Shown here: one piece after another, positions 1 through 64,000 of the stretch
How positions within the stretch are numbered: the first letter of the stretch is position 1
Layout: each line of letters begins with the position of its first letter
Origin: an uncultured Clostridia bacterium
GTDB taxonomy: Bacteria; Bacillota; Clostridia; TANB77; CAG-508
Assembly (NCBI GenBank): GCA_934149275.1
Contig: CAKPEG010000004.1
Span: 1,806 to 65,805, forward strand
Length of the DNA stretch: 64,000 nucleotides
Direction: 5' to 3'
Translations under genes and position numbers: made by a program
Notes under the pieces: generated by a model
What the model was told of the DNA's origin: nothing
The model's database searches: none
The model's input: the letters and a program-made list of their open reading frames with translations, nothing else

Positions 1-61
1 TTGGTAGAGCGCTCGGCTGTTAACCGATAGGTCGTTGGTTCGAGTCCAACAAGAGGAGCCA
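1..61 (+). tRNA. tRNA-Asn (anticodon GTT), 5' part cut by window edge
   Basis: D-arm remnant TTGGTAGAGC, anticodon loop CTGTTAA, T-arm GGTTCGAGTCCAAC, and an acceptor 3' strand ending in encoded CCA at 59-61. Confidence 0.85.
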
Positions 62-63
62 TG

Positions 64-98
64 AGAGATAATCACTTTATGTGATTATCTCTTTTTTT
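64..98 (+). terminator. intrinsic terminator after tRNA
   Basis: 12-bp stem AGAGATAATCAC / GTGATTATCTCT followed by a T-run. Confidence 0.8.
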
Positions 99-212
99 GC
101 ATTATAACAAACAGAATAACTTTTTGATATACATTAAATATTGAAAAAAAGCTAATATATATGATATTATAATCAAGAAAAAAATTTAAAATAAAAATTT
201 AGGAGATATAAA

Positions 213-536
213 ATGAAAGATATAACATTAAAGCAATTGCAAAAATCAATAAAGAAAATAGATACATTACCTATTGGAGATAGTAAACCAGAAGAAAGAT
301 ATTTTATAAAATTGGTAGAAGAAGTTGGAGAACTAGGAGAGTGCATTCGAAAAGACTTCAGAATGAAGGATAATAGCATAAAAGGAACAGTAGAAGAAGA
401 ACTATATGATGTTTTATATTATGTGGCATGTTTAGCAAATACATATGATATAGACCTCCAAAATTCGATAGTTTTAAAAGAAGAATTAAATGCTAAAAAA
501 TATCATAGAGACAGTATTTGCAAAGATTTTGAGTAG
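213..536 (+). CDS. MazG-family nucleotide pyrophosphohydrolase domain protein
   Basis: 107 aa. Shows the small all-alpha MazG pattern (FIKLVEEVGELGECIRK ... EELYDVLYYVACLAN). An AGGAG RBS lies upstream. Confidence 0.75.
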   Translation: MKDITLKQLQKSIKKIDTLPIGDSKPEERYFIKLVEEVGELGECIRKDFRMKDNSIKGTVEEELYDVLYYVACLANTYDIDLQNSIVLKEELNAKKYHRDSICKDFE

Positions 537-576
537 ATTAATGAAATAGCAAAAGAAAAAATAGGAGGAACAATAT

Positions 577-1704
577 ATGTCAAATGTATGTGAATATGTT
601 AAATGGAGAGGAGATTTAACATTAAAGCAATCAAAGTTTAATGAAATAGATGCATTAATATTAACCAGATTATCATATTTCCCTTTTGATCAATTAATAC
701 AACCAAATGAAGAAGCCACAATTGAAGAGTTAAGCAAAAGATTTGAAAAAGCAGATAAAAGTACAATGAAAATTTTGTGGGAAGATGATAATGAGTTATT
801 TCCTCTTATGGGAAAATCTAAAAGATTTGGAAAAATGATTGTAACTCAATATGTTAATAAAATTAATGCAGAACAAGAAAAACAGTTCTCAGCAACTACT
901 GTTATTTTACCTGATAATACAATATTTGTAACATACAGAGGAACAGATGCTACAATTGTAGGATGGAAAGAAGATTTTAATATGTGCTTCAAAAGCCATA
1001 TTGCTTCTCAAAAAGACGCAGTTGAATATTTAAATATGGTTTCAAAAAAATATAAAAGGCTAATAAGAATAGGCGGTCATTCTAAGGGGGGAAATTTGGC
1101 TGTTTATGCAGCGATGTTCACAAATTCAAAAGTAAAAAAAAGAATTATAAATATTTATAATAATGATGGACCAGGTTTTGATGATGAAATTATAAAAACT
1201 AAAGAATATAAAGAAATACTACCTAAAGTACATACATATATTCCACAGTCATCTGTAATTGGACGACTATTGAATCATGAAGAAAAGTATACTGTAGTTC
1301 AAAGTATCCAAAAGGGAATAATGCAACATGATTTATATAGTTGGCAATTAGAAGGAAAAGAATTTATTTGCTTAGAAAAAGTTACAAACGGAAGTGAAAT
1401 CTTTGATAAGACATTAAAAGAATGGCTTATAAATATTACTCCCGAGCAAAGAGGGATAGTAATAGACACAGCTTTTGATATATTAAATACTACAGAGGTA
1501 GAATACTTTTCAGAATTAAAAAAGAATTGGTTTTTGAATATTAGATTAATGCTAGGAAGATATAAAAATCTAGATGATGAAAGTAAAAAAGTAATTTCAG
1601 AAATTGTACAAAAGCTAGTATCTACAGTAAAAAATATAATTTCAAACGAGATGACAAGCTTTAGAAAAAGCAAAAAAGAAAACGAAAATCATGAACAAAA
1701 TTAA
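577..1704 (+). CDS. DUF2974 / Mbeg1-like alpha/beta-hydrolase (lipase-like) protein
   Basis: N-terminus YVKWRGDLTLKQSKFNEIDALILTRLSY is typical of DUF2974. Nucleophile-elbow motif GHSKGG is present. Confidence 0.7.
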   Translation: MSNVCEYVKWRGDLTLKQSKFNEIDALILTRLSYFPFDQLIQPNEEATIEELSKRFEKADKSTMKILWEDDNELFPLMGKSKRFGKMIVTQYVNKINAEQEKQFSATTVILPDNTIFVTYRGTDATIVGWKEDFNMCFKSHIASQKDAVEYLNMVSKKYKRLIRIGGHSKGGNLAVYAAMFTNSKVKKRIINIYNNDGPGFDDEIIKTKEYKEILPKVHTYIPQSSVIGRLLNHEEKYTVVQSIQKGIMQHDLYSWQLEGKEFICLEKVTNGSEIFDKTLKEWLINITPEQRGIVIDTAFDILNTTEVEYFSELKKNWFLNIRLMLGRYKNLDDESKKVISEIVQKLVSTVKNIISNEMTSFRKSKKENENHEQN

Positions 1705-1815
1705 AGTATAAAAATGCATGAATTTGAAAAACTTGTAAAAAAAAGATATTTGTGTTAAAATAAATAACATAGTGTAACTTAAGTATACCTTATATCTTTA
1801 TGGGGGGAATGGCAT

Positions 1816-2199
1816 ATGGAATTCTATAGCTTAGACCAACTTTGGTTATGCAAAATTGCCACAGTTGAAAGAGAACGGGATATTTTAATCCTGTGTGAGG
1901 ATTGCTTAAGAACATATCTGTTAATATCTGAATTAACTGATAAATCTTCTAAAGTACTGGATTTTAGTCAGATGAAAGATAGGAAGAATCAACCAGATTA
2001 TCATAACTTATATGGTCAGGAATGCTTCAGTGGAACACAGCGGATAATGTTTACACCGAAGGACATAGGCAAAATATTTGTTATGGAGTTAAAGAAGATT
2101 CCGGAAGAATACTTTACTGAGGAAGAGAAGCAGAGCAATGAAATTTCTAAAGAAAGAATACTTGAGCTGGCAAAAAAGCTGAAGTATTTACAGTGGTAA
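1816..2199 (+). CDS. hypothetical protein (orphan, G+C-richer cassette)
   Basis: 127-aa ORF with a GGGGGA RBS and its own GC-rich terminator. Its codon usage (CTG, CAG, CGG, GAG) is atypical for the window. I recognise no family. Confidence 0.5.
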   Translation: MEFYSLDQLWLCKIATVERERDILILCEDCLRTYLLISELTDKSSKVLDFSQMKDRKNQPDYHNLYGQECFSGTQRIMFTPKDIGKIFVMELKKIPEEYFTEEEKQSNEISKERILELAKKLKYLQW

Positions 2200-2206
2200 G
2201 GAAAAA

Positions 2207-2241
2207 AGAGACCGCGTTACTTAGGTAACGTGGTCTTTTTC
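2207..2241 (+). terminator. intrinsic terminator
   Basis: Stem AGACCGCGTTAC / GTAACGTGGTCT followed by TTTTT. Confidence 0.8.
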
Positions 2242-2262
2242 AAATATTAATTATAGAAAAAA

Positions 2263-2385
2263 GAAAATATTATATTGATTTTTTAGTTCCTTGCTAAAAT
2301 ATTTTCCCACCTACTAAACTTCGTTTAGAAGGTTAGGGAAAAACTTTCAAACTGCGCGTCACTCAAAAATCAATATAATATTTTC
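2263..2385 (-). repeat. Family-A palindromic MITE-like repeat, copy A1 (core inverted relative to the other copies)
   Basis: ~22-bp terminal inverted repeats GAAAATATTATATTGATTTTT. The core is the reverse complement of the core at 14852, 22846, 49040 and 54140. Confidence 0.9.
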
Positions 2386-2425
2386 TTAACAATTTTTAAA
2401 ATTTAATTATTAATATGTAAGTTCA

Positions 2426-2962
2426 TTATTTATCTTTTTTATCATTATCATCAGAAAGAAAAAATCTTTCAACATATAATTTATGTGCAAATGATAAAAC
2501 AACACTTTTTAATAGTTTATGTTCAATAGAAATTGATGAAGTAATTTCATATTCGGTACCGTTAAAAACAGCCATAACAGCATTTTCAAGTTCCATACAA
2601 AATTGATCATAAGCTACAACCAAATCACTAATCTTTCCTGCAAAAGAAATTAATTGTGAAATATTATTTATACTATATACTTGTTTTAATGTACAAATAA
2701 CAAAAAGATAAGCGATATGTTCACGACTATATTTCTTTTTAGTTGGTGCTGGAATAACTTGTTGTTTAACGTAATTATTAATCATTGTTTTAGTTATAAC
2801 AGGATTTTCCTCAGAACTAATATATGGATTTAAATATGTATCTAAATAAGTTACAAGTTGATCCAAATAAATATCTATAGCAGGAAATTCACTCCATCTT
2901 GGAATATGAAATTCATTTATTTTTGTTTCATTAATATTTTCTAAAATTTTCTTTTTACTCAT
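2426..2962 (-). CDS. DUF1836 domain protein
   Basis: Motifs IPRWSEFPAIDIYLDQLVTYL and TKTMINNYVKQQVIP. Start moved to the MSKKK ATG because the upstream ATG overlaps the GGAGG RBS. Confidence 0.7.
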   Translation of the reverse strand: MSKKKILENINETKINEFHIPRWSEFPAIDIYLDQLVTYLDTYLNPYISSEENPVITKTMINNYVKQQVIPAPTKKKYSREHIAYLFVICTLKQVYSINNISQLISFAGKISDLVVAYDQFCMELENAVMAVFNGTEYEITSSISIEHKLLKSVVLSFAHKLYVERFFLSDDNDKKDK

Positions 2963-3076
2963 ATATCTCACTTTCCTCCACACAATAATACCACACGGTC
3001 AGATTTTAGTCAATGGATTGACATGTTTAAGAGTATATGGTAATCTAGTAAAGAATACTAGATGGTGGAGGTATTT

Positions 3077-4786
3077 ATGGAAGATAAAAGAATGAATTTA
3101 TATAAAGCTACAGAGTTTGAAACGATAAGAGATGTAATAAGAAATGCAGTAAAAAAATATCCTGAAAATAATGCATTTATATTAAAAAATAAAAAAGATA
3201 AAGATGTAGAATATAAAAAAATAACATATAAGCAATTTGGTGAAGATATAGATAGCTTAGGAACAGAACTTGTTAATCTAGGCCTAAAAGGAAAAAGAAT
3301 TGCAATAATAGGAAAAAACAGATATGAATGGATAGTTTCATATTTGGCAACAGTAAATGGCATAGGAATAGTAGTTCCACTTGATAAAGGGTTACCAGAA
3401 GCGGAAGTTGAATCTTCTTTGATAAGAAGTAAAACAGATTGTATAATTTTTGAAGAATCATATACAGAAATGATACAAAATATTAAAAATGCAGGAAATA
3501 CAAATATAAAAGAATATATTTGTATGGATAAGCAAGAAAATTTCACATCACTAGAAGAACTTATCGAAAAAGGAAATAAATTATTAAAAGAAGGTAATAG
3601 AGAATTTCTAGATAGCCCAATAAATCCAACAGAAATGAGTATTATACTTTTCACATCTGGAACAACATCAATGTCAAAGGCGGTAATGTTATCACATAAA
3701 AACATTGCATCAAATATATATGCAATGACTAAATGTGAAGATTTGAGAAGTACAGATACAAATATCGCGTTTCTACCATTTCACCACACATTTGGATGCA
3801 CTGGAATATTAATGTTCTTGAGCTTAGGTGCAACAAACGTATTTTGTGACGGACTAAGACATATCCAAAAGAATTTAGTCGAATATGAGGTATCAACATT
3901 TGTTTGTGTACCATTATTGATTGAATCAATTTATAAAAAAATATGGCAAGAGATTGAAAAGACAAATCAAACTAAAAAAGTTAAATTTGGAATAGCTTTA
4001 AGTAAAATGTTATTAAAAATAGGAATAGATATAAGACCAAAATTATTCAAACCAATAACAAGCAAACTAGGTGGAAAAATAAGAATGATAATAAGTGGAG
4101 CATCAGGAATTGATCCTCAAGTAGCAGATGGATTTAGAGATTTTGGAATTTATGTTGCACAAGGATATGGACTAACAGAAACATCACCTGTTCTTGCAGC
4201 TGAAAACGTTAAGTATTACAAGAAAGGTTCTACTGGATTGCCAATGCCGGGTGTGGAAATAAAGATAGACAATCCAAATGAACAAGGAATTGGTGAAATA
4301 AAAGCCAAAGGTCCAAACGTAATGCTTGGATATTATGAAAATGAAGAAGAAACAAATAAAGTATTAAAAGACGGATGGTTTTATACAGGCGATTTAGGTT
4401 ATATGGATAAGGAAGGATTTTTATACATAACAGGAAGAAAGAAAAATGTTATTGTTTTGAAAAATGGAAAGAATGTTTATCCAGAAGAATTAGAAGTTCT
4501 AATAGGAAATTTACCATATGTTAAAGAAAATATGGTTTTCGGAAAAGAAAAAGACGATGATTTAGTCGTATCAGCTAAAATTGTGTATAACCAAGATTAT
4601 ATGAAAGACAATTATCCAGACAAGACACAAGAAGATATAGAAAAAATAATTTGGGAAGATATTAAAGAAATAAACAAAACAATGCCAAATTACAAACATA
4701 TAAAAAATATAATTGTAACAGATCAAGAGATGATAAAAACAACAACTGCAAAAATAAAAAGATACGAAGAGATTAAAAAATTATAG
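3077..4786 (+). CDS. AMP-dependent long-chain fatty-acid--CoA ligase family protein
   Basis: AMP-binding motif FTSGTTSMSKAV, plus GYGLTETS and TGDLGYMDKEGFLYITGRKK. Start at MEDKR, after the GGTGGAGG RBS. Confidence 0.85.
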   Translation: MEDKRMNLYKATEFETIRDVIRNAVKKYPENNAFILKNKKDKDVEYKKITYKQFGEDIDSLGTELVNLGLKGKRIAIIGKNRYEWIVSYLATVNGIGIVVPLDKGLPEAEVESSLIRSKTDCIIFEESYTEMIQNIKNAGNTNIKEYICMDKQENFTSLEELIEKGNKLLKEGNREFLDSPINPTEMSIILFTSGTTSMSKAVMLSHKNIASNIYAMTKCEDLRSTDTNIAFLPFHHTFGCTGILMFLSLGATNVFCDGLRHIQKNLVEYEVSTFVCVPLLIESIYKKIWQEIEKTNQTKKVKFGIALSKMLLKIGIDIRPKLFKPITSKLGGKIRMIISGASGIDPQVADGFRDFGIYVAQGYGLTETSPVLAAENVKYYKKGSTGLPMPGVEIKIDNPNEQGIGEIKAKGPNVMLGYYENEEETNKVLKDGWFYTGDLGYMDKEGFLYITGRKKNVIVLKNGKNVYPEELEVLIGNLPYVKENMVFGKEKDDDLVVSAKIVYNQDYMKDNYPDKTQEDIEKIIWEDIKEINKTMPNYKHIKNIIVTDQEMIKTTTAKIKRYEEIKKL

Positions 4787-4861
4787 ATTAAAAAAAATAA
4801 TGTGATATAATATTTATGTCATGTTATTTTTTTGACTTAAAATAAGAAAAAGGAGGACTAT

Positions 4862-7015
4862 ATGTCAGAAAATATAGTTAATTCAAGCAGAATAATTGTT
4901 GTCAAAAGAGACGGAAAAAAAGTTGATTTTAATAAAGCCAAAATAGCTGTAGCAATAAAAAAAGGATTTGATAGCATAAAACTAGAAAATGGCGAAAATA
5001 AATATACAGAAAAAGACATAAATATAGTTTTAAATAAAGTACTTACTAAAATTGAAAAAGAAAATCCTGAAAAAATAAAAATTGAAGAAATTCAAGATAT
5101 GATAGAATTAGCATTAAAAGAAGAAAAATATGAAGATGTATATGAATCTTTTTCAACATATAGAGAAAGAAGAAATCAATCAAGAAAATTATTTTTTGAT
5201 GAGAAAAAGCAACATAAATTTTTAAAAGCAATAGAGAACCTTGGAATGAACCATACAATGCATGATGAAGAAGTAAATGAAACATGTACAGCCATGGGAA
5301 CAATGCTTAGCTATGGTCAAACAATTTCAAACGAATTTTCGAAAGCATATTTGATAAAAAGAAAATTTGTTGATTTACATGAAAGCGGAGAATTATATAT
5401 CCATGATTTAGAATATTATCCAATGGGAACATCAACTACATGCCATATTGATTTAGACAAATTATTTAAAGATGGTTTCTCAACAGGCTATGGATTTTTA
5501 AGAGAGCCTAATAATATAATGACATATTCTATATTGTCAGCAATAGCAATTCAGGCAAATCAAAATGATCAACATGGAGGTCAAAGCATACCTCAACTTG
5601 ATTATTATTTCGCACCTGGGATAGTAAAAACTTTTAAAAAAGAATTTAAGCAAACTGTTTATGATTTCTTAGATTATTCAGATTTCGGAATATTTGCAGC
5701 AGTAAATGGGATGGAAAGAGAAATAGAAAAAATAACTACAATAAAGTTTGACATAGGAATATTTGATGCATATTGTAGAGAATCTGAACAATTAAAAAGA
5801 TTTTTTAGAATTGCATATAATAAAGCTTTGAAAAAAACTGAAAACATTGTATATCAAGCAATGGAAGCGTTTATACATAACCTAAATACGATGCGCTCAA
5901 GAGCAGGAGCAGTTTTGCCAAATTCAACTGTAAATTTAGGAACAGATACAACACCAGAAGGAAGAATGATTACAAAAAATTATTTATTAGCATTAGAAAG
6001 AGGAATTGGTAAAGAAGAAAAGCCTTTGTACCCAATAACAATTTTTAAAGTAAAAGAAGGTATTAATTATAATAAAAATGATCCAAATTATGATTTGCTT
6101 AAATTAGCATGTAAGGTGGATTCAGAAAAACAATTAATAGAATTTTCTTTCTTGGATGCAGAGTTTAATAAAAAAGGTTATATTGCCTCAGACAAAGATA
6201 GCGAAATTGCATATATGGGAAATTCAATAAGAGTATATGAAAATGTAGTAGATAAATCAAAGCCAACATCAATTGGTAGAGGAAATTTATCAACAGTAAC
6301 AATTAATTTACCACGACTAGGATTGAGATTTGGAAAAATTAGAAATGAAACTACAGATTTGAAAGCTTTTTTTGAAGAGTTAGATAATAAAATGGAAAAG
6401 GCAAAAGAAATTTTATTAGACAGATATGAATTTCAAACAGACAAAAGAGTATACAATTTTCCATTCCTAGTTGGTCAAGGCAACTGGCTAGATAGTGAAA
6501 AATTAAAACCAGCAGATAGATTAAGAAGAATAAATAAACATGGAACTTTGTCTATTGGATTTGTTGGCTTAGCAGAATGTTTAACAGCTCTTGAAGGAAA
6601 ACATCATGGAGAATCACAAGGCTCTCAAGAGATAGGATTAGAAATAGTAAGACATATGAGAGAAAAAGTGGATGAATTTACAGAAAAAAATAATTTAAAT
6701 TTTGTACTATATGAAACACATGAAAAACAAGTAATAGAATACTTTACGAGTATAGATAAATCTATTTACGGTAAATATAAAGGGATTACGGATAAAGAAG
6801 AATATACTATAGGATTTGCATTACCAGAAGATTATAATATAGGAACGGAAGATCAAATAGCTCTGGAATCAGAATATCATAAATTAACTAATGGCGGTCA
6901 TATGACTACAGTTGAGCTTAGTAGCAAAAATCAAGGAAAATTCGAAAGCTTTGAAAAAGTTGTAAAACAGATGAAAGATATGGGAATAGGTTTAGGAAAA
7001 ATTATTATAAAGTAA
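4862..7015 (+). CDS. NrdD-like (class III ribonucleotide reductase-like) protein with ATP-cone, lacking key catalytic elements
   Basis: N-terminal ATP-cone (IIVVKRDGKKVDFNKAKIAVAI). NrdD-like blocks LYIHDLEYY, NLNTMRSRAGA..NLGTD and GRGNLSTVTINLPRL. The finger-loop position reads MGNSIRV rather than MGC. The protein ends right after IGLGKIIIK with no Cys-rich or Gly-radical tail. Confidence 0.7.
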   Translation: MSENIVNSSRIIVVKRDGKKVDFNKAKIAVAIKKGFDSIKLENGENKYTEKDINIVLNKVLTKIEKENPEKIKIEEIQDMIELALKEEKYEDVYESFSTYRERRNQSRKLFFDEKKQHKFLKAIENLGMNHTMHDEEVNETCTAMGTMLSYGQTISNEFSKAYLIKRKFVDLHESGELYIHDLEYYPMGTSTTCHIDLDKLFKDGFSTGYGFLREPNNIMTYSILSAIAIQANQNDQHGGQSIPQLDYYFAPGIVKTFKKEFKQTVYDFLDYSDFGIFAAVNGMEREIEKITTIKFDIGIFDAYCRESEQLKRFFRIAYNKALKKTENIVYQAMEAFIHNLNTMRSRAGAVLPNSTVNLGTDTTPEGRMITKNYLLALERGIGKEEKPLYPITIFKVKEGINYNKNDPNYDLLKLACKVDSEKQLIEFSFLDAEFNKKGYIASDKDSEIAYMGNSIRVYENVVDKSKPTSIGRGNLSTVTINLPRLGLRFGKIRNETTDLKAFFEELDNKMEKAKEILLDRYEFQTDKRVYNFPFLVGQGNWLDSEKLKPADRLRRINKHGTLSIGFVGLAECLTALEGKHHGESQGSQEIGLEIVRHMREKVDEFTEKNNLNFVLYETHEKQVIEYFTSIDKSIYGKYKGITDKEEYTIGFALPEDYNIGTEDQIALESEYHKLTNGGHMTTVELSSKNQGKFESFEKVVKQMKDMGIGLGKIIIK

Positions 7016-7043
7016 GATAAGTGCTTTTGAAAATCATTGAAAA

Positions 7044-7083
7044 AATATCCTCAATACAGTTAAAAATATTGAGGATATTTTTT
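7044..7083 (+). terminator. intrinsic terminator
   Basis: Stem AATATCCTCAATA / TATTGAGGATATT followed by a T-run. Confidence 0.8.
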
Positions 7084-7204
7084 GCTTTAGTGATAATCTT
7101 TCAGCTAAATTATTACCTTTAAGAAATTTTTTTGAACTTCATATTGTAATATATTGAAATTTAATCTAAACATTAATTTCCAATATTATAATTAGTGCAA
7201 ATAA

Positions 7205-8101
7205 TCAGATTTTATTAGCATTTACTAATCTTTTTATATCATCAGGCAAATTAGAATGAATAAGCATTTTCTCTTTATTAATTGGGTGAACAAATGACAC
7301 TTCATAAGCATGCAATGCTTGTCTAGAAATCAAAGGACTTTGCAAGCCATACAAAGAATCACCAACAATAGGATGACCAATATATTTAGAATGAACTCTT
7401 AATTGATGTGTACGTCCAGTTTCTAATGTATATTCTACCAAAGTCATATTATTAAATCTTTCTAAAACTTTAAAATGACTAATAGCTAAATCTCCATCCT
7501 CACGAATTTCACGTTCAATAATGCTATCATTTTTTCTAGCAATTGGAGCAGAAATTGTACCATAAGCTTCGTCAAGAATACCTGAAAGAACAGCAAGATA
7601 TTTTTTCTTAAAAACATTTTGTTTCATTTGTTTTACTAAACATTCCTGAATATACTCATTTTTAGCAAAAATAACAATTCCAGAAGTGTCTGTATCCAAA
7701 CGGTTTACAGGTCTAATTTTCTTGTACAAATCTATCTTATCAAAGTGATATTTAACCGCATTTGAAAGTGAATCTTCATAATGTAAAATTGAAGGATGTA
7801 CAGGTAAGTTTGAAGGTTTATCAACAATTAATAAAAAATCATCTTCATATAATATGTTTAATTTAATATTAGAATTAGGCACTATATTTGAAGAATCTTC
7901 TTTAGAATTTTCAATTATAGTTAAAATATCATTAACTTGAATTTTATAATTTATAAATACAGGCACGTCATTTATATAAATTGAATTTGAACTTTTTAAT
8001 TTCAATATAAATCTATCAGACATATTAAATTTATTTTTCAAAATCTGTTTAATTGATTCATCAGAATTTGTAACAACATATGTTAATTTCATAAGCACCA
8101 C
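7205..8101 (-). CDS. RluA-family 23S rRNA pseudouridine synthase (RluD-like)
   Basis: S4-like N-terminus and catalytic motif NRLDTDTSGIVIFAK, plus GRTHQLRVH. Start is ambiguous: GTG at 8101 or ATG at 8092. Confidence 0.85.
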   Translation of the reverse strand: MVLMKLTYVVTNSDESIKQILKNKFNMSDRFILKLKSSNSIYINDVPVFINYKIQVNDILTIIENSKEDSSNIVPNSNIKLNILYEDDFLLIVDKPSNLPVHPSILHYEDSLSNAVKYHFDKIDLYKKIRPVNRLDTDTSGIVIFAKNEYIQECLVKQMKQNVFKKKYLAVLSGILDEAYGTISAPIARKNDSIIEREIREDGDLAISHFKVLERFNNMTLVEYTLETGRTHQLRVHSKYIGHPIVGDSLYGLQSPLISRQALHAYEVSFVHPINKEKMLIHSNLPDDIKRLVNANKI

Positions 8102-8138
8102 ACATTTCCTAAATAATAAGTATTATCATTTTATTATA

Positions 8139-8167
8139 TTGACTTTGAGAAGTCAATTTTATATAAT
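8139..8167 (+). promoter_or_regulatory. sigma-A type promoter upstream of pta
   Basis: TTGACT, 17 nt spacer, TATAAT. Confidence 0.5.
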
Positions 8168-8204
8168 CTAGACAAACCGAACTTATAAATTTAAGGAGGA
8201 TAAT

Positions 8205-9203
8205 ATGAATTTCATAGAAGAAATGAAAAAGAAGGCAAGAACCGATATAAAGACAATTGTACTTCCAGAAGCGGAAGACAAAAGAGTTCTTGAAGCAGCA
8301 AGCAAAGTTGAAAAAGAGGCATTTGCTAAAATAATATTAATAGGAAATATTGAAAAAACAAAAGAATTAGCAAAAGAAAATAATATAGACATTACAAACA
8401 TTGAAATTATTGATCCAGAAAAATCAGAAAAATATGCTGAATATGTACAAGCTTTTTATGAATTAAGAAAAGCAAAAGGAATTACAGAAGAAGATGCAAA
8501 AAAAATAATTAAAAATCCGGTATACTTTGGAATGATGATGGTAAAAAGAGAAGATGCTGACGGACTTGTGTCAGGAGCAGCTCATTCAACATCAGATACT
8601 TTAAGACCAGCACTTCAAATTCTAAAAACAGCACCAGGAACAAAACTTGTTTCAGCGTTTTTCTTAATGAACGTTCCAAATTGCGAATATGGTGAAAATG
8701 GAATTTTTGTATTTGCAGATAGCGGATTAAATGAAAATCCAGATAGTGATAAGTTAGCAGAAATTGCAGCATCATCTGCAAAAAGTTTTGAACAATTAGT
8801 TGGGAAAGAAGCAAAAGTAGGAATGCTTTCATATTCAACATATGGAAGTGCAAAATCCGAATTAACAGAAAAAGTAATCGAAGCTACAAAGTTACTTAAA
8901 GAAAGATATCCCAACATTAAATCTGATGGAGAATTGCAATTAGATGCAGCAATAATTCCTGAAATTGCAAAAAGCAAAGCACCAGAAAGTGAAGTGGCAG
9001 GACAATGTAATACATTAGTATTTCCCAATTTAGATGCTGGAAATATAGGATACAAATTAGTACAACGTTTAGCAAAAGCAGAAGCTTATGGACCTTTATG
9101 TCAAGGAATTGCAAAACCAGTAAACGATTTATCTCGTGGTTGCTCAAGTGATGATATAGTTGGAGTAGTTGCAATAACTGCAGTACAAGGACAAACAAAA
9201 TAA
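8205..9203 (+). CDS. pta: phosphate acetyltransferase
   Basis: 332 aa. Typical Pta sequence (IVLPEAEDKRVLEAA, GLVSGAAHSTSDTLRPALQI, NDLSRGCS). Confidence 0.92.
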   Translation: MNFIEEMKKKARTDIKTIVLPEAEDKRVLEAASKVEKEAFAKIILIGNIEKTKELAKENNIDITNIEIIDPEKSEKYAEYVQAFYELRKAKGITEEDAKKIIKNPVYFGMMMVKREDADGLVSGAAHSTSDTLRPALQILKTAPGTKLVSAFFLMNVPNCEYGENGIFVFADSGLNENPDSDKLAEIAASSAKSFEQLVGKEAKVGMLSYSTYGSAKSELTEKVIEATKLLKERYPNIKSDGELQLDAAIIPEIAKSKAPESEVAGQCNTLVFPNLDAGNIGYKLVQRLAKAEAYGPLCQGIAKPVNDLSRGCSSDDIVGVVAITAVQGQTK

Positions 9204-9257
9204 AAAGTAGGAGCTGAAAAATGCTCACACAAAGATAAAAAGAAAGGAAAGAATAAA

Positions 9258-10460
9258 ATGAAAATATTAGTAGTAAACTGTGGAAGCTCATCATTAAAAT
9301 ATCAATTAATAGATATGGAAAATGAAAAACTTTTAGCAAAAGGAAATTTTGAAAGAATAGGTGAAAAAGAATCTTTTGTTACACATAAAGTAAACGGAGA
9401 AAAATATGTAGTAAAAGAACCTGTAAAAGACCATGAAGAAGCTTTGAAAATAGTATTACAACAATTAGTACACAAAGATTATGGTGTAATAAAAGATTTA
9501 TCAGAAATAAATGCAGTAGGACACAGATTAGTACATGGTGGAGAAATATTTAACCAATCAGTTTTAATAACAGAAGATGTTATTAAGAAATATGAAAGTT
9601 GTTCAAGCTTAGCACCATTGCACAATCCAGCAACAATATTAGGAATCAGAGCTTGTCAAAAAGAAATGCCAGGAGTTCCAATGTGTGGAGTTTTTGATAC
9701 AGCCTTCCATCAAACAATGCCGAAAGAAAATTACTTATATCCAATTCCATATGAATACTATGAAAAATATGGAATAAGAAAATATGGATTCCATGGAACA
9801 TCACATCAATTTGTTTCAAAAAGAGCTGCAGAAATCATAGACAAAAAAGATGGAGATTTAAAAATAGTTACATGTCACTTAGGACAAGGTGCATCAATTT
9901 GTGCAATAAAAAACGGAGAATCACAAGACACATCAATGGGATTATCACCATTAGGTGGAATAGCGATGGTAACAAGATCTGGAGACTTAGATCCATCAGT
10001 AGTTACAGAAATAATGGAAAGAGAAAACTTATCAGCAAAAGAAGTTAACACAATATTAAATAAAAAATCAGGATTATATGGAATAACAGGATTAGATCCA
10101 GATTTTAGAGAAATAGAGTTAGCATCTTATAAAGATGACCAACCAAAAGCACAAGTTGCAATCGAACTATTCACACAAACAATAGCACAATTCATAGCAA
10201 AATATGCAGTAACATTAAGAGGAATAGATGCAATAATCTTCACAGGGGGAATTGGAGAAAACCAAATTAATATAAGAAAGAAAATCTGTGAAGACTTAGA
10301 GTGGATGGGAGTTAAACTTGATTTAGAAAAGAACAACGTAAGAAGTGTAGAAACAAAAATATCAAGCGAAGATTCAAAAGTTGAAGTTTATATTATCCCA
10401 ACAGACGAAGAAATGGTAATAGCAAGAGATACAAAGAGAATTGTAGAAAATAATAAATAA
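9258..10460 (+). CDS. ackA: acetate kinase, paralog 1
   Basis: Motifs NCGSSSLKYQL, GHRLVHGG, YGFHGTSH, TRSGDLDP, PTDEE. Confidence 0.92.
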   Translation: MKILVVNCGSSSLKYQLIDMENEKLLAKGNFERIGEKESFVTHKVNGEKYVVKEPVKDHEEALKIVLQQLVHKDYGVIKDLSEINAVGHRLVHGGEIFNQSVLITEDVIKKYESCSSLAPLHNPATILGIRACQKEMPGVPMCGVFDTAFHQTMPKENYLYPIPYEYYEKYGIRKYGFHGTSHQFVSKRAAEIIDKKDGDLKIVTCHLGQGASICAIKNGESQDTSMGLSPLGGIAMVTRSGDLDPSVVTEIMERENLSAKEVNTILNKKSGLYGITGLDPDFREIELASYKDDQPKAQVAIELFTQTIAQFIAKYAVTLRGIDAIIFTGGIGENQINIRKKICEDLEWMGVKLDLEKNNVRSVETKISSEDSKVEVYIIPTDEEMVIARDTKRIVENNK

Positions 10461-10467
10461 TTGAAAA

Positions 10468-10502
10468 AAACTAGAAGTTTTTGTAGAACTTCTAGTTTTT
10501 TT
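10468..10502 (+). terminator. intrinsic terminator after ackA paralog 1
   Basis: Stem AAACTAGAAGTT / AACTTCTAGTTT followed by a T-run. Confidence 0.8.
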
Positions 10503-10738
10503 GCCTCAAAAGGTTGATTTTTAGCCTAAAACCTTGATATAATAAAAATACGTCTTTATAATTTTACATTATAAAAATAAATCGTATTCGTACATTGATA
10601 TCGCGAATGAAATTTAATTATAATTTTAGCAGGACTAAATATAATATAAATTCTAAGTGCTAATCAAGTATAGCTAAGTAGCATACTTGCCTAATCGGCA
10701 TGCTACCTAAAAAAGAAAATATTAAGGGGGAAGCTAAT

Positions 10739-11923
10739 ATGAAAGTTTTAGTTTTAAACTGTGGAAGTTCATCTTTGAAATGTCAATTGATCGATATGGA
10801 GAAAAACGAAAGAATTATGAAAGGACACTATGACAGAATAGGAGGTGCAAGATCTTCACTACGATTTAATGTAAGAGGAGAAAAAACAGTAATTGAACAT
10901 CCTGCAAGAGATTTTGAAGAAGCGATAGGAGAAATCTTAAACTTATTAGTAAGTGATGAATACAAAGTTATAAAAAGCTTTGATGAAATAGGAGCAGTAG
11001 GACACAGAATAGTACACGGAGGAGAAAGATTTAAAGAATCAGTAGTAATAAATGATGATGTAATAGATGCTATAAAAGAGTGCATAACATTAGCACCATT
11101 ACATAACCCAGCAGGTTTGGCAGGAATATATGCATGTCAGAAACTATTACCAAACGTACCAATGGTAGCAGTATTCGACACATCATTCCATCAAACAATA
11201 CCAGAAAAAGCATTTATATATCAATTGCCATATAAATATTATGAAGACTATAAAATAAGAAAATATGGATTCCACGGAATTTCACACAGATATGTTGCAA
11301 ACAGAATATCAGAAATTCTTGGAAGAAAAGATTTAAAAATAATAAATTGCCATCTTGGACAAGGTGCATCATTATGCGCAATTAAAGATGGAAAATCAAT
11401 AGACACAACAATGGGACTAACGCCACTAGCAGGCGTTCCAATGGGAACAAGATGTGGAGACGTTGACCCATCAATCATACCAACAGTAATGAAATTATAT
11501 GATATTCAACCAGACGAAATGTTAAGAATAATGAACAAAGAATCAGGAGCTTGGGGAGTATCAGGAGTTTCAACAGACTTTAGAGATATAGAAAGAACAG
11601 CAGCAGACGGAGATGAAAGATCAATTTTAGCACTAGAAAGTAGAGCATACATAATTGCACAATATATTGCAAAATTTATTGTAACTCTAAACGGGGTTGA
11701 TGTAATAACATTTGCAGGTGGAATTGGAGAAAATGGATTCGAAGAAAGAGAAAGAATTTGTGGATACTTAGAATGCTTCGGAATAAAATTAGATAAAGAA
11801 AGAAATCTAACAAGAGGAGAAGAATATAAAATATCAAGCGATGATTCAAAAGTTGATATTTACATAGTACCTACAAATGAAGAAATTGTAATAGCAGAAG
11901 ATGCATACAATTTAACAAAATAA
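10739..11923 (+). CDS. ackA: acetate kinase, paralog 2
   Basis: Motifs NCGSSSLKCQL, GHRIVHGG, YGFHGISH, TRCGDVDP, PTNEE. Start at the MKVLVLN ATG, preceded by an AAGGGGG RBS. Confidence 0.9.
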   Translation: MKVLVLNCGSSSLKCQLIDMEKNERIMKGHYDRIGGARSSLRFNVRGEKTVIEHPARDFEEAIGEILNLLVSDEYKVIKSFDEIGAVGHRIVHGGERFKESVVINDDVIDAIKECITLAPLHNPAGLAGIYACQKLLPNVPMVAVFDTSFHQTIPEKAFIYQLPYKYYEDYKIRKYGFHGISHRYVANRISEILGRKDLKIINCHLGQGASLCAIKDGKSIDTTMGLTPLAGVPMGTRCGDVDPSIIPTVMKLYDIQPDEMLRIMNKESGAWGVSGVSTDFRDIERTAADGDERSILALESRAYIIAQYIAKFIVTLNGVDVITFAGGIGENGFEERERICGYLECFGIKLDKERNLTRGEEYKISSDDSKVDIYIVPTNEEIVIAEDAYNLTK

Positions 11924-11933
11924 AAATAAATCA

Positions 11934-11966
11934 TACTGGTGATAAAAGGTCGCCAGTATTTTTTTA
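11934..11966 (+). terminator. intrinsic terminator after ackA paralog 2
   Basis: Stem ATACTGGTG / CGCCAGTAT followed by a T-run. Confidence 0.75.
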
Positions 11967-12004
11967 TAAAAATTTCGGTACAAAGCTGATTATACAAAAA
12001 ACTA

Positions 12005-12033
12005 TTGATATAAAAAAATATTAATGTTAAAAT
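12005..12033 (+). promoter_or_regulatory. sigma-A type promoter upstream of ackA paralog 3
   Basis: TTGATA, 17 nt spacer, TAAAAT, with a TG extension. Confidence 0.45.
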
Positions 12034-12072
12034 TTGAACAGAAAAATTTAAAAGAAGGAAGTTAAATTAAGT

Positions 12073-13266
12073 ATGAAAATTTTAGTATTAAATTGCGGAA
12101 GCTCTTCTTTAAAATTCCAATTGATAAACATGGAAAACAACGAAAGATTAGCTAAAGGAAATTTTGAGAGAATAGGTGGAATGAAAACCACATTAAAATT
12201 AAACGTAGGAGGCAAGAAAGAAGAATTAGTTCACATTGCCAGAGACTACGATGAAGCAATAAGTTTTGTATTAGAAGTTTTATTAAAACCAGAATATAAC
12301 ATAATAAAATCATTAGACGAAATAACAGCAGTAGGACACAGAATAGTACACGGAGGAGAAATGTTCAGCAAATCCGTACTAATAAATGATGACGTAATAA
12401 AAGAAATTGAAAAATGCATAGACTTAGCGCCATTACACAATCCAGCAGGAGTAGCAGGAATCAAAGCTGCCAAAAATGCATTACCAAACGTACCAATGGT
12501 AGCAGTATTTGACACAGCATTCCATCAAACAATGCCAGCAAAAGCATATATATATCAAATACCTTACAGATATTACACAAGCTACAAAATAAGAAAATAC
12601 GGATTCCATGGAGCAAGCCATAAATATGTAGCTGAAAGAGTTTCACAAATATATGGAAGAACAGAAGACTTAAAAATAATAAACTGTCACCTAGGACAAG
12701 GTGCATCAATATGTGCAATTAAAGATGGAAAATCAGTAGACACATCAATGGGATTAACACCACTAGCAGGAATACCAATGGCAACAAGATGTGGCGATAT
12801 AGATCCAGCAATAATTCCTTATGTAATGAAAAAAGATAATTTACAACCTGAAGATATAGAAGATATATTAAATAAACAATCAGGAGCATGGGGAGTATCA
12901 GGAGTTTCATCAGATTACAGAGATATAGAAGACGGATATAATATGAAAGATCCAAGATCAATATTAGCACTTGAAAGCCAAGCATACAAAATAGCACAGT
13001 ACATCGGGCAATACATTATCTCACTTGGAGGCTTAGACGTTCTAACATTTGCAGGAGGCGTTGGAGAAAACGGAATAGAAACAAGAGAACGAGTATGTAA
13101 ATACCTAGAACCATTTGGAATTAAGATAGACACAGAATTAAACAACATTAAAGGAAAAGAAAGAAAAATAAGCACAGAAGACTCAAAAGTAGATATCTAC
13201 ATAATACCAACAAATGAAGAATTAATGATTGCAAAAGAAACAGAAGAACTAGTTAAAAATTCATAG
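12073..13266 (+). CDS. ackA: acetate kinase, paralog 3
   Basis: Motifs NCGSSSLKFQL, GHRIVHGG, YGFHGASH, TRCGDIDP, PTNEE. Confidence 0.9.
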   Translation: MKILVLNCGSSSLKFQLINMENNERLAKGNFERIGGMKTTLKLNVGGKKEELVHIARDYDEAISFVLEVLLKPEYNIIKSLDEITAVGHRIVHGGEMFSKSVLINDDVIKEIEKCIDLAPLHNPAGVAGIKAAKNALPNVPMVAVFDTAFHQTMPAKAYIYQIPYRYYTSYKIRKYGFHGASHKYVAERVSQIYGRTEDLKIINCHLGQGASICAIKDGKSVDTSMGLTPLAGIPMATRCGDIDPAIIPYVMKKDNLQPEDIEDILNKQSGAWGVSGVSSDYRDIEDGYNMKDPRSILALESQAYKIAQYIGQYIISLGGLDVLTFAGGVGENGIETRERVCKYLEPFGIKIDTELNNIKGKERKISTEDSKVDIYIIPTNEELMIAKETEELVKNS

Positions 13267-13267
13267 T

Positions 13268-13392
13268 TGTCACGGGACGTCCTTTTTGACACAAACTTCA
13301 AACTCAGTCACAGTTTGAAAGTGTCATGGGAACGTCTTTCTCGACCCGAACGTCCAAATCAGCCACAGTCTGAACGTGCCCATGACACGCCA
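13268..13392 (+). repeat. G+C-rich tandem structured repeats (two ~55-nt units plus an inverted partial unit)
   Basis: Unit 1 (13268-13321) and unit 2 (13322-13376) align at roughly three quarters identity. GTGTCATGGGAACG (13321-13334) is complementary to CGTGCCCATGACAC (13375-13388). Confidence 0.7.
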
Positions 13393-13394
13393 TA

Positions 13395-13423
13395 TTGCTA
13401 GATTAAAAGAATCGTGGTATAAT
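13395..13423 (+). promoter_or_regulatory. sigma-A type promoter for the MazF-fusion gene
   Basis: TTGCTA, 17 nt spacer, TATAAT, with a TG extension (TGGTATAAT). Confidence 0.5.
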
Positions 13424-13543
13424 ACCAACATGTTTCATATAATTTCATAGTTATATTTTGCTATGAACCGAAAATGTCAGAAAAGGAGGAGGTATTACAA
13501 GTATTAATAACGGTGTTAATTTTCTCAAAAAGGAGGAGTTCAA

Positions 13544-14779
13544 ATGTTTCAAAAAGAAACATTGTCATCAAATGCTTCAGAAAAGAATAAAACGTGTATA
13601 TCATCACGGACACAAAAATATAATTTGAAATATCCGAGAGTTAAACGTGGAGAATTATATATTTGTGATTTTGGAGAACCTTATGGAAGTGAGCAAGGCT
13701 ATAAAAGGTTTGCTTTAATAGTGCAAAATAATAGAGGAAATCGAGTATCACCTACTACAATAGTTGTAGCGTGTACCACTAAAAAGAAAACCAATTTACC
13801 AGTTCACTATCAGTTCAATCTTTCCCCAAGCATAATGAAAGACTACAACCAAAAACGAATAGGAGAAGAAGTCGATGGAAATACCATATTAGCAGAGCAA
13901 ATAAAGACAGTAGACAAAAAAAGATTACGTAAATTTCTTGGAACAATGACAGATGAATTTATGGATGAAGTACAGAAAGTTATAGATATATCGCTAGATT
14001 TGAAAAGAGATACAGTAAAGTCAGTACAGGATTTAAGTATCATACAGATTCAGCTACTCGCAAAAGCTAATATAGAAAAACTTTTAGAAATTTCTCGGAC
14101 TATAGAGCCAGACGGGATTAAAATAAAGCGGATAATTGAATTATTTGGCTTTGATTTAGAATCAGAGGGGGCGCAATATTTAGTTAAAGCAATTTGCTTA
14201 GCTACCAAAGCAGACTATTCTGATCTAGAAAATTTATGTGAAGAAATTTCTAAAGAGAAGCACACTTTATCCCAAGAGAAAATGAAAGCAATAATTGTAA
14301 CTACAATAAAAGAAAAATTCAATTTTGAAACTTCTGTAGCAATTGAGTTCATTAGATTGATAAGTATACTTTTAGTTAAAGAACCAATTCCAGAGATTAA
14401 GGAAATTGAGTCACTGGAAAATAGCAAAGGAAAAATCGAAAATCTTTTGTGGAAATACTTAAAAAAAGATTTAGAAAAAATAGATTATTCTATGACGGTT
14501 GAGGAGAACATAGACTACTTCTTAGATAGTATTGGTATGTCTACAGATGAAATAATAATGCAATCATTTGTTATTGCTTGTAATACAAAAAGAATAACCT
14601 ATGCGAAGATTATCAATCAGCTTAAAGAAATGTATCCTGAAAAAATGAGTACAGAACTTAGAAAAACTTTGAGAGATAATTTTAAAAAATGGTTAGAAAA
14701 GAATCCAGAGTTAGCGACGCAGTGCAGACAAATTTCAATTATGAATTTACTTAAACTCTTTGCAAAAATGTTTGCATAA
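13544..14779 (+). CDS. MazF/PemK-fold endoribonuclease toxin domain fused to a ~260-aa helical C-terminal region of unknown function
   Basis: Residues ~30-160 match the MazF/EndoA pattern (RGELYICDFGEPYGSEQGYKRFALIVQNNRGNRVSPTTIVVACTT ... ILAEQIKTVDKKRL ... DEFMDEVQKVIDISLDL). A strong AAGGAGGAG RBS is present. The C-terminal part has two helical repeats. Confidence 0.7.
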   Translation: MFQKETLSSNASEKNKTCISSRTQKYNLKYPRVKRGELYICDFGEPYGSEQGYKRFALIVQNNRGNRVSPTTIVVACTTKKKTNLPVHYQFNLSPSIMKDYNQKRIGEEVDGNTILAEQIKTVDKKRLRKFLGTMTDEFMDEVQKVIDISLDLKRDTVKSVQDLSIIQIQLLAKANIEKLLEISRTIEPDGIKIKRIIELFGFDLESEGAQYLVKAICLATKADYSDLENLCEEISKEKHTLSQEKMKAIIVTTIKEKFNFETSVAIEFIRLISILLVKEPIPEIKEIESLENSKGKIENLLWKYLKKDLEKIDYSMTVEENIDYFLDSIGMSTDEIIMQSFVIACNTKRITYAKIINQLKEMYPEKMSTELRKTLRDNFKKWLEKNPELATQCRQISIMNLLKLFAKMFA

Positions 14780-14789
14780 AATCGCTAAA

Positions 14790-14822
14790 AACAGGTGGGA
14801 GATATTTCTCCCACCTGTTTTT
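14790..14822 (+). terminator. intrinsic terminator
   Basis: Stem AACAGGTGGGAGA / TCTCCCACCTGTT followed by TTTT. Confidence 0.85.
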
Positions 14823-14851
14823 ATATATTATTAATGATTTTTAGACATAAA

Positions 14852-14973
14852 CGAATATTATATTTGATTTTTGAGTGACGCGCAGTTTGAAAGTTTTTCC
14901 CTAACCTTCTAAACGAAGTTTAGTGGGTGGGAAAATATTTTAGCAAGGAACGAAAAAATAAATATAATATTCG
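14852..14973 (+). repeat. Family-A palindromic MITE-like repeat, copy A2
   Basis: TIRs CGAATATTATATTTGATTTTT / AAAAAATAAATATAATATTCG with the conserved core GAGTGACGCGCAGTTTGAAAG...CTAAACGAAGTTTAG... Confidence 0.9.
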
Positions 14974-14980
14974 TAAAATG

Positions 14981-16654
14981 TTAAGGAACTATAATAGTTT
15001 TATAATTCGTATAATTAACCATACCAGTTTTTCCTGTATGATGTTTTTTTACATACTTAATGTAAGTATAATCAACAGAAACATTTCGCTCTAAAGCAGC
15101 TCTAGAATTTTGCTTTGCAAGCTGAGCACATTTAAAAATTGTATCATCATCAGGAATTTTTCCATTTGTTTTTAAAATAACATGAGCCCCGTGGAACCCT
15201 TGAGCATGAAACCATAAATCAGATTTATCAGCAAAGTGAAGAGACAAATAATCATTTTGCTTATTATTTTTTCCAATATAAACATCATATTTATTAATAA
15301 CTATTTTATTAAGATTATTTGTAAGATTTTTATCATTGCTAACCTTTTGGAAAGATTTATAGTTATATTTTTTCATTAAAACATTTTCAGAAAATTCATT
15401 ATGAATTTCTTCAACATCTTCAATACAAGTTGCATTAGAAAGCGAATAAATTATACTTTCAATATATTCAAGCTCAACCTCAGCTTCTTTTTTCTGAACA
15501 GTAACAATGGCCAATGTATTTTTTAATTTATTATATTTTTTGAAAAATCTTTCAGCATTTTTGCTATAAGAAACAGAAGTATTAAGAGGAATATCAATTA
15601 AATTATTGTTATCATAGTAATTTTCAACCCTAATAGAAGATTGAGCAAAATTTTCATGATATCTATAAAGATTTGCAGTTAAAAGCTCACCATATAGCTT
15701 ATATTTATCCATATCATTGCATGATTTTAATTTCTGATTGATATTCTCAAGTTTTTTTGAAGCCTTTTTTAAAGCAGAAAGAATAGACTTTGAAAGTTCA
15801 GCCTTAGCGCTCAAAAAATTATCTTCAATTTCTTTTTCATGATAGAAATTATCTAAAAAATCGTTTATAGAAGACGTATCGTCATTTGCTAATTCAATAG
15901 TATAATCTTTACCAATCTTTTTAAGAGATATATTTTCCGTTCCAAGATTTTCAATAGTATTTTTTATATAATCAAAAATTTCCTCTAATTCATTAACATC
16001 TTTTGTAGAATCTTCAATTCCTAAATCTTCAAGAATATTTGAAATAAATAGAGGAGTAAATCCAGTAAAAATTTCTGATAAATAAGAAGATATAGAATCA
16101 TAAGAACCTTGTGATATTAATGCATAAAATTCATTAAATGAGTTAATATTCAAAAAAGAATTTTTATTTGACGTAGGTGCAATATATGGTCTTGCAGGTA
16201 ATATTTCTCTATCTGAAGTAATAATATGCTTTAGAGAGTCTATTATAAAACCTTTATGATTAAGCAAAATAACATTGCTACGTCTCCCCATAAGTTCAAT
16301 AACTAATCTATATTTAACAGTATCTTTAAGCTCATTGCTTCCTTCAAAATCAATAAAAATAATTCTATCTAAATCAACACTTTCAATATTTGTTATTCTG
16401 CTACTAGTTAAATATTTTCTAAGTAGCATACAAAAATTCAGTGCGTTAGTAGGATTAGGCTTAGAAATTTTAGTAAGACACATTCTGTAATAAACAGGAT
16501 GAATACAAATATCTAACATATAATTTGTAGAATTATATAAGTTTAAAATAATTTCAAATTTACTAGGTTGTAAAACTTTATTTACACGAGCTCCAATAAG
16601 TTTATTTTGAAAGTCGGAAACAATAGATTTTACAACGATTCCATCAAATGCCAT
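14981..16654 (-). CDS. rqcH: RqcH / fibronectin-binding protein A (NFACT family) ribosome quality-control protein
   Basis: N-terminus MAFDGIVVKSIV...LIGARVNKVLQP and C-terminal block WFHAQGFHGAHVILK. Confidence 0.88.
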   Translation of the reverse strand: MAFDGIVVKSIVSDFQNKLIGARVNKVLQPSKFEIILNLYNSTNYMLDICIHPVYYRMCLTKISKPNPTNALNFCMLLRKYLTSSRITNIESVDLDRIIFIDFEGSNELKDTVKYRLVIELMGRRSNVILLNHKGFIIDSLKHIITSDREILPARPYIAPTSNKNSFLNINSFNEFYALISQGSYDSISSYLSEIFTGFTPLFISNILEDLGIEDSTKDVNELEEIFDYIKNTIENLGTENISLKKIGKDYTIELANDDTSSINDFLDNFYHEKEIEDNFLSAKAELSKSILSALKKASKKLENINQKLKSCNDMDKYKLYGELLTANLYRYHENFAQSSIRVENYYDNNNLIDIPLNTSVSYSKNAERFFKKYNKLKNTLAIVTVQKKEAEVELEYIESIIYSLSNATCIEDVEEIHNEFSENVLMKKYNYKSFQKVSNDKNLTNNLNKIVINKYDVYIGKNNKQNDYLSLHFADKSDLWFHAQGFHGAHVILKTNGKIPDDDTIFKCAQLAKQNSRAALERNVSVDYTYIKYVKKHHTGKTGMVNYTNYKTIIVP

Positions 16655-16845
16655 AAATAACTCCTTTCTATAAATAATACTATAGTAATTTAAATTGAAA
16701 ATGTCAATGTTTTATTTTAAATATAGCTTGTTTTAGAAAAATGCATATGCTATAATAAACACCGTAGATTGACAAAAATTAACTTATGTCAAAATTATTT
16801 ATTGTTAAAAACAATAAAAGGCTGTTTATAGGGGTGAAAAAAAGA

Positions 16846-18096
16846 ATGTTAATTGAAAAATTCATATTTAATATATTAGCATTTTCTTTATTTATAATTA
16901 TTTTTTCAAAACTTATTAGAAAAAATGATACAAATTATGTTTTTATATTAGTATTAGAAGCAATTGGAATAGGAATAAACTTTTTAGAACTACTAATAGG
17001 AGATCCATTTACTTCAGGAGCTTCAAAAGTTATTATGTATTTAATAGCAATAATATTACCAGCAATAGTAATTTTATACGAATATGTAGGTAATAATTTT
17101 TCAGAGATTTTATCAATATTATGGGCAAGAGTTTTATTACTATTAGGAGATAGAAAAGCTGCCAAAACAGCATTACTGAATTTAATTAATAAATATCCTG
17201 ATACATATAAAGGACATTTGCTATTAGCTAAGATTTATGAAAAAGAAGGCGGAACAAGAAAGGCAATAGATGAATATGTAAAAGCAGTTGACGCCAATAA
17301 AAGAGATTATGATTCATACTACAGAATAGCCGAATTACTTCATGGGCTTGGAAGAGAAAATGACGCTATTACAATGCTTGGAAATCTACTAGAGAACAAA
17401 CCAGAATATTATAACGCAATACTTCTTTTAGGTGATTTACTATGTAAAGAAAACAGATTTAAAGAAGCAGTTAGTGTATATCAAGATGCATTAAAATATA
17501 GACCAGCCGACTATGAGCTTTATTATAGTTTAGGAATTGCATATACAAGACTAAATGATTTTGCAAGCGCAAAGGAATGTTATGATAAAGCAGCAGATAT
17601 CAACCACAAGCTATATAGTGCAAAATATAATTTAGCTCAAATCGCATTAATGGAAGAAGATTTAGAAGAGGCTGAAAAAGAATTGGTAGAATGCTTAATG
17701 TCAGAAGAATTAGAAGCTAAAGCATATTATCAATTAGCCAAAATATATCTTATAAAACAAGAAAAAGATAAAGCAATAATATTTGCAAACAAAGCAATCG
17801 AAATAGATGACTCTTATTTACAAATTATTTCAAAAGATAAAATGTTCCAACCAATAAGAGAATATTTAACAGTTTCAGTTAAGATGGAAGAAAAAGAAAT
17901 AAAGAAACCAAGTAAAAGAGATGAAGAAATTCAAAAATACCTTGAAGAAACTGTTGGATTAATTCGTGGTATGAGCGAAAATGAAATGAAAAATAGAGTA
18001 ACACAAAGAGTTGATGAGATATTCAAGCAAGAAGAAAAGAAAGAACATGAAGAAAAAACAAAAGATTTAGATGAACAAAAGGAAAAAATTTTATAA
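16846..18096 (+). CDS. membrane-anchored TPR-repeat protein
   Basis: Three N-terminal hydrophobic helices, then multiple TPR-like units (AIDEYVKAV, AVSVYQDALKYRP, AKECYDKAADIN) and an acidic K/E tail. The start could also be 16786. Confidence 0.7.
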   Translation: MLIEKFIFNILAFSLFIIIFSKLIRKNDTNYVFILVLEAIGIGINFLELLIGDPFTSGASKVIMYLIAIILPAIVILYEYVGNNFSEILSILWARVLLLLGDRKAAKTALLNLINKYPDTYKGHLLLAKIYEKEGGTRKAIDEYVKAVDANKRDYDSYYRIAELLHGLGRENDAITMLGNLLENKPEYYNAILLLGDLLCKENRFKEAVSVYQDALKYRPADYELYYSLGIAYTRLNDFASAKECYDKAADINHKLYSAKYNLAQIALMEEDLEEAEKELVECLMSEELEAKAYYQLAKIYLIKQEKDKAIIFANKAIEIDDSYLQIISKDKMFQPIREYLTVSVKMEEKEIKKPSKRDEEIQKYLEETVGLIRGMSENEMKNRVTQRVDEIFKQEEKKEHEEKTKDLDEQKEKIL

Positions 18097-18110
18097 AAAG
18101 GAGAGTAAAT

Positions 18111-18986
18111 ATGTATAAAACATTATCCATTATTGGAGGAGATTTAAGAATAGTCAATTTAATTGACCTATTGGCTAAAGATGACTTTTTAATATATACA
18201 TATGGATTAGAAAATTCTGAAGACTTAGAGGAAAAAGAAAATATCAAAAGATGTGCAAGTTTAGCAGAACTTGTAGGAAGCTCAGAAATAATTATAGGGC
18301 CACTTCCTATGACAAATGATTCTGAAAATATTAGTGCACCATTTTCTGATGAGAAAATACCAATAGATGAACTAATAAAAGAAATGTCAAACAAAAATAA
18401 AATGTTTTTTGCTGGTAAACTATCAGAAAAAACAATTGAAAAATTACAAGAAGGAAATATAAAATATATAGATTTACTAAAACGTGAAGAACTAGTTGTA
18501 TTAAATACAATAGCAACAGCAGAAGGAACAATCCAAATTGCAATGGAGAACACACAAAGAACAATACATGGTAGCAATATTCTTATAATGGGATTTGGAA
18601 GAGTTGGAAAAGTTTTAGCAAAAATGTTAGATGGAATAGGTGCAAAAGTTTCATGCGAAGCCAGAAAAGATTCTGATATCGCATGGATAAAAGCATATGG
18701 ATATAATCCAATTCACTTAAGTGATTTAGATGGAGAACTTGGAAATTATGACATAATAATAAATACAATTCCATTTCAAATATTGGACGAAAATAGATTA
18801 CGCAATGTGAAAAAAGAATGTACAATAATTGATTTATCTTCAAACCCTGGAGGAGTTGATAGAAATGCAGCTAGAAGAATGGGATTGAAAATGATTTGGG
18901 CACTTTCATTACCTGGAAGAGTAGCACCAATGACATCAGCTGAGTTTATAAAGGAAACTTTATATCATATATTAAAAGAAATATAA
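18111..18986 (+). CDS. dpaA: dipicolinate synthase subunit A
   Basis: Colinear with SpoVFA: IIGGDLR, NTIATAEGTIQIAMENTQRTIHGS, GFGRVGK, INTIP, DLSSNPGG, LPGRVAP. Confidence 0.8.
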   Translation: MYKTLSIIGGDLRIVNLIDLLAKDDFLIYTYGLENSEDLEEKENIKRCASLAELVGSSEIIIGPLPMTNDSENISAPFSDEKIPIDELIKEMSNKNKMFFAGKLSEKTIEKLQEGNIKYIDLLKREELVVLNTIATAEGTIQIAMENTQRTIHGSNILIMGFGRVGKVLAKMLDGIGAKVSCEARKDSDIAWIKAYGYNPIHLSDLDGELGNYDIIINTIPFQILDENRLRNVKKECTIIDLSSNPGGVDRNAARRMGLKMIWALSLPGRVAPMTSAEFIKETLYHILKEI

Positions 18987-19004
18987 CAAAGGAGAAAGTA
19001 AAAA

Positions 19005-19802
19005 ATGACAGAAGTAGTAGAAGCAATAATATTGGGCGCTGTTCAAGGATTGACTGAATTATTACCAGTATCAAGTTCAGCACATTTATATTTATTATCA
19101 GAATTCTTTTTTAATTGGACAATATCAGATTCTTTTGACATTGCATTACATTTTGGAACATTGTTAGCAATTTGCATATTTTTCTTTAAGGATTGGATAA
19201 ATTTAATTAAAGGTGGATTTAACAAAGTATTTAAAAAAGAAGATTCAACAGAAGGAAGAATTTTCTGGGATATAGTTGCAGCGACAATACCAGCAGGAAT
19301 TATAGGATTGATATTTGAACATTACTTAGAGGGATATTTAAAGCAACCATTAATAGTGGCAACAGCATTAATAGTAATGGGTATTTTATTATATGTTGTT
19401 GATAAAAAATCAAAATCAGAAGTATCTTATGAAAATATGACTTTTAAACAAGCATTTTTAATAGGTATTTCACAAGTATTAGCATTCATTCCAGGTGTTT
19501 CAAGATCAGGAGCTACAATAACTGTAGGAAGAGCTCTAAAAGTAGATAGAGAAAGCGTTGCAAAATACACATTTTTATTATCTACACCTATAGTTTTTGC
19601 AGCAACAATTTTAAAAATATTTGATTTTCAATTTTCAGTTGCATTTTTTGCAGGAGTATTAACAAGTTTTCTTGTTGGATTAGTAGTAATTAAATTTTTA
19701 ATGGAATTTATTAAAAAAAGAAGTTTTAAAGTTTTTGCAATTTATAGAGTTTTACTAGGTATAGTTGTTTATATAACATTTTTTGTTAGAATGATGCATT
19801 AA
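19005..19802 (+). CDS. uppP: undecaprenyl-diphosphate phosphatase
   Basis: Motifs GAVQGLTELLPVSSSAH and PGVSRSGATI. Confidence 0.92.
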   Translation: MTEVVEAIILGAVQGLTELLPVSSSAHLYLLSEFFFNWTISDSFDIALHFGTLLAICIFFFKDWINLIKGGFNKVFKKEDSTEGRIFWDIVAATIPAGIIGLIFEHYLEGYLKQPLIVATALIVMGILLYVVDKKSKSEVSYENMTFKQAFLIGISQVLAFIPGVSRSGATITVGRALKVDRESVAKYTFLLSTPIVFAATILKIFDFQFSVAFFAGVLTSFLVGLVVIKFLMEFIKKRSFKVFAIYRVLLGIVVYITFFVRMMH

Positions 19803-19821
19803 AAATAACAAGGAGAAAAGA

Positions 19822-20670
19822 ATGGAAATAATTGATGGAAAAAAATTAGCTAAAACTACAAGAGAAAATTTAAGGCTAGAAGTTGAAGAACTAAAGGAAA
19901 ATGGAATTAATCCAAAATTAGCAGTAATTATGGTTGGAAATAATAGTGCATCACAAATATATGTACGAAATAAAAGTAGAGCATGTGATGAAGTGGGAAT
20001 AGAATTTGAGGAGTATTTATTACCTGCAACTACAGAGCAAAGTGAACTATTAAATTTAATTGATAAATTAAATAAGCAAGAAGATATAAACGGTATATTG
20101 TTACAAAGTCCTATTCCAGATGGATTAGATATAAATGAAGCATTTAGAAAAATATCACCAGAAAAAGATGTTGATGGATTTCATCCAGTAAACGTTGGTA
20201 AATTAGTATTAGGGCAAGACACATTTGTATCATGTACACCATATGGAATAATGAGAATGTTTGAAGCATATAACATTGATTTAGAGGGGAAAAATGCAGT
20301 TGTAATAGGAAGAAGCAATATAGTTGGAAAACCAATGAGTCATTGTTTATTAAATAAAAATGCAACAGTAACAATATGTCATTCAAGAACAAAGAATTTA
20401 GCCGAAATCACAAAAAGAGCAGATATATTAGTAGCGGCAATTGGAAAAGCTGAATTCGTAAAGGCAGACATGGTTAAAGAAGGTGCAGTAGTTATTGATG
20501 TCGGAATAAATAGAACAGAAGAAGGTAAACTAAAAGGCGACGTTGATTTCGAAAACGTAAGTAAAAAAGCAAGTTACATAACACCAGTTCCAGGCGGAGT
20601 TGGACCAATGACAATAGCTATGCTTATGAACAACGTTGTAAAAGCAGCTAAAATGCAAAATAAAAAATAG
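19822..20670 (+). CDS. folD: bifunctional methylenetetrahydrofolate dehydrogenase / methenyl-THF cyclohydrolase
   Basis: Motifs YVRNKSRAC, GILLQSPIP, DVDGFHP, GRSNIVGKP, PVPGGVGPMT. Confidence 0.95.
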   Translation: MEIIDGKKLAKTTRENLRLEVEELKENGINPKLAVIMVGNNSASQIYVRNKSRACDEVGIEFEEYLLPATTEQSELLNLIDKLNKQEDINGILLQSPIPDGLDINEAFRKISPEKDVDGFHPVNVGKLVLGQDTFVSCTPYGIMRMFEAYNIDLEGKNAVVIGRSNIVGKPMSHCLLNKNATVTICHSRTKNLAEITKRADILVAAIGKAEFVKADMVKEGAVVIDVGINRTEEGKLKGDVDFENVSKKASYITPVPGGVGPMTIAMLMNNVVKAAKMQNKK

Positions 20671-20738
20671 GGGAATAGAAGTTTAAAAACTTCAAAAATA
20701 TATTGAGGGCCAAATAAAAGTGAAAGGATTTGAAAGAT

Positions 20739-21590
20739 ATGATCTACTTAATTTGGCTCTCAATTTTAGATTTTAAGCCAATAGAAAAATTACAATTAAT
20801 ACAAATAATAGGAACACCACAAAAGATTTTTAATTTAACAGAAAAACAATTAAGAGAGTATACAAACTCAGAAGAAATTATTAAGAAAATAATGAACAGT
20901 GAAAAAAGACAAAAAGCCGAAGAAATTTTGAACAAAATGGAAAGAGAAAATATAAGAATAATAACTTTGATGGACAAAACATATCCGAAAAATTTACAAA
21001 GAATTTATGACAAACCAATATTGTTATATGCAAAAGGAAATACAAATCTTTTAAAAAGTTTAAAAAAGATATCAATTATAGGTTCAAGAAATTGTTCAGA
21101 GTATGGAAAAATAGTAACTCAAAAATTGAGTTATATGCTAGCCAAGAAGGATTATACAATAGTTAGTGGAATGGCAAAAGGAATAGACAGCTATGCACAT
21201 AAAGGCACATTGACAGCCAAAGGAAATACAATAGCAATACTAGGTTCAGGCGTTAATTATATATATCCAGAAGAAAATAAAAGATTGTACAATAAAATAT
21301 TAGAACAGAATGGTTTAATTTTATCAGAATATGGTATAGATACAAAACCAATTCCAGAATATTTTCCAGCAAGAAACAGATTAATAAGTGGAATATCAGA
21401 TAAAATATTAATAACAGAAGCAAGCAGAAAAAGCGGAACAATGATAACTGCAAATTTTGCAATCGAACAAGGAAAAACAGTATATGCGGTACCAGGAAAT
21501 ATAACCAGTACAAGATCTGAAGGAACAAATGAATTAATAAAAGACGGAGCAATTTTAGTAAACTCACTTGAAGATATAACAGATTTATAG
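20739..21590 (+). CDS. dprA: DNA-processing protein DprA
   Basis: Motifs GSRNCSEYG, SGMAKGIDSYAHKG, FPARNRLISG. The ATG at 20739 is favoured over the TTG at 20730 by RBS spacing. Confidence 0.85.
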   Translation: MIYLIWLSILDFKPIEKLQLIQIIGTPQKIFNLTEKQLREYTNSEEIIKKIMNSEKRQKAEEILNKMERENIRIITLMDKTYPKNLQRIYDKPILLYAKGNTNLLKSLKKISIIGSRNCSEYGKIVTQKLSYMLAKKDYTIVSGMAKGIDSYAHKGTLTAKGNTIAILGSGVNYIYPEENKRLYNKILEQNGLILSEYGIDTKPIPEYFPARNRLISGISDKILITEASRKSGTMITANFAIEQGKTVYAVPGNITSTRSEGTNELIKDGAILVNSLEDITDL

Positions 21591-21631
21591 TATTATCTTA
21601 AAAGAGTCAGTAAAAAGAAAGGATGATGAAA

Positions 21632-22405
21632 ATGAAAGTTCTTGCAGTAGGAGATTTAATAGGAACAGCTGGATTAAAGAAATTAGAAAAAGAATATAAA
21701 AGAATAAAAGACGATGAAAATATAGATTTCTGTATAGTAAATGCAGAAAACGTTGCTGAAGGAATGGGAATAACGGAAAAAGCATTTCAAGCATTATTAA
21801 GACTAAATGTAGATTGCATAACAATGGGAAATCACACATGGGCAAAAAAAGATATATTCAATTTTATAGATAATCCAAAACTTATCAGACCAGCAAATTA
21901 TCCAAAGAATAATCCAGGAAAAGGATATCAAATTTTTGAATGTAAAGGAAAGAAAATTGCTGTTATAAATTTAATAGGTAGAGTAACTATGAATGTGTTA
22001 AGTGAAAACCCATTTATAACAGCAGAAGAAATAGTAGATAAAATAAAAGATACAGTAGATATGATATTCATAGATTTCCATGCAGAAGCAACAGCAGAAA
22101 AATTAGCATTAGGATATTTATTAGATGGAAAAGTAACAGCTGTATTCGGTACACATACTCATGTTCAAACAGCTGATGAAAGAATTATGAAAAACGGAAC
22201 AGCATATATAACAGATTTAGGAATGACAGGACCAAAAGAATCTGTTATAGGAATGAGTGTTGAAGTTTCTAAAAAAAGATTTTTAACATCATTACCAGAA
22301 AGATATAAAATTGCAGATGGTGAAGCAAAATTGAACGGTTGCATATTTGAAATAAATGATGAAACGTGTCGACCAATAAATGTAAAAAGAATAAATATAG
22401 AATAA
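21632..22405 (+). CDS. ymdB: YmdB-family (TIGR00282) metallophosphoesterase
   Basis: Motifs MKVLAVGDLIG, NAENVAEGMG, GNHTW, DFHAEATAEK, GTHTHVQTADE. Confidence 0.9.
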   Translation: MKVLAVGDLIGTAGLKKLEKEYKRIKDDENIDFCIVNAENVAEGMGITEKAFQALLRLNVDCITMGNHTWAKKDIFNFIDNPKLIRPANYPKNNPGKGYQIFECKGKKIAVINLIGRVTMNVLSENPFITAEEIVDKIKDTVDMIFIDFHAEATAEKLALGYLLDGKVTAVFGTHTHVQTADERIMKNGTAYITDLGMTGPKESVIGMSVEVSKKRFLTSLPERYKIADGEAKLNGCIFEINDETCRPINVKRINIE

Positions 22406-22535
22406 ATGTCGAAAAACATAAAAAGCGGTCATACGATTATTCCAGTTTTTGCCATAAATCTATAGACAATCGAATAACAATGTTATATAAAAGTATATGT
22501 CAATGTTACAAATAAAAAAAATAGGAGGCCAAAAA

Positions 22536-22799
22536 ATGGAAGTTTTAAAAATTTCATCAAAATCAAATCCAAATTCAGTTGCAGGAGCAATTGCAGGATT
22601 AGTAAAGGAAACTACAAAAGCAGAAATGCAAGCAATAGGAGCAGGAGCTTTAAATCAAGCTATAAAGGCGGTGGCAATAGCCAGAGGGTTTGTTGCACCA
22701 TCAGGAGTTGACCTAATTTGCATACCAGCTTTTGCGGAGGTCCAAGTAGAAGGTGAAGATAGGACCGGAATAAAGCTTATAATTGAATCAAGAAAATAA
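22536..22799 (+). CDS. spoVS: stage V sporulation protein S
   Basis: MEVLKISSKSNPNSVAGAIAG...QAIGAGALNQAIKAVAIARGF. AGGAGG RBS upstream. Confidence 0.93.
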   Translation: MEVLKISSKSNPNSVAGAIAGLVKETTKAEMQAIGAGALNQAIKAVAIARGFVAPSGVDLICIPAFAEVQVEGEDRTGIKLIIESRK

Positions 22800-22804
22800 A
22801 TTTT

Positions 22805-22829
22805 AGGGGCTACAATCAGTAGTCCCTTT
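22805..22829 (+). terminator. intrinsic terminator after spoVS
   Basis: Stem AGGGGCTAC / GTAGTCCCT followed by TTT. Confidence 0.6.
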
Positions 22830-22845
22830 ATTAATTATAGAAAAA

Positions 22846-22969
22846 GAAAATATTATATTTGGTTTTTGAGTGACGCGCAGTTTGAAAGTTTTTCCCTAAC
22901 CTTCTAAACGAAGTTTAGTAGGTGGGAAAATATTTTAGCAAGGAACGAAAAAATAAATATAATATTTTC
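22846..22969 (+). repeat. Family-A palindromic MITE-like repeat, copy A3
   Basis: TIRs GAAAATATTATATTTGGTTTTT / AAAAAATAAATATAATATTTTC. Outer flanks are TTAATTATAGAAAAA and TCAACAAT. Confidence 0.9.
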
Positions 22970-23077
22970 TCAACAATAAATAATAATACGCATTAGCTTT
23001 AGCACAAAATAACAATCATAGTCTTGAAACAAAAATAAAAATAGTATATTATAATCAAAGATGAAACGAGGTGAAAA

Positions 23078-24682
23078 ATGAAAAAAATAAATATATTCAA
23101 ATACATATTTATTATTGTAATAATTATATTAGCAATAGTTACTTATTCAATATATAAAAAAGATAAATCTAACCCAGAGAAAAAATCAGTAACCCAAGAA
23201 ACAGAGGATACAACTAATGTGGTAAAAGAATTGCGATTAGCAATATCACAGATGGATACGATAAATCCAATAATAAGTAAAAATAAACATGTCCAAGAGA
23301 TAAGTAAAATAGTATTTGACTCATTAATAGAACTTAAAGAAGATTATTCAAAAGAATATGCATTAGCAACTGAAGTTTCAAAAACAGATGATGTTACATA
23401 TGTCATAAAATTAAGAGAAAATGTTAAATGGTCAGATGGTTCAGATTTTAAAGCAGAAGATGTTAAATACACAATAGAACTATTAAGAAATATAGATTCA
23501 GTTTACACCGGAAACGTTCAAAACATCGTAGCTATAGATATTATTGATGACCACACATTAAGATTTACTTTAAATCAAAATGTTCCATTTTTTGAATATA
23601 ATTTAACATTTCCAATAATGTCATCCGAATATTATAAAGATACAGATTTTGCAAATTCAGATAAAACGAACTTGCCACTTGGAACAGGAATGTTTAAAAT
23701 AAAATCTTTTGATGAAAAAGTTATAAGCTTAGAAAAAAATACAGACTATTGGAATACAGAAAAAAATAGTGTATTAGAACAGATAAATATAAACATTTAT
23801 CAAACAATGGGAGAAGTATATAATGACTTTAAAAATGGTAATGTCGATTGTATAAACACATCACAAAACAGTGTTAATCAAAATATTGGAACAATTGGTT
23901 TTGCTTCATTAGAGTTTGATAGTAAAGATTATGACTATGTTGCTTTTAATTCAAACAATACATATTTGGCGAGTGCAAATGTTAGAAAAGCTTTATCATA
24001 TTACATAGATAAAAACAATACAATTGCAAGTAGCTATGGAAATGGATATAGGGTTTCAGATTTCCCATTGGATTATGGAAATTTTTTATATACAAATGAT
24101 TTAATCGATAATGGATATAATTCTGGAGCAGCAGGCAGTTTATTAGCAACGGATGGATGGAGTTTTAAAAATAATTCATGGCAAAAATTAATAGGTAATA
24201 AATATGTGAGATTAGCATTCACATTAACAGTAAATGGAGATAATGCAATTAGTGTATCAGTCGCAGAAAATCTTAGACAACAGTGGGCTAACTCAGGAAT
24301 AGCTGTAACAATTAGAAAAGTATCATCGCAAAATTATTATAATTTAATCAATTCACGAAATGGATATGATGCAATACTAATGAACATTAGCAATTCATTT
24401 ACGCCAAACATAAATACTTATGTAGGATCAGGAAATATTTCAAACTATAATAATGACGAGATAAATCAGTTAATAACAGATTCAAGTAATATGGATGACA
24501 CAAATCAAATAAAAGAAAATTATAAGAGAATAATTCAGATATACAATGATGAAAAGCCATTTATGAGCATAGCTAGAAAAAGAAATCTACTAGTTTATAA
24601 CACAAATCTAACTGGAAACTTAAAACCAACTCCATATAATATATATAATTATATTGAAAAATGGTATCGAAAAAATTATTAA
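23078..24682 (+). CDS. family-5 (OppA/DppA-like) ABC transporter substrate-binding protein, TM-anchored, orphan
   Basis: 534 aa with an N-terminal hydrophobic anchor and no lipobox Cys. SBP_bac_5-like blocks are present (LRLAISQMDTINPI, VKWSDGSDFKAEDVKYT). No permease or ATPase gene is adjacent. Confidence 0.7.
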   Translation: MKKINIFKYIFIIVIIILAIVTYSIYKKDKSNPEKKSVTQETEDTTNVVKELRLAISQMDTINPIISKNKHVQEISKIVFDSLIELKEDYSKEYALATEVSKTDDVTYVIKLRENVKWSDGSDFKAEDVKYTIELLRNIDSVYTGNVQNIVAIDIIDDHTLRFTLNQNVPFFEYNLTFPIMSSEYYKDTDFANSDKTNLPLGTGMFKIKSFDEKVISLEKNTDYWNTEKNSVLEQININIYQTMGEVYNDFKNGNVDCINTSQNSVNQNIGTIGFASLEFDSKDYDYVAFNSNNTYLASANVRKALSYYIDKNNTIASSYGNGYRVSDFPLDYGNFLYTNDLIDNGYNSGAAGSLLATDGWSFKNNSWQKLIGNKYVRLAFTLTVNGDNAISVSVAENLRQQWANSGIAVTIRKVSSQNYYNLINSRNGYDAILMNISNSFTPNINTYVGSGNISNYNNDEINQLITDSSNMDDTNQIKENYKRIIQIYNDEKPFMSIARKRNLLVYNTNLTGNLKPTPYNIYNYIEKWYRKNY

Positions 24683-24764
24683 AAAGTATTGACAAAAAAA
24701 ATATATAATATATAATAAAACAAACAAACATTTGGAAAACAAAAATTTGTAAGGAGAGAGAAAA

Positions 24765-25811
24765 ATGAAAGAAAACGATGAAAAGAGAAAAGCCCTAGAT
24801 GCAGCAATGGGACAAATAGAAAAACAATTTGGAAAAGGTTCTGTAATGAAATTAGGAGAGTTCAAAGCAATGGAAGTTGAAGCAATTCCAACAGGAGCCT
24901 TAACACTAGACGTTGCACTTGGAATAGGAGGAATTCCAAAGGGAAGAATAATAGAAATATTTGGTCCAGAATCATCAGGAAAAACAACACTTGCACTTCA
25001 TGCAATAGCTGAATCTCAAAAAGCTGGAGGAACAGCAGCATTTATAGATGCAGAACATGCATTAGATCCAGTATATGCAAAGAAGCTAGGCGTAGATATA
25101 GATAACTTAATAGTTTCACAACCCGATACAGGTGAACAAGCATTAGAAATAACAGAAGCATTAGTAAGAAGTGGTGCTATAGACATAATAGTAGTAGACT
25201 CTGTTGCAGCATTAGTCCCAAAGGCTGAAATAGATGGAGATATGGGAGATACACATGTTGCATTACAAGCTAGACTAATGTCACAAGCTTTAAGAAAATT
25301 AGCAGGAGTTTTAAATAAATCAAAAACAGCAATAATATTTATTAACCAATTAAGAGAAAAAGTTGGTATTATGTTTGGAAATCCTGAAACAACACCAGGT
25401 GGAAGAGCATTAAAATTCTATGCATCTGTTCGTTTAGATATAAGAAGAATAGAAAATATTAAACAAGATGGCGAAGTTATAGGAAATAGAACAAGGGTTA
25501 AAGTTGTAAAAAATAAAGTTGCTCCTCCTTTCAGAGAAGCAGAATTTGATATTCTATATGGAGAAGGAATATCTAAAGAAGGAAGCATTTTAGATTTAGC
25601 AGTTAACCTAGATATAATAGATAAAAGTGGTGCTTGGTTTAGTTATAATGGTGCAAAGATTGGTCAAGGAAGAGAAAACGTAAAAAGATACTTAAAAGAA
25701 AATCCAAAAATATTAGCAGAAATTGAACAAAAAATTAGAGATAACTATAGCAAAGCATTTGAACAAGCTTTAGATGAAAATGCGCCAGAAGAAAAAGAAG
25801 ACGAAGAATAA
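24765..25811 (+). CDS. recA: recombinase RecA
   Basis: Walker [10 protein letters not shown], plus [13 protein letters not shown] and [20 protein letters not shown]. Confidence 0.98.
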
Positions 25812-25831
25812 TTAAAAAAATATGTTATAGA

Positions 25832-25872
25832 AAGTTTGCCAAAAGGTTATACAAATTAGGCAAACTTTCTTA
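25832..25872 (+). terminator. intrinsic terminator after recA
   Basis: Stem AAGTTTGCC / GGCAAACTT followed by TCTT. Confidence 0.6.
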
Positions 25873-26066
25873 TGATATTTGGTAGATGAATTAAAACAAA
25901 TCTGAAAAATTTCAAATTTCAATATTTACTATATGTTTTAAAATTGAAATTTTAATAATTTGTTTACATGAAAAAAATATGAAATAAATATGAAATAAAT
26001 ATAGCAAAATATAAAGAAAGGAACTAATCAATTATTAAATAGATTAGATAAATTATACAGAACTAT

Positions 26067-26513
26067 ATGGATTTGGAAAGATTAGAAAAAGTTGATAAAT
26101 TAAAAACAAAAATATTAAAATATATTTTTTATAAAAAAAGAACTGAAAAAGAAATACTAGAAAAATTTAAAAACGAAGATAGTGATATTTTAGATGAGAC
26201 TATTGAAAACTTGAAAGAATTAGGATATATTAATGATGAAAAATATGTTGAAAGATTTATGCATGAAGCAATTGCGTTAAAGAATTTATCAATTTTTGAA
26301 TTAAAATATAAATTATATTCAAAAGGTGCAAAAGAATCAGCAATAGATGACTATATATCTAAAAATGAAGAAATGCTTGAAGAATATGAAGTATTATCAG
26401 CACGCAACATAGTGAACAAGAAGAAAAATACACAAGAGATGCAAGATATAATTTTATACTTGAAAAAGAAAAGATATAGACCAGAAACAATAAATAAAAT
26501 AAGTAGGGAGTAA
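26067..26513 (+). CDS. recX: RecX-like regulatory protein (short)
   Basis: Lies after recA and has helical repeats with (E/D)KYVERF and LKYKLYSKG patterns. No clear RBS, and at 148 aa it is shorter than typical RecX. Confidence 0.5.
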   Translation: MDLERLEKVDKLKTKILKYIFYKKRTEKEILEKFKNEDSDILDETIENLKELGYINDEKYVERFMHEAIALKNLSIFELKYKLYSKGAKESAIDDYISKNEEMLEEYEVLSARNIVNKKKNTQEMQDIILYLKKKRYRPETINKISRE

Positions 26514-26514
26514 C

Positions 26515-27270
26515 ATGGGAATATTAACACTTGAAACAAATAAATATGCACTTAAATTAGAAAATTTTGAGGGACCATTAGATTTATTATGTCATTTAAT
26601 AGACAAGAATAAAATGGATATATATGATGTTAAATTATCTGAAATAGCAGATCAATACATTGAATATATAAACGAAATGGAAAAACAAAATCTTGATGTA
26701 ACAAGTGAATTTCTTCTAATTGCAAGCACACTAGTTTTTCTTAAATCAAAAGAATTACTGCCTAAAGAAACAGAAGATGAGGCAGAATTAACAGAAGAAG
26801 AATTATTAAGAAGAATTATAGAATATAAAAAATATAAAGAAATGTCTAAAAAATTTAAGGAAATGTTTCTTGAAAATAATAAAAGATTTTATAATTTACC
26901 ATTACAAATAGAATTACCAAAACAAAAAATAGAAAAAGAATATTCATCAGAATTGTTATATAAAAATTATAAAAGATTAATAGAAAATAGAGAAGCTCGT
27001 ATAAATAAAAATGCTGAAAATATTGAGAAAATTGCTATTACAGATACATACACAGTAACTAGTAAAGTAAAAGAAATATTTAGAGCACTTTCAAAAAAGC
27101 CTAAAATTGTATTTAATAAAATGTTTTCAGTAAAGACTAAGCCCAAAGCTGAAGTAGTTACAGCATTCACGGGATTACTAGAATTAACAAGAAGAAGCAA
27201 AGTAACTGCTACACAAGAAGAACTATTTGGCGATATTATTGTAGAAAAAAATGCAAGAAAAAAAGAATAA
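26515..27270 (+). CDS. scpA: segregation and condensation protein A
   Basis: FEGPLDLLCHLIDKNKMDIYDVKLSEIADQY. AGGGAG RBS upstream. Confidence 0.9.
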   Translation: MGILTLETNKYALKLENFEGPLDLLCHLIDKNKMDIYDVKLSEIADQYIEYINEMEKQNLDVTSEFLLIASTLVFLKSKELLPKETEDEAELTEEELLRRIIEYKKYKEMSKKFKEMFLENNKRFYNLPLQIELPKQKIEKEYSSELLYKNYKRLIENREARINKNAENIEKIAITDTYTVTSKVKEIFRALSKKPKIVFNKMFSVKTKPKAEVVTAFTGLLELTRRSKVTATQEELFGDIIVEKNARKKE

Positions 27271-27301
27271 TAAAAATAAGGTATATGGAAAAAATAGTAT
27301 T

Positions 27302-27826
27302 ATGAAAATATTTATCATAATACTATTTTTTATTTTAATAATATTATTATCAATCACAGTATGCATTGATATAGAAAAATTAGAAATATACAATGGAAAA
27401 ACAGTTTTTAAGATAAAATTAAAAATATATATTTTTAAATATATAAAAATATTTCAGAAGAAAATTCATAAAAAAGATATTATAAAAATGATAGAAAATA
27501 TGTCAAAGGAAAATATAATCAAAGACGAAAAAATAATTAGAAAAATAAAATATACTTTTAGTGATATGAATATAAATGTTGAATATGGAATTAGAAATGT
27601 ATTACTCAATACGTACACATATGGAATAATTAATATGATAATTCCGATATTTTTAGCACAAAAAGGCACAAACAATATTGAATATAATATAACTACAAAT
27701 TTTAGAAAAAAATTTATAAGTATACAAGCTAGAGGAAAAATTCAAGTACAGATTTTAGAAAATATAATAAAATTATTCAAACAAAATGTAGTAAAACTGA
27801 ACAAGAAAAAAATTTGTTTTAGGTAG
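27302..27826 (+). CDS. DUF2953 (YtfI-like) membrane protein
   Basis: N-terminal TM segment followed by a very AT-rich K/I-rich body. It occupies the position next to scpA usually held by ytfI-like genes. Confidence 0.5.
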   Translation: MKIFIIILFFILIILLSITVCIDIEKLEIYNGKTVFKIKLKIYIFKYIKIFQKKIHKKDIIKMIENMSKENIIKDEKIIRKIKYTFSDMNINVEYGIRNVLLNTYTYGIINMIIPIFLAQKGTNNIEYNITTNFRKKFISIQARGKIQVQILENIIKLFKQNVVKLNKKKICFR

Positions 27827-28002
27827 AAAAATTGTACTAGTATAAAATTTAATATGCAATTTGTGAACCTATCAGGTTATTTTTAGCATACATTAATGCA
27901 ATAAAAATTAGAATTAACTATATGATTAATAAAAAATAGAACTACATCGTATAAATGAGAGAAGAGCTCTGACTCATTAGAATCAGAGCTCCCAACTTCT
28001 TG

Positions 28003-28698
28003 TTACTTATTTTTTTCATCTGGGTAAAATATTTTTTGCAATACGTCTAGGAGAGTTGCACCATTTGTAGCAACTACTCGTGCCAAACAATAAGGGCCAT
28101 AAAATACCAATGCTTCGGTTGCCCACATTTTTTTACTCTTCACAACGTCAGCAGATACAGGTTTATCCTCTTTAATCATTGCTGAGAGCTGAGCAAGCGT
28201 CATTTTGTTTGGTATTTTGCTTTTCGGAATAGCTGGACAATGATAGTCAATAGTTAGTGTATAACTTTTACTACAATTGAGCCAATACCGAGCTGGTTTA
28301 ATAGGTAGATTAAATACTCCACCTAAGACCAAGTTATCAATAGTTACTTTTTCTCCAACTGAAGTTGGATTCCAGCGTGGCTGCCCAGGAAAGCGACCGC
28401 AATTTTTGATGACCGTGTTAATACTGTCAGTATATTCAGCCATTTCATCAGGAAGATATTGAACATATCCAGCATCCTGAAAGGATGAGATAATATCAAA
28501 AAACTTTACTGAATATCTAATGACACCCTTGGCATCATCAGCTGGAAAATTACCAAGCTTAACTAAGTCATTAAACATTTTCTTTAAACGCTTGAATTCA
28601 GCAGGTGAATTAAGTGCAATGTTTTTCTGTCTAACAATGTTAGCTATCCGCTCATTACGAATACAATACTTATTATAGTCTTTTTTTGTTCTAGGCAT
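28003..28698 (-). CDS. hypothetical protein (orphan, G+C-richer islet)
   Basis: 231 aa from ATG 28698, preceded by an AGGAGG RBS. Hand counts over 28261-28440 give roughly 33-45% G+C per 60-nt line, well above neighbouring DNA. I recognise no family. Confidence 0.55.
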   Translation of the reverse strand: MPRTKKDYNKYCIRNERIANIVRQKNIALNSPAEFKRLKKMFNDLVKLGNFPADDAKGVIRYSVKFFDIISSFQDAGYVQYLPDEMAEYTDSINTVIKNCGRFPGQPRWNPTSVGEKVTIDNLVLGGVFNLPIKPARYWLNCSKSYTLTIDYHCPAIPKSKIPNKMTLAQLSAMIKEDKPVSADVVKSKKMWATEALVFYGPYCLARVVATNGATLLDVLQKIFYPDEKNK

Positions 28699-28797
28699 AA
28701 AGTGCACCTCCTAAAAATAAGTTGTTATATTACTGAGTAACAATTTCATTATACTCCAAAATACGGAAAAAATCAACCGAATGCAGAAAGTACAGCG

Positions 28798-29292
28798 CTA
28801 TTTCTCAGATTCTAAAACAGAATTTTCGGAATCCTCTTTAATATTTTCTTCAATTTTTTCTTTAAGTTTTTCTATACACTTATTTTTATCTTTTAAATTT
28901 TTGATAAATTCTCCAGATTTATCTAGTAAATCAGGTACATAATCGATTAGCTTATCAACATATGAATCGTGAGTAACTGGCAATAGTTTTACAATTCCAT
29001 TTGAAACTACTAGAAAAGCAACAGGCTCAATATTTACTCCTGCACCACTACCACCGCCAAATGGAAGTCTATACTGAACTTGCTCTTCTTTTTCCCTTTT
29101 AGAATATTCATTAATAGTTTCACCTTTGAACTCACTACCACCTGCTGCAAAACCAAAACTTACTTTAGAAATTGGAATAATTAAAGTATCAATACCAGTA
29201 GAAATAGGTTCTCCTATAATGGTATCAACATCAATCATATCTTTAATACTACTCATAGCAGTATTCATTAACCCTTCAATTGGATGAGACAT
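28798..29292 (-). CDS. ytfJ: GerW/YtfJ-family sporulation protein
   Basis: HPIEGLMNTAMSSIKDMIDVDTIIGEPI...KVSFGFAAGGSEF...PFGGGSGAGV. AAGGAGG RBS upstream. Confidence 0.85.
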   Translation of the reverse strand: MSHPIEGLMNTAMSSIKDMIDVDTIIGEPISTGIDTLIIPISKVSFGFAAGGSEFKGETINEYSKREKEEQVQYRLPFGGGSGAGVNIEPVAFLVVSNGIVKLLPVTHDSYVDKLIDYVPDLLDKSGEFIKNLKDKNKCIEKLKEKIEENIKEDSENSVLESEK

Positions 29293-29447
29293 TTTAAAAA
29301 CCTCCTTGTATTTTATTATTAATATTCTCAAAAAGGTAAAGAAATATTCATAGAATGAATGGTCATCAAAATGAAAAGTGTGTTGTTAAAACAACAAATT
29401 AATGATAGAATGAATAAAAATATGAAGCGAAAAAGAAAGGAGTAAAA

Positions 29448-30110
29448 ATGGAAGAGATTTTGAACGTAATTACAAATTCATTTGAATTAGAAGCATTCTT
29501 AAGACTGGTATTAGGCGCATTTTTAGCTGGATTAATAGGATATGAAAGAGAATCATGGAAGAAACCAGCAGGAATAAGAACTCACATATTGGTAGGAGAA
29601 AGTGCAGTATTGATAATGCTTTGTGGAATATATTTATCAAAAACAATAACTGGAGCTGATCCATCGAGAATACCAGCACAGTTGCTTTCAGGAATAGGAT
29701 TTATTGGTGCTGGAACAATTTTAAGAGATGGATTTCATGTAAAAGGATTAACAACTGCAGCAAGCTTGCTTGCTGTAACGGGAATTGGGTTAATTGTTGG
29801 AGCAGGTGCTTATTTAGTAGCAATAGTAGCAACATTTTTTATTTATATTATACTTTCATATTCATATAAAATTTCAGACGCAGCAGAAAAATTTGATGAA
29901 TTTGACTTTAAAATTTATACTGACGATATATATAAAAATTTAAAACAAGTTGAAAAAGTATTATCAAAAGATGAGATAATTATAAAGAGAATAAAAGTTG
30001 AATCAGATCATATTAGAGTAAAAGGAAAAATTTTAGAAAGTTTAAATAAAAACAGATTAATAACAGGAATTATGAAAATAGAAGGAATTAAAGAAATTGT
30101 TGAGGAATAA
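29448..30110 (+). CDS. mgtC: MgtC/SapB family membrane protein
   Basis: GLIGYERESWKKPAGIRTHILVG and GIGFIGAGTILR. Confidence 0.85.
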   Translation: MEEILNVITNSFELEAFLRLVLGAFLAGLIGYERESWKKPAGIRTHILVGESAVLIMLCGIYLSKTITGADPSRIPAQLLSGIGFIGAGTILRDGFHVKGLTTAASLLAVTGIGLIVGAGAYLVAIVATFFIYIILSYSYKISDAAEKFDEFDFKIYTDDIYKNLKQVEKVLSKDEIIIKRIKVESDHIRVKGKILESLNKNRLITGIMKIEGIKEIVEE

Positions 30111-30117
30111 TAATACT

Positions 30118-31377
30118 ATGGAAAATATAGAGAAGATTAAAGAAAAAGCTGAATATTGTTTAAATTGCAAAACACATCCATGCACAAATGCATGCCCAAT
30201 GAATACACATATACCAGAATTTATATCTAAAATAAAAAATGATGAATTTGAAGAAGCATATAAGATTTTAAGAGAGAATAATATTTTTTCTCATATTTGT
30301 AGCATGATATGCCCACAAGAAAATCAATGTGAAGGATCATGTGTAAGAGGGATAAAGCAAACTCCAACACAAATTGGAAATTTAGAAAAGTTCGTAAATG
30401 AATGGGCAGAAAATAAAAAAATAGAAATACAAGTTCCAAAAAAAGTTGACAGAAAAGAAAAAATTGCAGTAATAGGATCAGGTCCAGCCGGATTAGAATG
30501 TGCATATGAGTTGAGAAAAAAAGGATTTCAAGTTACAGTATTTGAAAAGGAAAAAGAACTAGGTGGAATTTTAAAATATGGAATACCAGATTTTAGATTA
30601 GAAAAAAAGTATGTACAAGAAATTATAGATATGTTAAAAAATATGAATGTTAAATTTGAAACAGAAAAAGAACTAGGAAAAAATATTCATATTAGTGATT
30701 TGAAAAAAGAGTATGATTGTGTATTTTTAGGAATAGGAGCAGAAACTTCAAGCAAATATGATTTAGGAGACTTTGAGCAAATATATGATTCAGACTATTT
30801 CTTGAAAGCATATAATAGAAATAATTTTATTCCTAATTTAGGAGATGTTGTAATAATAGGTGGAGGAAATGTTGCAATGGACTCTGCAAGAGTAGCATTA
30901 AAGATGGGAGCAAAGTCATCAAACATACTATATAGAAGAGATGTAGAGCACATGCCTGCTAGAAAAATTGAACTAGAAGAAGCAATTGAAGATGGAGTAA
31001 ATCCTGAATTTACAACAAGAGTGATTAAAGCAGAAGGAAAAGATAAAAAGATTGAATATGTAAAATGCATCAAAACAAAAGTTGTTGAAGGAAAAGCAAT
31101 GGATATTCCAAATACAGAATTTGATTTTAAGGCAGACACTGTTGTATTTGCAATAGGATTAAAACCAAACAAAGAAGTTCTAAAAGCAGAAGGTTTGGAA
31201 TATAATGAAAGTGGACTATTAAAAATAGATGATAAAGAAAGGACAAATATCGAAGGAGTATATGCTGGAGGAGATTTGTCTGAAAGTAAATCAACAGTCT
31301 GCAGAGCACTTGGAAGTGCAAGAAATGCAGCAAATGCAATTATAGAATTTTTTGAAAAGGGAGATACAAATGTTTAA
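30118..31377 (+). CDS. GltD/SudA-like NAD(P)H-dependent FAD oxidoreductase with N-terminal Fe-S cluster motifs
   Basis: Motifs CLNCKTHPCTNACP and CPQENQCEGSC. Dinucleotide folds IAVIGSGPAGL and VVIIGGGNVAMD. Confidence 0.8.
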   Translation: MENIEKIKEKAEYCLNCKTHPCTNACPMNTHIPEFISKIKNDEFEEAYKILRENNIFSHICSMICPQENQCEGSCVRGIKQTPTQIGNLEKFVNEWAENKKIEIQVPKKVDRKEKIAVIGSGPAGLECAYELRKKGFQVTVFEKEKELGGILKYGIPDFRLEKKYVQEIIDMLKNMNVKFETEKELGKNIHISDLKKEYDCVFLGIGAETSSKYDLGDFEQIYDSDYFLKAYNRNNFIPNLGDVVIIGGGNVAMDSARVALKMGAKSSNILYRRDVEHMPARKIELEEAIEDGVNPEFTTRVIKAEGKDKKIEYVKCIKTKVVEGKAMDIPNTEFDFKADTVVFAIGLKPNKEVLKAEGLEYNESGLLKIDDKERTNIEGVYAGGDLSESKSTVCRALGSARNAANAIIEFFEKGDTNV

Positions 31378-32746
31378 AGAATATATTATTGCAAATGAAG
31401 ATCAAATGATAAAAGACTTGGGAGAAATGATAAAAATCCCAAGCAAATTAGAAGGATATGATAATCCTCAATATCCTTTTGGAAAAAATGTAGATGATGC
31501 GTTAAACAAATTTTTAGAAATAGGAAAAAGACTAGGATTTAGAACAAAAAACATAGATAAATATTGTGGATACATTGAATTTGGAGAAGGCAAAGAACTA
31601 GTTGGAATAATTGGACATTTAGATGTAGTGCCAGAAGGCGAAGGTTGGACACATCCACCATTTGAACTTACTATAGATAATGATAAACTTTATGGAAGAG
31701 GAACAACTGATGATAAAGGACCAATGATAGCTAGCTTATATGCTATGAAAGCAGTTATGGAAAATACCGCTGTACATAAAAGAGTAAGATTAATAATTGG
31801 ATTAAACGAAGAAAATAGTTGGAAGTGTATAAATTATTATAAGGCTCATGAAGAAGCACCAACAGTTGGATTTAGTCCAGATGCTGATTTTCCTTGCATA
31901 TATGCAGAAAAAGCACTTCTTACAGCATATACATCTGAGACATGTGTTGAAAATGATAAAATTAAAATAAAAGAAATAGACTGCAAAAATAATAGAGTTA
32001 ACGTAGTTCCAAAGTATTGTTCTGTGAAACTAGAAGTAGACTCAAAAATAGAGGAAGAAGTAAAGAAATTCTTATTGGAAAAAGTATCAGAAAATATATC
32101 TTTTACAAAAATGCAGAACGAATTTTATATAGAAACAAGGGGAATACAAGCTCATGCAGCACATCCCGAATTAGGAAAAAATGCTGTTTCAGAGATGGTA
32201 ATGATTTTGAATGAATTGCTTAATAGATATGATGTTGAAGAAAAAACAATAAGACTATTAGCTACTAAAGTTAGAAGAGAAACTAATGGAGAAAGCTTAG
32301 GAATTGATCACAAAAATACAGAATTAGGCGATTTGACTTTAAACTTAGCACAACTAAAATTAGAAGATGGAAAAATAAAATCTGGAATGAACTTAAGAAT
32401 ACCAGGAGATCAAAACCTAGAAGAGGTTAAAACAAAAATAGAAAAAGAATTAGATGGAATAGAAATAAAATTTTTTGGAGAAAAACCAGCATTATATATT
32501 CCAAAAGACAATGAATTAGTAAAAAAATTATGTAGAATTTATAATGAGTATACAGGTGAAAATAAAGACCCTTTAGCAATTGGGGGAGCAACATTTGCAA
32601 GAGCTTTCGAAAACTGCGTTTCATTTGGAGCAATAAAACCAGGCGAACCTGACATGTGCCATCAAGTAGATGAATATATTAAACATAAAGATTTAATAGA
32701 TGCTTGTTGCATGTATGCAACTGCAATATACGAATTAGCGCAATAA
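31370..32746 (+). CDS. pepV: M20-family dipeptidase PepV
   Basis: GHLDVVPEGEGWTHPPFELTIDNDKLYGRGTTDDKGP. Overlaps the upstream stop codon (ATGTTTAA). Confidence 0.88.
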   Translation: MFKEYIIANEDQMIKDLGEMIKIPSKLEGYDNPQYPFGKNVDDALNKFLEIGKRLGFRTKNIDKYCGYIEFGEGKELVGIIGHLDVVPEGEGWTHPPFELTIDNDKLYGRGTTDDKGPMIASLYAMKAVMENTAVHKRVRLIIGLNEENSWKCINYYKAHEEAPTVGFSPDADFPCIYAEKALLTAYTSETCVENDKIKIKEIDCKNNRVNVVPKYCSVKLEVDSKIEEEVKKFLLEKVSENISFTKMQNEFYIETRGIQAHAAHPELGKNAVSEMVMILNELLNRYDVEEKTIRLLATKVRRETNGESLGIDHKNTELGDLTLNLAQLKLEDGKIKSGMNLRIPGDQNLEEVKTKIEKELDGIEIKFFGEKPALYIPKDNELVKKLCRIYNEYTGENKDPLAIGGATFARAFENCVSFGAIKPGEPDMCHQVDEYIKHKDLIDACCMYATAIYELAQ

Positions 32747-32751
32747 AATAA

Positions 32752-32780
32752 TTGACTTAGAACGTATTAACTGTTATAAT
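32752..32780 (+). promoter_or_regulatory. sigma-A type promoter driving the Mn2+ riboswitch leader
   Basis: TTGACT, 17 nt spacer, TATAAT. Confidence 0.6.
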
Positions 32781-32788
32781 AAAAAAAC

Positions 32789-32879
32789 GATGAGGGAGTA
32801 GTTAGCATATTATTAATATGTAATATATTCAACATAATGATAATAATATCTGGATATATTTTAAATAATGAGACTTATC
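32789..32879 (+). promoter_or_regulatory. yybP-ykoY (Mn2+) riboswitch aptamer
   Basis: Conserved GGGAGTAG near the 5' end, TTCAACATA (compare UUGACAUA), and AATGAGAC near the 3' end. The closing helix is GATGAG / CTTATC. It lies upstream of mntP, the classic regulated gene. Confidence 0.6.
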
Positions 32880-32909
32880 TGTAGCAACTACAGATATAGT
32901 CTTTTTTTT
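32872..32909 (+). terminator. riboswitch expression-platform terminator
   Basis: Stem GACTTATCTGTAG / CTACAGATATAGTC followed by T8. Its 5' arm overlaps the aptamer P1 3' strand. Confidence 0.7.
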
Positions 32910-33056
32910 ATATAATAGGAAAGTTCTCCGAACTTCCTATTATATAAAATAACAATGCACAGAAATTTGCTCTGCAAATTTCGCGCGCGAACAAAGACGC
33001 GGACTTAAAAATGTTATAATTGGTGCAAATGTTATTAATGTCCGCTTTTGTTCTAT
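32909..33056 (+). repeat. Family-B structured repeat, copy B1
   Basis: Three hairpins: TATATAATAGGAAAGTTC/GAACTTCCTATTATATA, GAAATTTGC/GCAAATTTC and GAACAAAGACGCGGAC/GTCCGCTTTTGTTC. About 150 bp aligns with 40872-41020. Confidence 0.85.
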
Positions 33057-33115
33057 GAAAAATATCAGTTATATGTGCTAACTACGACCATAAAATATAT
33101 AAAGGAGAATCAGTC

Positions 33116-33691
33116 GTGGGAATTGGAGAATTAATAGTATTAAGCTTAGGATTAGGAATGGACGCCTTTGCTGTTTCAATATGTAAAGGTTTATCAATGA
33201 AAAAAATGAACTGGAAAAAAGCTTTAATTATAGGATTGTATTTTGGAGGATTTCAAGCTATAATGCCAGTACTAGGATACTTTCTAAGTAAAGGATTTGA
33301 GAATTTTGTAACTAGTATTGATCATTGGATTGCATTTATTTTACTTAGCATAATAGGCGGGAAAATGGTAAAAGATGCTTTTAGCCAAGGAAATAGCGAA
33401 AACTGTAATGAAGACGTTGGATTTAAAACAATGATAGTTTTAGCAATTGCAACAAGTATAGATGCATTAGCTGTTGGAATTACATTTGCGTTTTTAAATG
33501 TTAATTTAATTTTAGCAATTGCACTAATAGGAAGTATAACTTTTTTCTTATCTGTGATAGGAACAAAGGTTGGAAACATATTTGGAGACAGATATGAAAA
33601 TAAAGCAGAACTTTTAGGTGGAGTTATTTTAATTTTCTTGGGAATAAAAATTTTACTAGAGCATTTAAATATTATTAATTTCTTTATATAA
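33116..33691 (+). CDS. mntP: manganese efflux pump MntP
   Basis: GTG start after an AAAGGAG RBS. Motifs [15 protein letters not shown] and [14 protein letters not shown]. Confidence 0.88.
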
Positions 33692-33858
33692 TAGAAAAAT
33701 GAATAACATTCTATCTTAGAAAAATAGCATGAGCAGAAATTAAAAAAAGTTTCTATCTATGAAAAAAAGAACTAAAAAGTTATAATGAGTGTAAAGATTA
33801 AAAATGTTCATTTTGCTCTAGGCAATTCAACATACATATGTATTAGAAGGGAGAATTT

Positions 33859-34878
33859 ATGAAATATCCAAAAGCATTGAAATCAGGAGATTACATAGGC
33901 GTAACAGCACCATCAGCAGGAATAAACGAAGAAATTAAGATTAAAAGATTAGAAAATGCTGAAAAAAATTTGAGAAAAAAGGGTTTTAAATATATAGAAA
34001 CATCTAATGTTAGAAAAGAAGAGAAAGGCAGAAGTTCATCAGCGAAAGAACGTGCAAAACAATTCATGGACTTATGGAATAATGAAAAAGTTGGAGCAAT
34101 AATATCTGCAACTGGTGGAGACTTTATGTCAGAAATATTAGATGAATTAGACTTTGAAAAAATAAAAAAATCAGAACTAAAATGGTTTCAAGGATATTCA
34201 GATAATACAGTATTAACATTTGAACTACCTTTATTAGCAGATATAGCATGCATATATGGACCAACTATAAAAGATTTTGGAATGAGAAACTTACATAGAT
34301 CATTAGAAGATTCTTTAAAAATTATGGAAGGCAATGAAATAACACAAGAAAGCTTCGAAAAATGTGAAAGTAGAGAATGGACAGAAAGAACAGATCCATA
34401 TGAAGAATATGATTTAGCAGAAAAAGTTGAATGGAAAAATCTTAATGGAGAAAAAGAAATTGCTTTTAAAGGAAGAGCAATAGGTGGTTGTTTTGATGTA
34501 ATTACTAATTTAATTGGAACAAAATATGATAAGGTAAAAGAGTTTATAGAAAAATATAAAGAAGATGGTATCGTATGGTTTTTAGAGGTTTTCGAAATGT
34601 CAACTCCTCAAATATATTTACATTTATGGCAAATGAAAAATGCAGGTTATTTTGAACATTGCAATGGAATAATTTTTGGAAGGCCTTTAATGACGAGAGA
34701 AGATTATGGTATTTCATATGAAGAAACACTAAAAGATGCACTTGGAGATTTGAATATACCAGTAATATTTGATACTGATATAGGACATGTTTCACCACAA
34801 ATGTCTATTGTTTCAGGCGGAATTATAGAAGTAACTTCAAAAGCAGGAAAAGGAACTATAAAGAATTATTTTGAATAA
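33859..34878 (+). CDS. S66-family LD-carboxypeptidase (MccF-like)
   Basis: LKSGDYIGVTAPSAGI, GYSDNTVL and a C-terminal DIGHVSP block. Confidence 0.8.
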   Translation: MKYPKALKSGDYIGVTAPSAGINEEIKIKRLENAEKNLRKKGFKYIETSNVRKEEKGRSSSAKERAKQFMDLWNNEKVGAIISATGGDFMSEILDELDFEKIKKSELKWFQGYSDNTVLTFELPLLADIACIYGPTIKDFGMRNLHRSLEDSLKIMEGNEITQESFEKCESREWTERTDPYEEYDLAEKVEWKNLNGEKEIAFKGRAIGGCFDVITNLIGTKYDKVKEFIEKYKEDGIVWFLEVFEMSTPQIYLHLWQMKNAGYFEHCNGIIFGRPLMTREDYGISYEETLKDALGDLNIPVIFDTDIGHVSPQMSIVSGGIIEVTSKAGKGTIKNYFE

Positions 34879-34956
34879 AATTATACAAATTCTCAAAGCA
34901 AATTTTTGTACATTCATATGTTATAAAAGTTTCAGAGATTTATATTACAATACAAG

Positions 34957-34987
34957 AAAAACGGGTCGGCTAAGCCAACCCGTTTTT
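34957..34987. terminator. bidirectional GC-rich terminator hairpin
   Basis: AAAACGGGTCGGC / GCCAACCCGTTTT, flanked by A-run and T-run, between convergent genes. Confidence 0.8.
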
Positions 34988-35004
34988 AGTAACTTGTTTC
35001 AGGA

Positions 35005-35601
35005 TTATTTTTCTTCTGGTGCTGTCTGCTTTTTTTGTGAAGAGAAAAAATTTGCAATACCAAAGCATACTTTAGCAACAGAATAGAAAACATATCCCAC
35101 TGCGAAGAACACAATTTTTAATACAAAATCGAAAATCTTCTTTTCTGCATTAATAATCTGTACAAAAAATTTGTACACAAGCATTACCAGAAGTGCTGTT
35201 ACAAGCAGTTCTCCAAGGCCGACTAAAAGTGTGACAAGATTGAAATCGTTTTTAGCAGCAAAAGCTATAACCGGATCCGAAGATTCGTGCAAAGCTTTGC
35301 GAGCTTTTAAATCGTTTTCAATTTTTTTATCTGCATTGTTAGCTTGTGTCTGGTAAGCCTTTTTTTGCTCAGGGTTAGTCGATTTTGAAGCAATATCCTG
35401 ACAATATTCCCTTTCAGCCTCGAGCTCCTGAATATCAGAATGATAATGAATCATCCGAATCTGTGTTCCAACAATTTTGACTCCAAAAGAGCCGACCGAA
35501 CAAGTACCATAAACAATCGTCATAAGTGTGACAACCGTGAGAATGAGTCGAGAGACTACATTCCAGAATTTTTTGAAACCTCTTGTTGCTTTGTGTGTCA
35601 T
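35005..35601 (-). CDS. hypothetical membrane protein (orphan, G+C-richer islet)
   Basis: 198 aa: an N-terminal TM, a charged coiled middle, and two C-terminal TMs. GGAGGA RBS. Uses G/C-ending codons unusual for the window. Confidence 0.55.
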   Translation of the reverse strand: MTHKATRGFKKFWNVVSRLILTVVTLMTIVYGTCSVGSFGVKIVGTQIRMIHYHSDIQELEAEREYCQDIASKSTNPEQKKAYQTQANNADKKIENDLKARKALHESSDPVIAFAAKNDFNLVTLLVGLGELLVTALLVMLVYKFFVQIINAEKKIFDFVLKIVFFAVGYVFYSVAKVCFGIANFFSSQKKQTAPEEK

Positions 35602-35859
35602 AGTGCATCCTCCTTATAATAGATATTTCAAAACGTTCTTGATAAAATTTTCGCTAATTTAATTATAACATAAAAACATATAAAAATAAAAATAGAGTTA
35701 GAAAAATGTAACAAAAAAGTAATATATAGATAAAATTGCATAAAAAATAATCAAAAGAATTGTAAAAAGATTTGACAAAAATAATATTTTAATAGATAAT
35801 AAAGGTATTGAAAAAAAGAGATTACAAAAGAAATCTGAAAAGTTACAAAGGAGGAAAAA

Positions 35860-38424
35860 ATGTATATTTTTAATAGAATTACAGTTGTTCCACAATTACC
35901 AAAAGAGTTGAAAAAACTAACAGAAATATCAAATAATTTATGGTGGTCTTGGAATACAGAATTTTTAAAAATTTTTAAAATGATTGATCCAGATTTATGG
36001 GAGAGAATCGACAAGAATCCAACTAAATTTTTAAAATTAGTTGCACAAGAAAAAATTGAAAAAGCAGCTAAAAATGAAGAAACTTTAAAATTATATGAAA
36101 AAGTAGTAGGTAATTACGAAAATTACATATATAGCAAAGATACATGGTTTGCAAAAAAATATCCAAATAACAAAAAAGATTTAATTGCATATTTTTCAGC
36201 TGAATATGGATTAGATGAAATCTTACCTATATATTCAGGAGGACTTGGAATATTATCAGGAGATCATTTAAAATCAGCTAGTGATTTAGGTATTCCACTA
36301 GTAGCAGTAGGTCTACTATATAAAAATGGATATTTCAATCAAAAAATAAACGGATATGGACAACAAGAATCTGAATACAATAACATAGATTTATACAATT
36401 TGCCAATTAATCCTGTAAAAACAGAAGATGACCAAGATATGATTCTTGAAATTCCTATGCTTGGAAACACACTTCACTTAAAGATTTGGAAGATTCAAGT
36501 TGGAAGAGTAAATCTATATTTAATGGATTCAGATATAGAACAAAATATTGAAGAATTTAGAAATATAACATTAAAACTTTATGGTGGAGACAAAGAAATG
36601 AGAATAAGACAAGAGATTGTCTTAGGTATGGCTGGAGTTGAATTATTAAAGAAACTTGGTTTAACACCAACAGTTTACCATATGAACGAAGGACACTCAT
36701 CATTCTTAACTTTACAATTAATAAAAAATACAATGAAAGAAAAACAAGTATCATTCCAAATAGCAAAAGAAATTGTAACTTCACAAACAGCTTTTACAAC
36801 ACACACACCAGTACCAGCTGGAAATGATATATTTGATATTGGTTTAATAGATAAGTATTTCTCAGGAATATGGGATGAATTTGGAATTTCAAGAGAAGAC
36901 TTTTTAAGATTAGGAATGAAAGAAACTGTAAATCTTGATCCTGGATTTAATATGGGAATTTTAGCATTAAGAATTGCAGGAAAAAGAAATGGTGTAAGTA
37001 AATTACACGGAGCAGTTTCAAGAGAATTATTCTCAGATGTTTGGCCTGATATAGCAGCAAACGAATCACCAATAACATATGTAACAAATGGTATTCATAC
37101 TTGTAGCTGGCTAGCGCCAAACATTAAAGAATTATATAATAATTATTTAATTCCATATTGGCAAGATAATATCCAAGATGATGCTGTATGGAAAAAAATA
37201 AATTCAATACCGGATGAAAAATTATGGGCAGAGCATTTTAAGAGAAAAGAAAAATTAATGTCTTTAATCAAGAAAAATGTTACAGAAAGATATAAAAGAA
37301 GCGGATATAGCTATGAAGATATAAATGATGTTGTTAATAAATTAAATCCTAATGCTTTAACAATAGGATTTGCAAGAAGATTTGCAACATACAAAAGAGC
37401 AACATTATTGTTCAGAGATATAGAAAGATTAACACAATTACTAAATCAAGAAAATAGACCTGTTCAATTAGTATTTGCTGGAAAAGCACATCCAGCTGAT
37501 GTTGAAGGACAAAACTTAATAAAACAAATTCATGAAATTTCATTAATGCCACAATTCAAAGGAAAAATATTTATATTAGAAAACTACAATATAGGAATGG
37601 CAAGATATTTAGTAAGTGGTGTAGATGTATGGTTAAATAATCCTAGAAGACCAATGGAAGCATCAGGAACATCTGGAGAAAAAGCATCTGTAAATGGTGT
37701 TGTAAACTTTAGTGTACTAGATGGATGGTGGGCAGAAGGATATGACACAACTAATGGTTGGGCTATTGGAACAGAAACAAATTATGATTCATATGAAATC
37801 CAAGACAACAGCGATAGTGATAGTATCTATAGCACATTAGAAAATAAAATAATCCCAACATACTACAAACAAAATGATAAAGGATATTCTAAAGATTGGG
37901 TAAGATATATGAAAAATTCTATAATGTCAACAGGTGGAAGATACAGCACATCAAGAATGTTAGTTGATTACATGGACAGAATATACATGCCTCTATGTAA
38001 TATGTATAATAAAAACTTCAAAAACTTAGACAATGTAAATGAGTTTGTAAAATGGAAAAAATCTGCAAAAGAAAGATGGAACCAAATCGAAATAACACAA
38101 GATCATAATATTGATAATGTTAAAATGAATGCAGGAGATATAATTGAAGTTCAATGTAAAGTTCAATTACCAAACTTTGATCCTGAAAATGTTTCAGTTC
38201 AAGTATATTATGGACAAATTTTAGATACAGGAATTGTTAATAATGTTTGCGTTACAGAAATGAAAAAAATTGAAGCAAATGATGAAGAAAAAGTATATAC
38301 ATATGCAGCAAAAATAAAATTAACAACAGGCGGAAACTTTGGATACACATTTAGAGTTATGCCAAAACATGAAATGCTATTAGATTCAGAAAATATGAAT
38401 TTAGTAAAATGGATGACAAGATAA
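35860..38424 (+). CDS. glgP: alpha-glucan (glycogen/maltodextrin) phosphorylase, DUF3417-type GT35
   Basis: N-terminus LPKELKKLTEISNNLWWSWN, plus YFSAEYG, GGLGILSGDH and EASGTSGEKA (PLP-Lys region). Confidence 0.92.
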   Translation: MYIFNRITVVPQLPKELKKLTEISNNLWWSWNTEFLKIFKMIDPDLWERIDKNPTKFLKLVAQEKIEKAAKNEETLKLYEKVVGNYENYIYSKDTWFAKKYPNNKKDLIAYFSAEYGLDEILPIYSGGLGILSGDHLKSASDLGIPLVAVGLLYKNGYFNQKINGYGQQESEYNNIDLYNLPINPVKTEDDQDMILEIPMLGNTLHLKIWKIQVGRVNLYLMDSDIEQNIEEFRNITLKLYGGDKEMRIRQEIVLGMAGVELLKKLGLTPTVYHMNEGHSSFLTLQLIKNTMKEKQVSFQIAKEIVTSQTAFTTHTPVPAGNDIFDIGLIDKYFSGIWDEFGISREDFLRLGMKETVNLDPGFNMGILALRIAGKRNGVSKLHGAVSRELFSDVWPDIAANESPITYVTNGIHTCSWLAPNIKELYNNYLIPYWQDNIQDDAVWKKINSIPDEKLWAEHFKRKEKLMSLIKKNVTERYKRSGYSYEDINDVVNKLNPNALTIGFARRFATYKRATLLFRDIERLTQLLNQENRPVQLVFAGKAHPADVEGQNLIKQIHEISLMPQFKGKIFILENYNIGMARYLVSGVDVWLNNPRRPMEASGTSGEKASVNGVVNFSVLDGWWAEGYDTTNGWAIGTETNYDSYEIQDNSDSDSIYSTLENKIIPTYYKQNDKGYSKDWVRYMKNSIMSTGGRYSTSRMLVDYMDRIYMPLCNMYNKNFKNLDNVNEFVKWKKSAKERWNQIEITQDHNIDNVKMNAGDIIEVQCKVQLPNFDPENVSVQVYYGQILDTGIVNNVCVTEMKKIEANDEEKVYTYAAKIKLTTGGNFGYTFRVMPKHEMLLDSENMNLVKWMTR

Positions 38425-38437
38425 ACTTAAATTTTTT

Positions 38438-38476
38438 AAAAGAACTAAAGTCAAATAACTGATTTTAGTTCTTTTA
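38438..38476 (+). terminator. intrinsic terminator after glgP
   Basis: Stem AAAAGAACTAAA / TTTAGTTCTTTT. Confidence 0.75.
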
Positions 38477-38619
38477 GCGTTGAATACAAATATTGAAAAA
38501 AGAATATAATATTATAGCAAAACCAATAAAAAATTGCCGAAAATACTTGAAAAAAAAGAAAATTGTGATATACTAGTCATCGGTAAAATTGTAAAAATAT
38601 AAAAAAAGGAGATATAAAA

Positions 38620-40059
38620 ATGAAAACATATTTAAGAAAAACAAAAATTGTTGGAACAATAGGACCTGCAAGTGAAAACAAATTACCAGAATTATTCAAA
38701 GCTGGATTAAACGTTTGTAGAGTTAACTATTCACACGGAAGCTATGATGAACAAAAAGAAAAAACAGAAACAATAATCAAATTAAGAGAAGAATTAGATT
38801 TACCAATTCCAATGATACTTGATATGCAAGGACCAGAAATTAGAACTGGTATGTTAGTAACAGGAAAAAATGAAAAAATTCAATTAGAGGATGGACAAAA
38901 ATTCGTATTAGTAAACGAAGATATTATAGGAGACAAAGACAGAGTTTCAGTTTCTTATAAAAACTTATATCAAGATGTTAAACCAGGATCTAAAATATTA
39001 ATAGATGATGGTGCAATCGAATTAGTTGTTGACGAAATAGTTGACAAAGATATTCATTGTACAGTAGTTCATGGTAACGGATTAGGAAGCAGAAAAACTA
39101 TGAACCTACCAGGAACAGCAGTAAGATTACCAGCATTAAAAGAAAAAGATATAAACGATTTAAAAACAGCTTGTGAACATGGATATGATTTCGTAGCAAT
39201 GTCATTCACAAGAGGTAAAGATGATATAGACCAAGTTAGAAAAGTATTAGATGATAACGGTGGAAAAGACATAATGATAATAACAAAAGTTGAAAATGTT
39301 GAAGGATTAGAGCATATGGAAGAAATCGTTGAAAATGCTGATGCTCAAATGATTGCTCGTGGTGATATGGCAACAGAAACAGACTTCACAGAACCACCAA
39401 TTATGCAAAAGAAATTCATCAAATTATCAAACAGAGCTAATAAACCAGCTATAACAGCTACACAAATGCTTGAATCAATGACTCATAATCCATTACCAAC
39501 AAGAGCTGAAGCTAACGATGTTGCTAATGCAATTTATGATAGAACAAGTGCTGTAATGTTATCAGGAGAATGTGCAATGGGTGAATATCCAGTAGAGTGC
39601 GTTGCAACAATGGATAAAATAGCAAGAAGAACAGAACCAACAATTAATTACTGGAAGAGATTCGAAGAAAATGATAACTATGAATTAAAAGATTTAGAAG
39701 ATAATATCGCTTATACAACATGTGTATTAGCTAAAAATGTAAAAGCTGATGCAATTGTATGCTATACTCATACAGGAAATTCAGCAAGAAGATTAGCTGG
39801 ACTTGGAGCAGGATGCCCAATATTAGTTGTTACAGATAACAAGAGAACATTCCGCCAATTAGGACTTGCTTGGAACGTATTCCCAGTATTTATAGAAAAC
39901 AAAGGTAATATCAATGCTGTAATTAAAGAAGGAATTGAAAAACATAAAAAATTAGGAAACTTAGAAGCAGGTGACAAAGTAGTTGTTGCTGGTGGAGATC
40001 AAATATTACCAGATTACAAATCAAGCAAAGCTATCGGAGGATTCTTAACAATAGAATAA
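38620..40059 (+). CDS. pyk: pyruvate kinase
   Basis: Motifs KIVGTIGPAS, NVCRVNYSHG, MIARGDMATE, MLSGECAMGEYP. Confidence 0.95.
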   Translation: MKTYLRKTKIVGTIGPASENKLPELFKAGLNVCRVNYSHGSYDEQKEKTETIIKLREELDLPIPMILDMQGPEIRTGMLVTGKNEKIQLEDGQKFVLVNEDIIGDKDRVSVSYKNLYQDVKPGSKILIDDGAIELVVDEIVDKDIHCTVVHGNGLGSRKTMNLPGTAVRLPALKEKDINDLKTACEHGYDFVAMSFTRGKDDIDQVRKVLDDNGGKDIMIITKVENVEGLEHMEEIVENADAQMIARGDMATETDFTEPPIMQKKFIKLSNRANKPAITATQMLESMTHNPLPTRAEANDVANAIYDRTSAVMLSGECAMGEYPVECVATMDKIARRTEPTINYWKRFEENDNYELKDLEDNIAYTTCVLAKNVKADAIVCYTHTGNSARRLAGLGAGCPILVVTDNKRTFRQLGLAWNVFPVFIENKGNINAVIKEGIEKHKKLGNLEAGDKVVVAGGDQILPDYKSSKAIGGFLTIE

Positions 40060-40187
40060 TAAAATTAATATAATTTTAACAATTAAATAATAAAATGTAA
40101 TAAAGGGGGAAACAAATAACCGATACAATAAATTTAATTATTATATCAAAAAGTTTCTCCCTTTTTGTATAAAAAGGAGGAATAAAT

Positions 40188-40844
40188 ATGGAAGACACAT
40201 TACAATCAACAAATAAAACATTAGCACAAACTTTTTTATGGATGTTCCTAGGATTATTAAGCACAGGAATAATTGCAGCAATTACTTACTACACAGGAGC
40301 AATTATCGAAATTGCAAATAGTTGGCAAGTAATATTAATTGCACAAGTTGTAATAGCAATTGTATTTGGACTATTTTTTCATAAGTTATCATCAGGAATG
40401 GTAACACTATTATTTTTTGGATATTCAATGATAACAGGATTAACATTTTCAGTTATATTTGCAGCTTTTGAACTAACAACAATTGCATATGCATTATTTG
40501 CAACATCAGCTTTCTTCGGAATATTAGCTTATATTGGATACAAAACAGAAAAAGATTTAAGCAGTTTTGGAACAATATTAATGGCAGCTTTAATTGTTGC
40601 TTTAATATTAACATTAGTAAACTTCTTTATTGGAAGTGATGGACTAGACATAATTTTAGATTGGGCTATTCTTGGGATATTTGCTGGATTAACAGCATAT
40701 GACATGAACAAAGTAAAAATGATGTCAGAAACTTATGGATATGATCAAGAAAAAGTTGCAATATATGGAGCTATGCAATTATACTTAGATTTTATTAATA
40801 TGTTCTTAAGAATATTAGAAATCTTTGGAGATAGAAGAAATTAG
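40188..40844 (+). CDS. Bax inhibitor-1 / YccA family membrane protein
   Basis: Seven hydrophobic helices and a C-terminal GAMQLYLDFINMFLRIL motif. Confidence 0.85.
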   Translation: MEDTLQSTNKTLAQTFLWMFLGLLSTGIIAAITYYTGAIIEIANSWQVILIAQVVIAIVFGLFFHKLSSGMVTLLFFGYSMITGLTFSVIFAAFELTTIAYALFATSAFFGILAYIGYKTEKDLSSFGTILMAALIVALILTLVNFFIGSDGLDIILDWAILGIFAGLTAYDMNKVKMMSETYGYDQEKVAIYGAMQLYLDFINMFLRILEIFGDRRN

Positions 40845-40846
40845 AA

Positions 40847-40872
40847 AAGTTAGTGCTAGCCACTAACTTTTT
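40847..40872 (+). terminator. intrinsic terminator
   Basis: Stem AAGTTAGTG / CACTAACTT followed by TTTT. Confidence 0.7.
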
Positions 40873-41020
40873 ATATAATAGGAAAGTTCTCTGAACTTCC
40901 TATTATATAAAAATAATAATGCACAAAAATTTGCTTTGCAAATTTCGCACACGAACAAAGACGTGGACTTAAAAATGTTACAATCAGTACAAAGGCTATA
41001 AATAGCCCGCTTTTGTTCTA
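40872..41020 (+). repeat. Family-B structured repeat, copy B2
   Basis: Colinear with 32909-33056, with the same three hairpins and an internal TGTTACAAT box. Confidence 0.85.
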
Positions 41021-41037
41021 TATACATAGAGGTAGAA

Positions 41038-41385
41038 ATGAAAAAATTTATATTAGCATTTAAATTTGCATTTTCAGGATTGTTTAATGCAATAAAAAAA
41101 GAAAGAAATATGAAAATACATCTACTAGCAGTAGTTGCTGTTTTAATAATGGGATATGTATATAAAATATCTAATGTAGAATGGATGATTTGCATAGTTT
41201 TATTTGGACTAGTAATATCATCAGAACTTATCAATACAGGAATAGAACAAACAGTTAATCTAGTGACAGAAGAAAAAAATCCTATAGCCAAATACGCAAA
41301 AGATGTTTCGGCAGGAGCAGTACTTGTAAATGCAATAGTTTCAGCTATAATAGCAGGAATTATATGGATTCCAAAAATTTTTTAA
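41038..41385 (+). CDS. dgkA: diacylglycerol / undecaprenol kinase family protein
   Basis: 115 aa with 3 TM segments. Motifs NMKIHLL, SELINTGIE, AKDVSAGAVL. Confidence 0.85.
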   Translation: MKKFILAFKFAFSGLFNAIKKERNMKIHLLAVVAVLIMGYVYKISNVEWMICIVLFGLVISSELINTGIEQTVNLVTEEKNPIAKYAKDVSAGAVLVNAIVSAIIAGIIWIPKIF

Positions 41386-41672
41386 ATAAGTTCATAATTA
41401 GTTCATAAATATTTGCTATATTAATAACAGTTTAGAAGTAGTTTTTTTATATTTTCATTATCCCCTTTTAAATGAAAAATAGCTACTTCTAATTTTTATA
41501 TAAGGAAGATTATTTAAGTTTCATATTGCATAAAAAAATGGACATTTTTAAAATTTACAATTTAAATTCGAGGCTTTGTTTACTTGTGAAATCAGGAAAG
41601 CAATTTTATGTGCATTGATGAAATTATAGTATTAACATTCAATTATATAAATAAAAAAATAAAGAGGTAAAA

Positions 41673-42344
41673 ATGTTTAAAATATTAGTAGTAGAAGATG
41701 ATAAAAATTTAAGAAAACTTATAGTAACATGTTTGGAAAAAGCAAGTTACACAGTATTTGAAACTCACAACGGAGAAGAAGCACTAGATTTGATGGATAA
41801 AGAATATGTAGACTTAATAGTTACAGATATAATGATGCCAGAAATGGACGGATATGAATTAATAAAATCATTAAGAGAAGCAAATTATAATACACCCATA
41901 CTGATTATAACTGCTAAAGAAGACATTGAAGATAAGAGACAAGGCTTTAATTTAGGTGCAGATGATTACATGGTTAAACCAATAAATATTGATGAATTAA
42001 TTTTAAGAGTCAAATCATTACTTAGACGAAGCAATCAGGCAAATGAAAGAAAAATAAAAATTGGTGAAGTGGAATTGGATTATGATAAGTTAGAAGTAAA
42101 AAAGCAAGGAAAAGTATACCAGCTAACTCAAAAAGAATTTTATTTATTATACAAGCTTTTAAGCACTCCGGATACAATTTATAAAAGGCAAGATTTGATA
42201 GAAGAAATTTGGGGATTAGAAAACGAATCAGATTTCAGAACTGTTGATGTACATATAAAAAGATTAAGGGAAAAACTCGAAGAAATAAAAGAATTTGAAA
42301 TTGTAACAATAAGAGGAATAGGATATAAAGCAATAATAAAATAA
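41673..42344 (+). CDS. OmpR/PhoB-family response regulator
   Basis: Receiver domain (ILVVEDD, DLIVTDIMMPEMDG, KP) and a winged-helix C-terminus (VHIKRLREKL, IRGIGYK). Confidence 0.92.
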   Translation: MFKILVVEDDKNLRKLIVTCLEKASYTVFETHNGEEALDLMDKEYVDLIVTDIMMPEMDGYELIKSLREANYNTPILIITAKEDIEDKRQGFNLGADDYMVKPINIDELILRVKSLLRRSNQANERKIKIGEVELDYDKLEVKKQGKVYQLTQKEFYLLYKLLSTPDTIYKRQDLIEEIWGLENESDFRTVDVHIKRLREKLEEIKEFEIVTIRGIGYKAIIK

Positions 42345-42354
42345 GAGGTAAAAA

Positions 42355-43476
42355 ATGTTTGAGAAAATTTTTGGAAGGCATAAATCATTACAAAGAAATT
42401 TAATAAAAGAATTTGTTGTTGTATTTGTTGCATTAATACTATTATCAATTTCCGTATTTTATTTTAGTGTAAATAATGCAATAGAAAGAGAACTTAAAAA
42501 TTCAGCTGAAACAGGAGAAAGTATCAATTCAAGCGAAATTGTATCAATAGTAAGAAGAAGTATAACAATATCAATAGGAACAACTCTTATATTTATAGTA
42601 GTTATAATGAGATATAGTGCCAAAAAAATATTAAAGCCAATTAATCAAATAAATGGGGCAATGCAAAAAGTTGCAGCAGGTGATTTTGAGGTACATTTAG
42701 AAACCCAAAGAGAAGATGAGATTGGTGAACTGACTAAAAATTTTAATGTAATGGTAAAAGATTTAGGAGAAATAGAAGTGTTGCAAAAAGACTTTATAAA
42801 TAACATGTCACATGAAATGAAAACACCTATAAGCTCAATAAAAGGTTTCGCACAATTACTTGAAGAAGCGGATTTGACAGAAGAAGAAAAGAAGGAGTAT
42901 ATAGGAATAATTGTTGAGGAATCTGATCGATTATTAAATATAAGCAGTAATATTTTAAAACTTTCTAAATTACAAAATAAAGAAAAATTAAATAATAAAA
43001 AAGACGTAAACATCGGTGAGCAAATTAAGAAAGTAATTTTATTGTTAGAAAATAAAAGAGCAGAAAAACAGATAGAAATAAATTATGATTTACCTGATAC
43101 AGTAATAAATGGAGATGAAGAATTATTACATCAAGTATGGATGAACTTACTTGATAATGCTATAAAATTTACAGAAAATAATGGACATATAAATATTGAA
43201 ATTAAGCCTAAAGAAGAAAAAGCATTGATATACATAAAAGATGACGGAATTGGAATGACAGATGCAGAAAAAAGAAAAGCTTTTGAAAGATTTTATCAAG
43301 TGGATGAATCTCATGGAAGTGAAGGAAGCGGGCTGGGGTTATCAATTGTAAAAAGAATTATAACGCTTTCGGGTGGCGAAATAAGAATTGAAAGCAAAAA
43401 AGGTAAAGGAACAACATTTATAGTTGAACTACCATATGAAGAAAGTAAAACTAAAAATAAAATAGAAATAAAATAG
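42355..43476 (+). CDS. sensor histidine kinase (HAMP-HisKA-HATPase)
   Basis: Two TM segments, H-box SHEMKTPISSIKGF, N-box NLLDNAIKF, G-boxes DDGIGM and GSGLGLSIV. Confidence 0.92.
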   Translation: MFEKIFGRHKSLQRNLIKEFVVVFVALILLSISVFYFSVNNAIERELKNSAETGESINSSEIVSIVRRSITISIGTTLIFIVVIMRYSAKKILKPINQINGAMQKVAAGDFEVHLETQREDEIGELTKNFNVMVKDLGEIEVLQKDFINNMSHEMKTPISSIKGFAQLLEEADLTEEEKKEYIGIIVEESDRLLNISSNILKLSKLQNKEKLNNKKDVNIGEQIKKVILLLENKRAEKQIEINYDLPDTVINGDEELLHQVWMNLLDNAIKFTENNGHINIEIKPKEEKALIYIKDDGIGMTDAEKRKAFERFYQVDESHGSEGSGLGLSIVKRIITLSGGEIRIESKKGKGTTFIVELPYEESKTKNKIEIK

Positions 43477-43514
43477 TTTTTTTATTAAAAGGCAAGATTA
43501 AATAATGAAGTGCT

Positions 43515-43559
43515 CCTCAAATGTTAGACAAAAATCTAATGTTTGAGGGGTATTTTTTT
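43515..43559 (+). terminator. intrinsic terminator after the two-component operon
   Basis: 14-bp stem CCTCAAATGTTAGA / TCTAATGTTTGAGG (two G-T pairs) followed by a T-run. Confidence 0.75.
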
Positions 43560-43686
43560 ATTGTATAGGAAATTTTTTAGCGATATATATTATAAAAATA
43601 GCAATATACATTATAAAAAAAACGAAAAACAAGGGTTTAAAAAGACTTAAGAACATGATATAATATAACACCAGGAGCGTGATAAA

Positions 43687-45558
43687 ATGAAAAAAACTTT
43701 TAGTATATCAATAATACTTATAATGATATTAGTTTTACAAATGATATTACCATTATACACAAATGCTGTAAAAATAAATAATGAAGAAGAAAAATTAATA
43801 GGAGCAGGAGAAAATTCAATTAATGTAAGCTTAAAACGTGACAGTGAAGATAAAAACAAAATAAATATTACAGCTACAGATTCAGCTTATAAGATAACAG
43901 AGCTAAAATATGTACATAAATATATAAAGATAGAAGAAATAGAATACTTTGAAGCTGATAACGAAGATGTACATACTATTTCAATCACACCTGCTCAAAA
44001 AATAGAGCAATCATTTGAGATGGATGGCTATGGATCATATACAGTATATGTAAAAAATGAAAAAGGTGATAGATATTTAAGTAGAATGACAATAAAAGAT
44101 CCAGCTGAAATGCCTGATATAACTCTAACAAGAGATTCAGATGATATGCGTAAATTAGAAATACAAGTAACAAGCAAAAATAATAAAATAGTAAAAATAA
44201 AAATCGCCAGAAAAGAAAAATATGATGATAAAATCGATTTTGAAACTCAAGGTGAAGAATTAGAATTTGAACCAAGCAATAATGTAACTGTAAAATACAC
44301 ATCAGCTACTCAAAATGGAATATATGTAATATATGCAGAAGATGACCAAGGAAATAAATCAACTTCACAAACATATTTAGGTGAAACTAAAACTCCAATT
44401 CAAGCAAAAACAACATTAGACAATAAAAACAGAAAAGCACAAATAGAAATAGAAGATAGCTTATGCAAAATTGTAAAAGTTAAAGTTGCTAAAAAATCAG
44501 AAATAAATAACATAAACGACTTTAAGACAGAAGGAGAAGATATTGAGATAACATCAGATAATAGAGTTGAAGTAGAATATGTTGCTCCAGAAGATGACAC
44601 ATATATGTTTTATATAGAAGACGAAGCTGGTTACAAGAAAATGATTCAAATGCGAATTACAAAAGAAAATTCTATAGATATTTCTGTTTCACAAGATGAT
44701 AATGACAAGAAAATTGTAACAATAAAAGCAACTGATTCAATTTGCGATATTGTAAAAATAAAAGTTGCATTAGGGGAAAATATCGATAGTGACTACTTTA
44801 AAACAAACGGACAAGAGCTTCAAATAACTCCTGGTAAAGAAGTTGAAGTTAAATGTTCAGTAAGTGAAAATTGTATATTAAATATATATGTTGAAGATGA
44901 AGAGGGATATAAAGTAATTACTACTAGAAATATTATAGGCATACCAGTAGATGATAATAAACCGGACGATAGCAAACCAGATGATAGCAAACCAGATGAT
45001 AGTAAACCAGATGATAGCAAACCAGATGATAGTAAACCAGATGATAGTAAACCAGATGATAGTAAACCAGATGATAGTAAACCAGATGATAGCAAACCAG
45101 ACGATAGCAAACCAGATGATAGCAAACCAGACGATAGCAAACCGGACGATAGTAAACCAGACGATAGCAAACCAGATGATAGCAAACCAGATGACAACAA
45201 ATCAGATGATAACAAGCAAGATGACAGTAAATCAGACAATAACAAACAAGATAATAATAAATCAGACGATAATAAGTCAGATAATAATAATAAAAACAGC
45301 AATACTCAAAATGATAATAAACAACAAAATAACAATTCAAACAATAATAAACAAAATAATACAAACAACAATTCAAATCAAAAAGAAACAACAACTAATA
45401 ATCAATCAAATATAAATAATAATTCAGCAAACAGTTCAACAACAAGCCAAAACAATTTACCTAAAACAGGTTGGAACAACATAATGTTAGTAATAACAAC
45501 TGTAATTGTTGCAATTTGTGCAGTTGTAAGTTTTGTGAAATATAAGAAAATAAAATAA
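43687..45558 (+). CDS. LPXTG-anchored cell-wall surface protein with four ~90-aa repeat domains and a PDDSK/N-rich stalk
   Basis: Signal peptide, four related beta-rich modules (..IVK[IV]K[IV]A..), a PDDSK x15 stalk, and an LPKTG sorting motif followed by a hydrophobic helix and a KYKKIK tail. Confidence 0.9.
   Translation: MKKTFSISIILIMILVLQMILPLYTNAVKINNEEEKLIGAGENSINVSLKRDSEDKNKINITATDSAYKITELKYVHKYIKIEEIEYFEADNEDVHTISITPAQKIEQSFEMDGYGSYTVYVKNEKGDRYLSRMTIKDPAEMPDITLTRDSDDMRKLEIQVTSKNNKIVKIKIARKEKYDDKIDFETQGEELEFEPSNNVTVKYTSATQNGIYVIYAEDDQGNKSTSQTYLGETKTPIQAKTTLDNKNRKAQIEIEDSLCKIVKVKVAKKSEINNINDFKTEGEDIEITSDNRVEVEYVAPEDDTYMFYIEDEAGYKKMIQMRITKENSIDISVSQDDNDKKIVTIKATDSICDIVKIKVALGENIDSDYFKTNGQELQITPGKEVEVKCSVSENCILNIYVEDEEGYKVITTRNIIGIPVDDNKPDDSKPDDSKPDDSKPDDSKPDDSKPDDSKPDDSKPDDSKPDDSKPDDSKPDDSKPDDSKPDDSKPDDSKPDDSKPDDNKSDDNKQDDSKSDNNKQDNNKSDDNKSDNNNKNSNTQNDNKQQNNNSNNNKQNNTNNNSNQKETTTNNQSNINNNSANSSTTSQNNLPKTGWNNIMLVITTVIVAICAVVSFVKYKKIK
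44962..45201 (+). repeat. in-frame 15-bp tandem repeat (CCAGATGATAGYAAA, 15 PDDSK units plus one PDDNK) inside the surface-protein gene
   Basis: Counted directly: 16 consecutive 15-nt units with only synonymous wobble differences. Degenerate units continue to about 45300. Confidence 0.95.
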
Positions 45559-45791
45559 TATGAATGTATTTCAATAGTTGAGATGGAAAACTTGTAAAGT
45601 TTTCTGCCTCAATTAATTATAATGATAAACACTCAGCTATACTGGGAAAAGTAATTTTATTATGATGTAGTATTTGAACTAATAACATTCAAATACAGTT
45701 TGAGATAAAGGTAAGCACAGAGTTTTTTAAGCTTCTGTGCTTTTTGAATATCTATAAATAAAAAGCATAACATTAAATAGGCGGTGATATT

Positions 45792-46574
45792 ATGAAAATA
45801 ATAATCTTTAAAAAGAAAAAAATAATAATCACAACTTTAATAATTATATTTTTAAATATACTAGTTATAAATATTGCACCAGAGATAATTACAAGTTTTG
45901 CATTTGAAAAGAAGAAATATTCAATAATGTCTGAAGAATTAAATGAAAAAATAAAAAATCATATAGAAGAAAATGAGAAAATAGCCTATTTAACATTTGA
46001 TGATGGTCCAAATGCACAAATAACACCAAAGGTACTAAAAATATTAAAAAAGGAAGAAGTCAAAGCAACATTTTTTGTTATTGGAAAAAATGTTGAGGCA
46101 CATCCTGAAATAGTAAAACAAGCATATGAAGAAGGACATTACATTGGAAATCATGGATATAGTCACAATAATTCAATCTTATATAAAAATGATGAAACAT
46201 TTGTGAATGAAATAAGAAAAACGGATGAAGCAATTGGCAAAGCGATTGGAGAAGAAAATTATTCATCAAAAATATTTAGATTTCCAAATGGATTTATGTC
46301 AAAATCATATCGTAAAAGAAAAGATAGAGCAGAAGAGCTATTAAAAGAAATGAATTATTCATATGTAGATTGGAACTGTTTAAATAATGATTCAATAAGA
46401 AAATATTCAAAGTTTCAGTTAGTTGAAAATTTGAAAAAAAGCGCAAAAGACAAAGATATTTTAATAATACTAATGCATGATACAAAAGATGTAAGCAATA
46501 GTTCAGAAGCATTAGAAGATTCAATAAAGTATCTGAAATCAAAAGGTTACCAATTTAAAAATTTCTATGATTAA
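45792..46574 (+). CDS. polysaccharide deacetylase (NodB-homology) family protein
   Basis: N-terminal TM, then LTFDDGPN, ATFFVIG, GNHGYSH and LMHD. Confidence 0.88.
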   Translation: MKIIIFKKKKIIITTLIIIFLNILVINIAPEIITSFAFEKKKYSIMSEELNEKIKNHIEENEKIAYLTFDDGPNAQITPKVLKILKKEEVKATFFVIGKNVEAHPEIVKQAYEEGHYIGNHGYSHNNSILYKNDETFVNEIRKTDEAIGKAIGEENYSSKIFRFPNGFMSKSYRKRKDRAEELLKEMNYSYVDWNCLNNDSIRKYSKFQLVENLKKSAKDKDILIILMHDTKDVSNSSEALEDSIKYLKSKGYQFKNFYD

Positions 46575-46661
46575 TTCAAAAAACGTTAATGAAATATTTA
46601 TGATACAAACCATTTATTGTCTAATACATTATTAAGTGATATATTATATATGGTGATAAAA

Positions 46662-47108
46662 ATGGATAAAATTTTAACTTTTGTAGTAAATGAATATAAT
46701 GAAATATTGTTATTAAAAGGTAGTGAAAATGATCCTCAATTCAAAAAATCATTTTGGTATGTAGTAACTGGAGGATGTGAGAAATGTGATTTGAATAGAG
46801 AGGAAACAGTAAAAAGAGAAATAAAAGAAGAAACCGGAATAGATAATATAAAAGATATTTTTTATTTGAATTGGATATTTAAATATACTTCACTTGGAAT
46901 AGAATGCACGGAATATGCATATATAACATTTGTACAAAAAGAAGAAATAATATTGAATGAAGAAAATATTGATTATAAATGGTGTGATAAAAAAGAATTT
47001 TTAGAAAAAATAAAATGGTATGGCGATAAGAATAAATTAGATAAAGTTTTAACAAAAGCTTTAGAGAAAAAAATATATTTTGAAAATGAAAAAATAGAAA
47101 ATTTTTAA
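46662..47108 (+). CDS. NUDIX hydrolase
   Basis: Nudix-box-like GGCEKCDLNREETVKREIKEETGI. Start placed at MDKIL after a GGTGA RBS. Confidence 0.75.
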   Translation: MDKILTFVVNEYNEILLLKGSENDPQFKKSFWYVVTGGCEKCDLNREETVKREIKEETGIDNIKDIFYLNWIFKYTSLGIECTEYAYITFVQKEEIILNEENIDYKWCDKKEFLEKIKWYGDKNKLDKVLTKALEKKIYFENEKIENF

Positions 47109-47234
47109 AAATAGATACTCATGTGTCTATTTTTTCTTTTTAATAATATTTATAAAAATATGTACAAAAATGAAAAAGTATGGTAAGATATACAAGTAAT
47201 TTATTACGTAAAATCAAAAAAGGAGGAATTAATC

Positions 47235-47963
47235 ATGTCAGGACATAGCAAATGGCATAATATTGCAGCTAAAAAAGGAAAGGCTGATGCTGCAAGAGGA
47301 AAAGTTTTTACAAAACTAGGTAGAGAATTATTAATAGCAGTAAAACAAGGTGGTCCAGATCCTGCGGGTAATTCTAAATTAAAAGATGTTATAGCAAAAT
47401 GTAAGGCAGCAAACATGCCAAATGATACAATTAACAATGCAATCAAAAAAGCTTCTGGATCAACAGATTCAGCAAACTACGAAGAAATTACATATGAAGG
47501 ATATGGAGTTTCAGGAGTAGCTGTAATTGTTAATGCATCAACAGATAATAGAAATAGAACAGCTGCTGATATTAGACATGTATTTGATAAAGCAGGAGGA
47601 AACCTAGGAACAACAGGTTGTGTATCATATATGTTTGAGAAAAAAGGTGTTATAGTAATAGATAAAGAAAGTACAGATATGTCAGAGGATGACTTAATGT
47701 TACTTGCAATTGATGCTGGAGCAGAAGATTTCGAAGCACAAGATGACTGCTATGAAATAACAACAGCACCAGAGAACTTCTCAAAGGTTAGAGAAGAACT
47801 TGAGAAAAACAATTTATCATTCGTTGAAGCAGAAGTAAGAATGATACCAAATACATATGTTAAATTAAGTGAAAAAGATGCTGAAAGAATGGAAAACTTC
47901 TTAGAGAAATTAGATGACCTAGATGATGTATCAGACGTATATCATAACTGGGATGAAGAATAA
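47235..47963 (+). CDS. yebC: YebC/PmpR family DNA-binding regulator
   Basis: MSGHSKWHNIAAKKGKADAARGKVFTKLGREL. Confidence 0.95.
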   Translation: MSGHSKWHNIAAKKGKADAARGKVFTKLGRELLIAVKQGGPDPAGNSKLKDVIAKCKAANMPNDTINNAIKKASGSTDSANYEEITYEGYGVSGVAVIVNASTDNRNRTAADIRHVFDKAGGNLGTTGCVSYMFEKKGVIVIDKESTDMSEDDLMLLAIDAGAEDFEAQDDCYEITTAPENFSKVREELEKNNLSFVEAEVRMIPNTYVKLSEKDAERMENFLEKLDDLDDVSDVYHNWDEE

Positions 47964-47997
47964 AATTAAAAAGGAATTTTTAGAATAATATATGAAT

Positions 47998-48041
47998 AAA
48001 AACCTCCGTTTTATAAAAAATAATAAAAAGGAGGTTTTTTT
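47998..48041 (+). terminator. yebC terminator hairpin whose 3' arm contains the gpr Shine-Dalgarno
   Basis: AAAAACCTCC / GGAGGTTTTT with a 22-nt loop and a T-run ending at the gpr ATG. Confidence 0.6.
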
Positions 48042-48977
48042 ATGGATTTTAGAACAGATATGGCTGTAGAAAGAAGAGATGTATTTAGAAAAATAAACAA
48101 GATATCTAAAGAAATCCCAGGAATAGAAAGCGAAGAAAAGCAGATTTCGGATACAATTCATGTATATAATGTTAGAGTAAAAGACGATGAAGGAGCACAA
48201 GCAATACAAAAGCCAATTGGAAATTATGTGACTATAGATGTTAAAAAAATGAGAAATATTCCAAATGAAGAAAAAGAGAAAATTGCTTTTGCAATATCAA
48301 GTGAATTACAGCAATTAATTAAAGGATTAGTTAATCCTAAAGATGAAATATTAGTTGTAGGATTAGGAAATTTATATTCAACACCAGATTCTTTAGGCCC
48401 AAAAGTAATACAAAGTATTGATGTTACAAGACATATTTTTAAATATTTGCCACAGTATGTGAACGAAAATGACAGAGAAGTTTCTGCGATTTCACCAGGT
48501 GTTTTAGGAAGTACAGGAATTGAAACACAAGAAATATTAAAAGGAATTGTAGATAATGTTAAACCAAAATTAATAATTGCAATAGATAGTTTAGCCTCAA
48601 AGAGTGTAGAGAGAATAAGCAGTTCTGTACAATTATCTGACACAGGAATTATACCAGGTGCAGGTGTTGGAAATAAGAGAAGAGAGCTTTCAAAAGATAC
48701 ATTAGGAGTTCCAGTAATTGCAATTGGTATTCCTACTGTTTTAGATTTTGCAACAATTGTAAGCGAAGGATTAGATTTGTTTATAGAGAATCTGCAAGAT
48801 AAGGCAATGTCAAATGAATATTTAAATCAATTACATGATAGGGATAATTATGAAGAAGTAAAATCAGCATTAAATATAGGTGAATACAATATGATTGTTA
48901 CTCCGAAAGAAATTGATGATTTAGTAGATAATATGAAAGATATTGTCGCAAAAGGAATAAATATTGCAATAAGTTAA
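48042..48977 (+). CDS. gpr: GPR germination (spore) endopeptidase
   Basis: MDFRTDMAVERRD, VVGLGN...TPDSLGP and AIDSLAS. Confidence 0.9.
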   Translation: MDFRTDMAVERRDVFRKINKISKEIPGIESEEKQISDTIHVYNVRVKDDEGAQAIQKPIGNYVTIDVKKMRNIPNEEKEKIAFAISSELQQLIKGLVNPKDEILVVGLGNLYSTPDSLGPKVIQSIDVTRHIFKYLPQYVNENDREVSAISPGVLGSTGIETQEILKGIVDNVKPKLIIAIDSLASKSVERISSSVQLSDTGIIPGAGVGNKRRELSKDTLGVPVIAIGIPTVLDFATIVSEGLDLFIENLQDKAMSNEYLNQLHDRDNYEEVKSALNIGEYNMIVTPKEIDDLVDNMKDIVAKGINIAIS

Positions 48978-48984
48978 TAAGAAA

Positions 48985-49020
48985 AATCTTATATGTAATT
49001 TGCACATATAAGATTTTTTT
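48985..49020 (+). terminator. intrinsic terminator after gpr
   Basis: Stem AATCTTATATGT / ACATATAAGATT followed by T7. Confidence 0.85.
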
Positions 49021-49039
49021 ACGTTTATTAATTATAGAA

Positions 49040-49164
49040 GAAAATATTATATTTGATTTTTGAGTGACGCATAGTTTGAAAGTTTTTCCTCAGGTATTCT
49101 AAACGAAGTTTAGTAGGTGGGAAAATATTTTAGCAAGGAACAAAAAAATAAATATAATATTTTC
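49040..49164 (+). repeat. Family-A palindromic MITE-like repeat, copy A4
   Basis: Same TIRs and core as the other A copies, with a diverged 5' arm of the central hairpin (CCTCAGGTATT). Outer flanks are TTAATTATAGAA and TTAATAAT. Confidence 0.9.
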
Positions 49165-49298
49165 TTAATAATAAAAGTGCTTTTAACCGCCATGTATTGA
49201 AAAATATGTTATTGACATATTAATATTTAATGAATAAAATTAGATTGAAGAAATACTATAAGATAAAACATAAAATAAATGAAAGAGAGGAAAATAAT

Positions 49299-50504
49299 AT
49301 GGGATTTATTAAAGCATTTACAGGAGCATTAAGTGGAACATTTGCAGATCAATGGTTAGACTTCTATGTGCCAAAAGCAGGAGTACCAGCAACAGCAGCA
49401 GTATTTGGAGCAGAGAAAAAAGAAAAAGATAATGGTAGAGGAGAAAATACAAAAGGATCTGAAAATATAATAACAAACGGAAGTAAAATAGTAGTTCCAG
49501 AAGGAACAGCATTAATTACATTACAAGATGGAGCAATAACAGGATGTATAACAGAGCCAGGAGGATTTATTTTTACATCAGATGATCCTAATTCAAGATC
49601 ATTCTTAGCTGGAGATGGAATAATTTCATCAACATTAGGAACATCTTGGCAAAGATTTAAATATGGTGGAATACCTGGAAGTGAGCAAGTAGCTATATAT
49701 GTAAATTTAAAAGAAATACCAGGAAACAAATTTGGAACACAATCAGAAATATATTGGGATGACGCATTTTTAGGAACACAAGTTGGAGCATTAGCAAGAG
49801 GTACATATACAATGAAAATCATAGATCCAATATTATTTATAAAATCATTTGTACCTGCTGAATATTTAAGACCAGGAGCAGAAGTGTTTGATTTTGCTGA
49901 TATGGATAATCCAGCAGGAGAGCAATTATTTAACGAAGTTGTAGGAAGCTTATCAGCAGCATTCTCAAATTATTCAAACGATCCAAGTAGAGGAAATCGT
50001 ATGGCAAAAATACAAGGAGATCAAATTGGATTTGCTCAAAGCTTATCTCAAGCAGTTGAAGAAGGATATGGATGGAAATCAGGAAGAGGATTAGAAGTAG
50101 TAAAAGTTGCAATAACAGCTATTGAGTATGACGAAGATACTAAGAAATTATTAAGTGATGTTAAGAAAGCAGATGCTTTGTCAGGTGCAAGAGGAAATTC
50201 ATTTATGCAACAATCAGTTGCACGTGGATTCCAGGCAGCAGGTGAACAAGGCGGAGGATCTGGAATGGCATTTATGGGAATGGGAATAAATTCAGTAGGA
50301 GGATCAATGGGTGCTTTCCAACAGCCAGTGCAACAGCCTCAACAACCAGCTCAACAGCCAGCTCAGCCAGCACAACCAGCGCAACCAGCGCAATCACAAG
50401 AAGATCCATACGAAAGACTAGCTAAATTAAAAAAATTAGCAGATGATGGAGTTATAACTCAAGAGGAATTCGAAGCAGAAAAGAAAAAACTTTTGGGGGT
50501 TTAG
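49299..50504 (+). CDS. SPFH-domain (virion-core-protein-like, YdjI-type) protein with P/Q linker and C-terminal SHOCT domain
   Basis: N-terminus MGFIKAFTGALSGTFADQWLDF, a QQPVQQPQQPAQQPAQPAQPAQPAQ linker, and a C-terminal RLAKLKKLADDGVITQEEFEAEKKKLL (SHOCT pattern). Confidence 0.7.
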   Translation: MGFIKAFTGALSGTFADQWLDFYVPKAGVPATAAVFGAEKKEKDNGRGENTKGSENIITNGSKIVVPEGTALITLQDGAITGCITEPGGFIFTSDDPNSRSFLAGDGIISSTLGTSWQRFKYGGIPGSEQVAIYVNLKEIPGNKFGTQSEIYWDDAFLGTQVGALARGTYTMKIIDPILFIKSFVPAEYLRPGAEVFDFADMDNPAGEQLFNEVVGSLSAAFSNYSNDPSRGNRMAKIQGDQIGFAQSLSQAVEEGYGWKSGRGLEVVKVAITAIEYDEDTKKLLSDVKKADALSGARGNSFMQQSVARGFQAAGEQGGGSGMAFMGMGINSVGGSMGAFQQPVQQPQQPAQQPAQPAQPAQPAQSQEDPYERLAKLKKLADDGVITQEEFEAEKKKLLGV

Positions 50505-50507
50505 AAT

Positions 50508-51929
50508 ATGAATGAAGAAAACGGAGCAACTGTCATAAAAACAGATGTTGGAGCAAAAGATGGTCAAAACAAATGTCCTAAATGTGGAGCTACAGATATT
50601 TCATTAAATCCTAGAAGCGGAAAGTTGAGATGTAATTTTTGTAGATATGAATTTGAACCAGAAAAATTTGATGCAATGGAAACAGATATAAGCAACTTAC
50701 AAGGAGAAGTTGTAGGTTCAGGAGCATCTGATATAATTGCAGACACAAATGATATGGTAACATTTAAATGTAGTAGTTGCGGTGCAGAGGTTGTAGTTGA
50801 TACAGCACAAGCAACTCAAGCTAGATGTCATTGGTGTAGAAATACATTATCTGTAAACCAACAAATTCCCAATGGAGCTGTACCAGATACTGTACTTCCA
50901 TTTAAAATTTCTAAAAAGGAAGCTAAGGAGTCAATTGAACAATTTGTAGGAAAAAGAAAATTCTATGCTCATCCTCAATTTAGAAGAGAATTTACAACAG
51001 AAAATGTAATGGGAGTATATTTACCATACATGATTGTTGATGCAAATGCACATGCCAATTTGCAAGGACAAGGAGAAGTAGAAACAAGAAGTTGGACAGA
51101 GAAAAATGGAGACACATATAGAACATATTATGATGCAGATTTATATGACATTGAAAGAGATTTTGATTTAACAATTGAAGGTTTAACAGTTGAATCAAGT
51201 AAAGATAAACTTGATAGAAGTGGAAAAACAAAAACAAATAATATTATAAATTCAATTATGCCATTTGATACAGAAAACTGTGTAAAATGGGATTCAAATT
51301 ACATAAAAGGATATACATCAGAAAAAAGAGATACAAATGTTGATGAATTAAAAGAACTTGTTGAAGCTCAATCAAAAGACATAGCAAGATTTGCAGCAAA
51401 CAAAACAATTACAAAATATGATAGAGGTGTAAGATGGGATTCTGAGAGACTAGAAGTAAAAGGACAACAATGGAAATCAGCATACTTACCAGTTTGGTTA
51501 TATAGCTATCAAGAGAAAAAAGGTAATGAAAGTTTATTACATTATGTTGCTGTAAATGCCAGAACTAAAGAAACAATGGGAAGTGTTCCAATTCATATGC
51601 CTAAATTATTTGCAATGTCAGCATTTGTTGAACTTTTTGGTATAATCGCTATGATGTTTACAATGAGTGATGATAGATATTGGCCATGGCTATTTTTATT
51701 AAGTGGTTTCATATATTTTTGGATAATATATTCTAAATATAGAAACACAGGTGCAAGACACAATTATGAAACAGAAACAAAAACAGATGTGAAAAATTTA
51801 CGTGAAGAAGATAGATTTATTAGAAAAAGAACTAGACTTGATAATTCAACAATGGAAGGAGCTAATAATAAAAAAATTACAGGAAACGTAGGTTTTAGCT
51901 TCGACAGTGTAAAAAATATGCTTAAATAA
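50508..51929 (+). CDS. double zinc-ribbon membrane protein (YdjG-like)
   Basis: CPKCGA..17..CNFC and CSSCGA..16..CHWC ribbons, with two C-terminal TM helices. Starts 4 nt after the SPFH gene's stop. Confidence 0.6.
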   Translation: MNEENGATVIKTDVGAKDGQNKCPKCGATDISLNPRSGKLRCNFCRYEFEPEKFDAMETDISNLQGEVVGSGASDIIADTNDMVTFKCSSCGAEVVVDTAQATQARCHWCRNTLSVNQQIPNGAVPDTVLPFKISKKEAKESIEQFVGKRKFYAHPQFRREFTTENVMGVYLPYMIVDANAHANLQGQGEVETRSWTEKNGDTYRTYYDADLYDIERDFDLTIEGLTVESSKDKLDRSGKTKTNNIINSIMPFDTENCVKWDSNYIKGYTSEKRDTNVDELKELVEAQSKDIARFAANKTITKYDRGVRWDSERLEVKGQQWKSAYLPVWLYSYQEKKGNESLLHYVAVNARTKETMGSVPIHMPKLFAMSAFVELFGIIAMMFTMSDDRYWPWLFLLSGFIYFWIIYSKYRNTGARHNYETETKTDVKNLREEDRFIRKRTRLDNSTMEGANNKKITGNVGFSFDSVKNMLK

Positions 51930-51939
51930 AATTTTCAAT

Positions 51940-51968
51940 AAAGAGAACTTAAAAGAGTTCTCTTTATT
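51940..51968 (+). terminator. intrinsic terminator
   Basis: Stem AAAGAGAACT / AGTTCTCTTT. Confidence 0.7.
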
Positions 51969-52022
51969 TGAAATATATGATATACTTCATAAGAAATTAA
52001 AACAAAAGGAGTGATTGCACAT

Positions 52023-52655
52023 ATGGGTGAAAAAATAAAAATATTATGCTATGGAGATTCTAACACTTGGGGCTATATACCAGGAACAGATCATCAGAGA
52101 TTTAGCAAAGATGAAAGATGGCCAGGAGCTCTTCAAAGAATGTTAGGAGATAAATATGAAATAATTGAAGAAGGATTAAATAGCAGAACTTTAATATCAG
52201 TAGATAAACGTAGAGATAGAGAAGGTAGAAGTGGAGCAGAATATTTATTACCATGCTTAGATACACATGATCCAATCGATTTAGTAATAATAATGCTTGG
52301 AACAAATGAATTAAAAACAGAATTTTATAGAAATCCAAAAGAAATTGGGGAAATATTTGAAGAAAGTTTTGTTAAGAAAATTATTTCAAGAAAATCTGTA
52401 TGCAGAAAAACTTGTCCCAAACTATTGATAGTAGCTCCACCAATAATAACAAAAGAAAGTCCAAAATTTATTGGTGGAATAGAAAAATCAAAGAAGATAT
52501 CTGAGATTTATGAAGATATCGCAATGAGAAACGATTGCGAATTCATAGGTAACGAAGAATGGCTAGTTGGAGAAGATGGAATCCATTTAAGTAGAGATGG
52601 ACACAGAATTTTAGCAAGCAAATTAAGTATGAAAGTTAAAGAAATTTTTAAATAA
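52023..52655 (+). CDS. SGNH/GDSL-family hydrolase (arylesterase-like)
   Basis: ILCYGDSNTWGY (block I), GLNSRT, GTNE, and a DGIHLS block V. Confidence 0.85.
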   Translation: MGEKIKILCYGDSNTWGYIPGTDHQRFSKDERWPGALQRMLGDKYEIIEEGLNSRTLISVDKRRDREGRSGAEYLLPCLDTHDPIDLVIIMLGTNELKTEFYRNPKEIGEIFEESFVKKIISRKSVCRKTCPKLLIVAPPIITKESPKFIGGIEKSKKISEIYEDIAMRNDCEFIGNEEWLVGEDGIHLSRDGHRILASKLSMKVKEIFK

Positions 52656-52723
52656 ATATGTATATAAAATTAATAATTATTGGTATAATAAACAAGAGAA
52701 AAAAGAAAAGGAGATGTTAACGA

Positions 52724-53875
52724 ATGACAAAATTTGTTTTAAATGAAACTTCATATTTTGGAAAAGGGGCAAGAGAAGAATTGCCTAGAGAAATCAAAGA
52801 AAGAGGTTTCAAAAAAGTATTAGTAGTAACAGATAAAGCTTTATTTGAAGTAGGAGTAACTGCAAGAGTAACAGAAGTTTTGGATAAAGCAGGAATTGAG
52901 TATTCAGTATACTCAGAAGTTAAACCAAACCCAACAATAAAAAATGTACTAGATGGATTAGCAAAATGTAAAGAATTTGGAGCTGATGTAATAGTTGCAG
53001 TAGGTGGAGGATCTAGTATTGATACTGCAAAAGGAATATCAATATTAATGACAAACCCAGATAGAATGGATGTTGTATCATTAAATGGAGCATCAAACAC
53101 AAAAAATAAAGGATTACCATTAATTGCATTACCAACAACATCAGGAACAGCAGCAGAAGTTACAATAAACTATGTAATAACAGATGAAGAAAGAAAAATA
53201 AAGATGGTATGTGTTGACCCACACGATATTCCAATCTTAGCAATAGTTGATTCTGATTTAATGGCATCAATGCCAAAGTCAATTGCAGCTTCAACAGGAA
53301 TGGATGCATTAACACATGCAGTAGAAGGATATATCACAAAAGCACACAACACAATGTCAGATATGTTCCATATGAAAGCTATTCAATTAATATTTGCAAA
53401 CTTACCAGCAGCAGTAAATGATAAAGACGAAAAAGCAATAGAGAATATGGGACTTGCTCAATATATTGCTGGTATGGGATTCTCAAATGTTGGTTTAGGA
53501 ATTGTTCACTCAATGGCTCATCAATTAGGAGCTGTATATGATACACCACATGGAGTAGCAAATGCAATTTTATTACCAACAGTAATGAGATTCAATGGAG
53601 CTGTATGTGCAGATAGATTTAGAGAAATCTTAGTTAATATAGGAAGACCTGATGCAGCACACTTAAATGATCAAGATGTAATAAATACTTTCGTTTGGAT
53701 GATTGAAGAATTATCTAAAAAGGTTGGAATTACAATGAGAGTAAAAGATACAGGATGCAAAGAAGAAGATTTAGAAATGCTTGCAGATAAAGCAATGCAA
53801 GATCCTTGCAAACCAGGAAATCCAAGAGAAGTTTCAAAAGAAGATTTCATTAGATTGTTCAGAGAAGCAATGTAG
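52724..53875 (+). CDS. iron-containing alcohol dehydrogenase (lactaldehyde / propanediol oxidoreductase-like)
   Basis: Motifs GGGSSIDTAKG, ALPTTSGTAAEVT, DALTHAVEGY, GIVHSMAHQLG. Confidence 0.9.
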   Translation: MTKFVLNETSYFGKGAREELPREIKERGFKKVLVVTDKALFEVGVTARVTEVLDKAGIEYSVYSEVKPNPTIKNVLDGLAKCKEFGADVIVAVGGGSSIDTAKGISILMTNPDRMDVVSLNGASNTKNKGLPLIALPTTSGTAAEVTINYVITDEERKIKMVCVDPHDIPILAIVDSDLMASMPKSIAASTGMDALTHAVEGYITKAHNTMSDMFHMKAIQLIFANLPAAVNDKDEKAIENMGLAQYIAGMGFSNVGLGIVHSMAHQLGAVYDTPHGVANAILLPTVMRFNGAVCADRFREILVNIGRPDAAHLNDQDVINTFVWMIEELSKKVGITMRVKDTGCKEEDLEMLADKAMQDPCKPGNPREVSKEDFIRLFREAM

Positions 53876-53890
53876 GGTTATATATTCAAT

Positions 53891-54119
53891 GAAAAATTTT
53901 ATATTAACTTTTTGAATCACCGCGCAGGGACCAAACGAACGAAGTGAGTTCGATTGAAGCATTCTACCCGGTTAGAAAATAAAAAATATCAATTGACTAT
54001 AAAGCCAATTGATATTTTTATTTTCTAAATTTAAAGAATGCAGGGCAGCAAGGTGTGAGAAAATTAATATAAAATTTTTCAACCGCGGTGGTTCGAAAAA
54101 GCTTAATATAAATTTTTTC
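53891..54119. repeat. Family-C composite palindromic repeat (TIRs related to family A) enclosing a 22-bp-stem hairpin
   Basis: Left end GAAAAATTTTATATTAACTTTTTGAATCACCGCGCAG against right end (reverse complement) GAAAAAATTTATATTAAGCTTTTTCGAACCACCGCGG. An extra internal right-end copy ends at 54080. The central hairpin spans 53972-54026. Confidence 0.8.
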
Positions 54120-54139
54120 TAGAATAAAAGTATAAAAAA

Positions 54140-54257
54140 GAATATTATATTTATTTTTTAGTGACGCGCAGTTTGAGAGTTTTTACCTAACCTTCTAAAC
54201 GAAGTTTTGTGGGTGGTAAAATCTCTTAGCAAGAAGCAAAAAATAAATATAATATTC
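54140..54257 (+). repeat. Family-A palindromic MITE-like repeat, copy A5
   Basis: Diverged copy. The outermost pair of the central hairpin has changed from C-G to A-T on both arms (compensatory). Confidence 0.85.
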
Positions 54258-54269
54258 TTTTAAAAGTTA

Positions 54270-54959
54270 TTATAGAAATTTTAATAAATCTAAAATAATC
54301 AAATGAAGCGGATAGAAACAGTAAAACATCAATTTAATCCTACTACTTGATTTCCCCTTTTTGCCATTATACGCCAAAATTAAAGTTAACGAAATTACTG
54401 AGAAAAACAATTGGAACAAAATATATTGCAAATTAAAAAGTGAAAACGTATAATAAGACATTTTTTTCATATATAAAATAAACAATAAAAATATTTGAGT
54501 AGATACCATATAAAGTTTATTTGCCCTAAAAATATAAAAGCAAACAATCATTAAAACACCAAAAGCACCATAATCAAACTTTAATAATTCTGAGATTACA
54601 GCTAATAGAATTATAAGGGGAATAGAAATATATTTTGATTTTATCTTATCATAAATTCTAATTCCAAGTAATCCAAAGGCTAATGTAAAGAAAATATTTA
54701 AATATAAGCCGTTAAAAGACCTTCCAACAAATAATAAATAAGCAGGAACTTGTGAAATTACTCCGAAAACAATTAGTCTAGTCAAATATTTTTTAAAGTT
54801 TCTTGTGTGAACATACCCTTCAGAAATTAAAAATGCAAACAAAGGAAAAGCAACTTTTCCAATGTAAATCAAAGGAACAGAATACTTTGGATACACGAAT
54901 GGTATATGGCACAATAACATAGTAAAACAAGCTATAAATTTTAATAAAAATGCTGACAT
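54270..54959 (-). CDS. TraX family membrane protein
   Basis: LLKFIACFTMLLCHIP N-terminus and a multi-TM body typical of TraX. Confidence 0.8.
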   Translation of the reverse strand: MSAFLLKFIACFTMLLCHIPFVYPKYSVPLIYIGKVAFPLFAFLISEGYVHTRNFKKYLTRLIVFGVISQVPAYLLFVGRSFNGLYLNIFFTLAFGLLGIRIYDKIKSKYISIPLIILLAVISELLKFDYGAFGVLMIVCFYIFRANKLYMVSTQIFLLFILYMKKMSYYTFSLFNLQYILFQLFFSVISLTLILAYNGKKGKSSSRIKLMFYCFYPLHLIILDLLKFL

Positions 54960-55034
54960 AAAAATACTCCTTATTTTTTTCTATTATTATATCAATTACG
55001 AGAAAGATATTTCAATAGAAAATAAGGAGTAAAA

Positions 55035-55862
55035 TTAATCATTACTTTTATTTTTAGAATCAGCAAAAGTAGTTTTATAAAAATTACAAATTTCACAGTC
55101 GTAACAAATAGAAATTTTGTTGCTAAATATATTTTTTAATGTTTTCAAAAATTCATCTTCTTGACTTAAAACATGAACATACAATTTATTCGGAAGTAAA
55201 TTAAGAACAGTGTTAAGTACATAATCATTATTAGAAAACGAAATATCAGATAAATATTTTGAATCAACAATGTTATTATCAATAGGGATAATGTTTTTAT
55301 TTTTATCCAACAAAATTGCTTCTTGGTTTAAATAAACTAAGTTAATAACATCAATTTTAGAAGGTTCAGAGTTTATATAATCACGGAGTAAAGTTATAAA
55401 CTTATCATATTCTCGATTTATAATAAAATTATTAACAGACAGATCGACCAAATATTCAAGAACTTCAATATAATCTTTTAATCGAAAATTAATAAATCCA
55501 GAAAGAATCATAGATGGATTATTTTTTATATAATCATATACAGATATAAAAACCAAATCATCTTTACTTTGCAAATTGTCATCAATAATAGAAGAGGAAA
55601 TATTAGATATTTGTAATTGTTCATAATCAGAAAAATAGAAATAATTTTTTTTAATAATCTTCTTAATTAATATTCTTTCATATATAGTAATTATTAAATT
55701 AGAAATGAATAATGAAAAATTTTGAATAGAAGATGCATCAAAAGTAAAAACTATCTTATTTTTTCCTTCTTTAAATTTCACATCTTGTAAATTAAAATTC
55801 TTTGAAATATAAGAACAAACTTCGTTATACTCTTTAGAATTTTCAAGAAACAGAGTAAACAT
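55035..55862 (-). CDS. ytxC: possible YtxC-like sporulation protein
   Basis: The size (275 aa) and composition resemble clostridial YtxC-like proteins. This rests on weak recollection only. Confidence 0.35.
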   Translation of the reverse strand: MFTLFLENSKEYNEVCSYISKNFNLQDVKFKEGKNKIVFTFDASSIQNFSLFISNLIITIYERILIKKIIKKNYFYFSDYEQLQISNISSSIIDDNLQSKDDLVFISVYDYIKNNPSMILSGFINFRLKDYIEVLEYLVDLSVNNFIINREYDKFITLLRDYINSEPSKIDVINLVYLNQEAILLDKNKNIIPIDNNIVDSKYLSDISFSNNDYVLNTVLNLLPNKLYVHVLSQEDEFLKTLKNIFSNKISICYDCEICNFYKTTFADSKNKSND

Positions 55863-55964
55863 ACAATAAGCCTCCTACAAAAGTATTATTGACACTTTGT
55901 AATAGTTTATTCTAAAAGACAAAAAAAGAGTTTGTCATATTACGACAAACTCAAAATATATATT

Positions 55965-57554
55965 TTATTTATAAATTCTATAATCAATATCAGTAAAAAT
56001 TAAATCTTGCTCATAAATATCATCAACAAATTTTTCATCAATCTTATCATTTTTAATTTGATAATACAATTTTGTAAAACGACCGATATGCTGTTTGATT
56101 CTCTTTTTAGCATAATCAACCATAGTTCCATTGGTGATAATAAATAGCCAATCACTACTTTGAGCAAGTAAAAGTTCACGAGCACATTGATTTAATGCCT
56201 TTTTTCTTGTACCATCTTCTTCGTCAGGGAACATATTAGCAAGTTCAACCATTCTGTTTCCAGCTTTGTGAAGATGACGATGAGCATAATCATTTGTTGG
56301 ATTAAGCCAAACTTCACTATATCCGTTAGCACCCCAACTTGAACGGCAAGGAGAGGCAACTTGAATATTTGGATGTCTGTCAATATAATCTCCAGGAGTT
56401 ATAAGACTGAAATTACAATCATCATAATAAATTTTCTTAAATAAAACATATAACCAATAAGGACCTTCATACCACCAATGTCCATAAAGTTCAGCATCAT
56501 AAGGACAAACAACAATAGGAGGAGTATCCATAAATTTTGCAAGTGTATCTATTTGAGCAGTTCTTGAATCAAGAAAATGACCAGCTTGTCTTTCAGCTGT
56601 ATCCATAGCCCATCTAGGATTATAATAATCTTTTTCACCAGATTTAGAAGTAATTCTATAATACTTAATTCCAGTATGAACACGCACACCATTAGAAGCA
56701 ATGTAAGGTTTTATATAATCATAATCTAAATCATATCCAATATCTCTATAAAATTCTCTATAATTAAAATCACCTGGGTAACCACAAATAGAACTCCAAA
56801 CTTGTTTTGAAGACTCGATATCTCTACCAAATGCAACCAAACCACCAGGAGAAACAATAGGTGCAAATGTTCCATAAAGTGGAGCAGGGTCAGCATATAA
56901 AATTCCATGTGATTCTACAATAGCATATTCGATACCAAACTCTTTTAAATATTGATCAGCTTCAGGAATATATCCACATTCAGGAAGCCAAATTCCACGA
57001 GGTTGTCTACCAAAATATTTTTTATATGTTTGAACTCCAACAGCAATTTGAGCTCTAACTGTTTGAGGAGTAACATAAAGTATAGGAAAATATCCATGCG
57101 TAGCACCACAAGTAATAATCTCCAAAAATCCAGCATCTTGAAAATGCTTAAATCCAGTTATTAAATTGCAATCATAAACATCCCTAAAAACATGTAAATC
57201 ATTAGAATATCTATCATAATAATATTGAGCTAAATTATGAACTCTTTCATCATAAACCGTTCTCTTTAATTCTTTTTTTGCAAGCTCAATATGTTTCTTT
57301 AAATATTTAATATAACGTTCTTGTAATAATTTGTTATCAAGCATATATAAAAGTGGAGGAGTCATTGTCATCGTTAATCTAAACTTAACATTTTCTTCTT
57401 CTAACTTCTTGAAATTAAGTAATAATGGAATATAAGTTTCAGACATTGCTTCAAAAAGCCATTGTTCCTCTAAATAATCTTCACTTTCAGGATGGTGAAT
57501 AAATGGCAAATGGGCATGAAGTATAAAAGTAACGTATCCTTTATTTTTATCCAT
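55965..57554 (-). CDS. GH57-family 1,4-alpha-glucan branching enzyme
   Basis: GYVTFILHAHLPFIHHPE, WLPECGY and a C-terminal DUF1957-like helical domain. Confidence 0.88.
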   Translation of the reverse strand: MDKNKGYVTFILHAHLPFIHHPESEDYLEEQWLFEAMSETYIPLLLNFKKLEEENVKFRLTMTMTPPLLYMLDNKLLQERYIKYLKKHIELAKKELKRTVYDERVHNLAQYYYDRYSNDLHVFRDVYDCNLITGFKHFQDAGFLEIITCGATHGYFPILYVTPQTVRAQIAVGVQTYKKYFGRQPRGIWLPECGYIPEADQYLKEFGIEYAIVESHGILYADPAPLYGTFAPIVSPGGLVAFGRDIESSKQVWSSICGYPGDFNYREFYRDIGYDLDYDYIKPYIASNGVRVHTGIKYYRITSKSGEKDYYNPRWAMDTAERQAGHFLDSRTAQIDTLAKFMDTPPIVVCPYDAELYGHWWYEGPYWLYVLFKKIYYDDCNFSLITPGDYIDRHPNIQVASPCRSSWGANGYSEVWLNPTNDYAHRHLHKAGNRMVELANMFPDEEDGTRKKALNQCARELLLAQSSDWLFIITNGTMVDYAKKRIKQHIGRFTKLYYQIKNDKIDEKFVDDIYEQDLIFTDIDYRIYK

Positions 57555-57665
57555 AAAAATCTCCTTTATTTTTTAAGTGTAATAATAAAAAGCTTATATA
57601 AAATTCTTCAATAGAAAAAGGCAAAAGCAATTAATTAAATTTAAAAACATAGCTTTTGCCAAATC

Positions 57666-58595
57666 TTATTTAAAAGTAGAAGTAGGATTTCCAGAAGATG
57701 GATTACTTAAACTAAAGATATTAGATAAGTTTTCTACTTGATAAATTTCTTTATACAAACTATAAAAATCAATTAATTTGTTATTAGCTAAAATACGACG
57801 TGTATCTTTATAAGTTTCTTCATTTGTTTTTACATTTCTATATTTAACCTTTGGTTTAACTTCATCAAGAAGAACATGATCATTAGGCATAACTAAATTA
57901 TTTGAAAAAGTAACTGGAATTATAGAATTAACATCTTCTATAGGTGGTAATTCAGGATTTCTTTTTGCATAATCTTTAAAGCGTCTACCAAGTTCAACAT
58001 AATATTCACTACGAGAATCAGATAAGTGAATATACCAACTATTTGCGAAATCATTAATTTCAATTTCCTGAGAATAGTTTAAAGTTTTATTATGAACTAT
58101 TAAAACGGGATAAGTATCATTAAAGAAGTATTCCCCGTATTTTTCTTTATATTTTTCTCTATCAGCGTCTGAAAGATCCCAATAAACAAATAAAATTTTT
58201 GGAGTCTGAGCCAAAATTTTAACAACCGTTTCATTATAACGATAAGGTAAATCATAATATTCTAAAACACTAGCAAAATCCTTTTTTTCTTCTTTTTTAG
58301 TCTTTTTAGAAATACTTTTCTTACGAGCCGTTGCTAAAGATGGAACTTTAACAATTTTTGTTTTTCTAGTCTTTGACTTAGTAGATGTACTTTTTTTAGA
58401 AGATACTGATTTTGACTTTTTTATAGAACTTTCTTTAGTATCTTTCAAAACTGCCTTATCAGATTTAGAAGTTGACTTAGACTGCTTAGAAACTTTTTTA
58501 ACTGGAGTCTTAGATGTTTTAGATTTACTTGCTGTTACTTTTTTTACTTTGTCTTTTATATCATCTTTTTTAGATTCTTTGTCGATTCTAGGCAT
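57666..58595 (-). CDS. DUF4912 domain protein with K/S-rich disordered N-terminus
   Basis: YDLPYRYNETVVKILAQTPKILFVYWDLS is the DUF4912 signature. The first ~110 aa are Lys/Ser/Thr low-complexity. Confidence 0.75.
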   Translation of the reverse strand: MPRIDKESKKDDIKDKVKKVTASKSKTSKTPVKKVSKQSKSTSKSDKAVLKDTKESSIKKSKSVSSKKSTSTKSKTRKTKIVKVPSLATARKKSISKKTKKEEKKDFASVLEYYDLPYRYNETVVKILAQTPKILFVYWDLSDADREKYKEKYGEYFFNDTYPVLIVHNKTLNYSQEIEINDFANSWYIHLSDSRSEYYVELGRRFKDYAKRNPELPPIEDVNSIIPVTFSNNLVMPNDHVLLDEVKPKVKYRNVKTNEETYKDTRRILANNKLIDFYSLYKEIYQVENLSNIFSLSNPSSGNPTSTFK

Positions 58596-58806
58596 GCATT
58601 TTTTCCTCCTTTGTAAAATTAATAATACTTATACAATAATATATATAATTTTAAAAAAATACAAGACTAAAATCAAAAAAATGTCGATAAAATAATTTTT
58701 TTGCAATTTCCTATTTACTTTTATTTTTTTATTATATAAAATAATCACTAGAGAAATTATTTACTAAAGAAAAATAATAAAAAAACGAAAGGGGCTATTG
58801 AAAAAA

Positions 58807-60099
58807 ATGAAAATTTTAATGTTGTCATGGGAGTATCCACCAAGAATTGTAGGAGGAATATCAAGAGTCGTACATGATTTATCTCAAAGACTAATCAAAG
58901 ATGGACACGAAGTAACAGTTGTTACATATAAGGACGGAGATGTACCATACTTTGAGGATGATAATGGAGTAAAAGTTTATAGAGTTGACAATTATATGAT
59001 TAGCCCTAATAACTTTATAGACTGGATAATGCAAATGAATTTCAATTTAGTTGCAAAAGCAAGTGAAATCATAAATAAAGAAGGAAAATTTGATGTAATT
59101 CATGCACATGATTGGTTAGTTGCATATGCAGCAAAATCATTAAAAAATTCATACGATATTCCAATAGTTGCAACAATACATGCAACAGAAGCTGGAAGGA
59201 ATAGCGGAATTCATGATGAGACTCAAAGATATATAAATGATACTGAATGGATGTTAACATATGAAGCAACAGAAGTAATAGTAAATAGTAATTATATGAA
59301 AAGTGAACTTCAAAGACTTTTCGGATTACCATATGAAAAAATAAATGTTGTTCCAAACGGAATAACACAAACTAATTTTGCAGGATATGAAAGAGATTAT
59401 GAATTTAGAAGACAATTTGCAGCAGATAACGAAAAAATAATCTTATTCTCAGGAAGATTAGTATATGAAAAGGGAATTCAAAATTTAATAGCAGCAATGC
59501 CAAAAATATTACAAGGATATAATGATGCAAAACTAGTAATAGCAGGACGAGGAGGAATGTTAGACGAGTTACGTGCACAAGTTGATTACCTAGGAATATC
59601 TAATAAAGTATATTTCACAGGATACTTAGATCATAAGACATTATGCAAAATGTATAAATGCGCTGATGTATCAGTATTTCCAAGTACATATGAACCATTT
59701 GGAATTGTTGCACTAGAAGCAATGCTTGCAGGTATTCCAGTAGTTGTATCAGATGTTGGAGGACTAAACGAAATTGTAGATCACGGAGTAAACGGAATGA
59801 AGAGCTATGCTGGAAATCCAAACTCATTAGCAGACTCAATTCTTTCATTATTATATAATCCACAATTATGTGCCAATGTTGTAAAACAAGCAAAACTAGA
59901 TGTTAAAAATAAATATAATTGGACAAAGATAGCACAAGACACACACTTTACATATCAAAAAGCAATTTGCCAAACAATGGCAGAAAAACAAGCTCGTCAA
60001 ATTGCACAAGAAGAAGCACAAAAAACAAAGAAAGCAAAAAATTCAGAAAAAGAAATTACAAACTTACTTGGATTCAAGAAAAGACAAGCTTATGCATAG
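58807..60099 (+). CDS. GT4-family glycosyltransferase (glycogen-synthase-like)
   Basis: MKILMLSWEYPPRIVGGISRVV, HAHDW, and the EPFGIVALEAMLAGIPVV (E-x7-E region). Confidence 0.85.
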   Translation: MKILMLSWEYPPRIVGGISRVVHDLSQRLIKDGHEVTVVTYKDGDVPYFEDDNGVKVYRVDNYMISPNNFIDWIMQMNFNLVAKASEIINKEGKFDVIHAHDWLVAYAAKSLKNSYDIPIVATIHATEAGRNSGIHDETQRYINDTEWMLTYEATEVIVNSNYMKSELQRLFGLPYEKINVVPNGITQTNFAGYERDYEFRRQFAADNEKIILFSGRLVYEKGIQNLIAAMPKILQGYNDAKLVIAGRGGMLDELRAQVDYLGISNKVYFTGYLDHKTLCKMYKCADVSVFPSTYEPFGIVALEAMLAGIPVVVSDVGGLNEIVDHGVNGMKSYAGNPNSLADSILSLLYNPQLCANVVKQAKLDVKNKYNWTKIAQDTHFTYQKAICQTMAEKQARQIAQEEAQKTKKAKNSEKEITNLLGFKKRQAYA

Positions 60100-60116
60100 A
60101 ATGAAAAAGTTTTACA

Positions 60117-60143
60117 AAAGAGAGCATATCAAGCTCTCTTTTT
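60117..60143 (+). terminator. intrinsic terminator
   Basis: Stem AAAGAGAGC / GCTCTCTTT followed by TT. Confidence 0.7.
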
Positions 60144-60145
60144 GC

Positions 60146-60180
60146 ATAATAGAGAAGTTCTTAGAACATCCTATTATATA
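60146..60180 (+). repeat. partial Family-B repeat (hairpin-1 module only, degenerate)
   Basis: ATAATAGAGAAGTTCTTAGAACATCCTATTATATA matches the first hairpin of B1/B2 and again directly follows a terminator. Confidence 0.6.
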
Positions 60181-60207
60181 AATACATTAAGAAAGGAAGA
60201 TTTTTAA

Positions 60208-60543
60208 ATGAACGTATACGATGAAGTTAACAATTTAGCTAGAGCATTAAAAGAATGTAGAGAATTTACAGAATACAAAGAAGCAAAAGATAAAGTAAAA
60301 TCAGTAGAAGGATTAAGAACAAAAATAGATGAATTTGAGAAAATAAGATATGAAGAACAACTATTAGCTTTGCAAGGTGAAAAACAATCAGAAGAAAAAA
60401 TGAAGAAATTGCAAGAATTATATCAAATTTTAGTACAAAATCCTGATGTTAAAGATTATTTTGATAAAGAAGTAAGATTTAATGTTATGATGGCAGATGT
60501 AAACAAAATTATAGGGGATGCAATTAAAGATGTTTTGCAGTAG
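60208..60543 (+). CDS. YlbF/YmcA (UPF0342) family regulatory protein
   Basis: The pattern MNVYDEVNNLARALKECREFTEYKEAKDKV and the 111-aa helical build. Confidence 0.75.
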   Translation: MNVYDEVNNLARALKECREFTEYKEAKDKVKSVEGLRTKIDEFEKIRYEEQLLALQGEKQSEEKMKKLQELYQILVQNPDVKDYFDKEVRFNVMMADVNKIIGDAIKDVLQ

Positions 60544-60611
60544 AAAATTCGCTTAAAGTATTGACATGTAAACATTTTCCAAATATAATACAAAGAGATT
60601 AAGCAGAAGGA

Positions 60612-61268
60612 ATGGTAAAAAACGTAATGCAAAATTTATATTTTCAAAAAGAAGAATATAATAATTTAGACGATAATGAAGTAATTACTAAAATAAAACA
60701 AGGCGATAAAAAAGCCTTGAATTATTTGTTAGACAAGTATACAGATGTAGTTAGCATGAAAGCAGGTAAATATTTCATTGTTGGAGCTGAGAAAGAGGAT
60801 ATTATCCAAGAGGGATTAATAGGCCTTTTTAAAGCGATTAAAAGTTTTAATCCTGAAAAACAAAGCTCTTTTAAAACTTTTGCTAATCTATGTATTGAAA
60901 GACAGTTACAAACAGCAATAAAATCTTCTATGAGACAAAAACACATGCCACTAAATTCTTATCTATCATTAAATATATCAGCATATGATGAAAATGAAGA
61001 TACAAGTTTATTAGAAGTCTTTGAAACAGAAAACGCAGCTGAGGATCCGCTAGATATAGTTACAAAAAAAGAATATTATAACTTTGTTGAAGACAGAATA
61101 GAAGAGACATTAAGTGACTTTGAAAAACAAGTGTTGCATAGATATACAAACGGAGAAAGCTACACACAAATTGCAGAAAGACTAAATGCACCAGTAAAAT
61201 CAGTAGACAATGCAATTCAAAGAATTAGAAAGAAAACAGTAAAAAATATATTGAACTATGAAGAATAG
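60612..61268 (+). CDS. sigH: RNA polymerase sporulation sigma factor SigH
   Basis: EDIIQEGLIGLFKAIKSFNPEKQSSFKTFANLCIERQLQTAIK and a C-terminal HTH YTQIAERLNAPVKSVDNAIQRIRKK. Confidence 0.9.
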   Translation: MVKNVMQNLYFQKEEYNNLDDNEVITKIKQGDKKALNYLLDKYTDVVSMKAGKYFIVGAEKEDIIQEGLIGLFKAIKSFNPEKQSSFKTFANLCIERQLQTAIKSSMRQKHMPLNSYLSLNISAYDENEDTSLLEVFETENAAEDPLDIVTKKEYYNFVEDRIEETLSDFEKQVLHRYTNGESYTQIAERLNAPVKSVDNAIQRIRKKTVKNILNYEE

Positions 61269-61279
61269 TTCAAAACTAT

Positions 61280-61355
61280 GCTTTCATAGCTCAGTAGGTA
61301 GAGCACATCCATGGTAAGGATGGGGTCGCCAGTTCGATTCTGGCTGAAAGCTCCA
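61280..61355 (+). tRNA. tRNA-Thr (anticodon GGT)
   Basis: Acceptor GCTTTCA/TGAAAGC, D-arm GCTC..GAGC, anticodon stem CATCC/GGATG with loop ATGGTAA, T-arm GCCAG TTCGATT CTGGC, encoded CCA. Confidence 0.9.
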
Positions 61356-61365
61356 AAATATAAAG

Positions 61366-61404
61366 CTCTGTAACTCACTAATTATAAGGAATTACAGAGT
61401 TTTT
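61366..61404 (+). terminator. intrinsic terminator after tRNA-Thr
   Basis: Stem CTCTGTAA / TTACAGAG followed by TTTTT. Confidence 0.6.
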
Positions 61405-61453
61405 AGTTTGAGAGTTAATGCAATTTTAATGTAATAAAATTCTGCAACATAAA

Positions 61454-61476
61454 AGCAGGTGTCAATGACACCTGCT
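61454..61476 (-). terminator. terminator hairpin for the minus-strand gene at 61493
   Basis: AGCAGGTGTC / GACACCTGCT, with an A-run on the plus strand (a T-run on the minus strand). Confidence 0.65.
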
Positions 61477-61492
61477 TTGCTTCAGCTTCATA

Positions 61493-62149
61493 CTAATCAA
61501 TAACTTCTTCATAAACCCATTTGCCATCTTCTTGATGAAATAATAATTCAGTAGATTTACTGTTTCTATCTATCTTAAAATGATTATCAGTACTGTATTT
61601 ATCCACACTAGAAAAACGTAGTATATCTTTATAAAATAATGCTTTTTTGTATATTGTTACAACATAATAAGTTTTGTCTTTATAGATTTTTACATTTCCA
61701 TATGTAGAATCAGAACCAGGTGTTAAATCATTTATATTTACTGCATGAAAAACATAATCACCAGTATTATATAAATCTTCATTGCAATTTTCTTTTAATT
61801 TTGACTTATCTACATCTTCAAGCCAATAATGTTTGTATGAATTATAATTATCATTATTTATATAAAAATAATTTCTGTTTGTACGATCTGGTGTTTCCAT
61901 TCCCCATTCATATGCATAGTCAATATATGTCCAATCTTCAGGAATAAAATTATTTTTTGTAAGTTCAGACAAGATGCTAAGATAAGTGTCATCAACCTTT
62001 TGACTTTCCTGAATAGCATTACCGGCAGTGGAAAAGATTTTATCAAAAAACTTATAAAAAACAGTTCCAAATAAGATACCAAAAACTATTAAAACTATAA
62101 GTATGAAAATACATATTCCAATTATAACTTTTTTAACTTTACGTTTCAT
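61493..62149 (-). CDS. hypothetical membrane-anchored protein
   Basis: 218 aa from MKRKVKK, after a GGGGAG RBS. One N-terminal TM, then a Y/N/D-rich extracytoplasmic body. I recognise no family. Confidence 0.55.
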   Translation of the reverse strand: MKRKVKKVIIGICIFILIVLIVFGILFGTVFYKFFDKIFSTAGNAIQESQKVDDTYLSILSELTKNNFIPEDWTYIDYAYEWGMETPDRTNRNYFYINNDNYNSYKHYWLEDVDKSKLKENCNEDLYNTGDYVFHAVNINDLTPGSDSTYGNVKIYKDKTYYVVTIYKKALFYKDILRFSSVDKYSTDNHFKIDRNSKSTELLFHQEDGKWVYEEVID

Positions 62150-62355
62150 AAATAACTCCCCCATAAAAATCTTTATGAAAAAATTATAGCATAAGCAAAT
62201 TATAAAGGGAAGGTTTAAAAAAAATATAAAAACTTTAAGACGAAAATAAAGGCTTTATCTCTTGAAATACTTGTAATTGCAAGAAAAACATGGTATATTA
62301 TTATAAATTTTTTATGTATCCTAGTGTAATAATTTAAATGGGAGGTAAGTATATT

Positions 62356-62844
62356 ATGGAGAGAAAAGAAAAGATAGCCAGAATACGGGAAAGTATGCTA
62401 AAAAATCAATATCCGCTGGAATTTAACCAGTATCGTTGTCATAGAGAAAACTGCTATGCATATATACTTGGATCAGATTTTGAAGATGATATGTCGGATG
62501 GAGATTATATATACAACCTTGGCTGCATGTCACAAGTGAATTATCCACCTAAAACAATTCCAGAAGCAGAAGAAGCTTTTTATAGTGATATGGAAGTATT
62601 AGGAGTTGATTGTAGAAGATGCGAATTGGATGCTAAAGTAGCACCAGGAGAATGGAAAGTTGTTTTGTTTTATGAAGGATTTTTTTCAGATTCGTACGAT
62701 TTTCATTTTGTTAAAGAAGACAAAGGAGGCGGTTGGTCTCATAAACAAGGAGTACACGGAGGCGTATGGCGGTTTGGCAGAGATCCGAGAAGCATGACCG
62801 ATTTGGATTTTGTAGATTGCTACATTCTCAAAATGATAAAATAA
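62356..62844 (+). CDS. hypothetical protein (orphan, G+C-richer), possible Cys/His papain-like fold
   Basis: 162 aa from MERKEK, after a GGGAGG RBS. A candidate nucleophile ENCYAYILG and a later YDFHFVKEDKGGGWSHKQG block occur in the C...H order seen in CHAP/NlpC-like enzymes. This is speculative. Confidence 0.5.
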   Translation: MERKEKIARIRESMLKNQYPLEFNQYRCHRENCYAYILGSDFEDDMSDGDYIYNLGCMSQVNYPPKTIPEAEEAFYSDMEVLGVDCRRCELDAKVAPGEWKVVLFYEGFFSDSYDFHFVKEDKGGGWSHKQGVHGGVWRFGRDPRSMTDLDFVDCYILKMIK

Positions 62845-62846
62845 CA

Positions 62847-62878
62847 AAGCGCGGGGGTAACCCGCGTTTACTTTTTTA
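62847..62878 (+). terminator. GC-rich intrinsic terminator
   Basis: Stem AAGCGCGGG / CCCGCGTTT followed by a T-run. Confidence 0.8.
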
Positions 62879-63017
62879 AAGTATATTATTTTAGACTTGT
62901 AAAAAAATGAATTTTATGATAGATTATATGCGTTAAAACATACCTGTTTAATAATGTGAATAGGCAGCAGGAATGCTGCTTATTTTAACGAAAAAACTCA
63001 TGAGTGGGGGAATATTA

Positions 63018-63593
63018 ATGAGAATAGGGATAGATTTAGATGGGGTTGTATTAGATACAGAAAAACAATTTAGAAATGATGCAGAACTATATGATATATT
63101 GGTTTTAAATAAAAATTCTATGAAAGATCCAACAGAATTAAGAGTTCAAGAAAGATATGATTGGAATGAGCAAGAAGTAGAAACGTTTGTAAAAACTTAC
63201 TTTTTGGAAGCAACTAAGAAAAGCCACATTATGCCAGGTGCTAAAGAGGTAATAGAGTTATTAAAAAAAGACGGACATGAACTAATAGTAATAACAGCCA
63301 GAGGAATGGATACACCATTAATGAGAAAATTAGGAGAAAAAATGCTAGATGAAGCTGGAATCAAATTTGACAAATACTATTGGGGTAAAAAAGAAAAAGT
63401 TGAAATTGCCAAAAAAGAAAATATAGACATCATGATAGAAGATTCATTAAGAAACTGCATGAAATTTTCAGAAGCAGGAATAAAGTCAATATATTTAAAA
63501 GACAGCAATCTAAAATCAGCAAATGATTCAAATATAAAGGAATGCTATATTTGGGCAGAAATCTATAGATATATAAGAAGTTTAAGTATGTAA
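63018..63593 (+). CDS. HAD-superfamily 5'(3')-nucleotidase-like protein
   Basis: The MRIGIDLDGVV (DxDxV) motif, then ITAR and a K...EDS region. Start placed at MRIG after a GGGGGA RBS. Confidence 0.65.
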   Translation: MRIGIDLDGVVLDTEKQFRNDAELYDILVLNKNSMKDPTELRVQERYDWNEQEVETFVKTYFLEATKKSHIMPGAKEVIELLKKDGHELIVITARGMDTPLMRKLGEKMLDEAGIKFDKYYWGKKEKVEIAKKENIDIMIEDSLRNCMKFSEAGIKSIYLKDSNLKSANDSNIKECYIWAEIYRYIRSLSM

Positions 63594-63596
63594 AAA

Positions 63597-63880
63597 TAAA
63601 AAATAAATAGAAAATTAAGCTGAAAATTAAAAAATAAATAAATAGAAAATTCAAAAAAGAAACGAGTATTACAAGGCAAACGAACGAAAAAAACGGAGGC
63701 GTACATAAGTACGTTGAGGATTTTTGATGTGAAGTTTGCCAAGTAAAGAGTAAATTAAGCTGAAAAAGATTGAGGCAAATACAAGGCAAAATAAAATTAA
63801 AATACCGGAGTGTACGTTGGTACATGAGAATTTTTAATTTTATTTTAACACAGTAGTTGGCCAATATTTTTTAGCGATGT
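63597..63880 (+). repeat. tandemly duplicated structured leader-like repeat upstream of ychF
   Basis: AAATTAAGCTGAAAA occurs at 63612 and 63752, and TACAAGGCAAA at ~63669 and ~63780. Hairpins GCGTAC-ATAA-GTACGT (63699-63714) and GTGTAC-GTTG-GTACAT (63810-63825) differ by a compensatory pair. Confidence 0.7.
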
Positions 63881-63893
63881 ATAGGAGGAAAAG

Positions 63894-64000
63894 ATGAAAA
63901 TAGGAATAGTCGGCCTACCCAACGTAGGCAAAAGCACAATGTTCAACAGCATAACAAACGCAGGAGCAGAATGTGCAAACTACCCATTTTGCACAATAGA
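63894..64000 (+). CDS. ychF: redox-regulated ATPase YchF (N-terminal fragment, runs off window)
   Basis: [35 protein letters not shown], after an AGGAGGA RBS. Confidence 0.9.

Follow-up and report, generated by a model that had tools for sequence, protein, structure and literature searches.

The window, i.e. the whole 64-kb stretch of DNA that was analysed, has a G+C content of 28.5% and carries chromosomal genes, such as those for NrdD, Pta, three acetate kinases, DpaA, SpoVS, RecA and ScpA, glycogen genes and others. Repeat detection, together with a profile search, located in it five copies of a palindromic repeat (A-type, A1 to A5), each of about 125-150 bp, and no A-type copies beyond these. 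In the window copies, inverted arms of 21-24 bp enclose an asymmetric, strongly conserved core of about 79 nt. Every copy sits just 3' of a gene, and A1 to A4 are each preceded by a terminator hairpin, which was read directly (terminator-like sites were also listed by a scan). A5 is a fifth copy, absent from the preliminary description of this DNA. The features are as follows.

5 nt before the outer motif of A1: terminator hairpin and T-run of gene 1816-2199 (read directly; the scan gives a minus-strand reading only)
2245-2393, core on the minus strand: A1 as a whole (direct reading and profile)
2245..2262, plus strand: outer motif M of A1, TATTAATTATAG (2245-2256), with its A-run, the non-inverting outer end (from the sequence)
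2263..2283, no strand: left arm of A1, GAAAATATTATATTGATTTTT, 21 bp
2286..2364, minus strand: core of A1, 79 nt, reverse-complemented with respect to A2-A5
2365..2385, no strand: right arm of A1, AAAAATCAATATAATATTTTC, complementary to the left arm
2386..2393, plus strand: opposite outer flank of A1, TTAACAAT, a weak inverted-repeat partner of M
14852..14973, plus strand: A2, composed of arm, core (14873-14951) and arm, without an exact M
22829..22977, plus strand: A3, composed of M (22829-22840), A-run, arm (22846-22867), core (22868-22946), arm (22947-22969) and TCAACAAT
24765-25811: RecA gene
49026..49172, plus strand: A4, composed of M (49026-49037), arm (49040-49061), core (49062-49141, TCAGG variant), arm (49142-49164) and TTAATAAT
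53889..54082, plus strand: a related palindromic repeat (B-type), directly left of A5 (from the sequence)
54136..54261, plus strand: A5, a more diverged copy with 24-bp perfect arms and its core at 54160-54237

Direct reading of positions 2245-2393 on the plus strand gives, for A1, the order TATTAATTATAG-AAAAAA-GAAAATATTATATTGATTTTT-TA-(GTTCCTTGCTAAAAT...GCGCGTCACTC)-AAAAATCAATATAATATTTTC-TTAACAAT, with the core in brackets. A3 and A4 have the same left motif and arms as A1 and similar right flanks (TCAACAAT and TTAATAAT, respectively), and their cores read GAGTGACGC...GCAAGGAAC, which is the reverse complement of the A1 core. The core 26-mer GGTGGGAAAATATTTTAGCAAGGAAC has four matches in the window, against zero expected; the match in A1 is on the minus strand, whereas the other three, at 14926, 22921 and 49116, are on the plus strand. 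Each window copy scored 116-142 bits with the family profile on one strand and 15-37 bits on the other, the strand called being minus for A1 and plus for A2 to A5. This gap between the strands implies that the core is truly asymmetric, and that A1 alone is inverted. The preliminary description, in which the core of A1 was said to be flipped while both outer flanks keep the polarity of A3 and A4, is thus borne out by direct reading as well as by the strand scores of the profile.

The window has some further peculiarities. Three tandem acetate-kinase-like paralogues (9258-10460, 10700-11923 and 12073-13266), which share 67-81% DNA identity over the region 9258-13266, lie downstream of the phosphotransacetylase gene (8205-9203). 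The 411-aa protein encoded at 13544-14779, directly upstream of A2, has PemK_toxin as its sole recorded Pfam match; a normal PemK/MazF toxin, of about 110 aa, is far shorter. ORF 43687-45558, which has no Pfam match, contains at 44845-45384 more than 24 tandem units of 15 nt, i.e. a 5-residue repeat in the protein.

Two more repeat families are present. The B-type repeat has arms AAAATTTTATATTAA / TTAATATAAAATTTT and boundary motifs GAATCACCGCGCAG / GCAGCAAGGTGTGAG that resemble those of the A-type, with a different and longer interior of about 150 nt that includes a terminator-like hairpin, and about 10 other loci carry it, often next to an A-type copy. The third family occurs at window positions 32904-33039, 40867-41003 and 60138-60203, and also at one of the related loci (L009). 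Its copies have a perfect AT-rich hairpin, TATATAATAGGAAGTTC...GAACTTCCTATTATATA, and in two of them a tail of about 90 nt, 86% conserved, comes after the hairpin; this tail lies upstream of an MntP-like gene (33116) and of ORF 41038. No Rfam match was obtained for this third repeat, nor, in particular, a yybP-ykoY riboswitch call.

Anatomy of the A-type family and its outer motif

Outside the window, the core pattern was found in three gut MAGs named 'uncultured Clostridium sp.' (UMGS1994, UMGS1672 and ERR1855544_bin.37) and in 73 metagenome stretches, mostly from human gut. An alignment of 116 copies, 76 of them distinct, was set in core orientation. From the outside in, the element consists of the imperfectly symmetric ends M(A)n and TTAACAAT, which are found in one subfamily, of the arms, and of the core. 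The arms are 21-26 bp long and near-perfectly complementary in every copy (perfect over 15-25 bp); their sequence varies from copy to copy, complementarity being kept within each copy, so that at least two types of Watson-Crick pair are observed at 10 of the 12 outer-arm pairs and at 7 of the 26 inner pairs. The core is the best conserved part, with a mean pairwise identity of 0.88 versus 0.79-0.81 for the outer arms. One A-type copy (L010, 4060-4280; L083, 6880-7090) occupies the loop of another, larger inverted repeat that contains GC, GTTGTCATAGGGATGTCCTTTTTGACA ... TTGTCAAAAAGGACGTCCCTATGACAAC, an arrangement that looks like nesting in another palindromic structure or in a bidirectional terminator.

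According to folding predictions, the asymmetric core folds back on itself, and the whole element forms a rod-shaped hairpin of about 130 nt, whose stability greatly exceeds that of shuffled sequence (z = -6.3 to -10.6). The apical hairpin of the core, CTAAAC-GAA-GTTTAG, shows compensatory C-G, T-A and A-T variants. The core-forward strand folds better, with 150 G.U versus 13 A.C cells in the alignment; as most of the G.U cells come from two invariant positions, they do not decide which strand is the relevant one. No ORF of any length was found when both strands of the core were read. None of the A-type element, the B-type element and the third repeat matched an Rfam family, either at gathering score or at permissive E-values; the best match on the A-type element was a plant miRNA model (E = 0.84), and only tRNAs were called at gathering score over the window. 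The plasmid and phage collections contained nothing similar to the element, and two matches to viral contigs were dismissed as chance matches inside coding sequence.

The outer motif M (TATTAATTATAG) was searched as an exact string in 795 kb of DNA, comprising the window and all of the related loci that were fetched. It occurred 33 times, and all 33 occurrences adjoin an element; M always reads inward to the arm, the opposite polarity being seen in 0 of 33. In the window, the exact 12-mer TTAATTATAGAA is present at three places, beside A1, A3 and A4 only. M was found at 11 independent loci, where the forward and reverse orientations of the core with respect to M are in a ratio of about 6.5:4.5 (a polymorphic locus being counted as half each). 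The right-hand flank TTAACAAT is weaker than M, yet it recurs at most of the M-bearing loci, and AATTGTTAA, its complement, weakly mirrors AATTATAGAA. Many copies lack M (A2, A5, L010, L011, L110 and others), and no unoccupied M site was found in the 795 kb searched; therefore, M is not an independent target site. M belongs to the element itself, as the diverged outer end found in one subfamily.

These data bear on the possibility, which the preliminary description had named as part of what would refute its own reading, that the flanks of A1, A3 and A4 are alike by chance in AT-rich DNA, and likewise on that of an assembly artefact. The G+C content of 28.5% would favour chance similarity, and misassembly at this repeat does happen, as hybrid metagenome contigs joined through the element (L025, L035, L048, L130 and L138) may illustrate. 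Nevertheless, an exact 12-mer confined to element flanks, with all 33 copies of M adjacent to an element in one fixed polarity, does not agree with chance, while the arrangement of A1 recurs in 13 independent assemblies, and flipped arrangements are found in many independent assemblies, including contigs of more than 100 kb. This explanation is hardly conceivable, and these observations already refute it.

Core orientation at orthologous loci

A locus of UMGS1672 (L003) is collinear with window positions 48742-56765, with 94% identity over 8 kb. In it, A4 has the same orientation as in the window, and the core of A5 is reverse-complemented, its arms and flanks being unchanged; the A5 orthologue is inverted in many metagenome contigs as well. 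Further polymorphic loci were accepted only if both flanks matched, and opposite core orientations were recognized in this way at three of them, between L011/L110 and L066/L084/L087, between L052 and L060, and between L099 and L053/L088/L114. Hence, both orientations exist at at least four orthologous loci across related strains or species, with the same arms and flanks, which answers in the affirmative the question, raised in the preliminary description, of whether related strains differ in orientation at the same locus. Polymorphic orientation concerns 4 of the 18 loci for which at least two orthologues were sampled.

Three of the four polymorphic loci have flipped partners that are mutual nearest relatives among 75 other distinct copies, which argues for inversion in place and against independent insertions. 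The cores of L099 and L088 are 100% identical (99.2% for the whole element); those of L011 and L084 are 98.7% identical, and have in common the rare variants AGCGAC, AAAAGATTTT and GGAGC. The flipped partners L052 and L060 are not nearest relatives, and copy replacement or conversion also occurs at this locus. The asymmetry of the inner arms travels with the core (TTTGG versus TTTG in L099/L088, TTTGGTTTTTG versus TTTATTTTTTC in L060), and the crossover must therefore lie within the outer, perfect 14-16 bp of the arms. The sequence of this crossover region differs among the flipping loci (TATTATATT, TATAATATT, TAGTATATT and TATTGTATT).

The same data allow one to judge the idea that the arm-core-arm unit is a cassette which transposes, either way round, into a conserved target, TATTAATTATAG(A)n|TTAACAAT. 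This was one of the two situations considered in the preliminary description, and it would agree with the resemblance of the arms to terminal inverted repeats, with the constant polarity of M relative to the adjacent terminator, and with the A2 site, which is empty in a related species. In the latter (L091, 13146-13197, compared with window 14826-14990), the sequence is shorter by about 120 bp, close to the length of arm, core and arm, with a diverged spacer that blurs the ends of the insertion; the same contig carries an A1 orthologue 12.5 kb away, as in the window. However, all 33 M sites in the 795 kb are occupied, and M is absent from many copies, so that it is not a required target. When the flanks were read by eye, no consistent target-site duplication was seen around either the arms or the M/TTAACAAT ends. 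In addition, flipped orthologues have in common locus-specific arm variants and rare core variants, and insertion would require the same copy to re-insert at the same base. The cassette model is thus not supported, and we regard it as very unlikely.

We conclude that, as lineages diverged, the segment within the perfect outer part of the arms underwent inversion in place on repeated but rare occasions, leaving the M/TTAACAAT ends and the neighbouring genes untouched. In-place inversion inside fixed outer ends yields exactly the pattern that distinguishes A1 from A3 and A4.

As to the rate of these events, the species of the window was defined as the contigs encoding identical neighbouring proteins. 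Within it, the window included, orientation is fixed at A1 (14/14), A2 (8/8) and A5 (8/8), and the A1 arrangement recurs in 13 independent assemblies. For A5, 26 further contigs, each encoding one of three exact variants of the TraX protein next to it, were fetched. Both orientations were found even in association with an identical TraX (6 versus 2 contigs for P0017, 8 versus 2 for P0021), and orientation was linked in 26 of 26 contigs to the core haplotype, defined by 3-4 SNPs (AGTGAC/CCTTC/ATCTC in the window orientation, AGCGAC/CCCTC/ATATC in the flipped one). It was also linked to a 17-bp difference in gene spacing in all of the 17 contigs in which the downstream Fe-ADH was called. Because frequent switching would uncouple orientation from the linked SNPs, complete linkage implies that the two states are old alleles, which were later shuffled by homologous recombination. 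The flips are probably rare inherited events like those of the Neisseria Correia elements, and not a fast genetic switch; switching at low frequency within populations may nonetheless occur.

One consequence of a flip concerns a promoter-like site, TTAGCA-17-TATAAT, which matches the consensus at 10 of 12 positions and has its -35 box at the end of the core and its -10 box in the adjoining arm.

2269..2297, minus strand: promoter-like site in A1, pointing left (consensus match only)
22935-22963, plus strand: the same promoter-like site in A3, pointing right to the downstream gene (consensus match only)

Since both arms, read outward, contain TATAAT, a flip of the core re-aims this site; in A3 and A4 it aims at the downstream gene. 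Judging from the match to the consensus, a flip could redirect weak outward transcription. Among unique loci, the genes on either side of the element are convergent in about 15 cases, tandem in about 14 and divergent in essentially none. Where they are tandem, the site is directed at the downstream gene in 9-10 cases and away from it in 5-6, a bias that is not significant. Given this lack of a significant bias, and given that convergent genes surround about half of the copies, we see no evidence that selection uses the promoter-like site.

A programmed inverton, in which an unlinked site-specific recombinase reversibly flips the cores and thereby re-aims the hybrid TTAGCA-17-TATAAT promoter between neighbouring genes, would account for the anatomy (an invertible segment between inverted repeats) and for both orientations at at least four orthologous loci and among contigs with identical TraX. 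It would also give a meaning to the 10/12 promoter-like site, which straddles the boundary of core and arm, reverses with the core, and points at the downstream gene in A3 and A4. This model is nonetheless unlikely, in view of the complete linkage of orientation and haplotype (26/26), the fixed orientation of A1, A2 and A5 in the species of the window, and the arm and crossover sequences, which differ between flipping loci and fit poorly with a sequence-specific recombinase. The orientation of the cores is not significantly biased to downstream genes, convergent genes flank about half of the copies, and the 64 kb contain no recombinase. As for this last point, the preliminary description had suggested searching for tyrosine or serine recombinases; Pfam annotation of the whole 64-kb window revealed no recombinase of either kind, and no invertase or transposase, and RecA is encoded there; an unlinked invertase or transposase may exist elsewhere in the host genome. 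The proposal of an inversion across the inverted repeats is supported as regards an evolutionary event, observed at four loci with the same arms and flanks; it is not supported as regards a phase-variable inverton, given the fixed orientation within the species, the linkage to haplotype, the variable arms and the lack of an invertase in the window.

Possible origin of the inversions

The inversion is exact, has the arms as its limits, and was observed at several loci. We consider it probable that the element is a MITE/REPIN-like quasi-palindrome, whose centre inverts rarely through arm-to-arm recombination or replication template switching, without a dedicated enzyme. The arms themselves would be the substrate of the inversion. 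Two routes can be envisaged, namely RecA-type intramolecular recombination between the two arms, and template switching between the arms of the quasi-palindrome during replication. For the former, the perfect identity of the arms, over 14-24 bp, is short. The latter seems more likely to us, and it would also explain the mirror evolution of the arms. Template switching at quasipalindromes, promoted by hairpins, has been described to 'perfect' imperfect arms (PMC7202029), and recurrent small inversions of loops, associated with hairpins, are found between close relatives in plastomes (PMC12371153). The same arm-to-arm process would hold the arms mirror-identical while they drift between copies, and the flips would behave as effectively neutral, heritable alleles.

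A passive inversion of this kind does not cover one feature of the family, namely the conservation of the core above that of the arms, which suggests a sequence-specific function. It might be thought that the core of about 79 nt is a constrained functional module, either a structured RNA or a protein-binding site, that the arms let it turn, with each flip re-aiming the hybrid promoter, and that the family would amount to slow, heritable 'evolutionary invertons' spread over the whole genome, with an unlinked recombinase as a possible cause of the flips. The higher conservation of the core and the compensatory changes along the whole rod are the basis for this proposal, which, taken as a whole, appears distinctly unlikely to us, passive inversion between the arms remaining the preferred explanation.

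It should be noted that in several hybrid contigs (L025, L026, L035, L048, L002, L065, L067, L076, L130 and L138) the left and right flanks stem from different element loci and meet inside the conserved core, and that many contigs end within the element. Such hybrids reflect either genuine rearrangement between copies or chimeric assembly. In one of them (L025, contig k127_57037257), the SpoVS side of A3 is joined to the inverted gene-1816 side of A1; this junction is that expected from a 20-kb inversion between the oppositely oriented cores of A1 and A3, but could equally be an assembly chimera. Exchange between two whole elements was rejected as a source of the A1 pattern, as it would preserve the end-to-core polarity of each element. 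The elements also mark contig breaks and hybrid junctions, which affects the assembly of MAGs and the inference of synteny in this lineage.

For screens of invertons in gut metagenomes that rely on inverted repeats or on the comparison of assemblies (of the PhaseFinder or DeepInverton style), dispersed palindromic repeats are an expected confounder, and the flipped core between fixed flanks described here is a heritable structural allele that mimics an inverton in assemblies. Inversion in place of the core of a MITE, known so far from Neisseria Correia elements, is extended to an uncultured gut Firmicute, and the family offers many natural replicate loci at which the dynamics of quasi-palindromes, i.e. 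mirror evolution of the arms and inversion of the loop, can be followed.

Classification and comparison with known systems

The family has several features of a MITE. It is 125-150 bp long, non-coding, dispersed and multi-copy (five in the 64 kb and 76 distinct ones in related DNA), it has terminal inverted repeats in every copy, and it is polymorphic for presence or absence at the orthologous A2 site. No autonomous partner with the same terminal repeats was found in the 795 kb, where arm-like sequence away from cores occurs at chance level only. A tblastn search of the same 795 kb for an IS200/RAYT-like gene returned nothing below E = 0.25, a weak test made with one IS200 TnpA sequence as the query.

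Some other classes were considered and discarded. The ends of the element, TCTTAAC / GTTAAGA, miss the RYYYAAC...GTTRRRY of integron attC sites, and the copies lie 8-26 kb apart among housekeeping genes, with no integrase. On anatomy, a retron ncRNA was rejected, as there is no adjacent RT, and so was a single-strand origin of rolling-circle replication (RCR), the copies being chromosomal and dispersed. As in an inverton, both orientations of a segment between inverted repeats exist at one and the same locus; the family was nonetheless not filed as an inverton, as there is neither a nearby recombinase (none in 64 kb) nor an orientation independent of haplotype.

Among known systems, the small inversions of plastids and quasipalindrome mutations resemble our case in that a loop between short perfect inverted repeats flips among close relatives with no dedicated recombinase, and in that the template switching which flips the loop also perfects the arms (PMC12371153, PMC7202029). 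However, those are single-locus events that may affect any hairpin, whereas here the element is dispersed and multi-copy, with a conserved loop of about 85 nt and a mechanism that we infer. Invertons, such as the promoters of Bacteroides polysaccharide loci and fimS, also have a segment flanked by inverted repeats that is found both ways, with a promoter-like site turning along (PMC11892184, PMC11602134). In contrast to them, the present family has no invertase that was found, its arms are not conserved between copies, its orientation is linked to haplotype and fixed within the species, and it occupies gene 3' ends or the space between convergent genes rather than positions upstream of regulated operons.

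REP/REPIN and ERIC sequences are likewise dispersed, non-coding and hairpin-forming, and lie downstream of genes near terminators, clustered with other repeats. The differences are that no RAYT/IS200-like gene was found in the 795 kb (with the one IS200 TnpA query), and that REPINs have conserved ends and a variable loop, while the reverse is true here.

The Correia elements (CREE or 'nemis') are a Neisseria-specific sequence family with 26-bp terminal repeats, a TA duplication and an IHF site. They share with the A-type family the nature of non-coding MITEs of about 100-200 bp with long terminal inverted repeats, a conserved core and many intergenic copies, and the formation of promoter-like sequences at the ends of the element. 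Unlike them, the A-type element has a core more conserved than the arms, arms that co-vary between copies, an additional one-sided outer motif M, and a location almost only at gene 3' ends and not upstream of genes; its flips are old haplotype-linked alleles, and stress-induced inversion is not part of this picture. The host is one of the Firmicutes and not Neisseria, no TA target duplication was seen, and the sequence is apparently unrelated. The family is accordingly filed as MITE/REPIN-like and not as CREE, an assignment made on the different host and on the lack of a visible TA duplication. Correia elements are reported to invert in place (Elbeyioglu 2017, via PMC10969869), and Correia copies to act as breakpoints of chromosomal rearrangement (PMC10969869; PMC2649163), two further points of likeness. 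CREE is the closest functional analogue of the A-type element, and is not taken as its parent family. The A-type element is an undescribed family of a known kind, for which the inversion of Correia elements is the precedent.

Follow-up and report, generated by a model that had tools for sequence, protein, structure and literature searches.

A gut Clostridia bacterium keeps, under strong selection, a copy of NrdD without its catalytic parts and with a predicted ATP/dATP-sensing domain

Class III ribonucleotide reductases (RNRs) are well studied, and their regulation is ascribed to the ATP-cone within the enzyme and to NrdR at the gene level. Non-catalytic homologs are familiar from other RNR classes: yeast Rnr4 is an inactive R2 partner, and the betaherpesvirus R1 homologs M45 and UL45 have lost catalytic residues and taken on other roles. 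These proteins are like the NrdD paralog described here in that an RNR subunit without its catalytic residues is kept by selection for a non-catalytic role, although their RNR class, organisms and partners are different, and none of them is known to derive from a glycyl-radical class III enzyme.

The window analysed here is a 64,000-nucleotide stretch of contig CAKPEG010000004.1 from an uncultured gut Clostridia bacterium. Within it lies a gene for an NrdD homolog that, judged from alignment, is radical-dead. The features of the gene, with window coordinates and strand, are as follows.

4803..4811, plus strand: predicted extended -10 promoter element TG-A-TATAAT, TGATATAAT (consensus match only)
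4851..4856, plus strand: AGGAGG as ribosome-binding site, with a 5-nt spacer to the ATG (sequence)
4862..7015, plus strand: coding sequence of the 717-aa radical-dead NrdD paralog (P0001), ATG start, TAA stop
4895..5176, plus strand: ATP-cone, residues 12-105 (Pfam PF03477, E 9e-17, 61.8 bits)
5177..5245, plus strand: linker, residues 106-128, ...RKLFFDEKKQHKFLKAIENL..., near-invariant in dead copies (alignment and column entropy)
5246..5299, plus strand: residues 129-146, a degenerate stretch left from the NxN flap, with the live consensus KRENANxDGD replaced and a 5-residue deletion (alignment, entropy)
5276..7000, plus strand: NrdD alpha/beta-barrel core, residues 139-713 (Pfam NRDD match, AF2, Foldseek)
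5396..5398, plus strand: Y179 in place of the initial His of HxHD, the motif that binds the triphosphate (alignment)
5438..5443, plus strand: T193-C194, T193 standing where live enzymes have their second catalytic Cys (PcNrdD C171, T4 C79; alignment)
6221..6223, plus strand: N454 (AAT) at the finger-loop tip, replacing the thiyl-radical Cys (PcNrdD C416, T4 C290; alignment)
6710..6745, plus strand: YETHEKQVIEYF, residues 617-628, replacing the live triphosphate loop (I/L)ATPAEGLSGRF (alignment, entropy)
7013..7015, plus strand: TAA stop, four residues past GIGLG (sequence, alignment)
7040..7083, no strand assigned: bidirectional intrinsic terminator, a hairpin with an 18-bp stem between an A-run and a T-run (sequence)

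An earlier note, made from the letters of the window, had described an intact gene with a good ribosome-binding site, followed by a terminator and with no nrdG next to it, and each of these points held. The predicted -10 element sits in a 75-nt gap after an acyl-CoA-ligase-like gene (stop codon at 4784-4786), and relatives L009-L016 have a consensus TTGACA-17-TATAAT at the equivalent position, with a hairpin before it. The terminator is common to the convergent gene for an RluA-family pseudouridine synthase (7205-8101, minus strand). With a predicted promoter, ribosome-binding site and terminator, the dead nrdD would form a transcription unit of its own. An Rfam scan of the window returned a tRNA at 1-58 only, with no riboswitch or other RNA element. 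In a search for a shared operator, the upstream regions of the dead and live nrdD had no common k-mer of 13 nt or more, the shorter shared words being A-runs, and PADLOC gave no defence match for the dead NrdD or two of its upstream neighbours. The genes around it are acyl-CoA ligase-like, rluA-family, pta and ackA, and no linkage to nrdDG was seen in this genome or its subgroup. These are housekeeping neighbours, and such a setting counts against a role in dNTP supply.

The likeness to class III RNR that had been seen by eye was borne out by Pfam, in which the NRDD match (PF13597, E 1.9e-127) follows the ATP-cone and covers profile positions 4-503 of 562 only. The best solved-structure match is 8P23 (phmmer E 4e-118), the NrdD of Prevotella copri (PcNrdD). 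An AF2 model of the 717-aa protein (pLDDT 84, pTM 0.77) matched PcNrdD core chains with a disordered glycyl-radical domain (GRD) at TM 0.90-0.92 and rmsd 3.2-3.6 Å in Foldseek, and the modelled fold is that of NrdD, an ATP-cone with a 10-stranded barrel. The protein scored 710 against the PRK07111 profile (cut-off 764) and 379 against TIGR02487 (cut-off 326), and because the latter score is above the cut-off, automatic pipelines will name it a reductase.

Live NrdDs of the PRK07111 type (~785 aa; Clostridia MAGs, e.g. L022, L018 and P0075) are 58-61% identical to the window protein over residues 1-714 and share with it the ATP-cone, linker, helical insert and barrel. Only the live enzymes have KRENANxDGD, IHIHD, TTTCCQ, YMGCRTRV, ATPAEGLSGRF and the Zn site with RRITGY, and only they are followed by nrdG. 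PcNrdD (8P23, 8P27) carries the same nucleotide-binding residues in its ATP-cone, but PcNrdD, which has C171, C416 and G711, is active as a reductase of the formate type, whereas the window protein is dead.

At the finger loop, which aligns to that of 8P23 as EIATMGCRTRVFED to EIAYMGNSIRVYEN, the live MGCRTRV has become MGNSIRV in the window protein, and a proper alignment places N454, not a Cys, opposite C416. The loss of the thiyl-radical Cys had been read correctly; the accompanying statement that the canonical loop is M-G-C applies to live PRK07111-type enzymes and not to E. coli-type enzymes, which have M-C-C. Among dead copies, this position and the next two are variable (N, S, T, I, L, Y). 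The second catalytic Cys is also absent, and the adjacent C194, which is kept, corresponds to the non-catalytic T4 C80. We further compared the substrate-binding elements at PcNrdD 114-116 (NxN flap), 157-160 (HxHD) and 577-581 (triphosphate loop). HxHD is YxHD in the window protein, with Y or F at 179 in 30/30 non-redundant dead copies; ATPAEGLSGRF is replaced as listed above; and the flap is deleted or degenerate, its column entropy being 1.78 in dead vs 0.67 in live sequences. The earlier claim that the core barrel motifs are kept is thus right only in part, given the changes at HxHD, T193, the flap and the triphosphate loop.

The C-terminus had been described as lacking the Zn and glycyl-radical domain, and this proved accurate: the alignment to 8P23 runs no further than chain residue 677, where the barrel gives way to the GRD, and neither C-terminal Zn CxxC pairs nor RxxGY were found in the 717-aa protein. 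Live relatives continue past GIGLG with AINHPVDRDPVCG...CPGCGR...RRITGY, the Zn site and glycyl-radical loop. The barrel/GRD boundary and the role of the NxN flap have been described for PcNrdD, whose density in the dATP-inhibited state ends at residue 676 (PMC11226230), a point matched by the end of the window protein. The stop position is identical in all dead copies aligned, and its recurrence in ~30 assemblies rules out an assembly or frameshift artefact. We infer that the window protein would be unable to generate or use a radical, and that substrate NTP is probably no longer bound.

The earlier note had also suggested looking elsewhere in the genome for a canonical RNR and for a separate glycyl-radical domain or activase. 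A complete canonical nrdD-nrdG is present on contig C7 and is the sole RNR, no class I or II enzyme being found in the host genome. The only NrdG (169 bits) follows this live nrdD, and the 5 kb on either side of the dead nrdD contain no radical-SAM gene. Glycyl-radical domains were found in PFL and the live NrdD only, and queries with the split-type GRD peptide and PF01228 recovered no orphan glycyl-radical peptide from the 94%-complete genome. The dead NrdD is not the cell's reductase; dNTPs are made by the separate NrdD-NrdG. The host's live NrdD is of the P. copri type and is 35% identical to the dead copy, and a full-profile NrdD is also present in 23/23 sampled family genomes carrying the short form. 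One MAG (G003) has a dead copy with no other RNR seen, and is probably incomplete. Live NrdDs from a single genus fall into two widely differing subtypes, one P. copri-like and the other E. coli-like; an obligate heterodimer of the dead and live proteins was rated less likely because this difference disfavours a specific co-evolved pair.

NrdR (TIGR00244) is absent from the host genome and from 120/121 sampled family genomes, with or without a dead copy, a distribution in which no anticorrelation is readable. Because NrdR is absent from the genome, the matter of NrdR boxes upstream of the gene is moot.

A quick tree places the window protein together with 32 further dead sequences (SH-aLRT 98), a grouping to which long-branch attraction among fast-evolving members may contribute. 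This clade branches inside the PRK07111-type group, beside L022 and L023, and at least three further dead clades have independent origins. The window protein combines an ATP-cone and barrel with the lack of the finger-loop Cys, flap, TPAEG and GRD, and co-occurs with a live NrdD. We found no paper on dead or GRD-less NrdD in the literature, and such proteins go unmentioned in the RNR-evolution papers that were checked for them. The clade of radical-dead NrdD paralogs, which we define here from sequence comparison, appears to be undescribed in the literature found. No proteins like P0137, a divergent dead relative, were present in 300 Clostridia and 300 Bacilli species representatives, nor in a metagenome scan.

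Selection keeps the dead NrdD intact. In 14 close pairs of dead copies from independent assemblies, dN/dS was 0.025-0.11 (dS 0.2-1.0), and in close pairs of live relatives it was 0.023-0.067; the window gene compared with L007 and L008 gave 0.08. An unbroken frame is seen in ~30 independent assemblies, even where identity among dead copies falls to ~54%, and the gene is neither sporadic nor decaying. The alignment, the genome search and dN/dS leave the idea of a maintained pseudo-enzyme, proposed in the earlier note, well supported, because the finger-loop residue is Asn in the alignment, no Gly-radical peptide was found and no decay is seen.

The distribution of constraint along the protein has shifted. 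The ATP-cone and linker have the lowest omega of any region in the dead copies (0.048 vs 0.077 in live relatives), whereas residues 344-490 (0.112 dead vs 0.049 live) and 611-717 (0.127 dead vs 0.035 live) show a 2-4 fold relaxation in former active-site segments. Column entropies agree with this pattern, the linker mean being 0.20 in dead vs 0.84 in live sequences. Within the ATP-cone, K15, R16, Y100, R104 and R108 are invariant across 52 aligned sequences and correspond to K7, R8, Y83, R87 and R91 of PcNrdD, which contact the nucleotide (PMC11226230). The specificity-site helix QAMEAFIHNLNT is retained in the window's subgroup.

We lean, somewhat beyond an even chance, towards a non-catalytic role for the dead NrdD paralog, in which it binds ATP/dATP and works as an accessory or as a sensor of dNTP supply. 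With catalysis gone, the retained function would be centred on the ATP-cone and linker, which putatively still bind ATP/dATP, and the dimer-interface (specificity-site) helix may contribute. The protein could then serve as a nucleotide-sensing accessory or regulator tied to dNTP supply. Since it has no DNA-binding domain, the likely route would be nucleotide-dependent protein-protein association rather than DNA binding, with the live NrdD, NrdG or something else as candidate targets. The resemblance to NrdR lies in an ATP-cone that sits outside a working reductase and in the same proposed logic, from ATP/dATP ratio to dNTP supply; however, NrdR is a protein of ~150 aa with a DNA-binding Zn ribbon, whereas the window protein has a whole barrel and neither a TIGR00244 match nor a Zn ribbon. 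A sensor or regulator role would fit the constraint pattern, in which the ATP-cone is the most constrained region. It would also fit the fact that distant relatives are linked to live nrdDG: on three Bacilli MAG contigs, a live nrdD-nrdG(-dut) operon is arranged head-to-head with a divergent member of the dead clade (P0273, P0129 and P0187).

Neighbourhood data also bear on another reading, in which the protein would work independently of nucleotides in a structural or moonlighting capacity, perhaps as a scaffold during the cell cycle or sporulation, and would need its ATP-cone just to fold or oligomerise. In group B, the sister subgroup, spo0A and a DUF4116 gene flank it in every case, the spacing being 3 nt in L047, with a DUF1256 (YyaC-like) gene and genes for M23 and M50 proteases downstream, and RNR genes are absent beside the window gene, as such a role would allow. 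Group B synteny may, however, reflect close kinship only, and the neighbourhood in group A is different. Moreover, the invariant ATP-cone residues are exactly the nucleotide-contacting ones, and the distant clade members adjoin live nrdDG; we consider this explanation unlikely.

It also seems quite improbable that the protein is a neofunctionalised enzyme or ligand binder, in which a barrel emptied of its GRD plug has taken up new non-radical chemistry or a small molecule. The whole barrel is under purifying selection (omega <=0.13 in every segment of dead copies), and there are shared fixed substitutions, namely H to Y/F at 179, E656, T682 and K627, which would suit a new activity. Yet the flap, loop 2, finger loop and triphosphate loop are the most variable elements among dead copies and differ between groups A and B, and a new conserved catalytic site is unexpected because it is these former active-site elements that vary most.

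Relatives G007 and G008 seem to carry broken copies, and the gene can therefore be lost. Together with the invariable company of a complete second NrdD in the 23 genomes sampled and a long stem branch of the dead clade (0.43), with rates raised after catalysis was lost, this would be expected of a functionless relic of an ancestral nrdD, decaying slowly after a second nrdDG had been acquired. Such a relic is very improbable: the dN/dS values at the dS given above, with the frame intact in ~30 assemblies, largely refute it, and the identical stop position, the ~54% identity reached without frame loss and the gene's own predicted consensus promoter also speak against it.

Two-piece enzymes occur in related loci (L050, L075; 51-55% identity), where the large polypeptide is also without the glycyl-radical loop; they comprise a ~760-aa NrdD that stops once the Zn ribbon is complete and, immediately downstream, a ~60-aa RRITGY ORF and nrdG, and are working enzymes made in two pieces, on which no paper was found in the literature. 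That the window protein is likewise a true reductase, to which a separate glycyl-radical peptide is supplied in trans, is practically refuted by the loss of both catalytic cysteines and has next to no probability, as MGC, the NxN flap, TPAEG and the Zn ribbon are all retained in the split forms, with nrdG following, whereas the window protein has none of these, and the host genome yielded no orphan GRD peptide.

Returning to a role in nucleotide sensing, a broader proposal is possible, although on balance doubtful: dead NrdD paralogs may be widespread, undescribed ATP/dATP-sensing regulatory subunits for anaerobic ribonucleotide reduction. In small-genome anaerobes without NrdR, they would have arisen several times through inactivation of a surplus reductase copy, and would control either how active the live NrdD/NrdG is or how the cell responds to dNTP status. 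Dead copies exceed the TIGR02487 cut-off and are annotated as reductases, as P0273 is at NCBI, and class III enzymes are consequently overcounted in the RNR repertoires of MAGs. The dead NrdD would be a clear bacterial pseudoenzyme derived from a radical enzyme. A protein in which radical chemistry has been discarded while selection on the ATP-cone has tightened points to a further element in the way gut and rumen anaerobes maintain dNTP homeostasis.

The earlier note had credited this gene with a good ribosome-binding site and a following terminator, and both signals were recovered, together with a predicted promoter element:

4862-7015, + strand: dead NrdD ORF, 717 aa
5 nt 5' of the ATG of the 4862-7015 ORF, + strand: ribosome-binding site AGGAGG, read from the sequence
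4803-4811, + strand: predicted extended -10 TGATATAAT, within the 75-nt gap 3' of the upstream gene
7040-7083, 3' of the dead NrdD gene: hairpin terminator, 18-bp stem

Pfam places an ATP-cone at residues 12-105 of the product and the NRDD family at residues 139-713, the latter matching only profile positions 4-503 of 562. Alignment with Prevotella copri NrdD (PcNrdD; PDB 8P23; E 4e-118) sets EIATMGCRTRV opposite EIAYMGNSIRV at the finger loop, so that the thiyl-radical cysteine, C416 in PcNrdD (PMC11226230), is replaced by N454 (codon AAT at 6221-6223). The alignment runs out at chain residue 677; in PcNrdD the last barrel strand ends and the glycyl-radical domain (GRD) begins at residues 671-676, and density in the dATP-inhibited enzyme is absent beyond residue 676 (PMC11226230). 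As aligned, the window's protein thus stops exactly at the natural barrel/GRD domain boundary. The cysteine-to-asparagine change and the missing C-terminal GRD, both claimed in the earlier note, therefore stand, but its list of losses was incomplete. An 82-sequence alignment revealed that T193 occupies the position of the second catalytic cysteine (PcNrdD C171, T4 C79), with the neighbouring cysteine kept as C194; that the triphosphate motif HxHD has become YIHD; that another sequence, 5 residues shorter, stands in place of the NxN flap KRENANxDGD; that the conserved His of the GHG motif is Tyr; that loop 2 is changed; and that the triphosphate loop, ATPAEGLSGRF in live enzymes, reads YETHEKQVIEYF. 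The ATP-cone and linker FFDEKKQHKF, the specificity-site helix QAMEAFIHNLNT and the GRGNLS strand are kept. An AlphaFold2 model (pLDDT 84, pTM 0.77) is confident outside the flap, loop 2 and finger loop and reaches TM 0.90-0.92 when superposed on core chains of PcNrdD. From these alignments we conclude that the protein would be incapable of radical ribonucleotide reduction.

A canonical reductase, whose presence elsewhere in the genome the earlier note had left to be checked, is encoded on contig C7 of the window's own assembly (1.63 Mb, 94% complete, 28% GC). This nrdD is complete, encoding MGC, two CxxC pairs and RITGY, and nrdG follows it; its product is of the P. copri-like type, with only 35% identity to the window's protein. 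Neither a class I or II RNR nor NrdR was found in this 94% complete genome.

In a homolog search, proteins of 700-718 aa formed a block spanning 63-100% identity, every one ending in GIGxGKxxIK and none with the finger-loop cysteine, followed by 785-aa live enzymes at 60-61%. Species genomes added a more divergent sister subgroup, group B (53-60% identity), truncated at the same point as the window's subgroup, group A, and with a freely variable finger loop (MGN, MGS, MGT, LGY, TGI, FGL, MNC). Pairwise dN/dS (NG86) was 0.025-0.11 at dS 0.17-0.96 for 14 close pairs of dead copies, bearing out the description of the gene as maintained, and 0.14-0.16 for two more distant pairs; live relatives gave 0.023-0.067 for close pairs and up to 0.11 for distant or split forms. 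The regional constraint profile is inverted between dead and live copies: omega was 0.048 versus 0.077 over the ATP-cone and linker, 0.112 versus 0.049 over residues 344-490, and 0.127 versus 0.035 over residues 611-717, and column entropies agree. The protein is thus retained by strong selection, concentrated on the ATP-cone and linker.

Among 121 genomes of the organism's GTDB family, an intact short form, judged mostly by open-frame length and coverage, occurs in 23 genomes from 9 of 50 genera, and all 23 also carry a full-profile NrdD; in genus g29 it stands alongside its own parent type. Class III RNR is present in all but two of the 121, and NrdR is missing from 120, with a real match only in G040. 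A second RNR was looked for and not seen in G003, a rabbit-gut MAG that carries a dead copy; this MAG is taken to be incomplete. The copies in two relatives (G007:C19:7465-9291 and G008:C60:26-2144) appear broken, with internal stops or split frames, which may mean that the gene has truly become a pseudogene in some lineages or that the assembly is faulty at contig ends.

Group A loci share the order acyl-CoA-ligase-like gene, dead NrdD, convergent rluA-family gene, pta and 2-3 ackA copies; in some relatives extra genes separate the ligase from the dead NrdD. Where such insertions occur, the dead NrdD has its own predicted TTGACA-17-TATAAT promoter, and the gene therefore looks monocistronic. 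In the window (8205-13266), pta precedes a tandem array of three acetate-kinase paralogs of 400, 407 and 397 aa, against two or three copies in relatives. Also present are a 411-aa ORF (13544-14779), unusually long for a MazF-family protein, whose PemK/MazF toxin domain is confined to residues 34-150; a 375-aa Mbeg1-like protein (PF11187; 577-1704); and a tRNA gene truncated by the start of the window (1-58). In group B the dead NrdD is flanked by spo0A and by a DUF4116 gene, which always follows it and encodes a 175-aa repeat protein (loci L026-L064; e.g. L047:8148-8675). This gene lies 3 nt away in L047 and beyond a small ORF in some loci, and the two may be partners.

Scanning 1.84 billion representatives by profile-free HMMER yielded 3596 matches. 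MGC, flap, TPAEG loop and GRD are all missing from about 35 of the 65 representatives that measure 600-850 aa. A quick ML tree united 24 of these dead representatives with groups A and B in a single clade (SH-aLRT 98), placed the live L022/L023 as its sister and put at least three additional dead clades elsewhere among live enzymes; smaller sets recovered A + B monophyly with weak support. Because the tree is quick and has long branches, we regard a single large dead clade as no more than likely. The divergent members P0273, P0129 and P0187, which come from Bacilli MAGs and metagenomes, face a live, E. coli-type nrdD-nrdG(-dut) operon head-to-head across ~360 bp; no NrdR was seen in the genome holding P0273. 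Among P0126-P0201, many NrdDs of 900-1450 aa match the query in two stretches broken at residues 453/454-456, exactly the finger-loop cysteine, the pattern expected of inteins inserted there.

Two-piece class III RNRs were also encountered (L050:5986-8492, L075:5830-8425; further loci L039, L041, L051, L053, L056-L061, L065, L067-L085). Their large subunit retains all catalytic motifs and ends just past the Zn ribbon, with RRITGY/RRVTGY on a separate ~60-aa ORF in another frame, then nrdG. As frame offsets differ between L050 and L075, a conserved programmed frameshift was rejected.

We infer that the window's protein would still bind ATP/dATP and may serve as a sensor or accessory tied to dNTP supply, a connection supported by distant relatives whose genes are linked to live nrdDG; we lean modestly towards this reading. 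A tightly co-evolved heterodimer with the live NrdD is argued against by the lack of nrdDG linkage in the window and by a live subtype that differs within one genus. Residues K15, R16, Y100, R104 and R108, invariant in 52/52 aligned sequences, correspond to K7, R8, Y83, R87 and R91, the PcNrdD ATP-cone residues contacting nucleotide (PMC11226230); a nucleotide-independent structural role seems to us unlikely, and a new activity slightly more so. The only glycyl-radical domains of the genome belong to PFL and the live NrdD, and we give very little weight to a functionless relic or an enzyme completed in trans.

We found no description of a dead or GRD-less NrdD in full-text literature searches or by term in RNR-evolution papers. 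The window's protein falls below the NCBIfam cut-off for PRK07111 (710 versus 764 bits) and above the curated cut-off of the broader TIGR02487 (379 versus 326 bits), and P0273 is named 'anaerobic ribonucleoside-triphosphate reductase' by NCBI; dead copies are therefore likely being counted as working reductases.

Follow-up and report, generated by a model that had tools for sequence, protein, structure and literature searches.

An uncharacterised MazF variant from uncultured gut Clostridia with a Spo0A_C-like module and no adjacent antitoxin gene

INTRODUCTION

In textbooks, MazF toxins exemplify toxin-antitoxin modules made up of two genes. The best-described relatives of the protein studied here, B. 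subtilis EndoA (NdoA) and S. aureus MazF, are single-domain proteins of ~115 aa encoded downstream of mazE, and a survey of the MazF family does not mention fused or orphan forms (PMC3879964). A solitary form is known from Myxococcus xanthus, where the chromosomal MazF-mx has no cognate mazE, is coupled to a DNA-binding transcription factor, and is apparently integrated in host physiology; this factor, MrpC, is separate and unlinked, and its role as an antitoxin is disputed (PMC4803016). Toxins that carry a putative regulatory C-terminal region in the same chain, with no separate antitoxin gene, are represented by CapRel SJ46 (PMC9712102) and EzeT, in which the toxin fold is RelA/SpoT-like or zeta and cis-neutralisation has been demonstrated. 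In addition, MazF genes located beside a second MazF/CcdB-family gene have been tabulated in 43 cases (Makarova et al. 2009, PMC2701414). Our literature search found no paper joining PemK with Spo0A_C.

Here, we analyse a gene in a 64-kb stretch of DNA (64,000 nt, hereafter the window) from an uncultured Clostridia bacterium. Coordinates are window positions, and all features lie on the plus strand, except for a terminator and a repeat element that are given without strand. Among the well-known MazF toxins, the gene product is an unusual and uncharacterised variant, and its carriers are uncultured gut Clostridia. It shares the fold and the catalytic Arg and Thr of B. subtilis and S. aureus MazF but, unlike them, it is 411 aa long, has two extra domains, and is encoded by a monocistronic gene with no mazE. 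Like MazF-mx, it is chromosomal and is predicted to be coupled to DNA binding; unlike in the MazF-mx/MrpC system, the putative DNA-binding domain is part of the same chain and the ancestral partner is a MazF paralog. The single-chain layout recalls CapRel SJ46 and EzeT, but the toxin fold is MazF, defence context is absent, and cis-neutralisation is hypothetical for the window protein. Finally, the two-gene operon from which the gene derives joins a MazF protein to a second MazF-fold protein, as in the tabulated pairs; in contrast to those pairs, both of its proteins are multidomain and the second carries an invariant His at the catalytic Arg site, an architecture that is not in that survey.

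RESULTS

The N-terminal part of the protein is a MazF/PemK domain with conserved catalytic residues

The gene proposed in the original prediction is real. Its 411-aa open reading frame (13544..14779) starts with ATG and is preceded by a Shine-Dalgarno (SD) sequence, AAAGGAGGAG, 7 nt 5' of the start. The AlphaFold model of its product consists of a MazF barrel followed by two all-helical domains (helices at aa 166-277 and 295-410), separated by disordered linkers at aa 156-162 and 280-295. We assign these domains as MazF, a Spo0A_C-like module (module 1), and a partner-derived helical module (module 2), with the A/B junction linker at aa 281-295 (14384..14428; pLDDT <50 at aa 280-295). Since the model has a low pTM (0.36) and no confident inter-domain packing, it does not support restraint of the MazF domain in cis by the helical modules.

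The MazF/PemK endoribonuclease domain occupies aa 31-155 (13634..14008). The match of Pfam PemK_toxin (PF02452) to aa 34-150 scores 86.2 bits (cutoff 23.1; E 2e-24) and covers profile positions 1-108 of 109. In phmmer searches against PDB sequences, aa 33-153 align with B. subtilis EndoA/YdcE (4mdx/1ne8; E 1.5e-18) at ~40% identity. The modelled SH3-like barrel (pLDDT ~85) matches the B. subtilis and S. aureus MazF structures 4MZP, 1NE8, and 4MDX in Foldseek (TM 0.81-0.86, E ~3e-9). Thus, the profile searches uphold the MazF/EndoA pattern that had been proposed for the N-terminus. The proposed catalytic counterparts are also in register in the phmmer alignment: Arg55 (GYKRF) aligns with B. subtilis Arg25, and Thr78 (the first T of VACTT) with Thr48. 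Across the family, 138/152 members keep the catalytic Arg and 148/152 have Thr or Ser at the other catalytic site, and the RNA-binding motifs GSEQG and EQI(K/R)TVDK, shared with the B. subtilis and S. aureus enzymes as GSEQG and EQIxTVDK, are conserved. The dN/dS of this domain (0.08-0.16) is the lowest in the protein. Judged by profile and fold comparisons, aa 31-155 are a bona fide MazF/PemK domain.

We also considered the UACAU motif of the nearest MazFs that have been characterised. The genes of the system do not avoid it (z -1.4 versus -1.2 in controls), and there is therefore no in silico signature of self-cleavage avoidance; such avoidance is an indirect test of activity, and the result is uninformative for RNase activity.

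Module 1 is a remote homolog of the Spo0A C-terminal domain

Helical module 1 (aa 163-280; 14030..14383) has a homologous core at ~aa 187-256, plus a terminal helix extending up to aa 277. A reverse search of its profile against 1.84e9 proteins recovered six PF08769 proteins (E 3e-7 to 7e-4), and hhalign aligned it with a Spo0A_C profile at 97% probability (E 9e-11, 69 columns). The window module itself falls below the Pfam Spo0A_C (PF08769) gathering score (14.1 bits versus 25, E 0.048), and sub-threshold matches to the same family occur in 7/15 members (best E 0.0039). The module consensus sequences gave no PF08769 match against Pfam, only noise such as CUE and DUF5891, and the module 1 profile found nothing among PDB sequences. 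It took the exhaustive reverse search, which supplied divergent Spo0A_C proteins, to establish the Spo0A_C link. Foldseek returned two phage proteins annotated "Spo0A C terminal", each with probability 1.0 (TM 0.66 and 0.51, E 0.06 and 0.24), in an output that is silent on which module matched; against the PDB, the top 50 matches for both models were filled by MazF entries, so that the helical modules were not read out. Altogether, the profile searches indicate that module 1 is a remote, divergent homolog of the Spo0A_C-type helix-turn-helix (HTH) domain.

As in the Spo0A C-terminal effector domain (PF08769; PDB 1LQ1, 1FC3) and the stand-alone or tandem Spo0A_C proteins of Clostridia and phages, helices A-D, including the HTH, appear to be present. 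Unlike Spo0A, the window protein has no phospho-receiver domain, its N-terminus being MazF by Pfam, and module 1 is fused to an RNase, stays below the Pfam threshold, and keeps the DNA-contact residues only in part. Because the stretch between helices D and F is shorter than in Spo0A, the region of the σA-activating helix E is apparently missing. Module 1 is acidic overall (pI 5.2), which is atypical of DNA-binding domains, and adjoins a basic MazF domain; its dN/dS is 0.2-0.39.

The original prediction had likened both helical segments to the Spo0A C-terminal HTH and had described them as related to each other. The tentative Spo0A comparison proved apt for module 1, by hhalign and reverse search; for module 2, the relation is only suggestive (hhalign against Spo0A_C, E 0.0023, probability 12.5%). 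Similarly, the two modules share helix order and align co-linearly, but their sequence kinship is weak (hhalign E 0.016 local, 0.0035 global).

Module 2 comes from the partner gene of a conserved A-B operon

Helical module 2 (aa 296-411; 14429..14776; pLDDT 85-91) was identified by BLASTP as a homolog of the C-terminal domain of a partner gene, B. It matches aa 363-479 of gene B in locus L001 with 44% identity (E 2e-29), and the match is repeated in eight further loci. A homolog search with module 2 alone gave two matches, owing to the word prefilter, and was repeated using the gene B alignment.

In relatives of the window gene, gene B directly follows a MazF-Spo0A_C gene, A, and the two are adjacent or overlapping in 11/11 canonical loci. 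The canonical A proteins stop at ~aa 280 of the alignment, which is the fusion point in the window protein. B is a protein of 440-500 aa and not a MazE; like A, it is multidomain, with an N-module, a MazF fold, and a helical C-module. The MazF fold of its middle domain is indicated by Pfam (E 0.005), by Foldseek (TM ~0.75), and by precomputed PF02452 assignments on several members. Paralogy of the two N-modules was not demonstrated, because they aligned in hhalign only with E 0.19, and the N-module profile found no PDB relative.

Since module 2 corresponds to the C-terminal domain of B, the 411-aa protein is a fusion relic of this operon. Specifically, the window gene is an old in-frame fusion of A and B, in the course of which the N-terminal module of A and the N-module, helical hairpin, and MazF-like core of B were lost. 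Module 2 is thereby ruled out as an internal duplication. The proposed search for homologous fusions and their neighbourhoods thus yielded the A-B gene pair in the 11 canonical loci, together with fused orthologs at the syntenic locus; the fusion origin from gene B had escaped the original prediction.

The fused gene is maintained at a stable chromosomal locus

The family comprises ~98 clusters among 1.84 billion representatives and is chromosomal and unnamed. Orthologs with 63-98% identity occupy the same locus, pta-ackA(x3)-X-rqcH-TPR-dpaA. The 411-415-aa reading frame is intact down to 65% identity and in many independent assemblies. The dN/dS is 0.17-0.25 overall and 0.08-0.39 across the folded domains, with values of 0.10-0.19 for module 2, and we conclude from these ratios that all three folded domains are under purifying selection. 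One syntenic ortholog (P0020, 292 aa) lacks module 2 while its MazF domain has a dN/dS of 0.08. Since strong purifying selection persists in the shortened protein, module 2 cannot be an antitoxin that the protein depends on. The species-representative metagenome-assembled genome (MAG) carrying the fused gene returned no second family locus (one MAG).

We found no defence-island or mobile context at the locus. Neither the window protein nor canonical A or B matches PADLOC-DB 2.0 at E <= 0.01, module 1 was not found in IMG/VR (2.9 million viral contigs) or in phage or plasmid records, and the PADLOC, PHROGs, phage, plasmid, and IMG/VR searches returned nothing past the MazF core. Given these results and the stable, syntenic housekeeping location, the suggestion that the gene encodes a defence-type effector is unsupported.

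No antitoxin gene is found at the locus

The search for an antitoxin covered the locus, within the 64-kb window. Between ackA and the gene, the only plus-strand ORFs encode 44 aa (13267-13401) and 38 aa (13474-13590), and neither matches Pfam or is conserved as a peptide. The ORF starting at 13474 is conserved for 10 codons only, is frame-shifted in one relative (L006), and lacks its ATG in three others (L009, L012, and L013); it is therefore not a peptide gene, and a leader-encoded peptide antitoxin was rejected. The window gene is monocistronic between its own promoter and terminator, with no adjacent co-transcribed small antitoxin gene. Thus, the earlier statement that there is no mazE-like ORF upstream is borne out.

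The gene was also said to be richer in G+C than its neighbours, and this did not hold: its G+C content is 0.29-0.32, compared with 0.30-0.35 for the upstream ackA, and the downstream gene (~0.25) alone is lower. A foreign origin on G+C grounds was accordingly rejected. In other respects, the original description of the gene largely holds.

The promoter and 5' leader are conserved across the family

A σA-type promoter (13395..13423) was identified by a consensus scan (10/12 plus TG), with a -35 element TTGCTA (13395-13400), a spacer of 17, and an extended -10 element TGgTATAAT (13415-13423). It is near-invariant in four orthologs (L084, L004, L089, and L087) despite saturated synonymous divergence of the coding sequence, and TGnTATAAT is also found 5' of every canonical gene A. 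Downstream of the gene lies a bidirectional intrinsic terminator with a perfect 17-bp stem containing 7 GC pairs (14786..14823). The gene therefore has its own promoter and terminator, as originally proposed. The proposed bracketing by repeats was likewise confirmed. Upstream, region 13268-13392 forms a structured hairpin region (fold z -2.15) that is lineage-specific and missing in ortholog L089. Downstream, a MITE-like 118-nt repeat with terminal inverted repeats (14854..14971) is a neighbour and not part of the gene; it is one of five window copies, the others lying at 2266-2382, 22849-22966, 49043-49161, and 54140-54257 (91-98% identity).

The 5' leader (13424..13543; ~113-120 nt) is, by alignments and raw upstream sequences, homologous to all canonical gene A leaders; Rfam matched no family in or near the locus. 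Near its start, the block TTTCATATAATTTCATAG (13433..13450) is the window-clade counterpart of a family motif, TTTACATAA(T/C)TTTGT, which is palindromic (TTTACA-N6-TGTAAA) in loci L001 and L005. Within the 961 kb examined, this motif occurs in the promoter regions of gene A and nowhere else; it lies at varying positions with respect to the -10 element, locus L008 has an extra inverted copy, and the block is degenerate in the window clade itself. We infer that this promoter-proximal motif may serve as an operator.

A hairpin, which in the window is UUCAUAGU / loop 8 / GCUAUGAA (13444..13467), occurs at the same place in 11/11 leaders with unrelated, covarying stem sequences. Because the variable stems are misaligned, RNAalifold on the MAFFT leader alignment gave 0 pairs and a covariance-model seed was dropped; instead, we folded the leaders per lineage and compared them with dinucleotide shuffles, relative to which the hairpins are more stable (z -2.1 to -5.5; Fisher combined p = 8e-11, 8 lineages). 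A conserved single-stranded block follows, AAAUGUC-AGAAAAGGAGGAGG-UAUUACAAGUA (13471..13503), which is kept across fused and canonical loci and contains an SD-like box ~45 nt 5' of the true SD; this block may stabilise the mRNA in the manner of a STAB-SD, or act as a regulatory site. Altogether, the alignments and folding results indicate that purifying selection acts on the promoter and leader, whose conservation exceeds the neutral expectation and which are common to the whole family. The leader as a family-wide conserved regulatory region was missed in the original prediction.

DISCUSSION

Our tentative preference, at somewhat less than even odds, is for a domesticated, self-regulating enzyme: a MazF-family endoribonuclease that is fixed in the chromosome, maintained by selection, and equipped with a DNA-binding module of its own in place of reliance on an antitoxin. 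To our knowledge, all MazF proteins dimerise through the MazF domain, and the window protein would do the same, with the dimer recognising a short motif in single-stranded RNA and cutting there. Its Spo0A_C-like modules would bind the conserved promoter-proximal motif and thereby provide transcriptional autoregulation, which is normally the job of the antitoxin's DNA-binding domain. The helical modules may also limit or direct the RNase, acidic module 1 lying next to the basic RNA groove; in the ancestor, part of this role would have been played by the paralogous B protein. The conserved 5' hairpin and the upstream SD-like box would set mRNA stability and translation. The result would be a tightly self-limited RNase whose task is to control host RNA, not to serve addiction or defence. 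Among the three functional readings originally offered, a toxin tethered to a DNA-binding module is, given a MazF domain followed by a Spo0A_C-type module 1, the one that appears to fit best.

The same features can be read in other ways. The helical modules may fold onto the MazF RNA groove until released by a trigger such as a phage protein, stress, or linker proteolysis, making the protein a single-chain, cis-neutralised toxin-antitoxin or sensor. Such a protein would need no antitoxin gene, and none is present at the locus; the catalytic residues are intact and constrained. MazE toxin-binding segments are acidic, as is module 1 beside the basic MazF domain, and module 2 is both partner-derived and the most constrained non-catalytic part of the protein. 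The linkers at aa 156-162 and 280-295 are disordered, a fused toxin-antitoxin precedent exists (PMC9712102), and phage PemK-like proteins of 220-266 aa align past the MazF core in Foldseek. We nevertheless consider cis-neutralisation rather unlikely: the 292-aa ortholog tolerates a strongly constrained MazF domain with module 2 missing, the model has no confident inter-domain contacts, and the PADLOC, viral-contig, and genomic-context searches gave no sign of a defence role.

Less likely still is an ordinary MazF toxin neutralised in trans, by a host factor or by an antitoxin encoded elsewhere, as proposed for MazF-mx and MrpC, with C-terminal modules that only bind DNA or recruit a partner. 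A solitary mazF in host regulation is documented for Myxococcus (PMC4803016), the promoter is strong and looks constitutive, and the visible genome amounts to 64 kb only. However, the conserved linked partner of the ancestor was B rather than a MazE, RHH, or AbrB protein, the one MAG returned no second family locus, and the data do not indicate any specific trans factor. We regard as similarly improbable a MazF domain that is no longer a toxin, with the protein acting as a transcription factor or nucleoid-associated regulator and the barrel serving for dimerisation or for RNA or ligand binding. Persistence in several species at a housekeeping locus with no antitoxin, an HTH module paired with a promoter-specific conserved DNA motif, and the lack of UACAU avoidance in its own mRNA are consistent with such a loss of activity. 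Against it, the catalytic pair would be superfluous in a barrel that served purely as a dimerisation scaffold. This pair and both RNA-binding motifs are conserved, identity to the active B. subtilis MazF is 40%, and no other part of the protein has a dN/dS as low as that of the MazF domain. Finally, the origin by large deletions in both genes would suit a functionless, decaying remnant or an assembly artefact of the A-B operon, but the frame remains intact across orthologs and independent assemblies, the dN/dS is low, and promoter, SD, and terminator are conserved. These selection and conservation data effectively refute a functionless remnant.

Beyond our preferred reading of a domesticated RNase, a broader and more speculative proposal, which we hold to be improbable though worth stating, is that the A-B operon represents a new kind of toxin-control module. 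In it, a MazF RNase with its own Spo0A_C-type DNA-binding domain would be checked by a multidomain paralog with an Arg-to-His MazF-like core, and no small antitoxin would be involved. The window gene would then be a natural single-chain derivative in which the one retained part of B, its C-domain, and module 1 jointly gate the RNase in cis, while the dimer autoregulates through a family-specific operator and a structured leader.

Since all carriers are uncultured gut Clostridia, the family has been annotated no further than "PemK". It appears to be a conserved lineage in which an RNase has absorbed the DNA-binding function and shed its recognisable neutralising partners stepwise under strong purifying selection, and its members form a natural series from A+B through the fused gene to MazF+HTH only. 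The family-specific leader, which combines an operator-like motif, a covarying hairpin, and an upstream SD-like box, lends itself to testing as a regulatory element. Should the RNase prove active, the natural series would offer a system for asking how a toxin is tamed without an antitoxin, and it would also probe the role of Spo0A_C-type domains outside Spo0A, which are abundant yet unstudied in Clostridia and phages.

The window gene encodes a MazF domain and two helical modules

The open reading frame lies where the original prediction placed it (13544..14779, + strand, 411 aa), and it starts with ATG behind a strong Shine-Dalgarno (SD) sequence 7 nt upstream. The MazF pattern claimed for its N-terminal part is confirmed by Pfam PemK_toxin on residues 34-150 (bit score 86, threshold 23.1, E = 2e-24), by phmmer against all PDB sequences, where B. 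subtilis EndoA/YdcE and S. aureus MazF were the best matches (E = 1.5e-18 to 2e-16, ~40% identity), and by Foldseek of the predicted structure against the PDB (TM 0.81-0.86 to MazF structures). The B. subtilis and S. aureus MazF proteins are the closest known relatives of this catalytic domain. In the phmmer alignment, Arg55 (GYKRF) falls on B. subtilis Arg25 and Thr78 (the first Thr of VACTT) on Thr48, as had been proposed for the catalytic Arg and Thr. The AlphaFold2 model, computed from a 50-sequence alignment (mean pLDDT 77), contains three confident units, namely the MazF barrel (aa 31-155), helices 166-277 and helices 295-410, separated by disordered linkers (aa 156-162 and 280-295).

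Module 1 is a divergent Spo0A_C-type domain

In a collection of 5.8 billion proteins, the full-length protein has 99 relatives, all unnamed and with PF02452 as their sole annotation. The alignment of relatives defines a canonical form, hereafter A, of ~385 aa, with a conserved ~60-aa N-terminal module (N-module), a linker, MazF, a second linker, and finally module 1, a helical module of ~115 aa equivalent to aa 163-280 of the window protein.

Both helical segments of the window protein had been tentatively likened to the Spo0A C-terminal helix-turn-helix (HTH). Direct comparisons gave weak signals. Pfam detected Spo0A_C below threshold in 7 of 15 members (best E = 0.0039, window protein E = 0.048), and when module 1 was compared by hhalign with 1LQ1 as a single sequence, E was 0.06; the module consensus sequence had no Spo0A_C match in Pfam, and the module 1 profile had none among PDB sequences. 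What decided the matter was to run the module 1 profile exhaustively through 1.84 billion representatives with HMMER. This retrieved 98 proteins, nearly all of A architecture, and the tail of the list held six proteins (E = 3e-7 to 7e-4) with strong PF08769 Spo0A_C by Pfam, of which four carry 3-4 copies in tandem and two a single domain. A Spo0A_C profile built from the domains of these six proteins, 1LQ1 and 1FC3 matched module 1 with an hhalign probability of 97% (E = 9e-11) in 69 columns that cover the HTH and helices A-D. In an independent comparison of the model with viral structures, Foldseek returned two phage “Spo0A C terminal” proteins (probability 1.0, TM 0.66 and 0.51). Therefore, we conclude that module 1 is a divergent Spo0A_C-type domain, below the Pfam threshold, with Spo0A_C (1LQ1) as its nearest known counterpart. 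Since it comes without a receiver domain, the protein is no Spo0A ortholog. For module 2 (aa 296-411), the resemblance is weak (E = 0.0023 against the Spo0A_C profile).

Four proteins (P0305, P0306, P0309, and P0312) carry three or four tandem Spo0A_C domains per 340-470-aa chain, an architecture of which we know no description.

Module 2 derives from the partner gene B

In relatives, A is followed directly by a partner gene, B. At locus L001, B (7152-8591) encodes 479 aa, and its last 117 residues match window aa 296-411 (44% identity, E = 2e-29). The A-B pair is present in 11 of 11 canonical loci examined, with the genes overlapping or a few nucleotides apart, and the B family has >176 unnamed proteins (P0109-P0228 among them). 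The window protein is thus A without its N-module, with the B C-module joined in frame past the natural C-terminus of A.

In its AlphaFold model, a B protein starts with a beta-alpha-beta-beta-alpha-beta N-module and two long helices, and it ends with a long disordered linker (65 residues) and a very confident helical C-module (pLDDT >90). Its MazF-fold domain (Pfam PemK E = 0.005; Foldseek TM ~0.75; BLAST E = 2e-6 to the MazF of A) retains the Thr and has an invariant His at the catalytic-Arg position of A (GEINGGHV); B may act as a pseudo-toxin or be an RNase of altered chemistry. Across the family, two His are invariant in this domain (GxH...GEINGGHV, one in place of the catalytic Arg), and a two-helix segment preceding the barrel is conserved.

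The two helical segments had been suggested to be related. The B C-module aligns co-linearly to module 1 (MAFFT) and modules 1 and 2 have the same helix order in the AlphaFold2 model, but their profiles match weakly (E = 0.016 local, 0.0035 global), so that distant paralogy is plausible but unproven. Paralogy of the A and B N-modules gained no support from profile comparison (E = 0.19).

The fused gene is conserved and under selection

In many independent assemblies, the reading frame of 411-415 aa is intact in orthologs of the fused gene (65-98% identity), whose position is always the same, with rqcH/NFACT on one side and the last of three tandem acetate-kinase genes on the other; the fused form is no recent accident. 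Nei-Gojobori dN/dS, computed per region for pairs up to dS ~1.5, was 0.08-0.16 for the MazF domain, 0.2-0.39 for module 1, 0.10-0.19 for module 2, and about neutral for the first 30 residues. Natural variants with other module combinations exist: P0020, from a further species at the same locus, has 292 aa with MazF and module 1 only and is strongly constrained; P0291 has the N-module and module 1 without MazF; and B occurs without its C-module in L010 (6893-7708) and L030 (6821-7627) and without its MazF-like core in L009 (3011-3796).

Canonical A-B pairs occupy housekeeping neighbourhoods of at least four kinds, each of them shared by close relatives, and no mobile-element genes were found in them. 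The carrier genomes are MAGs from uncultured Clostridia of the gut, and the window shares 95% identity with uncultured Clostridium sp. UMGS1994. Module 1 is rare, with about a dozen carriers among 185,579 species-representative genomes. It was not found in 2.9 million viral contigs and had no match in PADLOC; phage and plasmid records matched the MazF half only, as did PHROGs. Phage “PemK-like” proteins of 220-266 aa (BFVD A0A8S5SHR3, Q332J9, A0A8S5QRG6, and A0A8S5RGV8) can be aligned with the window model across 237-272 columns, far past the MazF core, which indicates that MazF proteins with C-terminal extensions also exist in phages.

Upstream, pta (8205-9203) is followed by the three tandem acetate-kinase-family paralogs (9258-10460, 10700-11923, and 12073-13266). 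This arrangement is conserved in orthologous contigs, and in L087 two further genes, a sigma-70-region-2 gene and one of 289 aa, separate the third kinase from the second. The G+C content of the gene (0.29-0.32) is not elevated over its neighbours as had been claimed (upstream ackA 0.30-0.35, downstream gene ~0.25). The MITE-like element was found downstream as predicted (118 nt, 14854-14971), one of five copies in the window (also 2266-2382 on the minus strand, 22849-22966, 49043-49161, and 54140-54257; 91-98% identity) with ~22-nt terminal inverted repeats. A 12-mer within it, CAGTTTGAAAGT, recurs upstream of the gene, in the hairpin-rich region 13268-13392. In control genes of the window (ackA, rqcH and others) and the L001, L010, and L012 neighbours, pentamers that contain GATC fall far short of their numbers in synonymous shuffles (GGATC, 0 observed vs 7.4 expected; GATCA, 4 vs 12.9), a possible sign that restriction directed at GATC exerts pressure in these organisms.

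A conserved promoter and leader accompany gene A

The gene has its own promoter-like sequence, TTGCTA-17-TGgTATAAT at 13395-13423, and no mazE-like ORF upstream (44-aa and 38-aa ORFs without a Pfam match), both as anticipated; of the predicted GC-rich terminator, a perfect 17-bp hairpin was found at 14786-14823. Among orthologs, the promoter and ~113-120-nt leader (window 13395-13543) are near-invariant while synonymous sites of the coding sequence are saturated, and the same layout lies upstream of every canonical gene A (L001 5860-6000; L005 95-239; also L006-L013 and L030). Specifically, it runs from an extended -10 through a sequence-conserved block TTTACATAA(T/C)TTTGT, a hairpin, AAAUGUC, an SD-like AAAGGAG box, GAUAUUACAAGUA, and an A-rich spacer to the true SD, with the SD-like box and GAUAUUACAAGUA ~45 nt upstream of the latter. 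Canonical A starts with GTG or TTG (e.g., L001 6001, L005 240, L006 5695, and L008 5656) and the window clade with ATG.

The TTTACATAA block is a perfect palindrome, TTTACA-N6-TGTAAA, in L001 and L005 and is degenerate in the window clade (TTTCATATAATTTCATAG). Because it is limited to gene A promoter regions (961 kb searched), shifts its position relative to the -10, and has an extra inverted copy in L008, it behaves as we would expect of a protein operator and is a candidate for one. The hairpin stems covary and have unrelated sequences between lineages. Every hairpin exceeds its dinucleotide shuffles in stability (combined p = 8e-11, z from -2.1 to -5.5), which indicates RNA structure in the leader. 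The leader matches no Rfam family and could represent a novel cis-regulatory element that is confined to this gene family. Its small ORF was ruled out as a peptide gene, as the peptide is not conserved.

Proposed mechanism and alternatives

The window gene encodes a real, unusual MazF architecture, whose domain identities and fusion origin are established by sequence analysis. The literature searched held no paper combining PemK with Spo0A_C. The A-B pairing resembles the adjacent MazF-MazF/CcdB genes listed in Makarova et al. 2009 (PMC2701414), one of the closest known systems.

Our leading, still tentative, reading is a domesticated, self-regulating RNase. The protein would dimerise in the MazF manner and cleave RNA sequence-specifically; its Spo0A_C-like module would bind the promoter motif, so that the gene is autoregulated with no need of an antitoxin; the RNase would be modulated by the helical modules and, ancestrally, by paralog B as well; and the 5' hairpin with the upstream SD-like box may form an mRNA stability and translation element, comparable to the STAB-SD elements of Gram-positives. 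An orphan MazF coupled to a transcription factor is likewise seen in solitary MazF-mx with MrpC (PMC4803016). Against a self-regulating RNase stand the low pTM (0.36) and absent inter-domain packing of the model, the acidic module 1 (pI 5.2), the degenerate operator motif in the window clade, and a search for UACAU avoidance in the system's own genes, which found none.

A cis-neutralised single-chain toxin-antitoxin or sensor, which would share the single-chain idea of CapRel-type fused toxin-antitoxins (PMC9712102), is somewhat unlikely. An antitoxin linked to the gene is absent, and we judge an unlinked one improbable; the same low probability attaches to a catalytically silent MazF scaffold within a transcription factor, in a protein that retains the Arg and Thr. 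With selection on every domain, and conserved promoter and leader elements, a non-functional remnant is very improbable. Altogether, this family offers an informative natural deletion series together with a family-specific regulatory leader.

Follow-up and report, generated by a model that had tools for sequence, protein, structure and literature searches.

The palindromic element between spoVS and an SBP_bac_5 gene belongs to a family of about 125-bp imperfect hairpins, here called family A, in which the conserved sequence lies inside the element, the complementary arms vary in mirror image, and the core has been turned round in place at two loci. Its description as a palindromic repeat that is dispersed, non-coding and non-autonomous, and that has many further copies outside the window (the whole 64-kb stretch of DNA that was analysed), made from the sequence without database searches, is supported. 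We give about an even chance to the explanation that family A is an old selfish palindrome of a REPIN/MITE-like kind, which is maintained and flipped by conversion within the palindrome. On the best reading, the host clade is an uncultured human-gut Clostridium and the broad class is the one that holds REPINs and ERIC- or Correia-type MITEs.

Family A copies in the window

Alignment of the five intervals proposed in the sequence-only reading found a copy in each of them, with boundaries that were refined by an HMM built from the copies (nhmmer). The copies, and the terminator that precedes the focal one, are as follows.

2262..2387, minus strand: copy A1, core reversed (nhmmer 133.7 bits)
14850..14972, plus strand: copy A2, downstream of the bidirectional terminator 14786-14823 of the MazF-fusion gene
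22805..22827, plus strand: intrinsic terminator hairpin of spoVS, 18 nt 5' of the A3 left arm (context)
22845..22970, plus strand: copy A3, the focal copy, a complete hairpin lying between the spoVS terminator and the SBP_bac_5 promoter
49038..49165, plus strand: copy A4, 3' of gpr, from a subfamily whose upper stem differs on its left side (CCTCAGGTA)
54137..54259, plus strand: copy A5, with perfect 24-bp arms

By alignment, the copy at 2263-2385 is the reverse complement of the other four, and once it is turned round the mean column identity across the five copies is 84%. Where shuffles predict 1.65 occurrences of the arm motif, the window has 12; the family was also recovered independently by a repeat finder (as its family D5). 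There is no conserved ORF in the ~125-bp copies. The window does lack a transposase, as had been noted: in the 58 ORFs scanned there is no domain of a transposase or of a site-specific recombinase, and RecA and DprA are the sole recombination proteins among them.

A position just after an intrinsic terminator had been proposed as the usual siting. This applies to A2 and A3, which follow plus-strand terminators, and to A1, which lies beside one on the minus strand, but not to A5, which is preceded by a repeat of another family (family C, described below) and by no gene terminator. More specifically, A1 sits between convergent genes, 39 nt past the stop codon of a DUF1836 gene (2426-2983, minus strand), and adjoins the bidirectional terminator of the ORF 1816-2199. 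Upstream of A4, an AT-rich hairpin can be seen in the sequence, which fails the G+C criterion of the scan tool.

Inside the ORF 43687-45558 (623 aa, without a Pfam match), positions 44845-45384 hold a long run of tandem 15-nt repeats, of which at least 24 registers were picked up, and this ORF probably encodes a pentapeptide-repeat or low-complexity surface protein. At 9258-13266, a phosphotransacetylase gene is followed by three tandem acetate kinase paralogues with about 67-81% DNA identity.

Hairpin anatomy and conservation

The focal copy forms one continuous imperfect hairpin with an RNA MFE of -40.6 kcal/mol (z = -6.5), compared to -18.4 +/- 3.4 kcal/mol for its shuffles. The strong central hairpin noticed earlier exists, but it is just the tip of this element-long hairpin, whose parts are listed here from 5' to 3'.

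22845..22867, plus strand: left arm (the 'TIR'), whose sequence differs from copy to copy and is mirrored in the right arm
22868..22880, plus strand: left half of the box, GAGTGACGCGCAG, nearly invariant and asymmetric, pairing partially with the right half
22881..22937, plus strand: upper stem and apical stem-loop (CTAAAC-GAA-GTTTAG), with a fixed G.U pair and several covarying pairs
22938..22946, plus strand: right half of the box, GCAAGGAAC, conserved
22947..22970, plus strand: right arm, complementary to the left arm

Conservation was read from an alignment of 59 distinct full-length family A copies. The best-conserved columns are all internal, namely AGTGACGCGCAGTTTGAAAGTTTTT on the left side, the apical CTAAAC-GAA-GTTTAG, and TTTTAGCAAGGAAC on the right side, and the AT-rich arms are the least conserved part of the sequence. 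The terminal inverted repeats, given as ~22 bp in the sequence-only reading, are indeed complementary over 22-27 bp, but across the 59 copies they are not conserved in sequence as transposase-bound TIRs are. Instead, the two arms of a copy change together, as in the pairs AATATT/AATATT, AACATT/AATGTT, TTGTATT/AATACAA, TAGTATA/TATACTA, and TTCTATT/AATAGAA. In the box, the conserved unpaired bases of the two halves form a 2x2 loop with GC opposite AA, and family A has in addition a GA/GA step that may form sheared G.A pairs in tandem.

Covariation and strand asymmetry

The covariation of the stem persists in the 59-copy alignment, for which 15 of the 40 pairs predicted by RNAalifold show double changes. 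An explicit count gives 98.2% of cells paired, with 110 double-change cells and 39 extra pair types; none of 500 shuffles attains any of the three values, and sliding the partners by 1-3 columns lowers the pairing to 44-56%. The change from C-G to A-U in A5, which had first been taken as evidence of selection on the stem, is real, but since 17 of the 59 aligned copies have the same change it is a subfamily marker and does not count as a separate event. The covariation of the family is far broader than this single change.

Nevertheless, the step from compensatory change to selection on the stem is unsafe, since between orthologous copies several substitutions are exactly mirrored and the core can be inverted in place. 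Template switching in palindromes yields multi-base compensatory changes and loop inversions for which selection is not needed (PMC8794818). Mirrored changes together with core inversion are footprints of this process, so that the covariation is no proof of selection on the stem.

The two strands of the core differ in the mismatches that they tolerate. On the plus strand of the core, G.U is found in 102 cells at 18 pairs and A.C in 12 cells at 9 pairs (46 versus 12 cells when one fixed G.U pair is left out). In 57 of 59 copies this strand has the lower RNA MFE (mean difference 8.4 kcal/mol), whereas with DNA energy parameters both strands fold about equally well. This asymmetry hints at tolerance at the RNA level; because the counts ignore shared ancestry, we take it as weak evidence.

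In-place inversion of the core

At the A5 locus, the window and the contigs L061 and L086 show one orientation of the core, and the contigs L003 (from UMGS1672) and L059 show its reverse complement. The flanks and the 24-bp arms are collinear and nearly identical across both orientations, which also have subfamily-specific substitutions in common, indicating that A5 is the same copy inverted. A second inverted locus, with both flanks collinear, is found between L011 (from UMGS1994) and L109, L115, and L068. There, three substitutions separate the arms of L011 and L109, each mirrored in the partner arm, and the core differs at one position. The inverted core measures ~75 nt.

At least two independent assemblies stand behind each A5 orientation and, since the arms are shorter than the final k-mers of the assemblers, an inversion in place would not be an expected assembly artefact. 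Core flipping is slow: at A5, the five contigs whose strains are identical in TraX all have the same orientation, and A2 has one orientation in 9 of the 9 loci where the element was detected.

A third inversion candidate, L002 compared to L035 and L116, was downgraded, as these contigs have one flank in common and unlike arms; recombination between copies or a chimeric contig is more likely in this case. Beside the flipped copy of the second locus, a flank of ~35 nt (L011 about 997-1035, L109 about 9045-9083) is wholly different in orthologues that are otherwise 95% identical. In the contigs L022, L064, L065, L070, L087, L156, and L002, left and right flanks of different loci are joined through the repeat, which points to chimeric assembly or to genuine recombination among copies. 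Many further contigs stop inside a family A element.

Distribution beyond the window

The repeat is abundant outside the window, and its absence elsewhere, set beforehand as the outcome that would speak against a repeat family, was not observed. The exact core 24-mer is found in 12 stretches of the species-representative genome collection, all in three 'uncultured Clostridium sp.' MAGs (UMGS1994, UMGS1672, and ERR1855544_bin.37). Several of these matches lie at contig ends, where a repeat that interrupts short-read assemblies would be expected. In metagenome contigs, a looser pattern scan, which produces many chance matches, followed by an HMM filter gave at least 89 family A copies in 77 stretches, corresponding to roughly 36 distinct loci. 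Human-gut assemblies were the metagenome source of all the family A copies among the matches listed.

No match to the element was obtained by BLASTN in the PLSDB plasmids or the INPHARED phages, and viral contigs gave chance pattern matches alone, of which none was confirmed by the HMM. At the Rfam gathering threshold, tRNAs are the only hits in the window, and the best permissive hits are plant miRNA hairpins, at 20 bits versus a gathering score of 140 bits. No description of family A was found in the literature on Clostridium MITEs or dispersed invertons. Family A is undescribed in the Rfam, plasmid, phage, and literature resources searched.

Target sites, mobility, and occupancy

After maximal extension of the palindrome in the 59 copies, no subfamily shows a consistent direct repeat of fixed length that would indicate a target-site duplication. 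The apparent duplications 'CG' at A2 and 'AAAAG' at A5 were dismissed, being accounted for by palindromy. When ORFs of 120 aa or longer from the 637 kb that surround the 77 loci were clustered, neither a parent IS nor a multi-copy gene emerged; the clusters obtained correspond to syntenic orthologues and one polysaccharide deacetylase paralogue. A search for solo arms as marks of a full-length IS gave four weak matches, one of them the solo arm in the L013 mosaic described below, and no IS. A distant pair of family C ends, considered as a possible autonomous element, was also rejected, since the sole such pair sits within an ordinary ORF.

Contigs that are 93-97% identical to the window span most of it, and in these A1, A3, A4, and A5 are occupied and there are no extra copies. 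Identical occupancy across 3-7% divergence gives no sign of recent transposition. A2 is absent in contig L122 only, where the MazF-fusion gene and its terminator belong to a 73%-identical replacement allele; as the whole segment is replaced and diverged, the boundaries of A2 cannot be read from this comparison. No clean empty site was found through homologues of SpoVS, the MazF fusion, Gpr, or TraX.

Regarding this same segment, window 13393-14980 and L122 11686-13180 show 73% identity inside flanks that are 96-97% identical. This pattern suggests an allelic replacement by recombination of the MazF(PemK)-fusion segment, including its terminator and A2.

In more distant relatives, the equivalent 3' spacers contain other repeats, with a family B element behind spoVS and a C-like element and a 40-nt tandem array behind gpr. 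In a sister species (L167-L169, about 2180-2325), the ~40-nt tandem array (AAGACATAAACGAGTGCTCTGACGCGGGCAATTCTCCCGGC) lies in the 3' spacer of gpr, which is the site of A4. Family A looks old and largely fixed, and in these genomes the spacers behind terminators look like places where repeats of several families generally accumulate.

If the element moved as a single-strand transposon coupled to replication, an orientation bias might be expected. Compared with the local gene-strand majority, used as a proxy for the direction of replication, the orientation of the element is 27/40 in raw counts and about 16:11 for unique loci, which is not significant. The label MITE-like, which had been proposed for the element, fits its small size, multiple copies, and palindromic structure, but agrees less with arms that vary in sequence, with the finding of no target-site duplication in 59 copies, and with that of no parent IS in the window and 637 kb of flanks.

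Promoter-like site in the right arm

A consensus match alone identifies a promoter-like site in the focal copy, with equivalents in the other four copies of the window.

22935..22963, plus strand: promoter-like TTAGCA-N17-TATAAT, reading out of the right arm
2297-2269 (minus strand), 14940-14968, 49130-49158, and 54226-54253: equivalent promoter-like sites, TTAGCA-N16/17-TATAAT

TTAGCA-N16/17-TATAAT is kept in all five window copies and in 46 of the 59 aligned copies. Since the -10 hexamer is in an arm, both arms have a -10 and, since the -35 is in the core, a flip of the core would reverse the direction of the site. The six promoter-like matches compare to 4.2 expected, which is near chance density in AT-rich DNA, and both hexamers overlap conserved stem positions. 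We looked for a downstream gene to drive, and found that in 13 of 29 unique loci the 3' neighbour is transcribed away from the element, which is no enrichment. An outward promoter-like site is attractive but unsupported.

Outer motif and related repeats

Family A extends beyond its arms into an outer motif, and is related to a second, longer palindromic family.

22829..22840, plus strand: outer left motif TATTAATTATAG, degenerate, also at 2245-2256 and 49026-49037; part of the repeat
22974..22985, minus strand: outer right motif, degenerate (reverse complement TATTATTTATTG), with 2 mismatches to the left motif
~53880-54090, plus strand: family C, a ~210-250-bp palindromic repeat just upstream of A5

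TATTAATTATAG is absent elsewhere in the window at 0-1 mismatch, and in the three window copies it keeps to the terminator side regardless of the direction of the core. It is homologous to TAATTATTGCAAAAG, which forms the outer end of the GAACATT subfamily and of family C. The AT-rich ends of family C are homologous to those of family A (alignment score of 58 for the left ends, against a mean of 18 and a maximum of 32 for shuffles), and its internal loop, C-GC-GC / GC-AA-G, is the same as in family A. These common ends and box suggest a common recognising factor.

Other copies of family C are found in L054 (520-760 and 11630-11870) and in L100, L046, L049, L081, and L128. The left arm GAATCACCGCGCAGGGACCAAACGAACGAAGTGAGTTCGATTGAAGCATTC is conserved among the copies, and their terminator-like central hairpin differs from one copy to another, as if the centre of the element were exchangeable. 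Family A occurs adjacent to, fused with, or nested inside family C, and the nested arrangement is the best evidence here for past movement of family A.

In L013, positions 620-745 are a mosaic: a solo left arm of the A type comes first, followed by the left half of family C in truncated form and then by an entire family A copy, and the outer motif and arm of this copy duplicate the solo one. This mosaic looks like the product of recombination between related ends. A further post-terminator repeat, family B, is present at 32904-33039, 40867-41003, and 60138-60203 of the window and at about 1790-1960 of L148, L152, and L153. It is composed of a hairpin, TATATAATAGGAAAGTTC-TCYG-GAACTTCCTATTATATA, followed by a second module (AATGCACAGAAATTTGC...GCGCGCGAACAAAGACGCGGAC), and in a sister species it lies directly behind the spoVS terminator, the site of A3 in the window. 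The outer end of family B (ATAATAGGAAAG) resembles the outer motif of families A and C.

Possible origins of family A

An old selfish palindrome that converts itself would have spread in the past with the help of a trans-acting enzyme recognising the folded single strand and the box, not the arm sequence; by analogy, an HUH/Y1-type enzyme such as those of REP/IS200 systems may serve as the model of this mobiliser. Copies would have landed preferentially just behind terminator hairpins and would be essentially fixed today. Template switching within the palindrome, or recombination from arm to arm, would keep the arms complementary during replication and occasionally flip the core, and purifying selection need not be the main cause of the complementary arms. 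Indeed, the best reading of the mirrored arm changes and core flips is that either of these two processes fits better than selection. If transcription reads through, the plus strand of the core would give the stabler RNA hairpin, which may affect the 3' ends of neighbouring mRNAs, and the outward TTAGCA-N17-TATAAT may fire weakly.

A classical MITE, i.e., a deletion derivative of an IS with a DDE transposase, mobilised in trans through its terminal inverted repeats, would also have inverted arms, a small size, intergenic multi-copy dispersal in both orientations, and a capacity to nest in another repeat, and the similar ends of families A and C recall MITE families served by one transposase. 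We consider this origin unlikely, given that no target-site duplication is seen in 59 copies, that variation is greatest in the arms and is mirrored between them, that neither the window nor 637 kb of flanks contains a parent IS, and that occupancy is stable across 3-7% divergence. The mirrored changes might instead reflect selection at the RNA level, if family A were a structured RNA family of cis-acting 3'-UTR or read-through hairpins (e.g., RNase III targets or stabilisers) or of small RNAs. The strong covariation, the tolerance of one strand for G.U far above A.C, with a lower RNA MFE in 57 of 59 copies and symmetric folds under DNA parameters, and the conserved internal loop with its possible tandem G.A motif all agree with this, as does a gene reading towards the 5' side of the core in 51 of 63 copies, or about 20 of 30 unique loci. 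Yet intrinsic terminators precede most copies, the core has been flipped in place with the copy retained, orientation relative to neighbouring genes is near random after merging orthologues, and Rfam gives no match; moreover, dozens of copies beside unrelated genes are unlike a regulator. An RNA family is, in our opinion, quite improbable.

The flips themselves could be the work of a site-specific recombinase, making family A an inverton family in which the -35 (TTAGCA) switches between the TATAAT of the two arms and transcription is reversed. Both core orientations do occur at identical loci between strains (the A5 and L011 loci), the promoter-like site is present in 5 of 5 window copies and 46 of 59 copies overall with its -10 inside the inverted repeat, and mirrored arm changes would keep the partner sites recombining. 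However, one recombinase would have to accept many sites, as the arms differ between copies, and the window encodes no invertase. Moreover, each locus keeps one orientation at A5 (five contigs of close strains) and A2 (9 of 9 loci), both orientations usually face the 3' ends of convergent genes with a drivable gene in 13 of 29 unique loci, and the promoter-like matches are near chance density (6 versus 4.2 expected). An inverton family is therefore very unlikely. The same low probability goes to a more far-reaching proposal, in which the copies would act as genome-wide bidirectional promoter switches, toggled by a box-recognising enzyme to control neighbouring genes or antisense transcripts, and would be multi-copy invertons and mobile elements at once.

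Comparison with known systems

Much work has been done on small palindromic repeats of Proteobacteria (REP/REPIN, ERIC, Correia), and little on those of Clostridia. The class that family A belongs to is itself familiar; what is new is the in-place flips, the inverted pattern of conservation, and the kinship with family C. The combination of variable complementary arms with a fixed internal loop points to recognition of a folded single strand, and the internal-loop box provides a concrete motif for seeking the enzyme. On the practical side, these repeats fragment short-read assemblies and give rise to chimeric contigs in the gut MAGs of this clade, a concern for the binning of such genomes.

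REPIN systems are described mainly in Proteobacteria, whereas the host of family A is a Clostridium. A REPIN has two conserved REP units at its ends and a less conserved spacer, whereas in family A it is the internal box that is conserved, and the variable arms at the ends cannot be recognised as REP units. No RAYT/Y1 transposase is found among the 58 window ORFs. REPINs are hairpins in which compensatory changes are common, and a single-copy, structure-specific enzyme copies their folded single strand (PMC3116915). Family A shares with them extragenic hairpins of roughly 100 nt, a copy number in the tens to hundreds, and long persistence at orthologous sites, and in both any mobiliser is single-copy or absent from the neighbourhood (PMC3116915). 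Given the free complementary arms, the invariant loop, the lack of a duplication and of a local transposase, and the persistence of the copies, a REPIN-type element fits better than a DDE-type MITE, in line with the preferred reading of an old, self-converting palindrome.

The ERIC and Correia-type MITEs of enterobacteria and Neisseria are 100-160-bp intergenic imperfect palindromes that occur in both orientations, fold as RNA, and sometimes carry outward promoter elements; they also have conserved TIRs and a TA target duplication. Family A is comparable in size, intergenic siting, its two orientations, RNA folding, and promoter-like site, but neither conserved TIRs nor a TA duplication is seen in it. 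To our knowledge, in-place inversion of the core has not been described for ERIC or Correia-type elements.

Such an inversion is reminiscent of invertons, the invertible promoters known from gut bacteria, with which family A shares a short segment between inverted repeats, the presence of both orientations, and a promoter-like sequence inside. Invertons are locus-specific, located beside particular operons, and dependent on an invertase, whereas the highly similar copies of family A are dispersed to dozens of unrelated 3' intergenic sites and have a uniform orientation in close strains.

The last comparison is with a process rather than an element, i.e., the hairpins shaped by template switching, in which multi-base compensatory changes arise in one step and the sequence between the stem halves is inverted (Monttinen and Loytynoja 2022, PMC8794818). 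Family A shows both effects. Most loop inversions reported so far measure ~4 nt, whereas that of family A is ~75 nt and is itself structured. Family A is a caution for covariation-based RNA discovery, and it offers a natural test case for selection on structure versus template-switch conversion.
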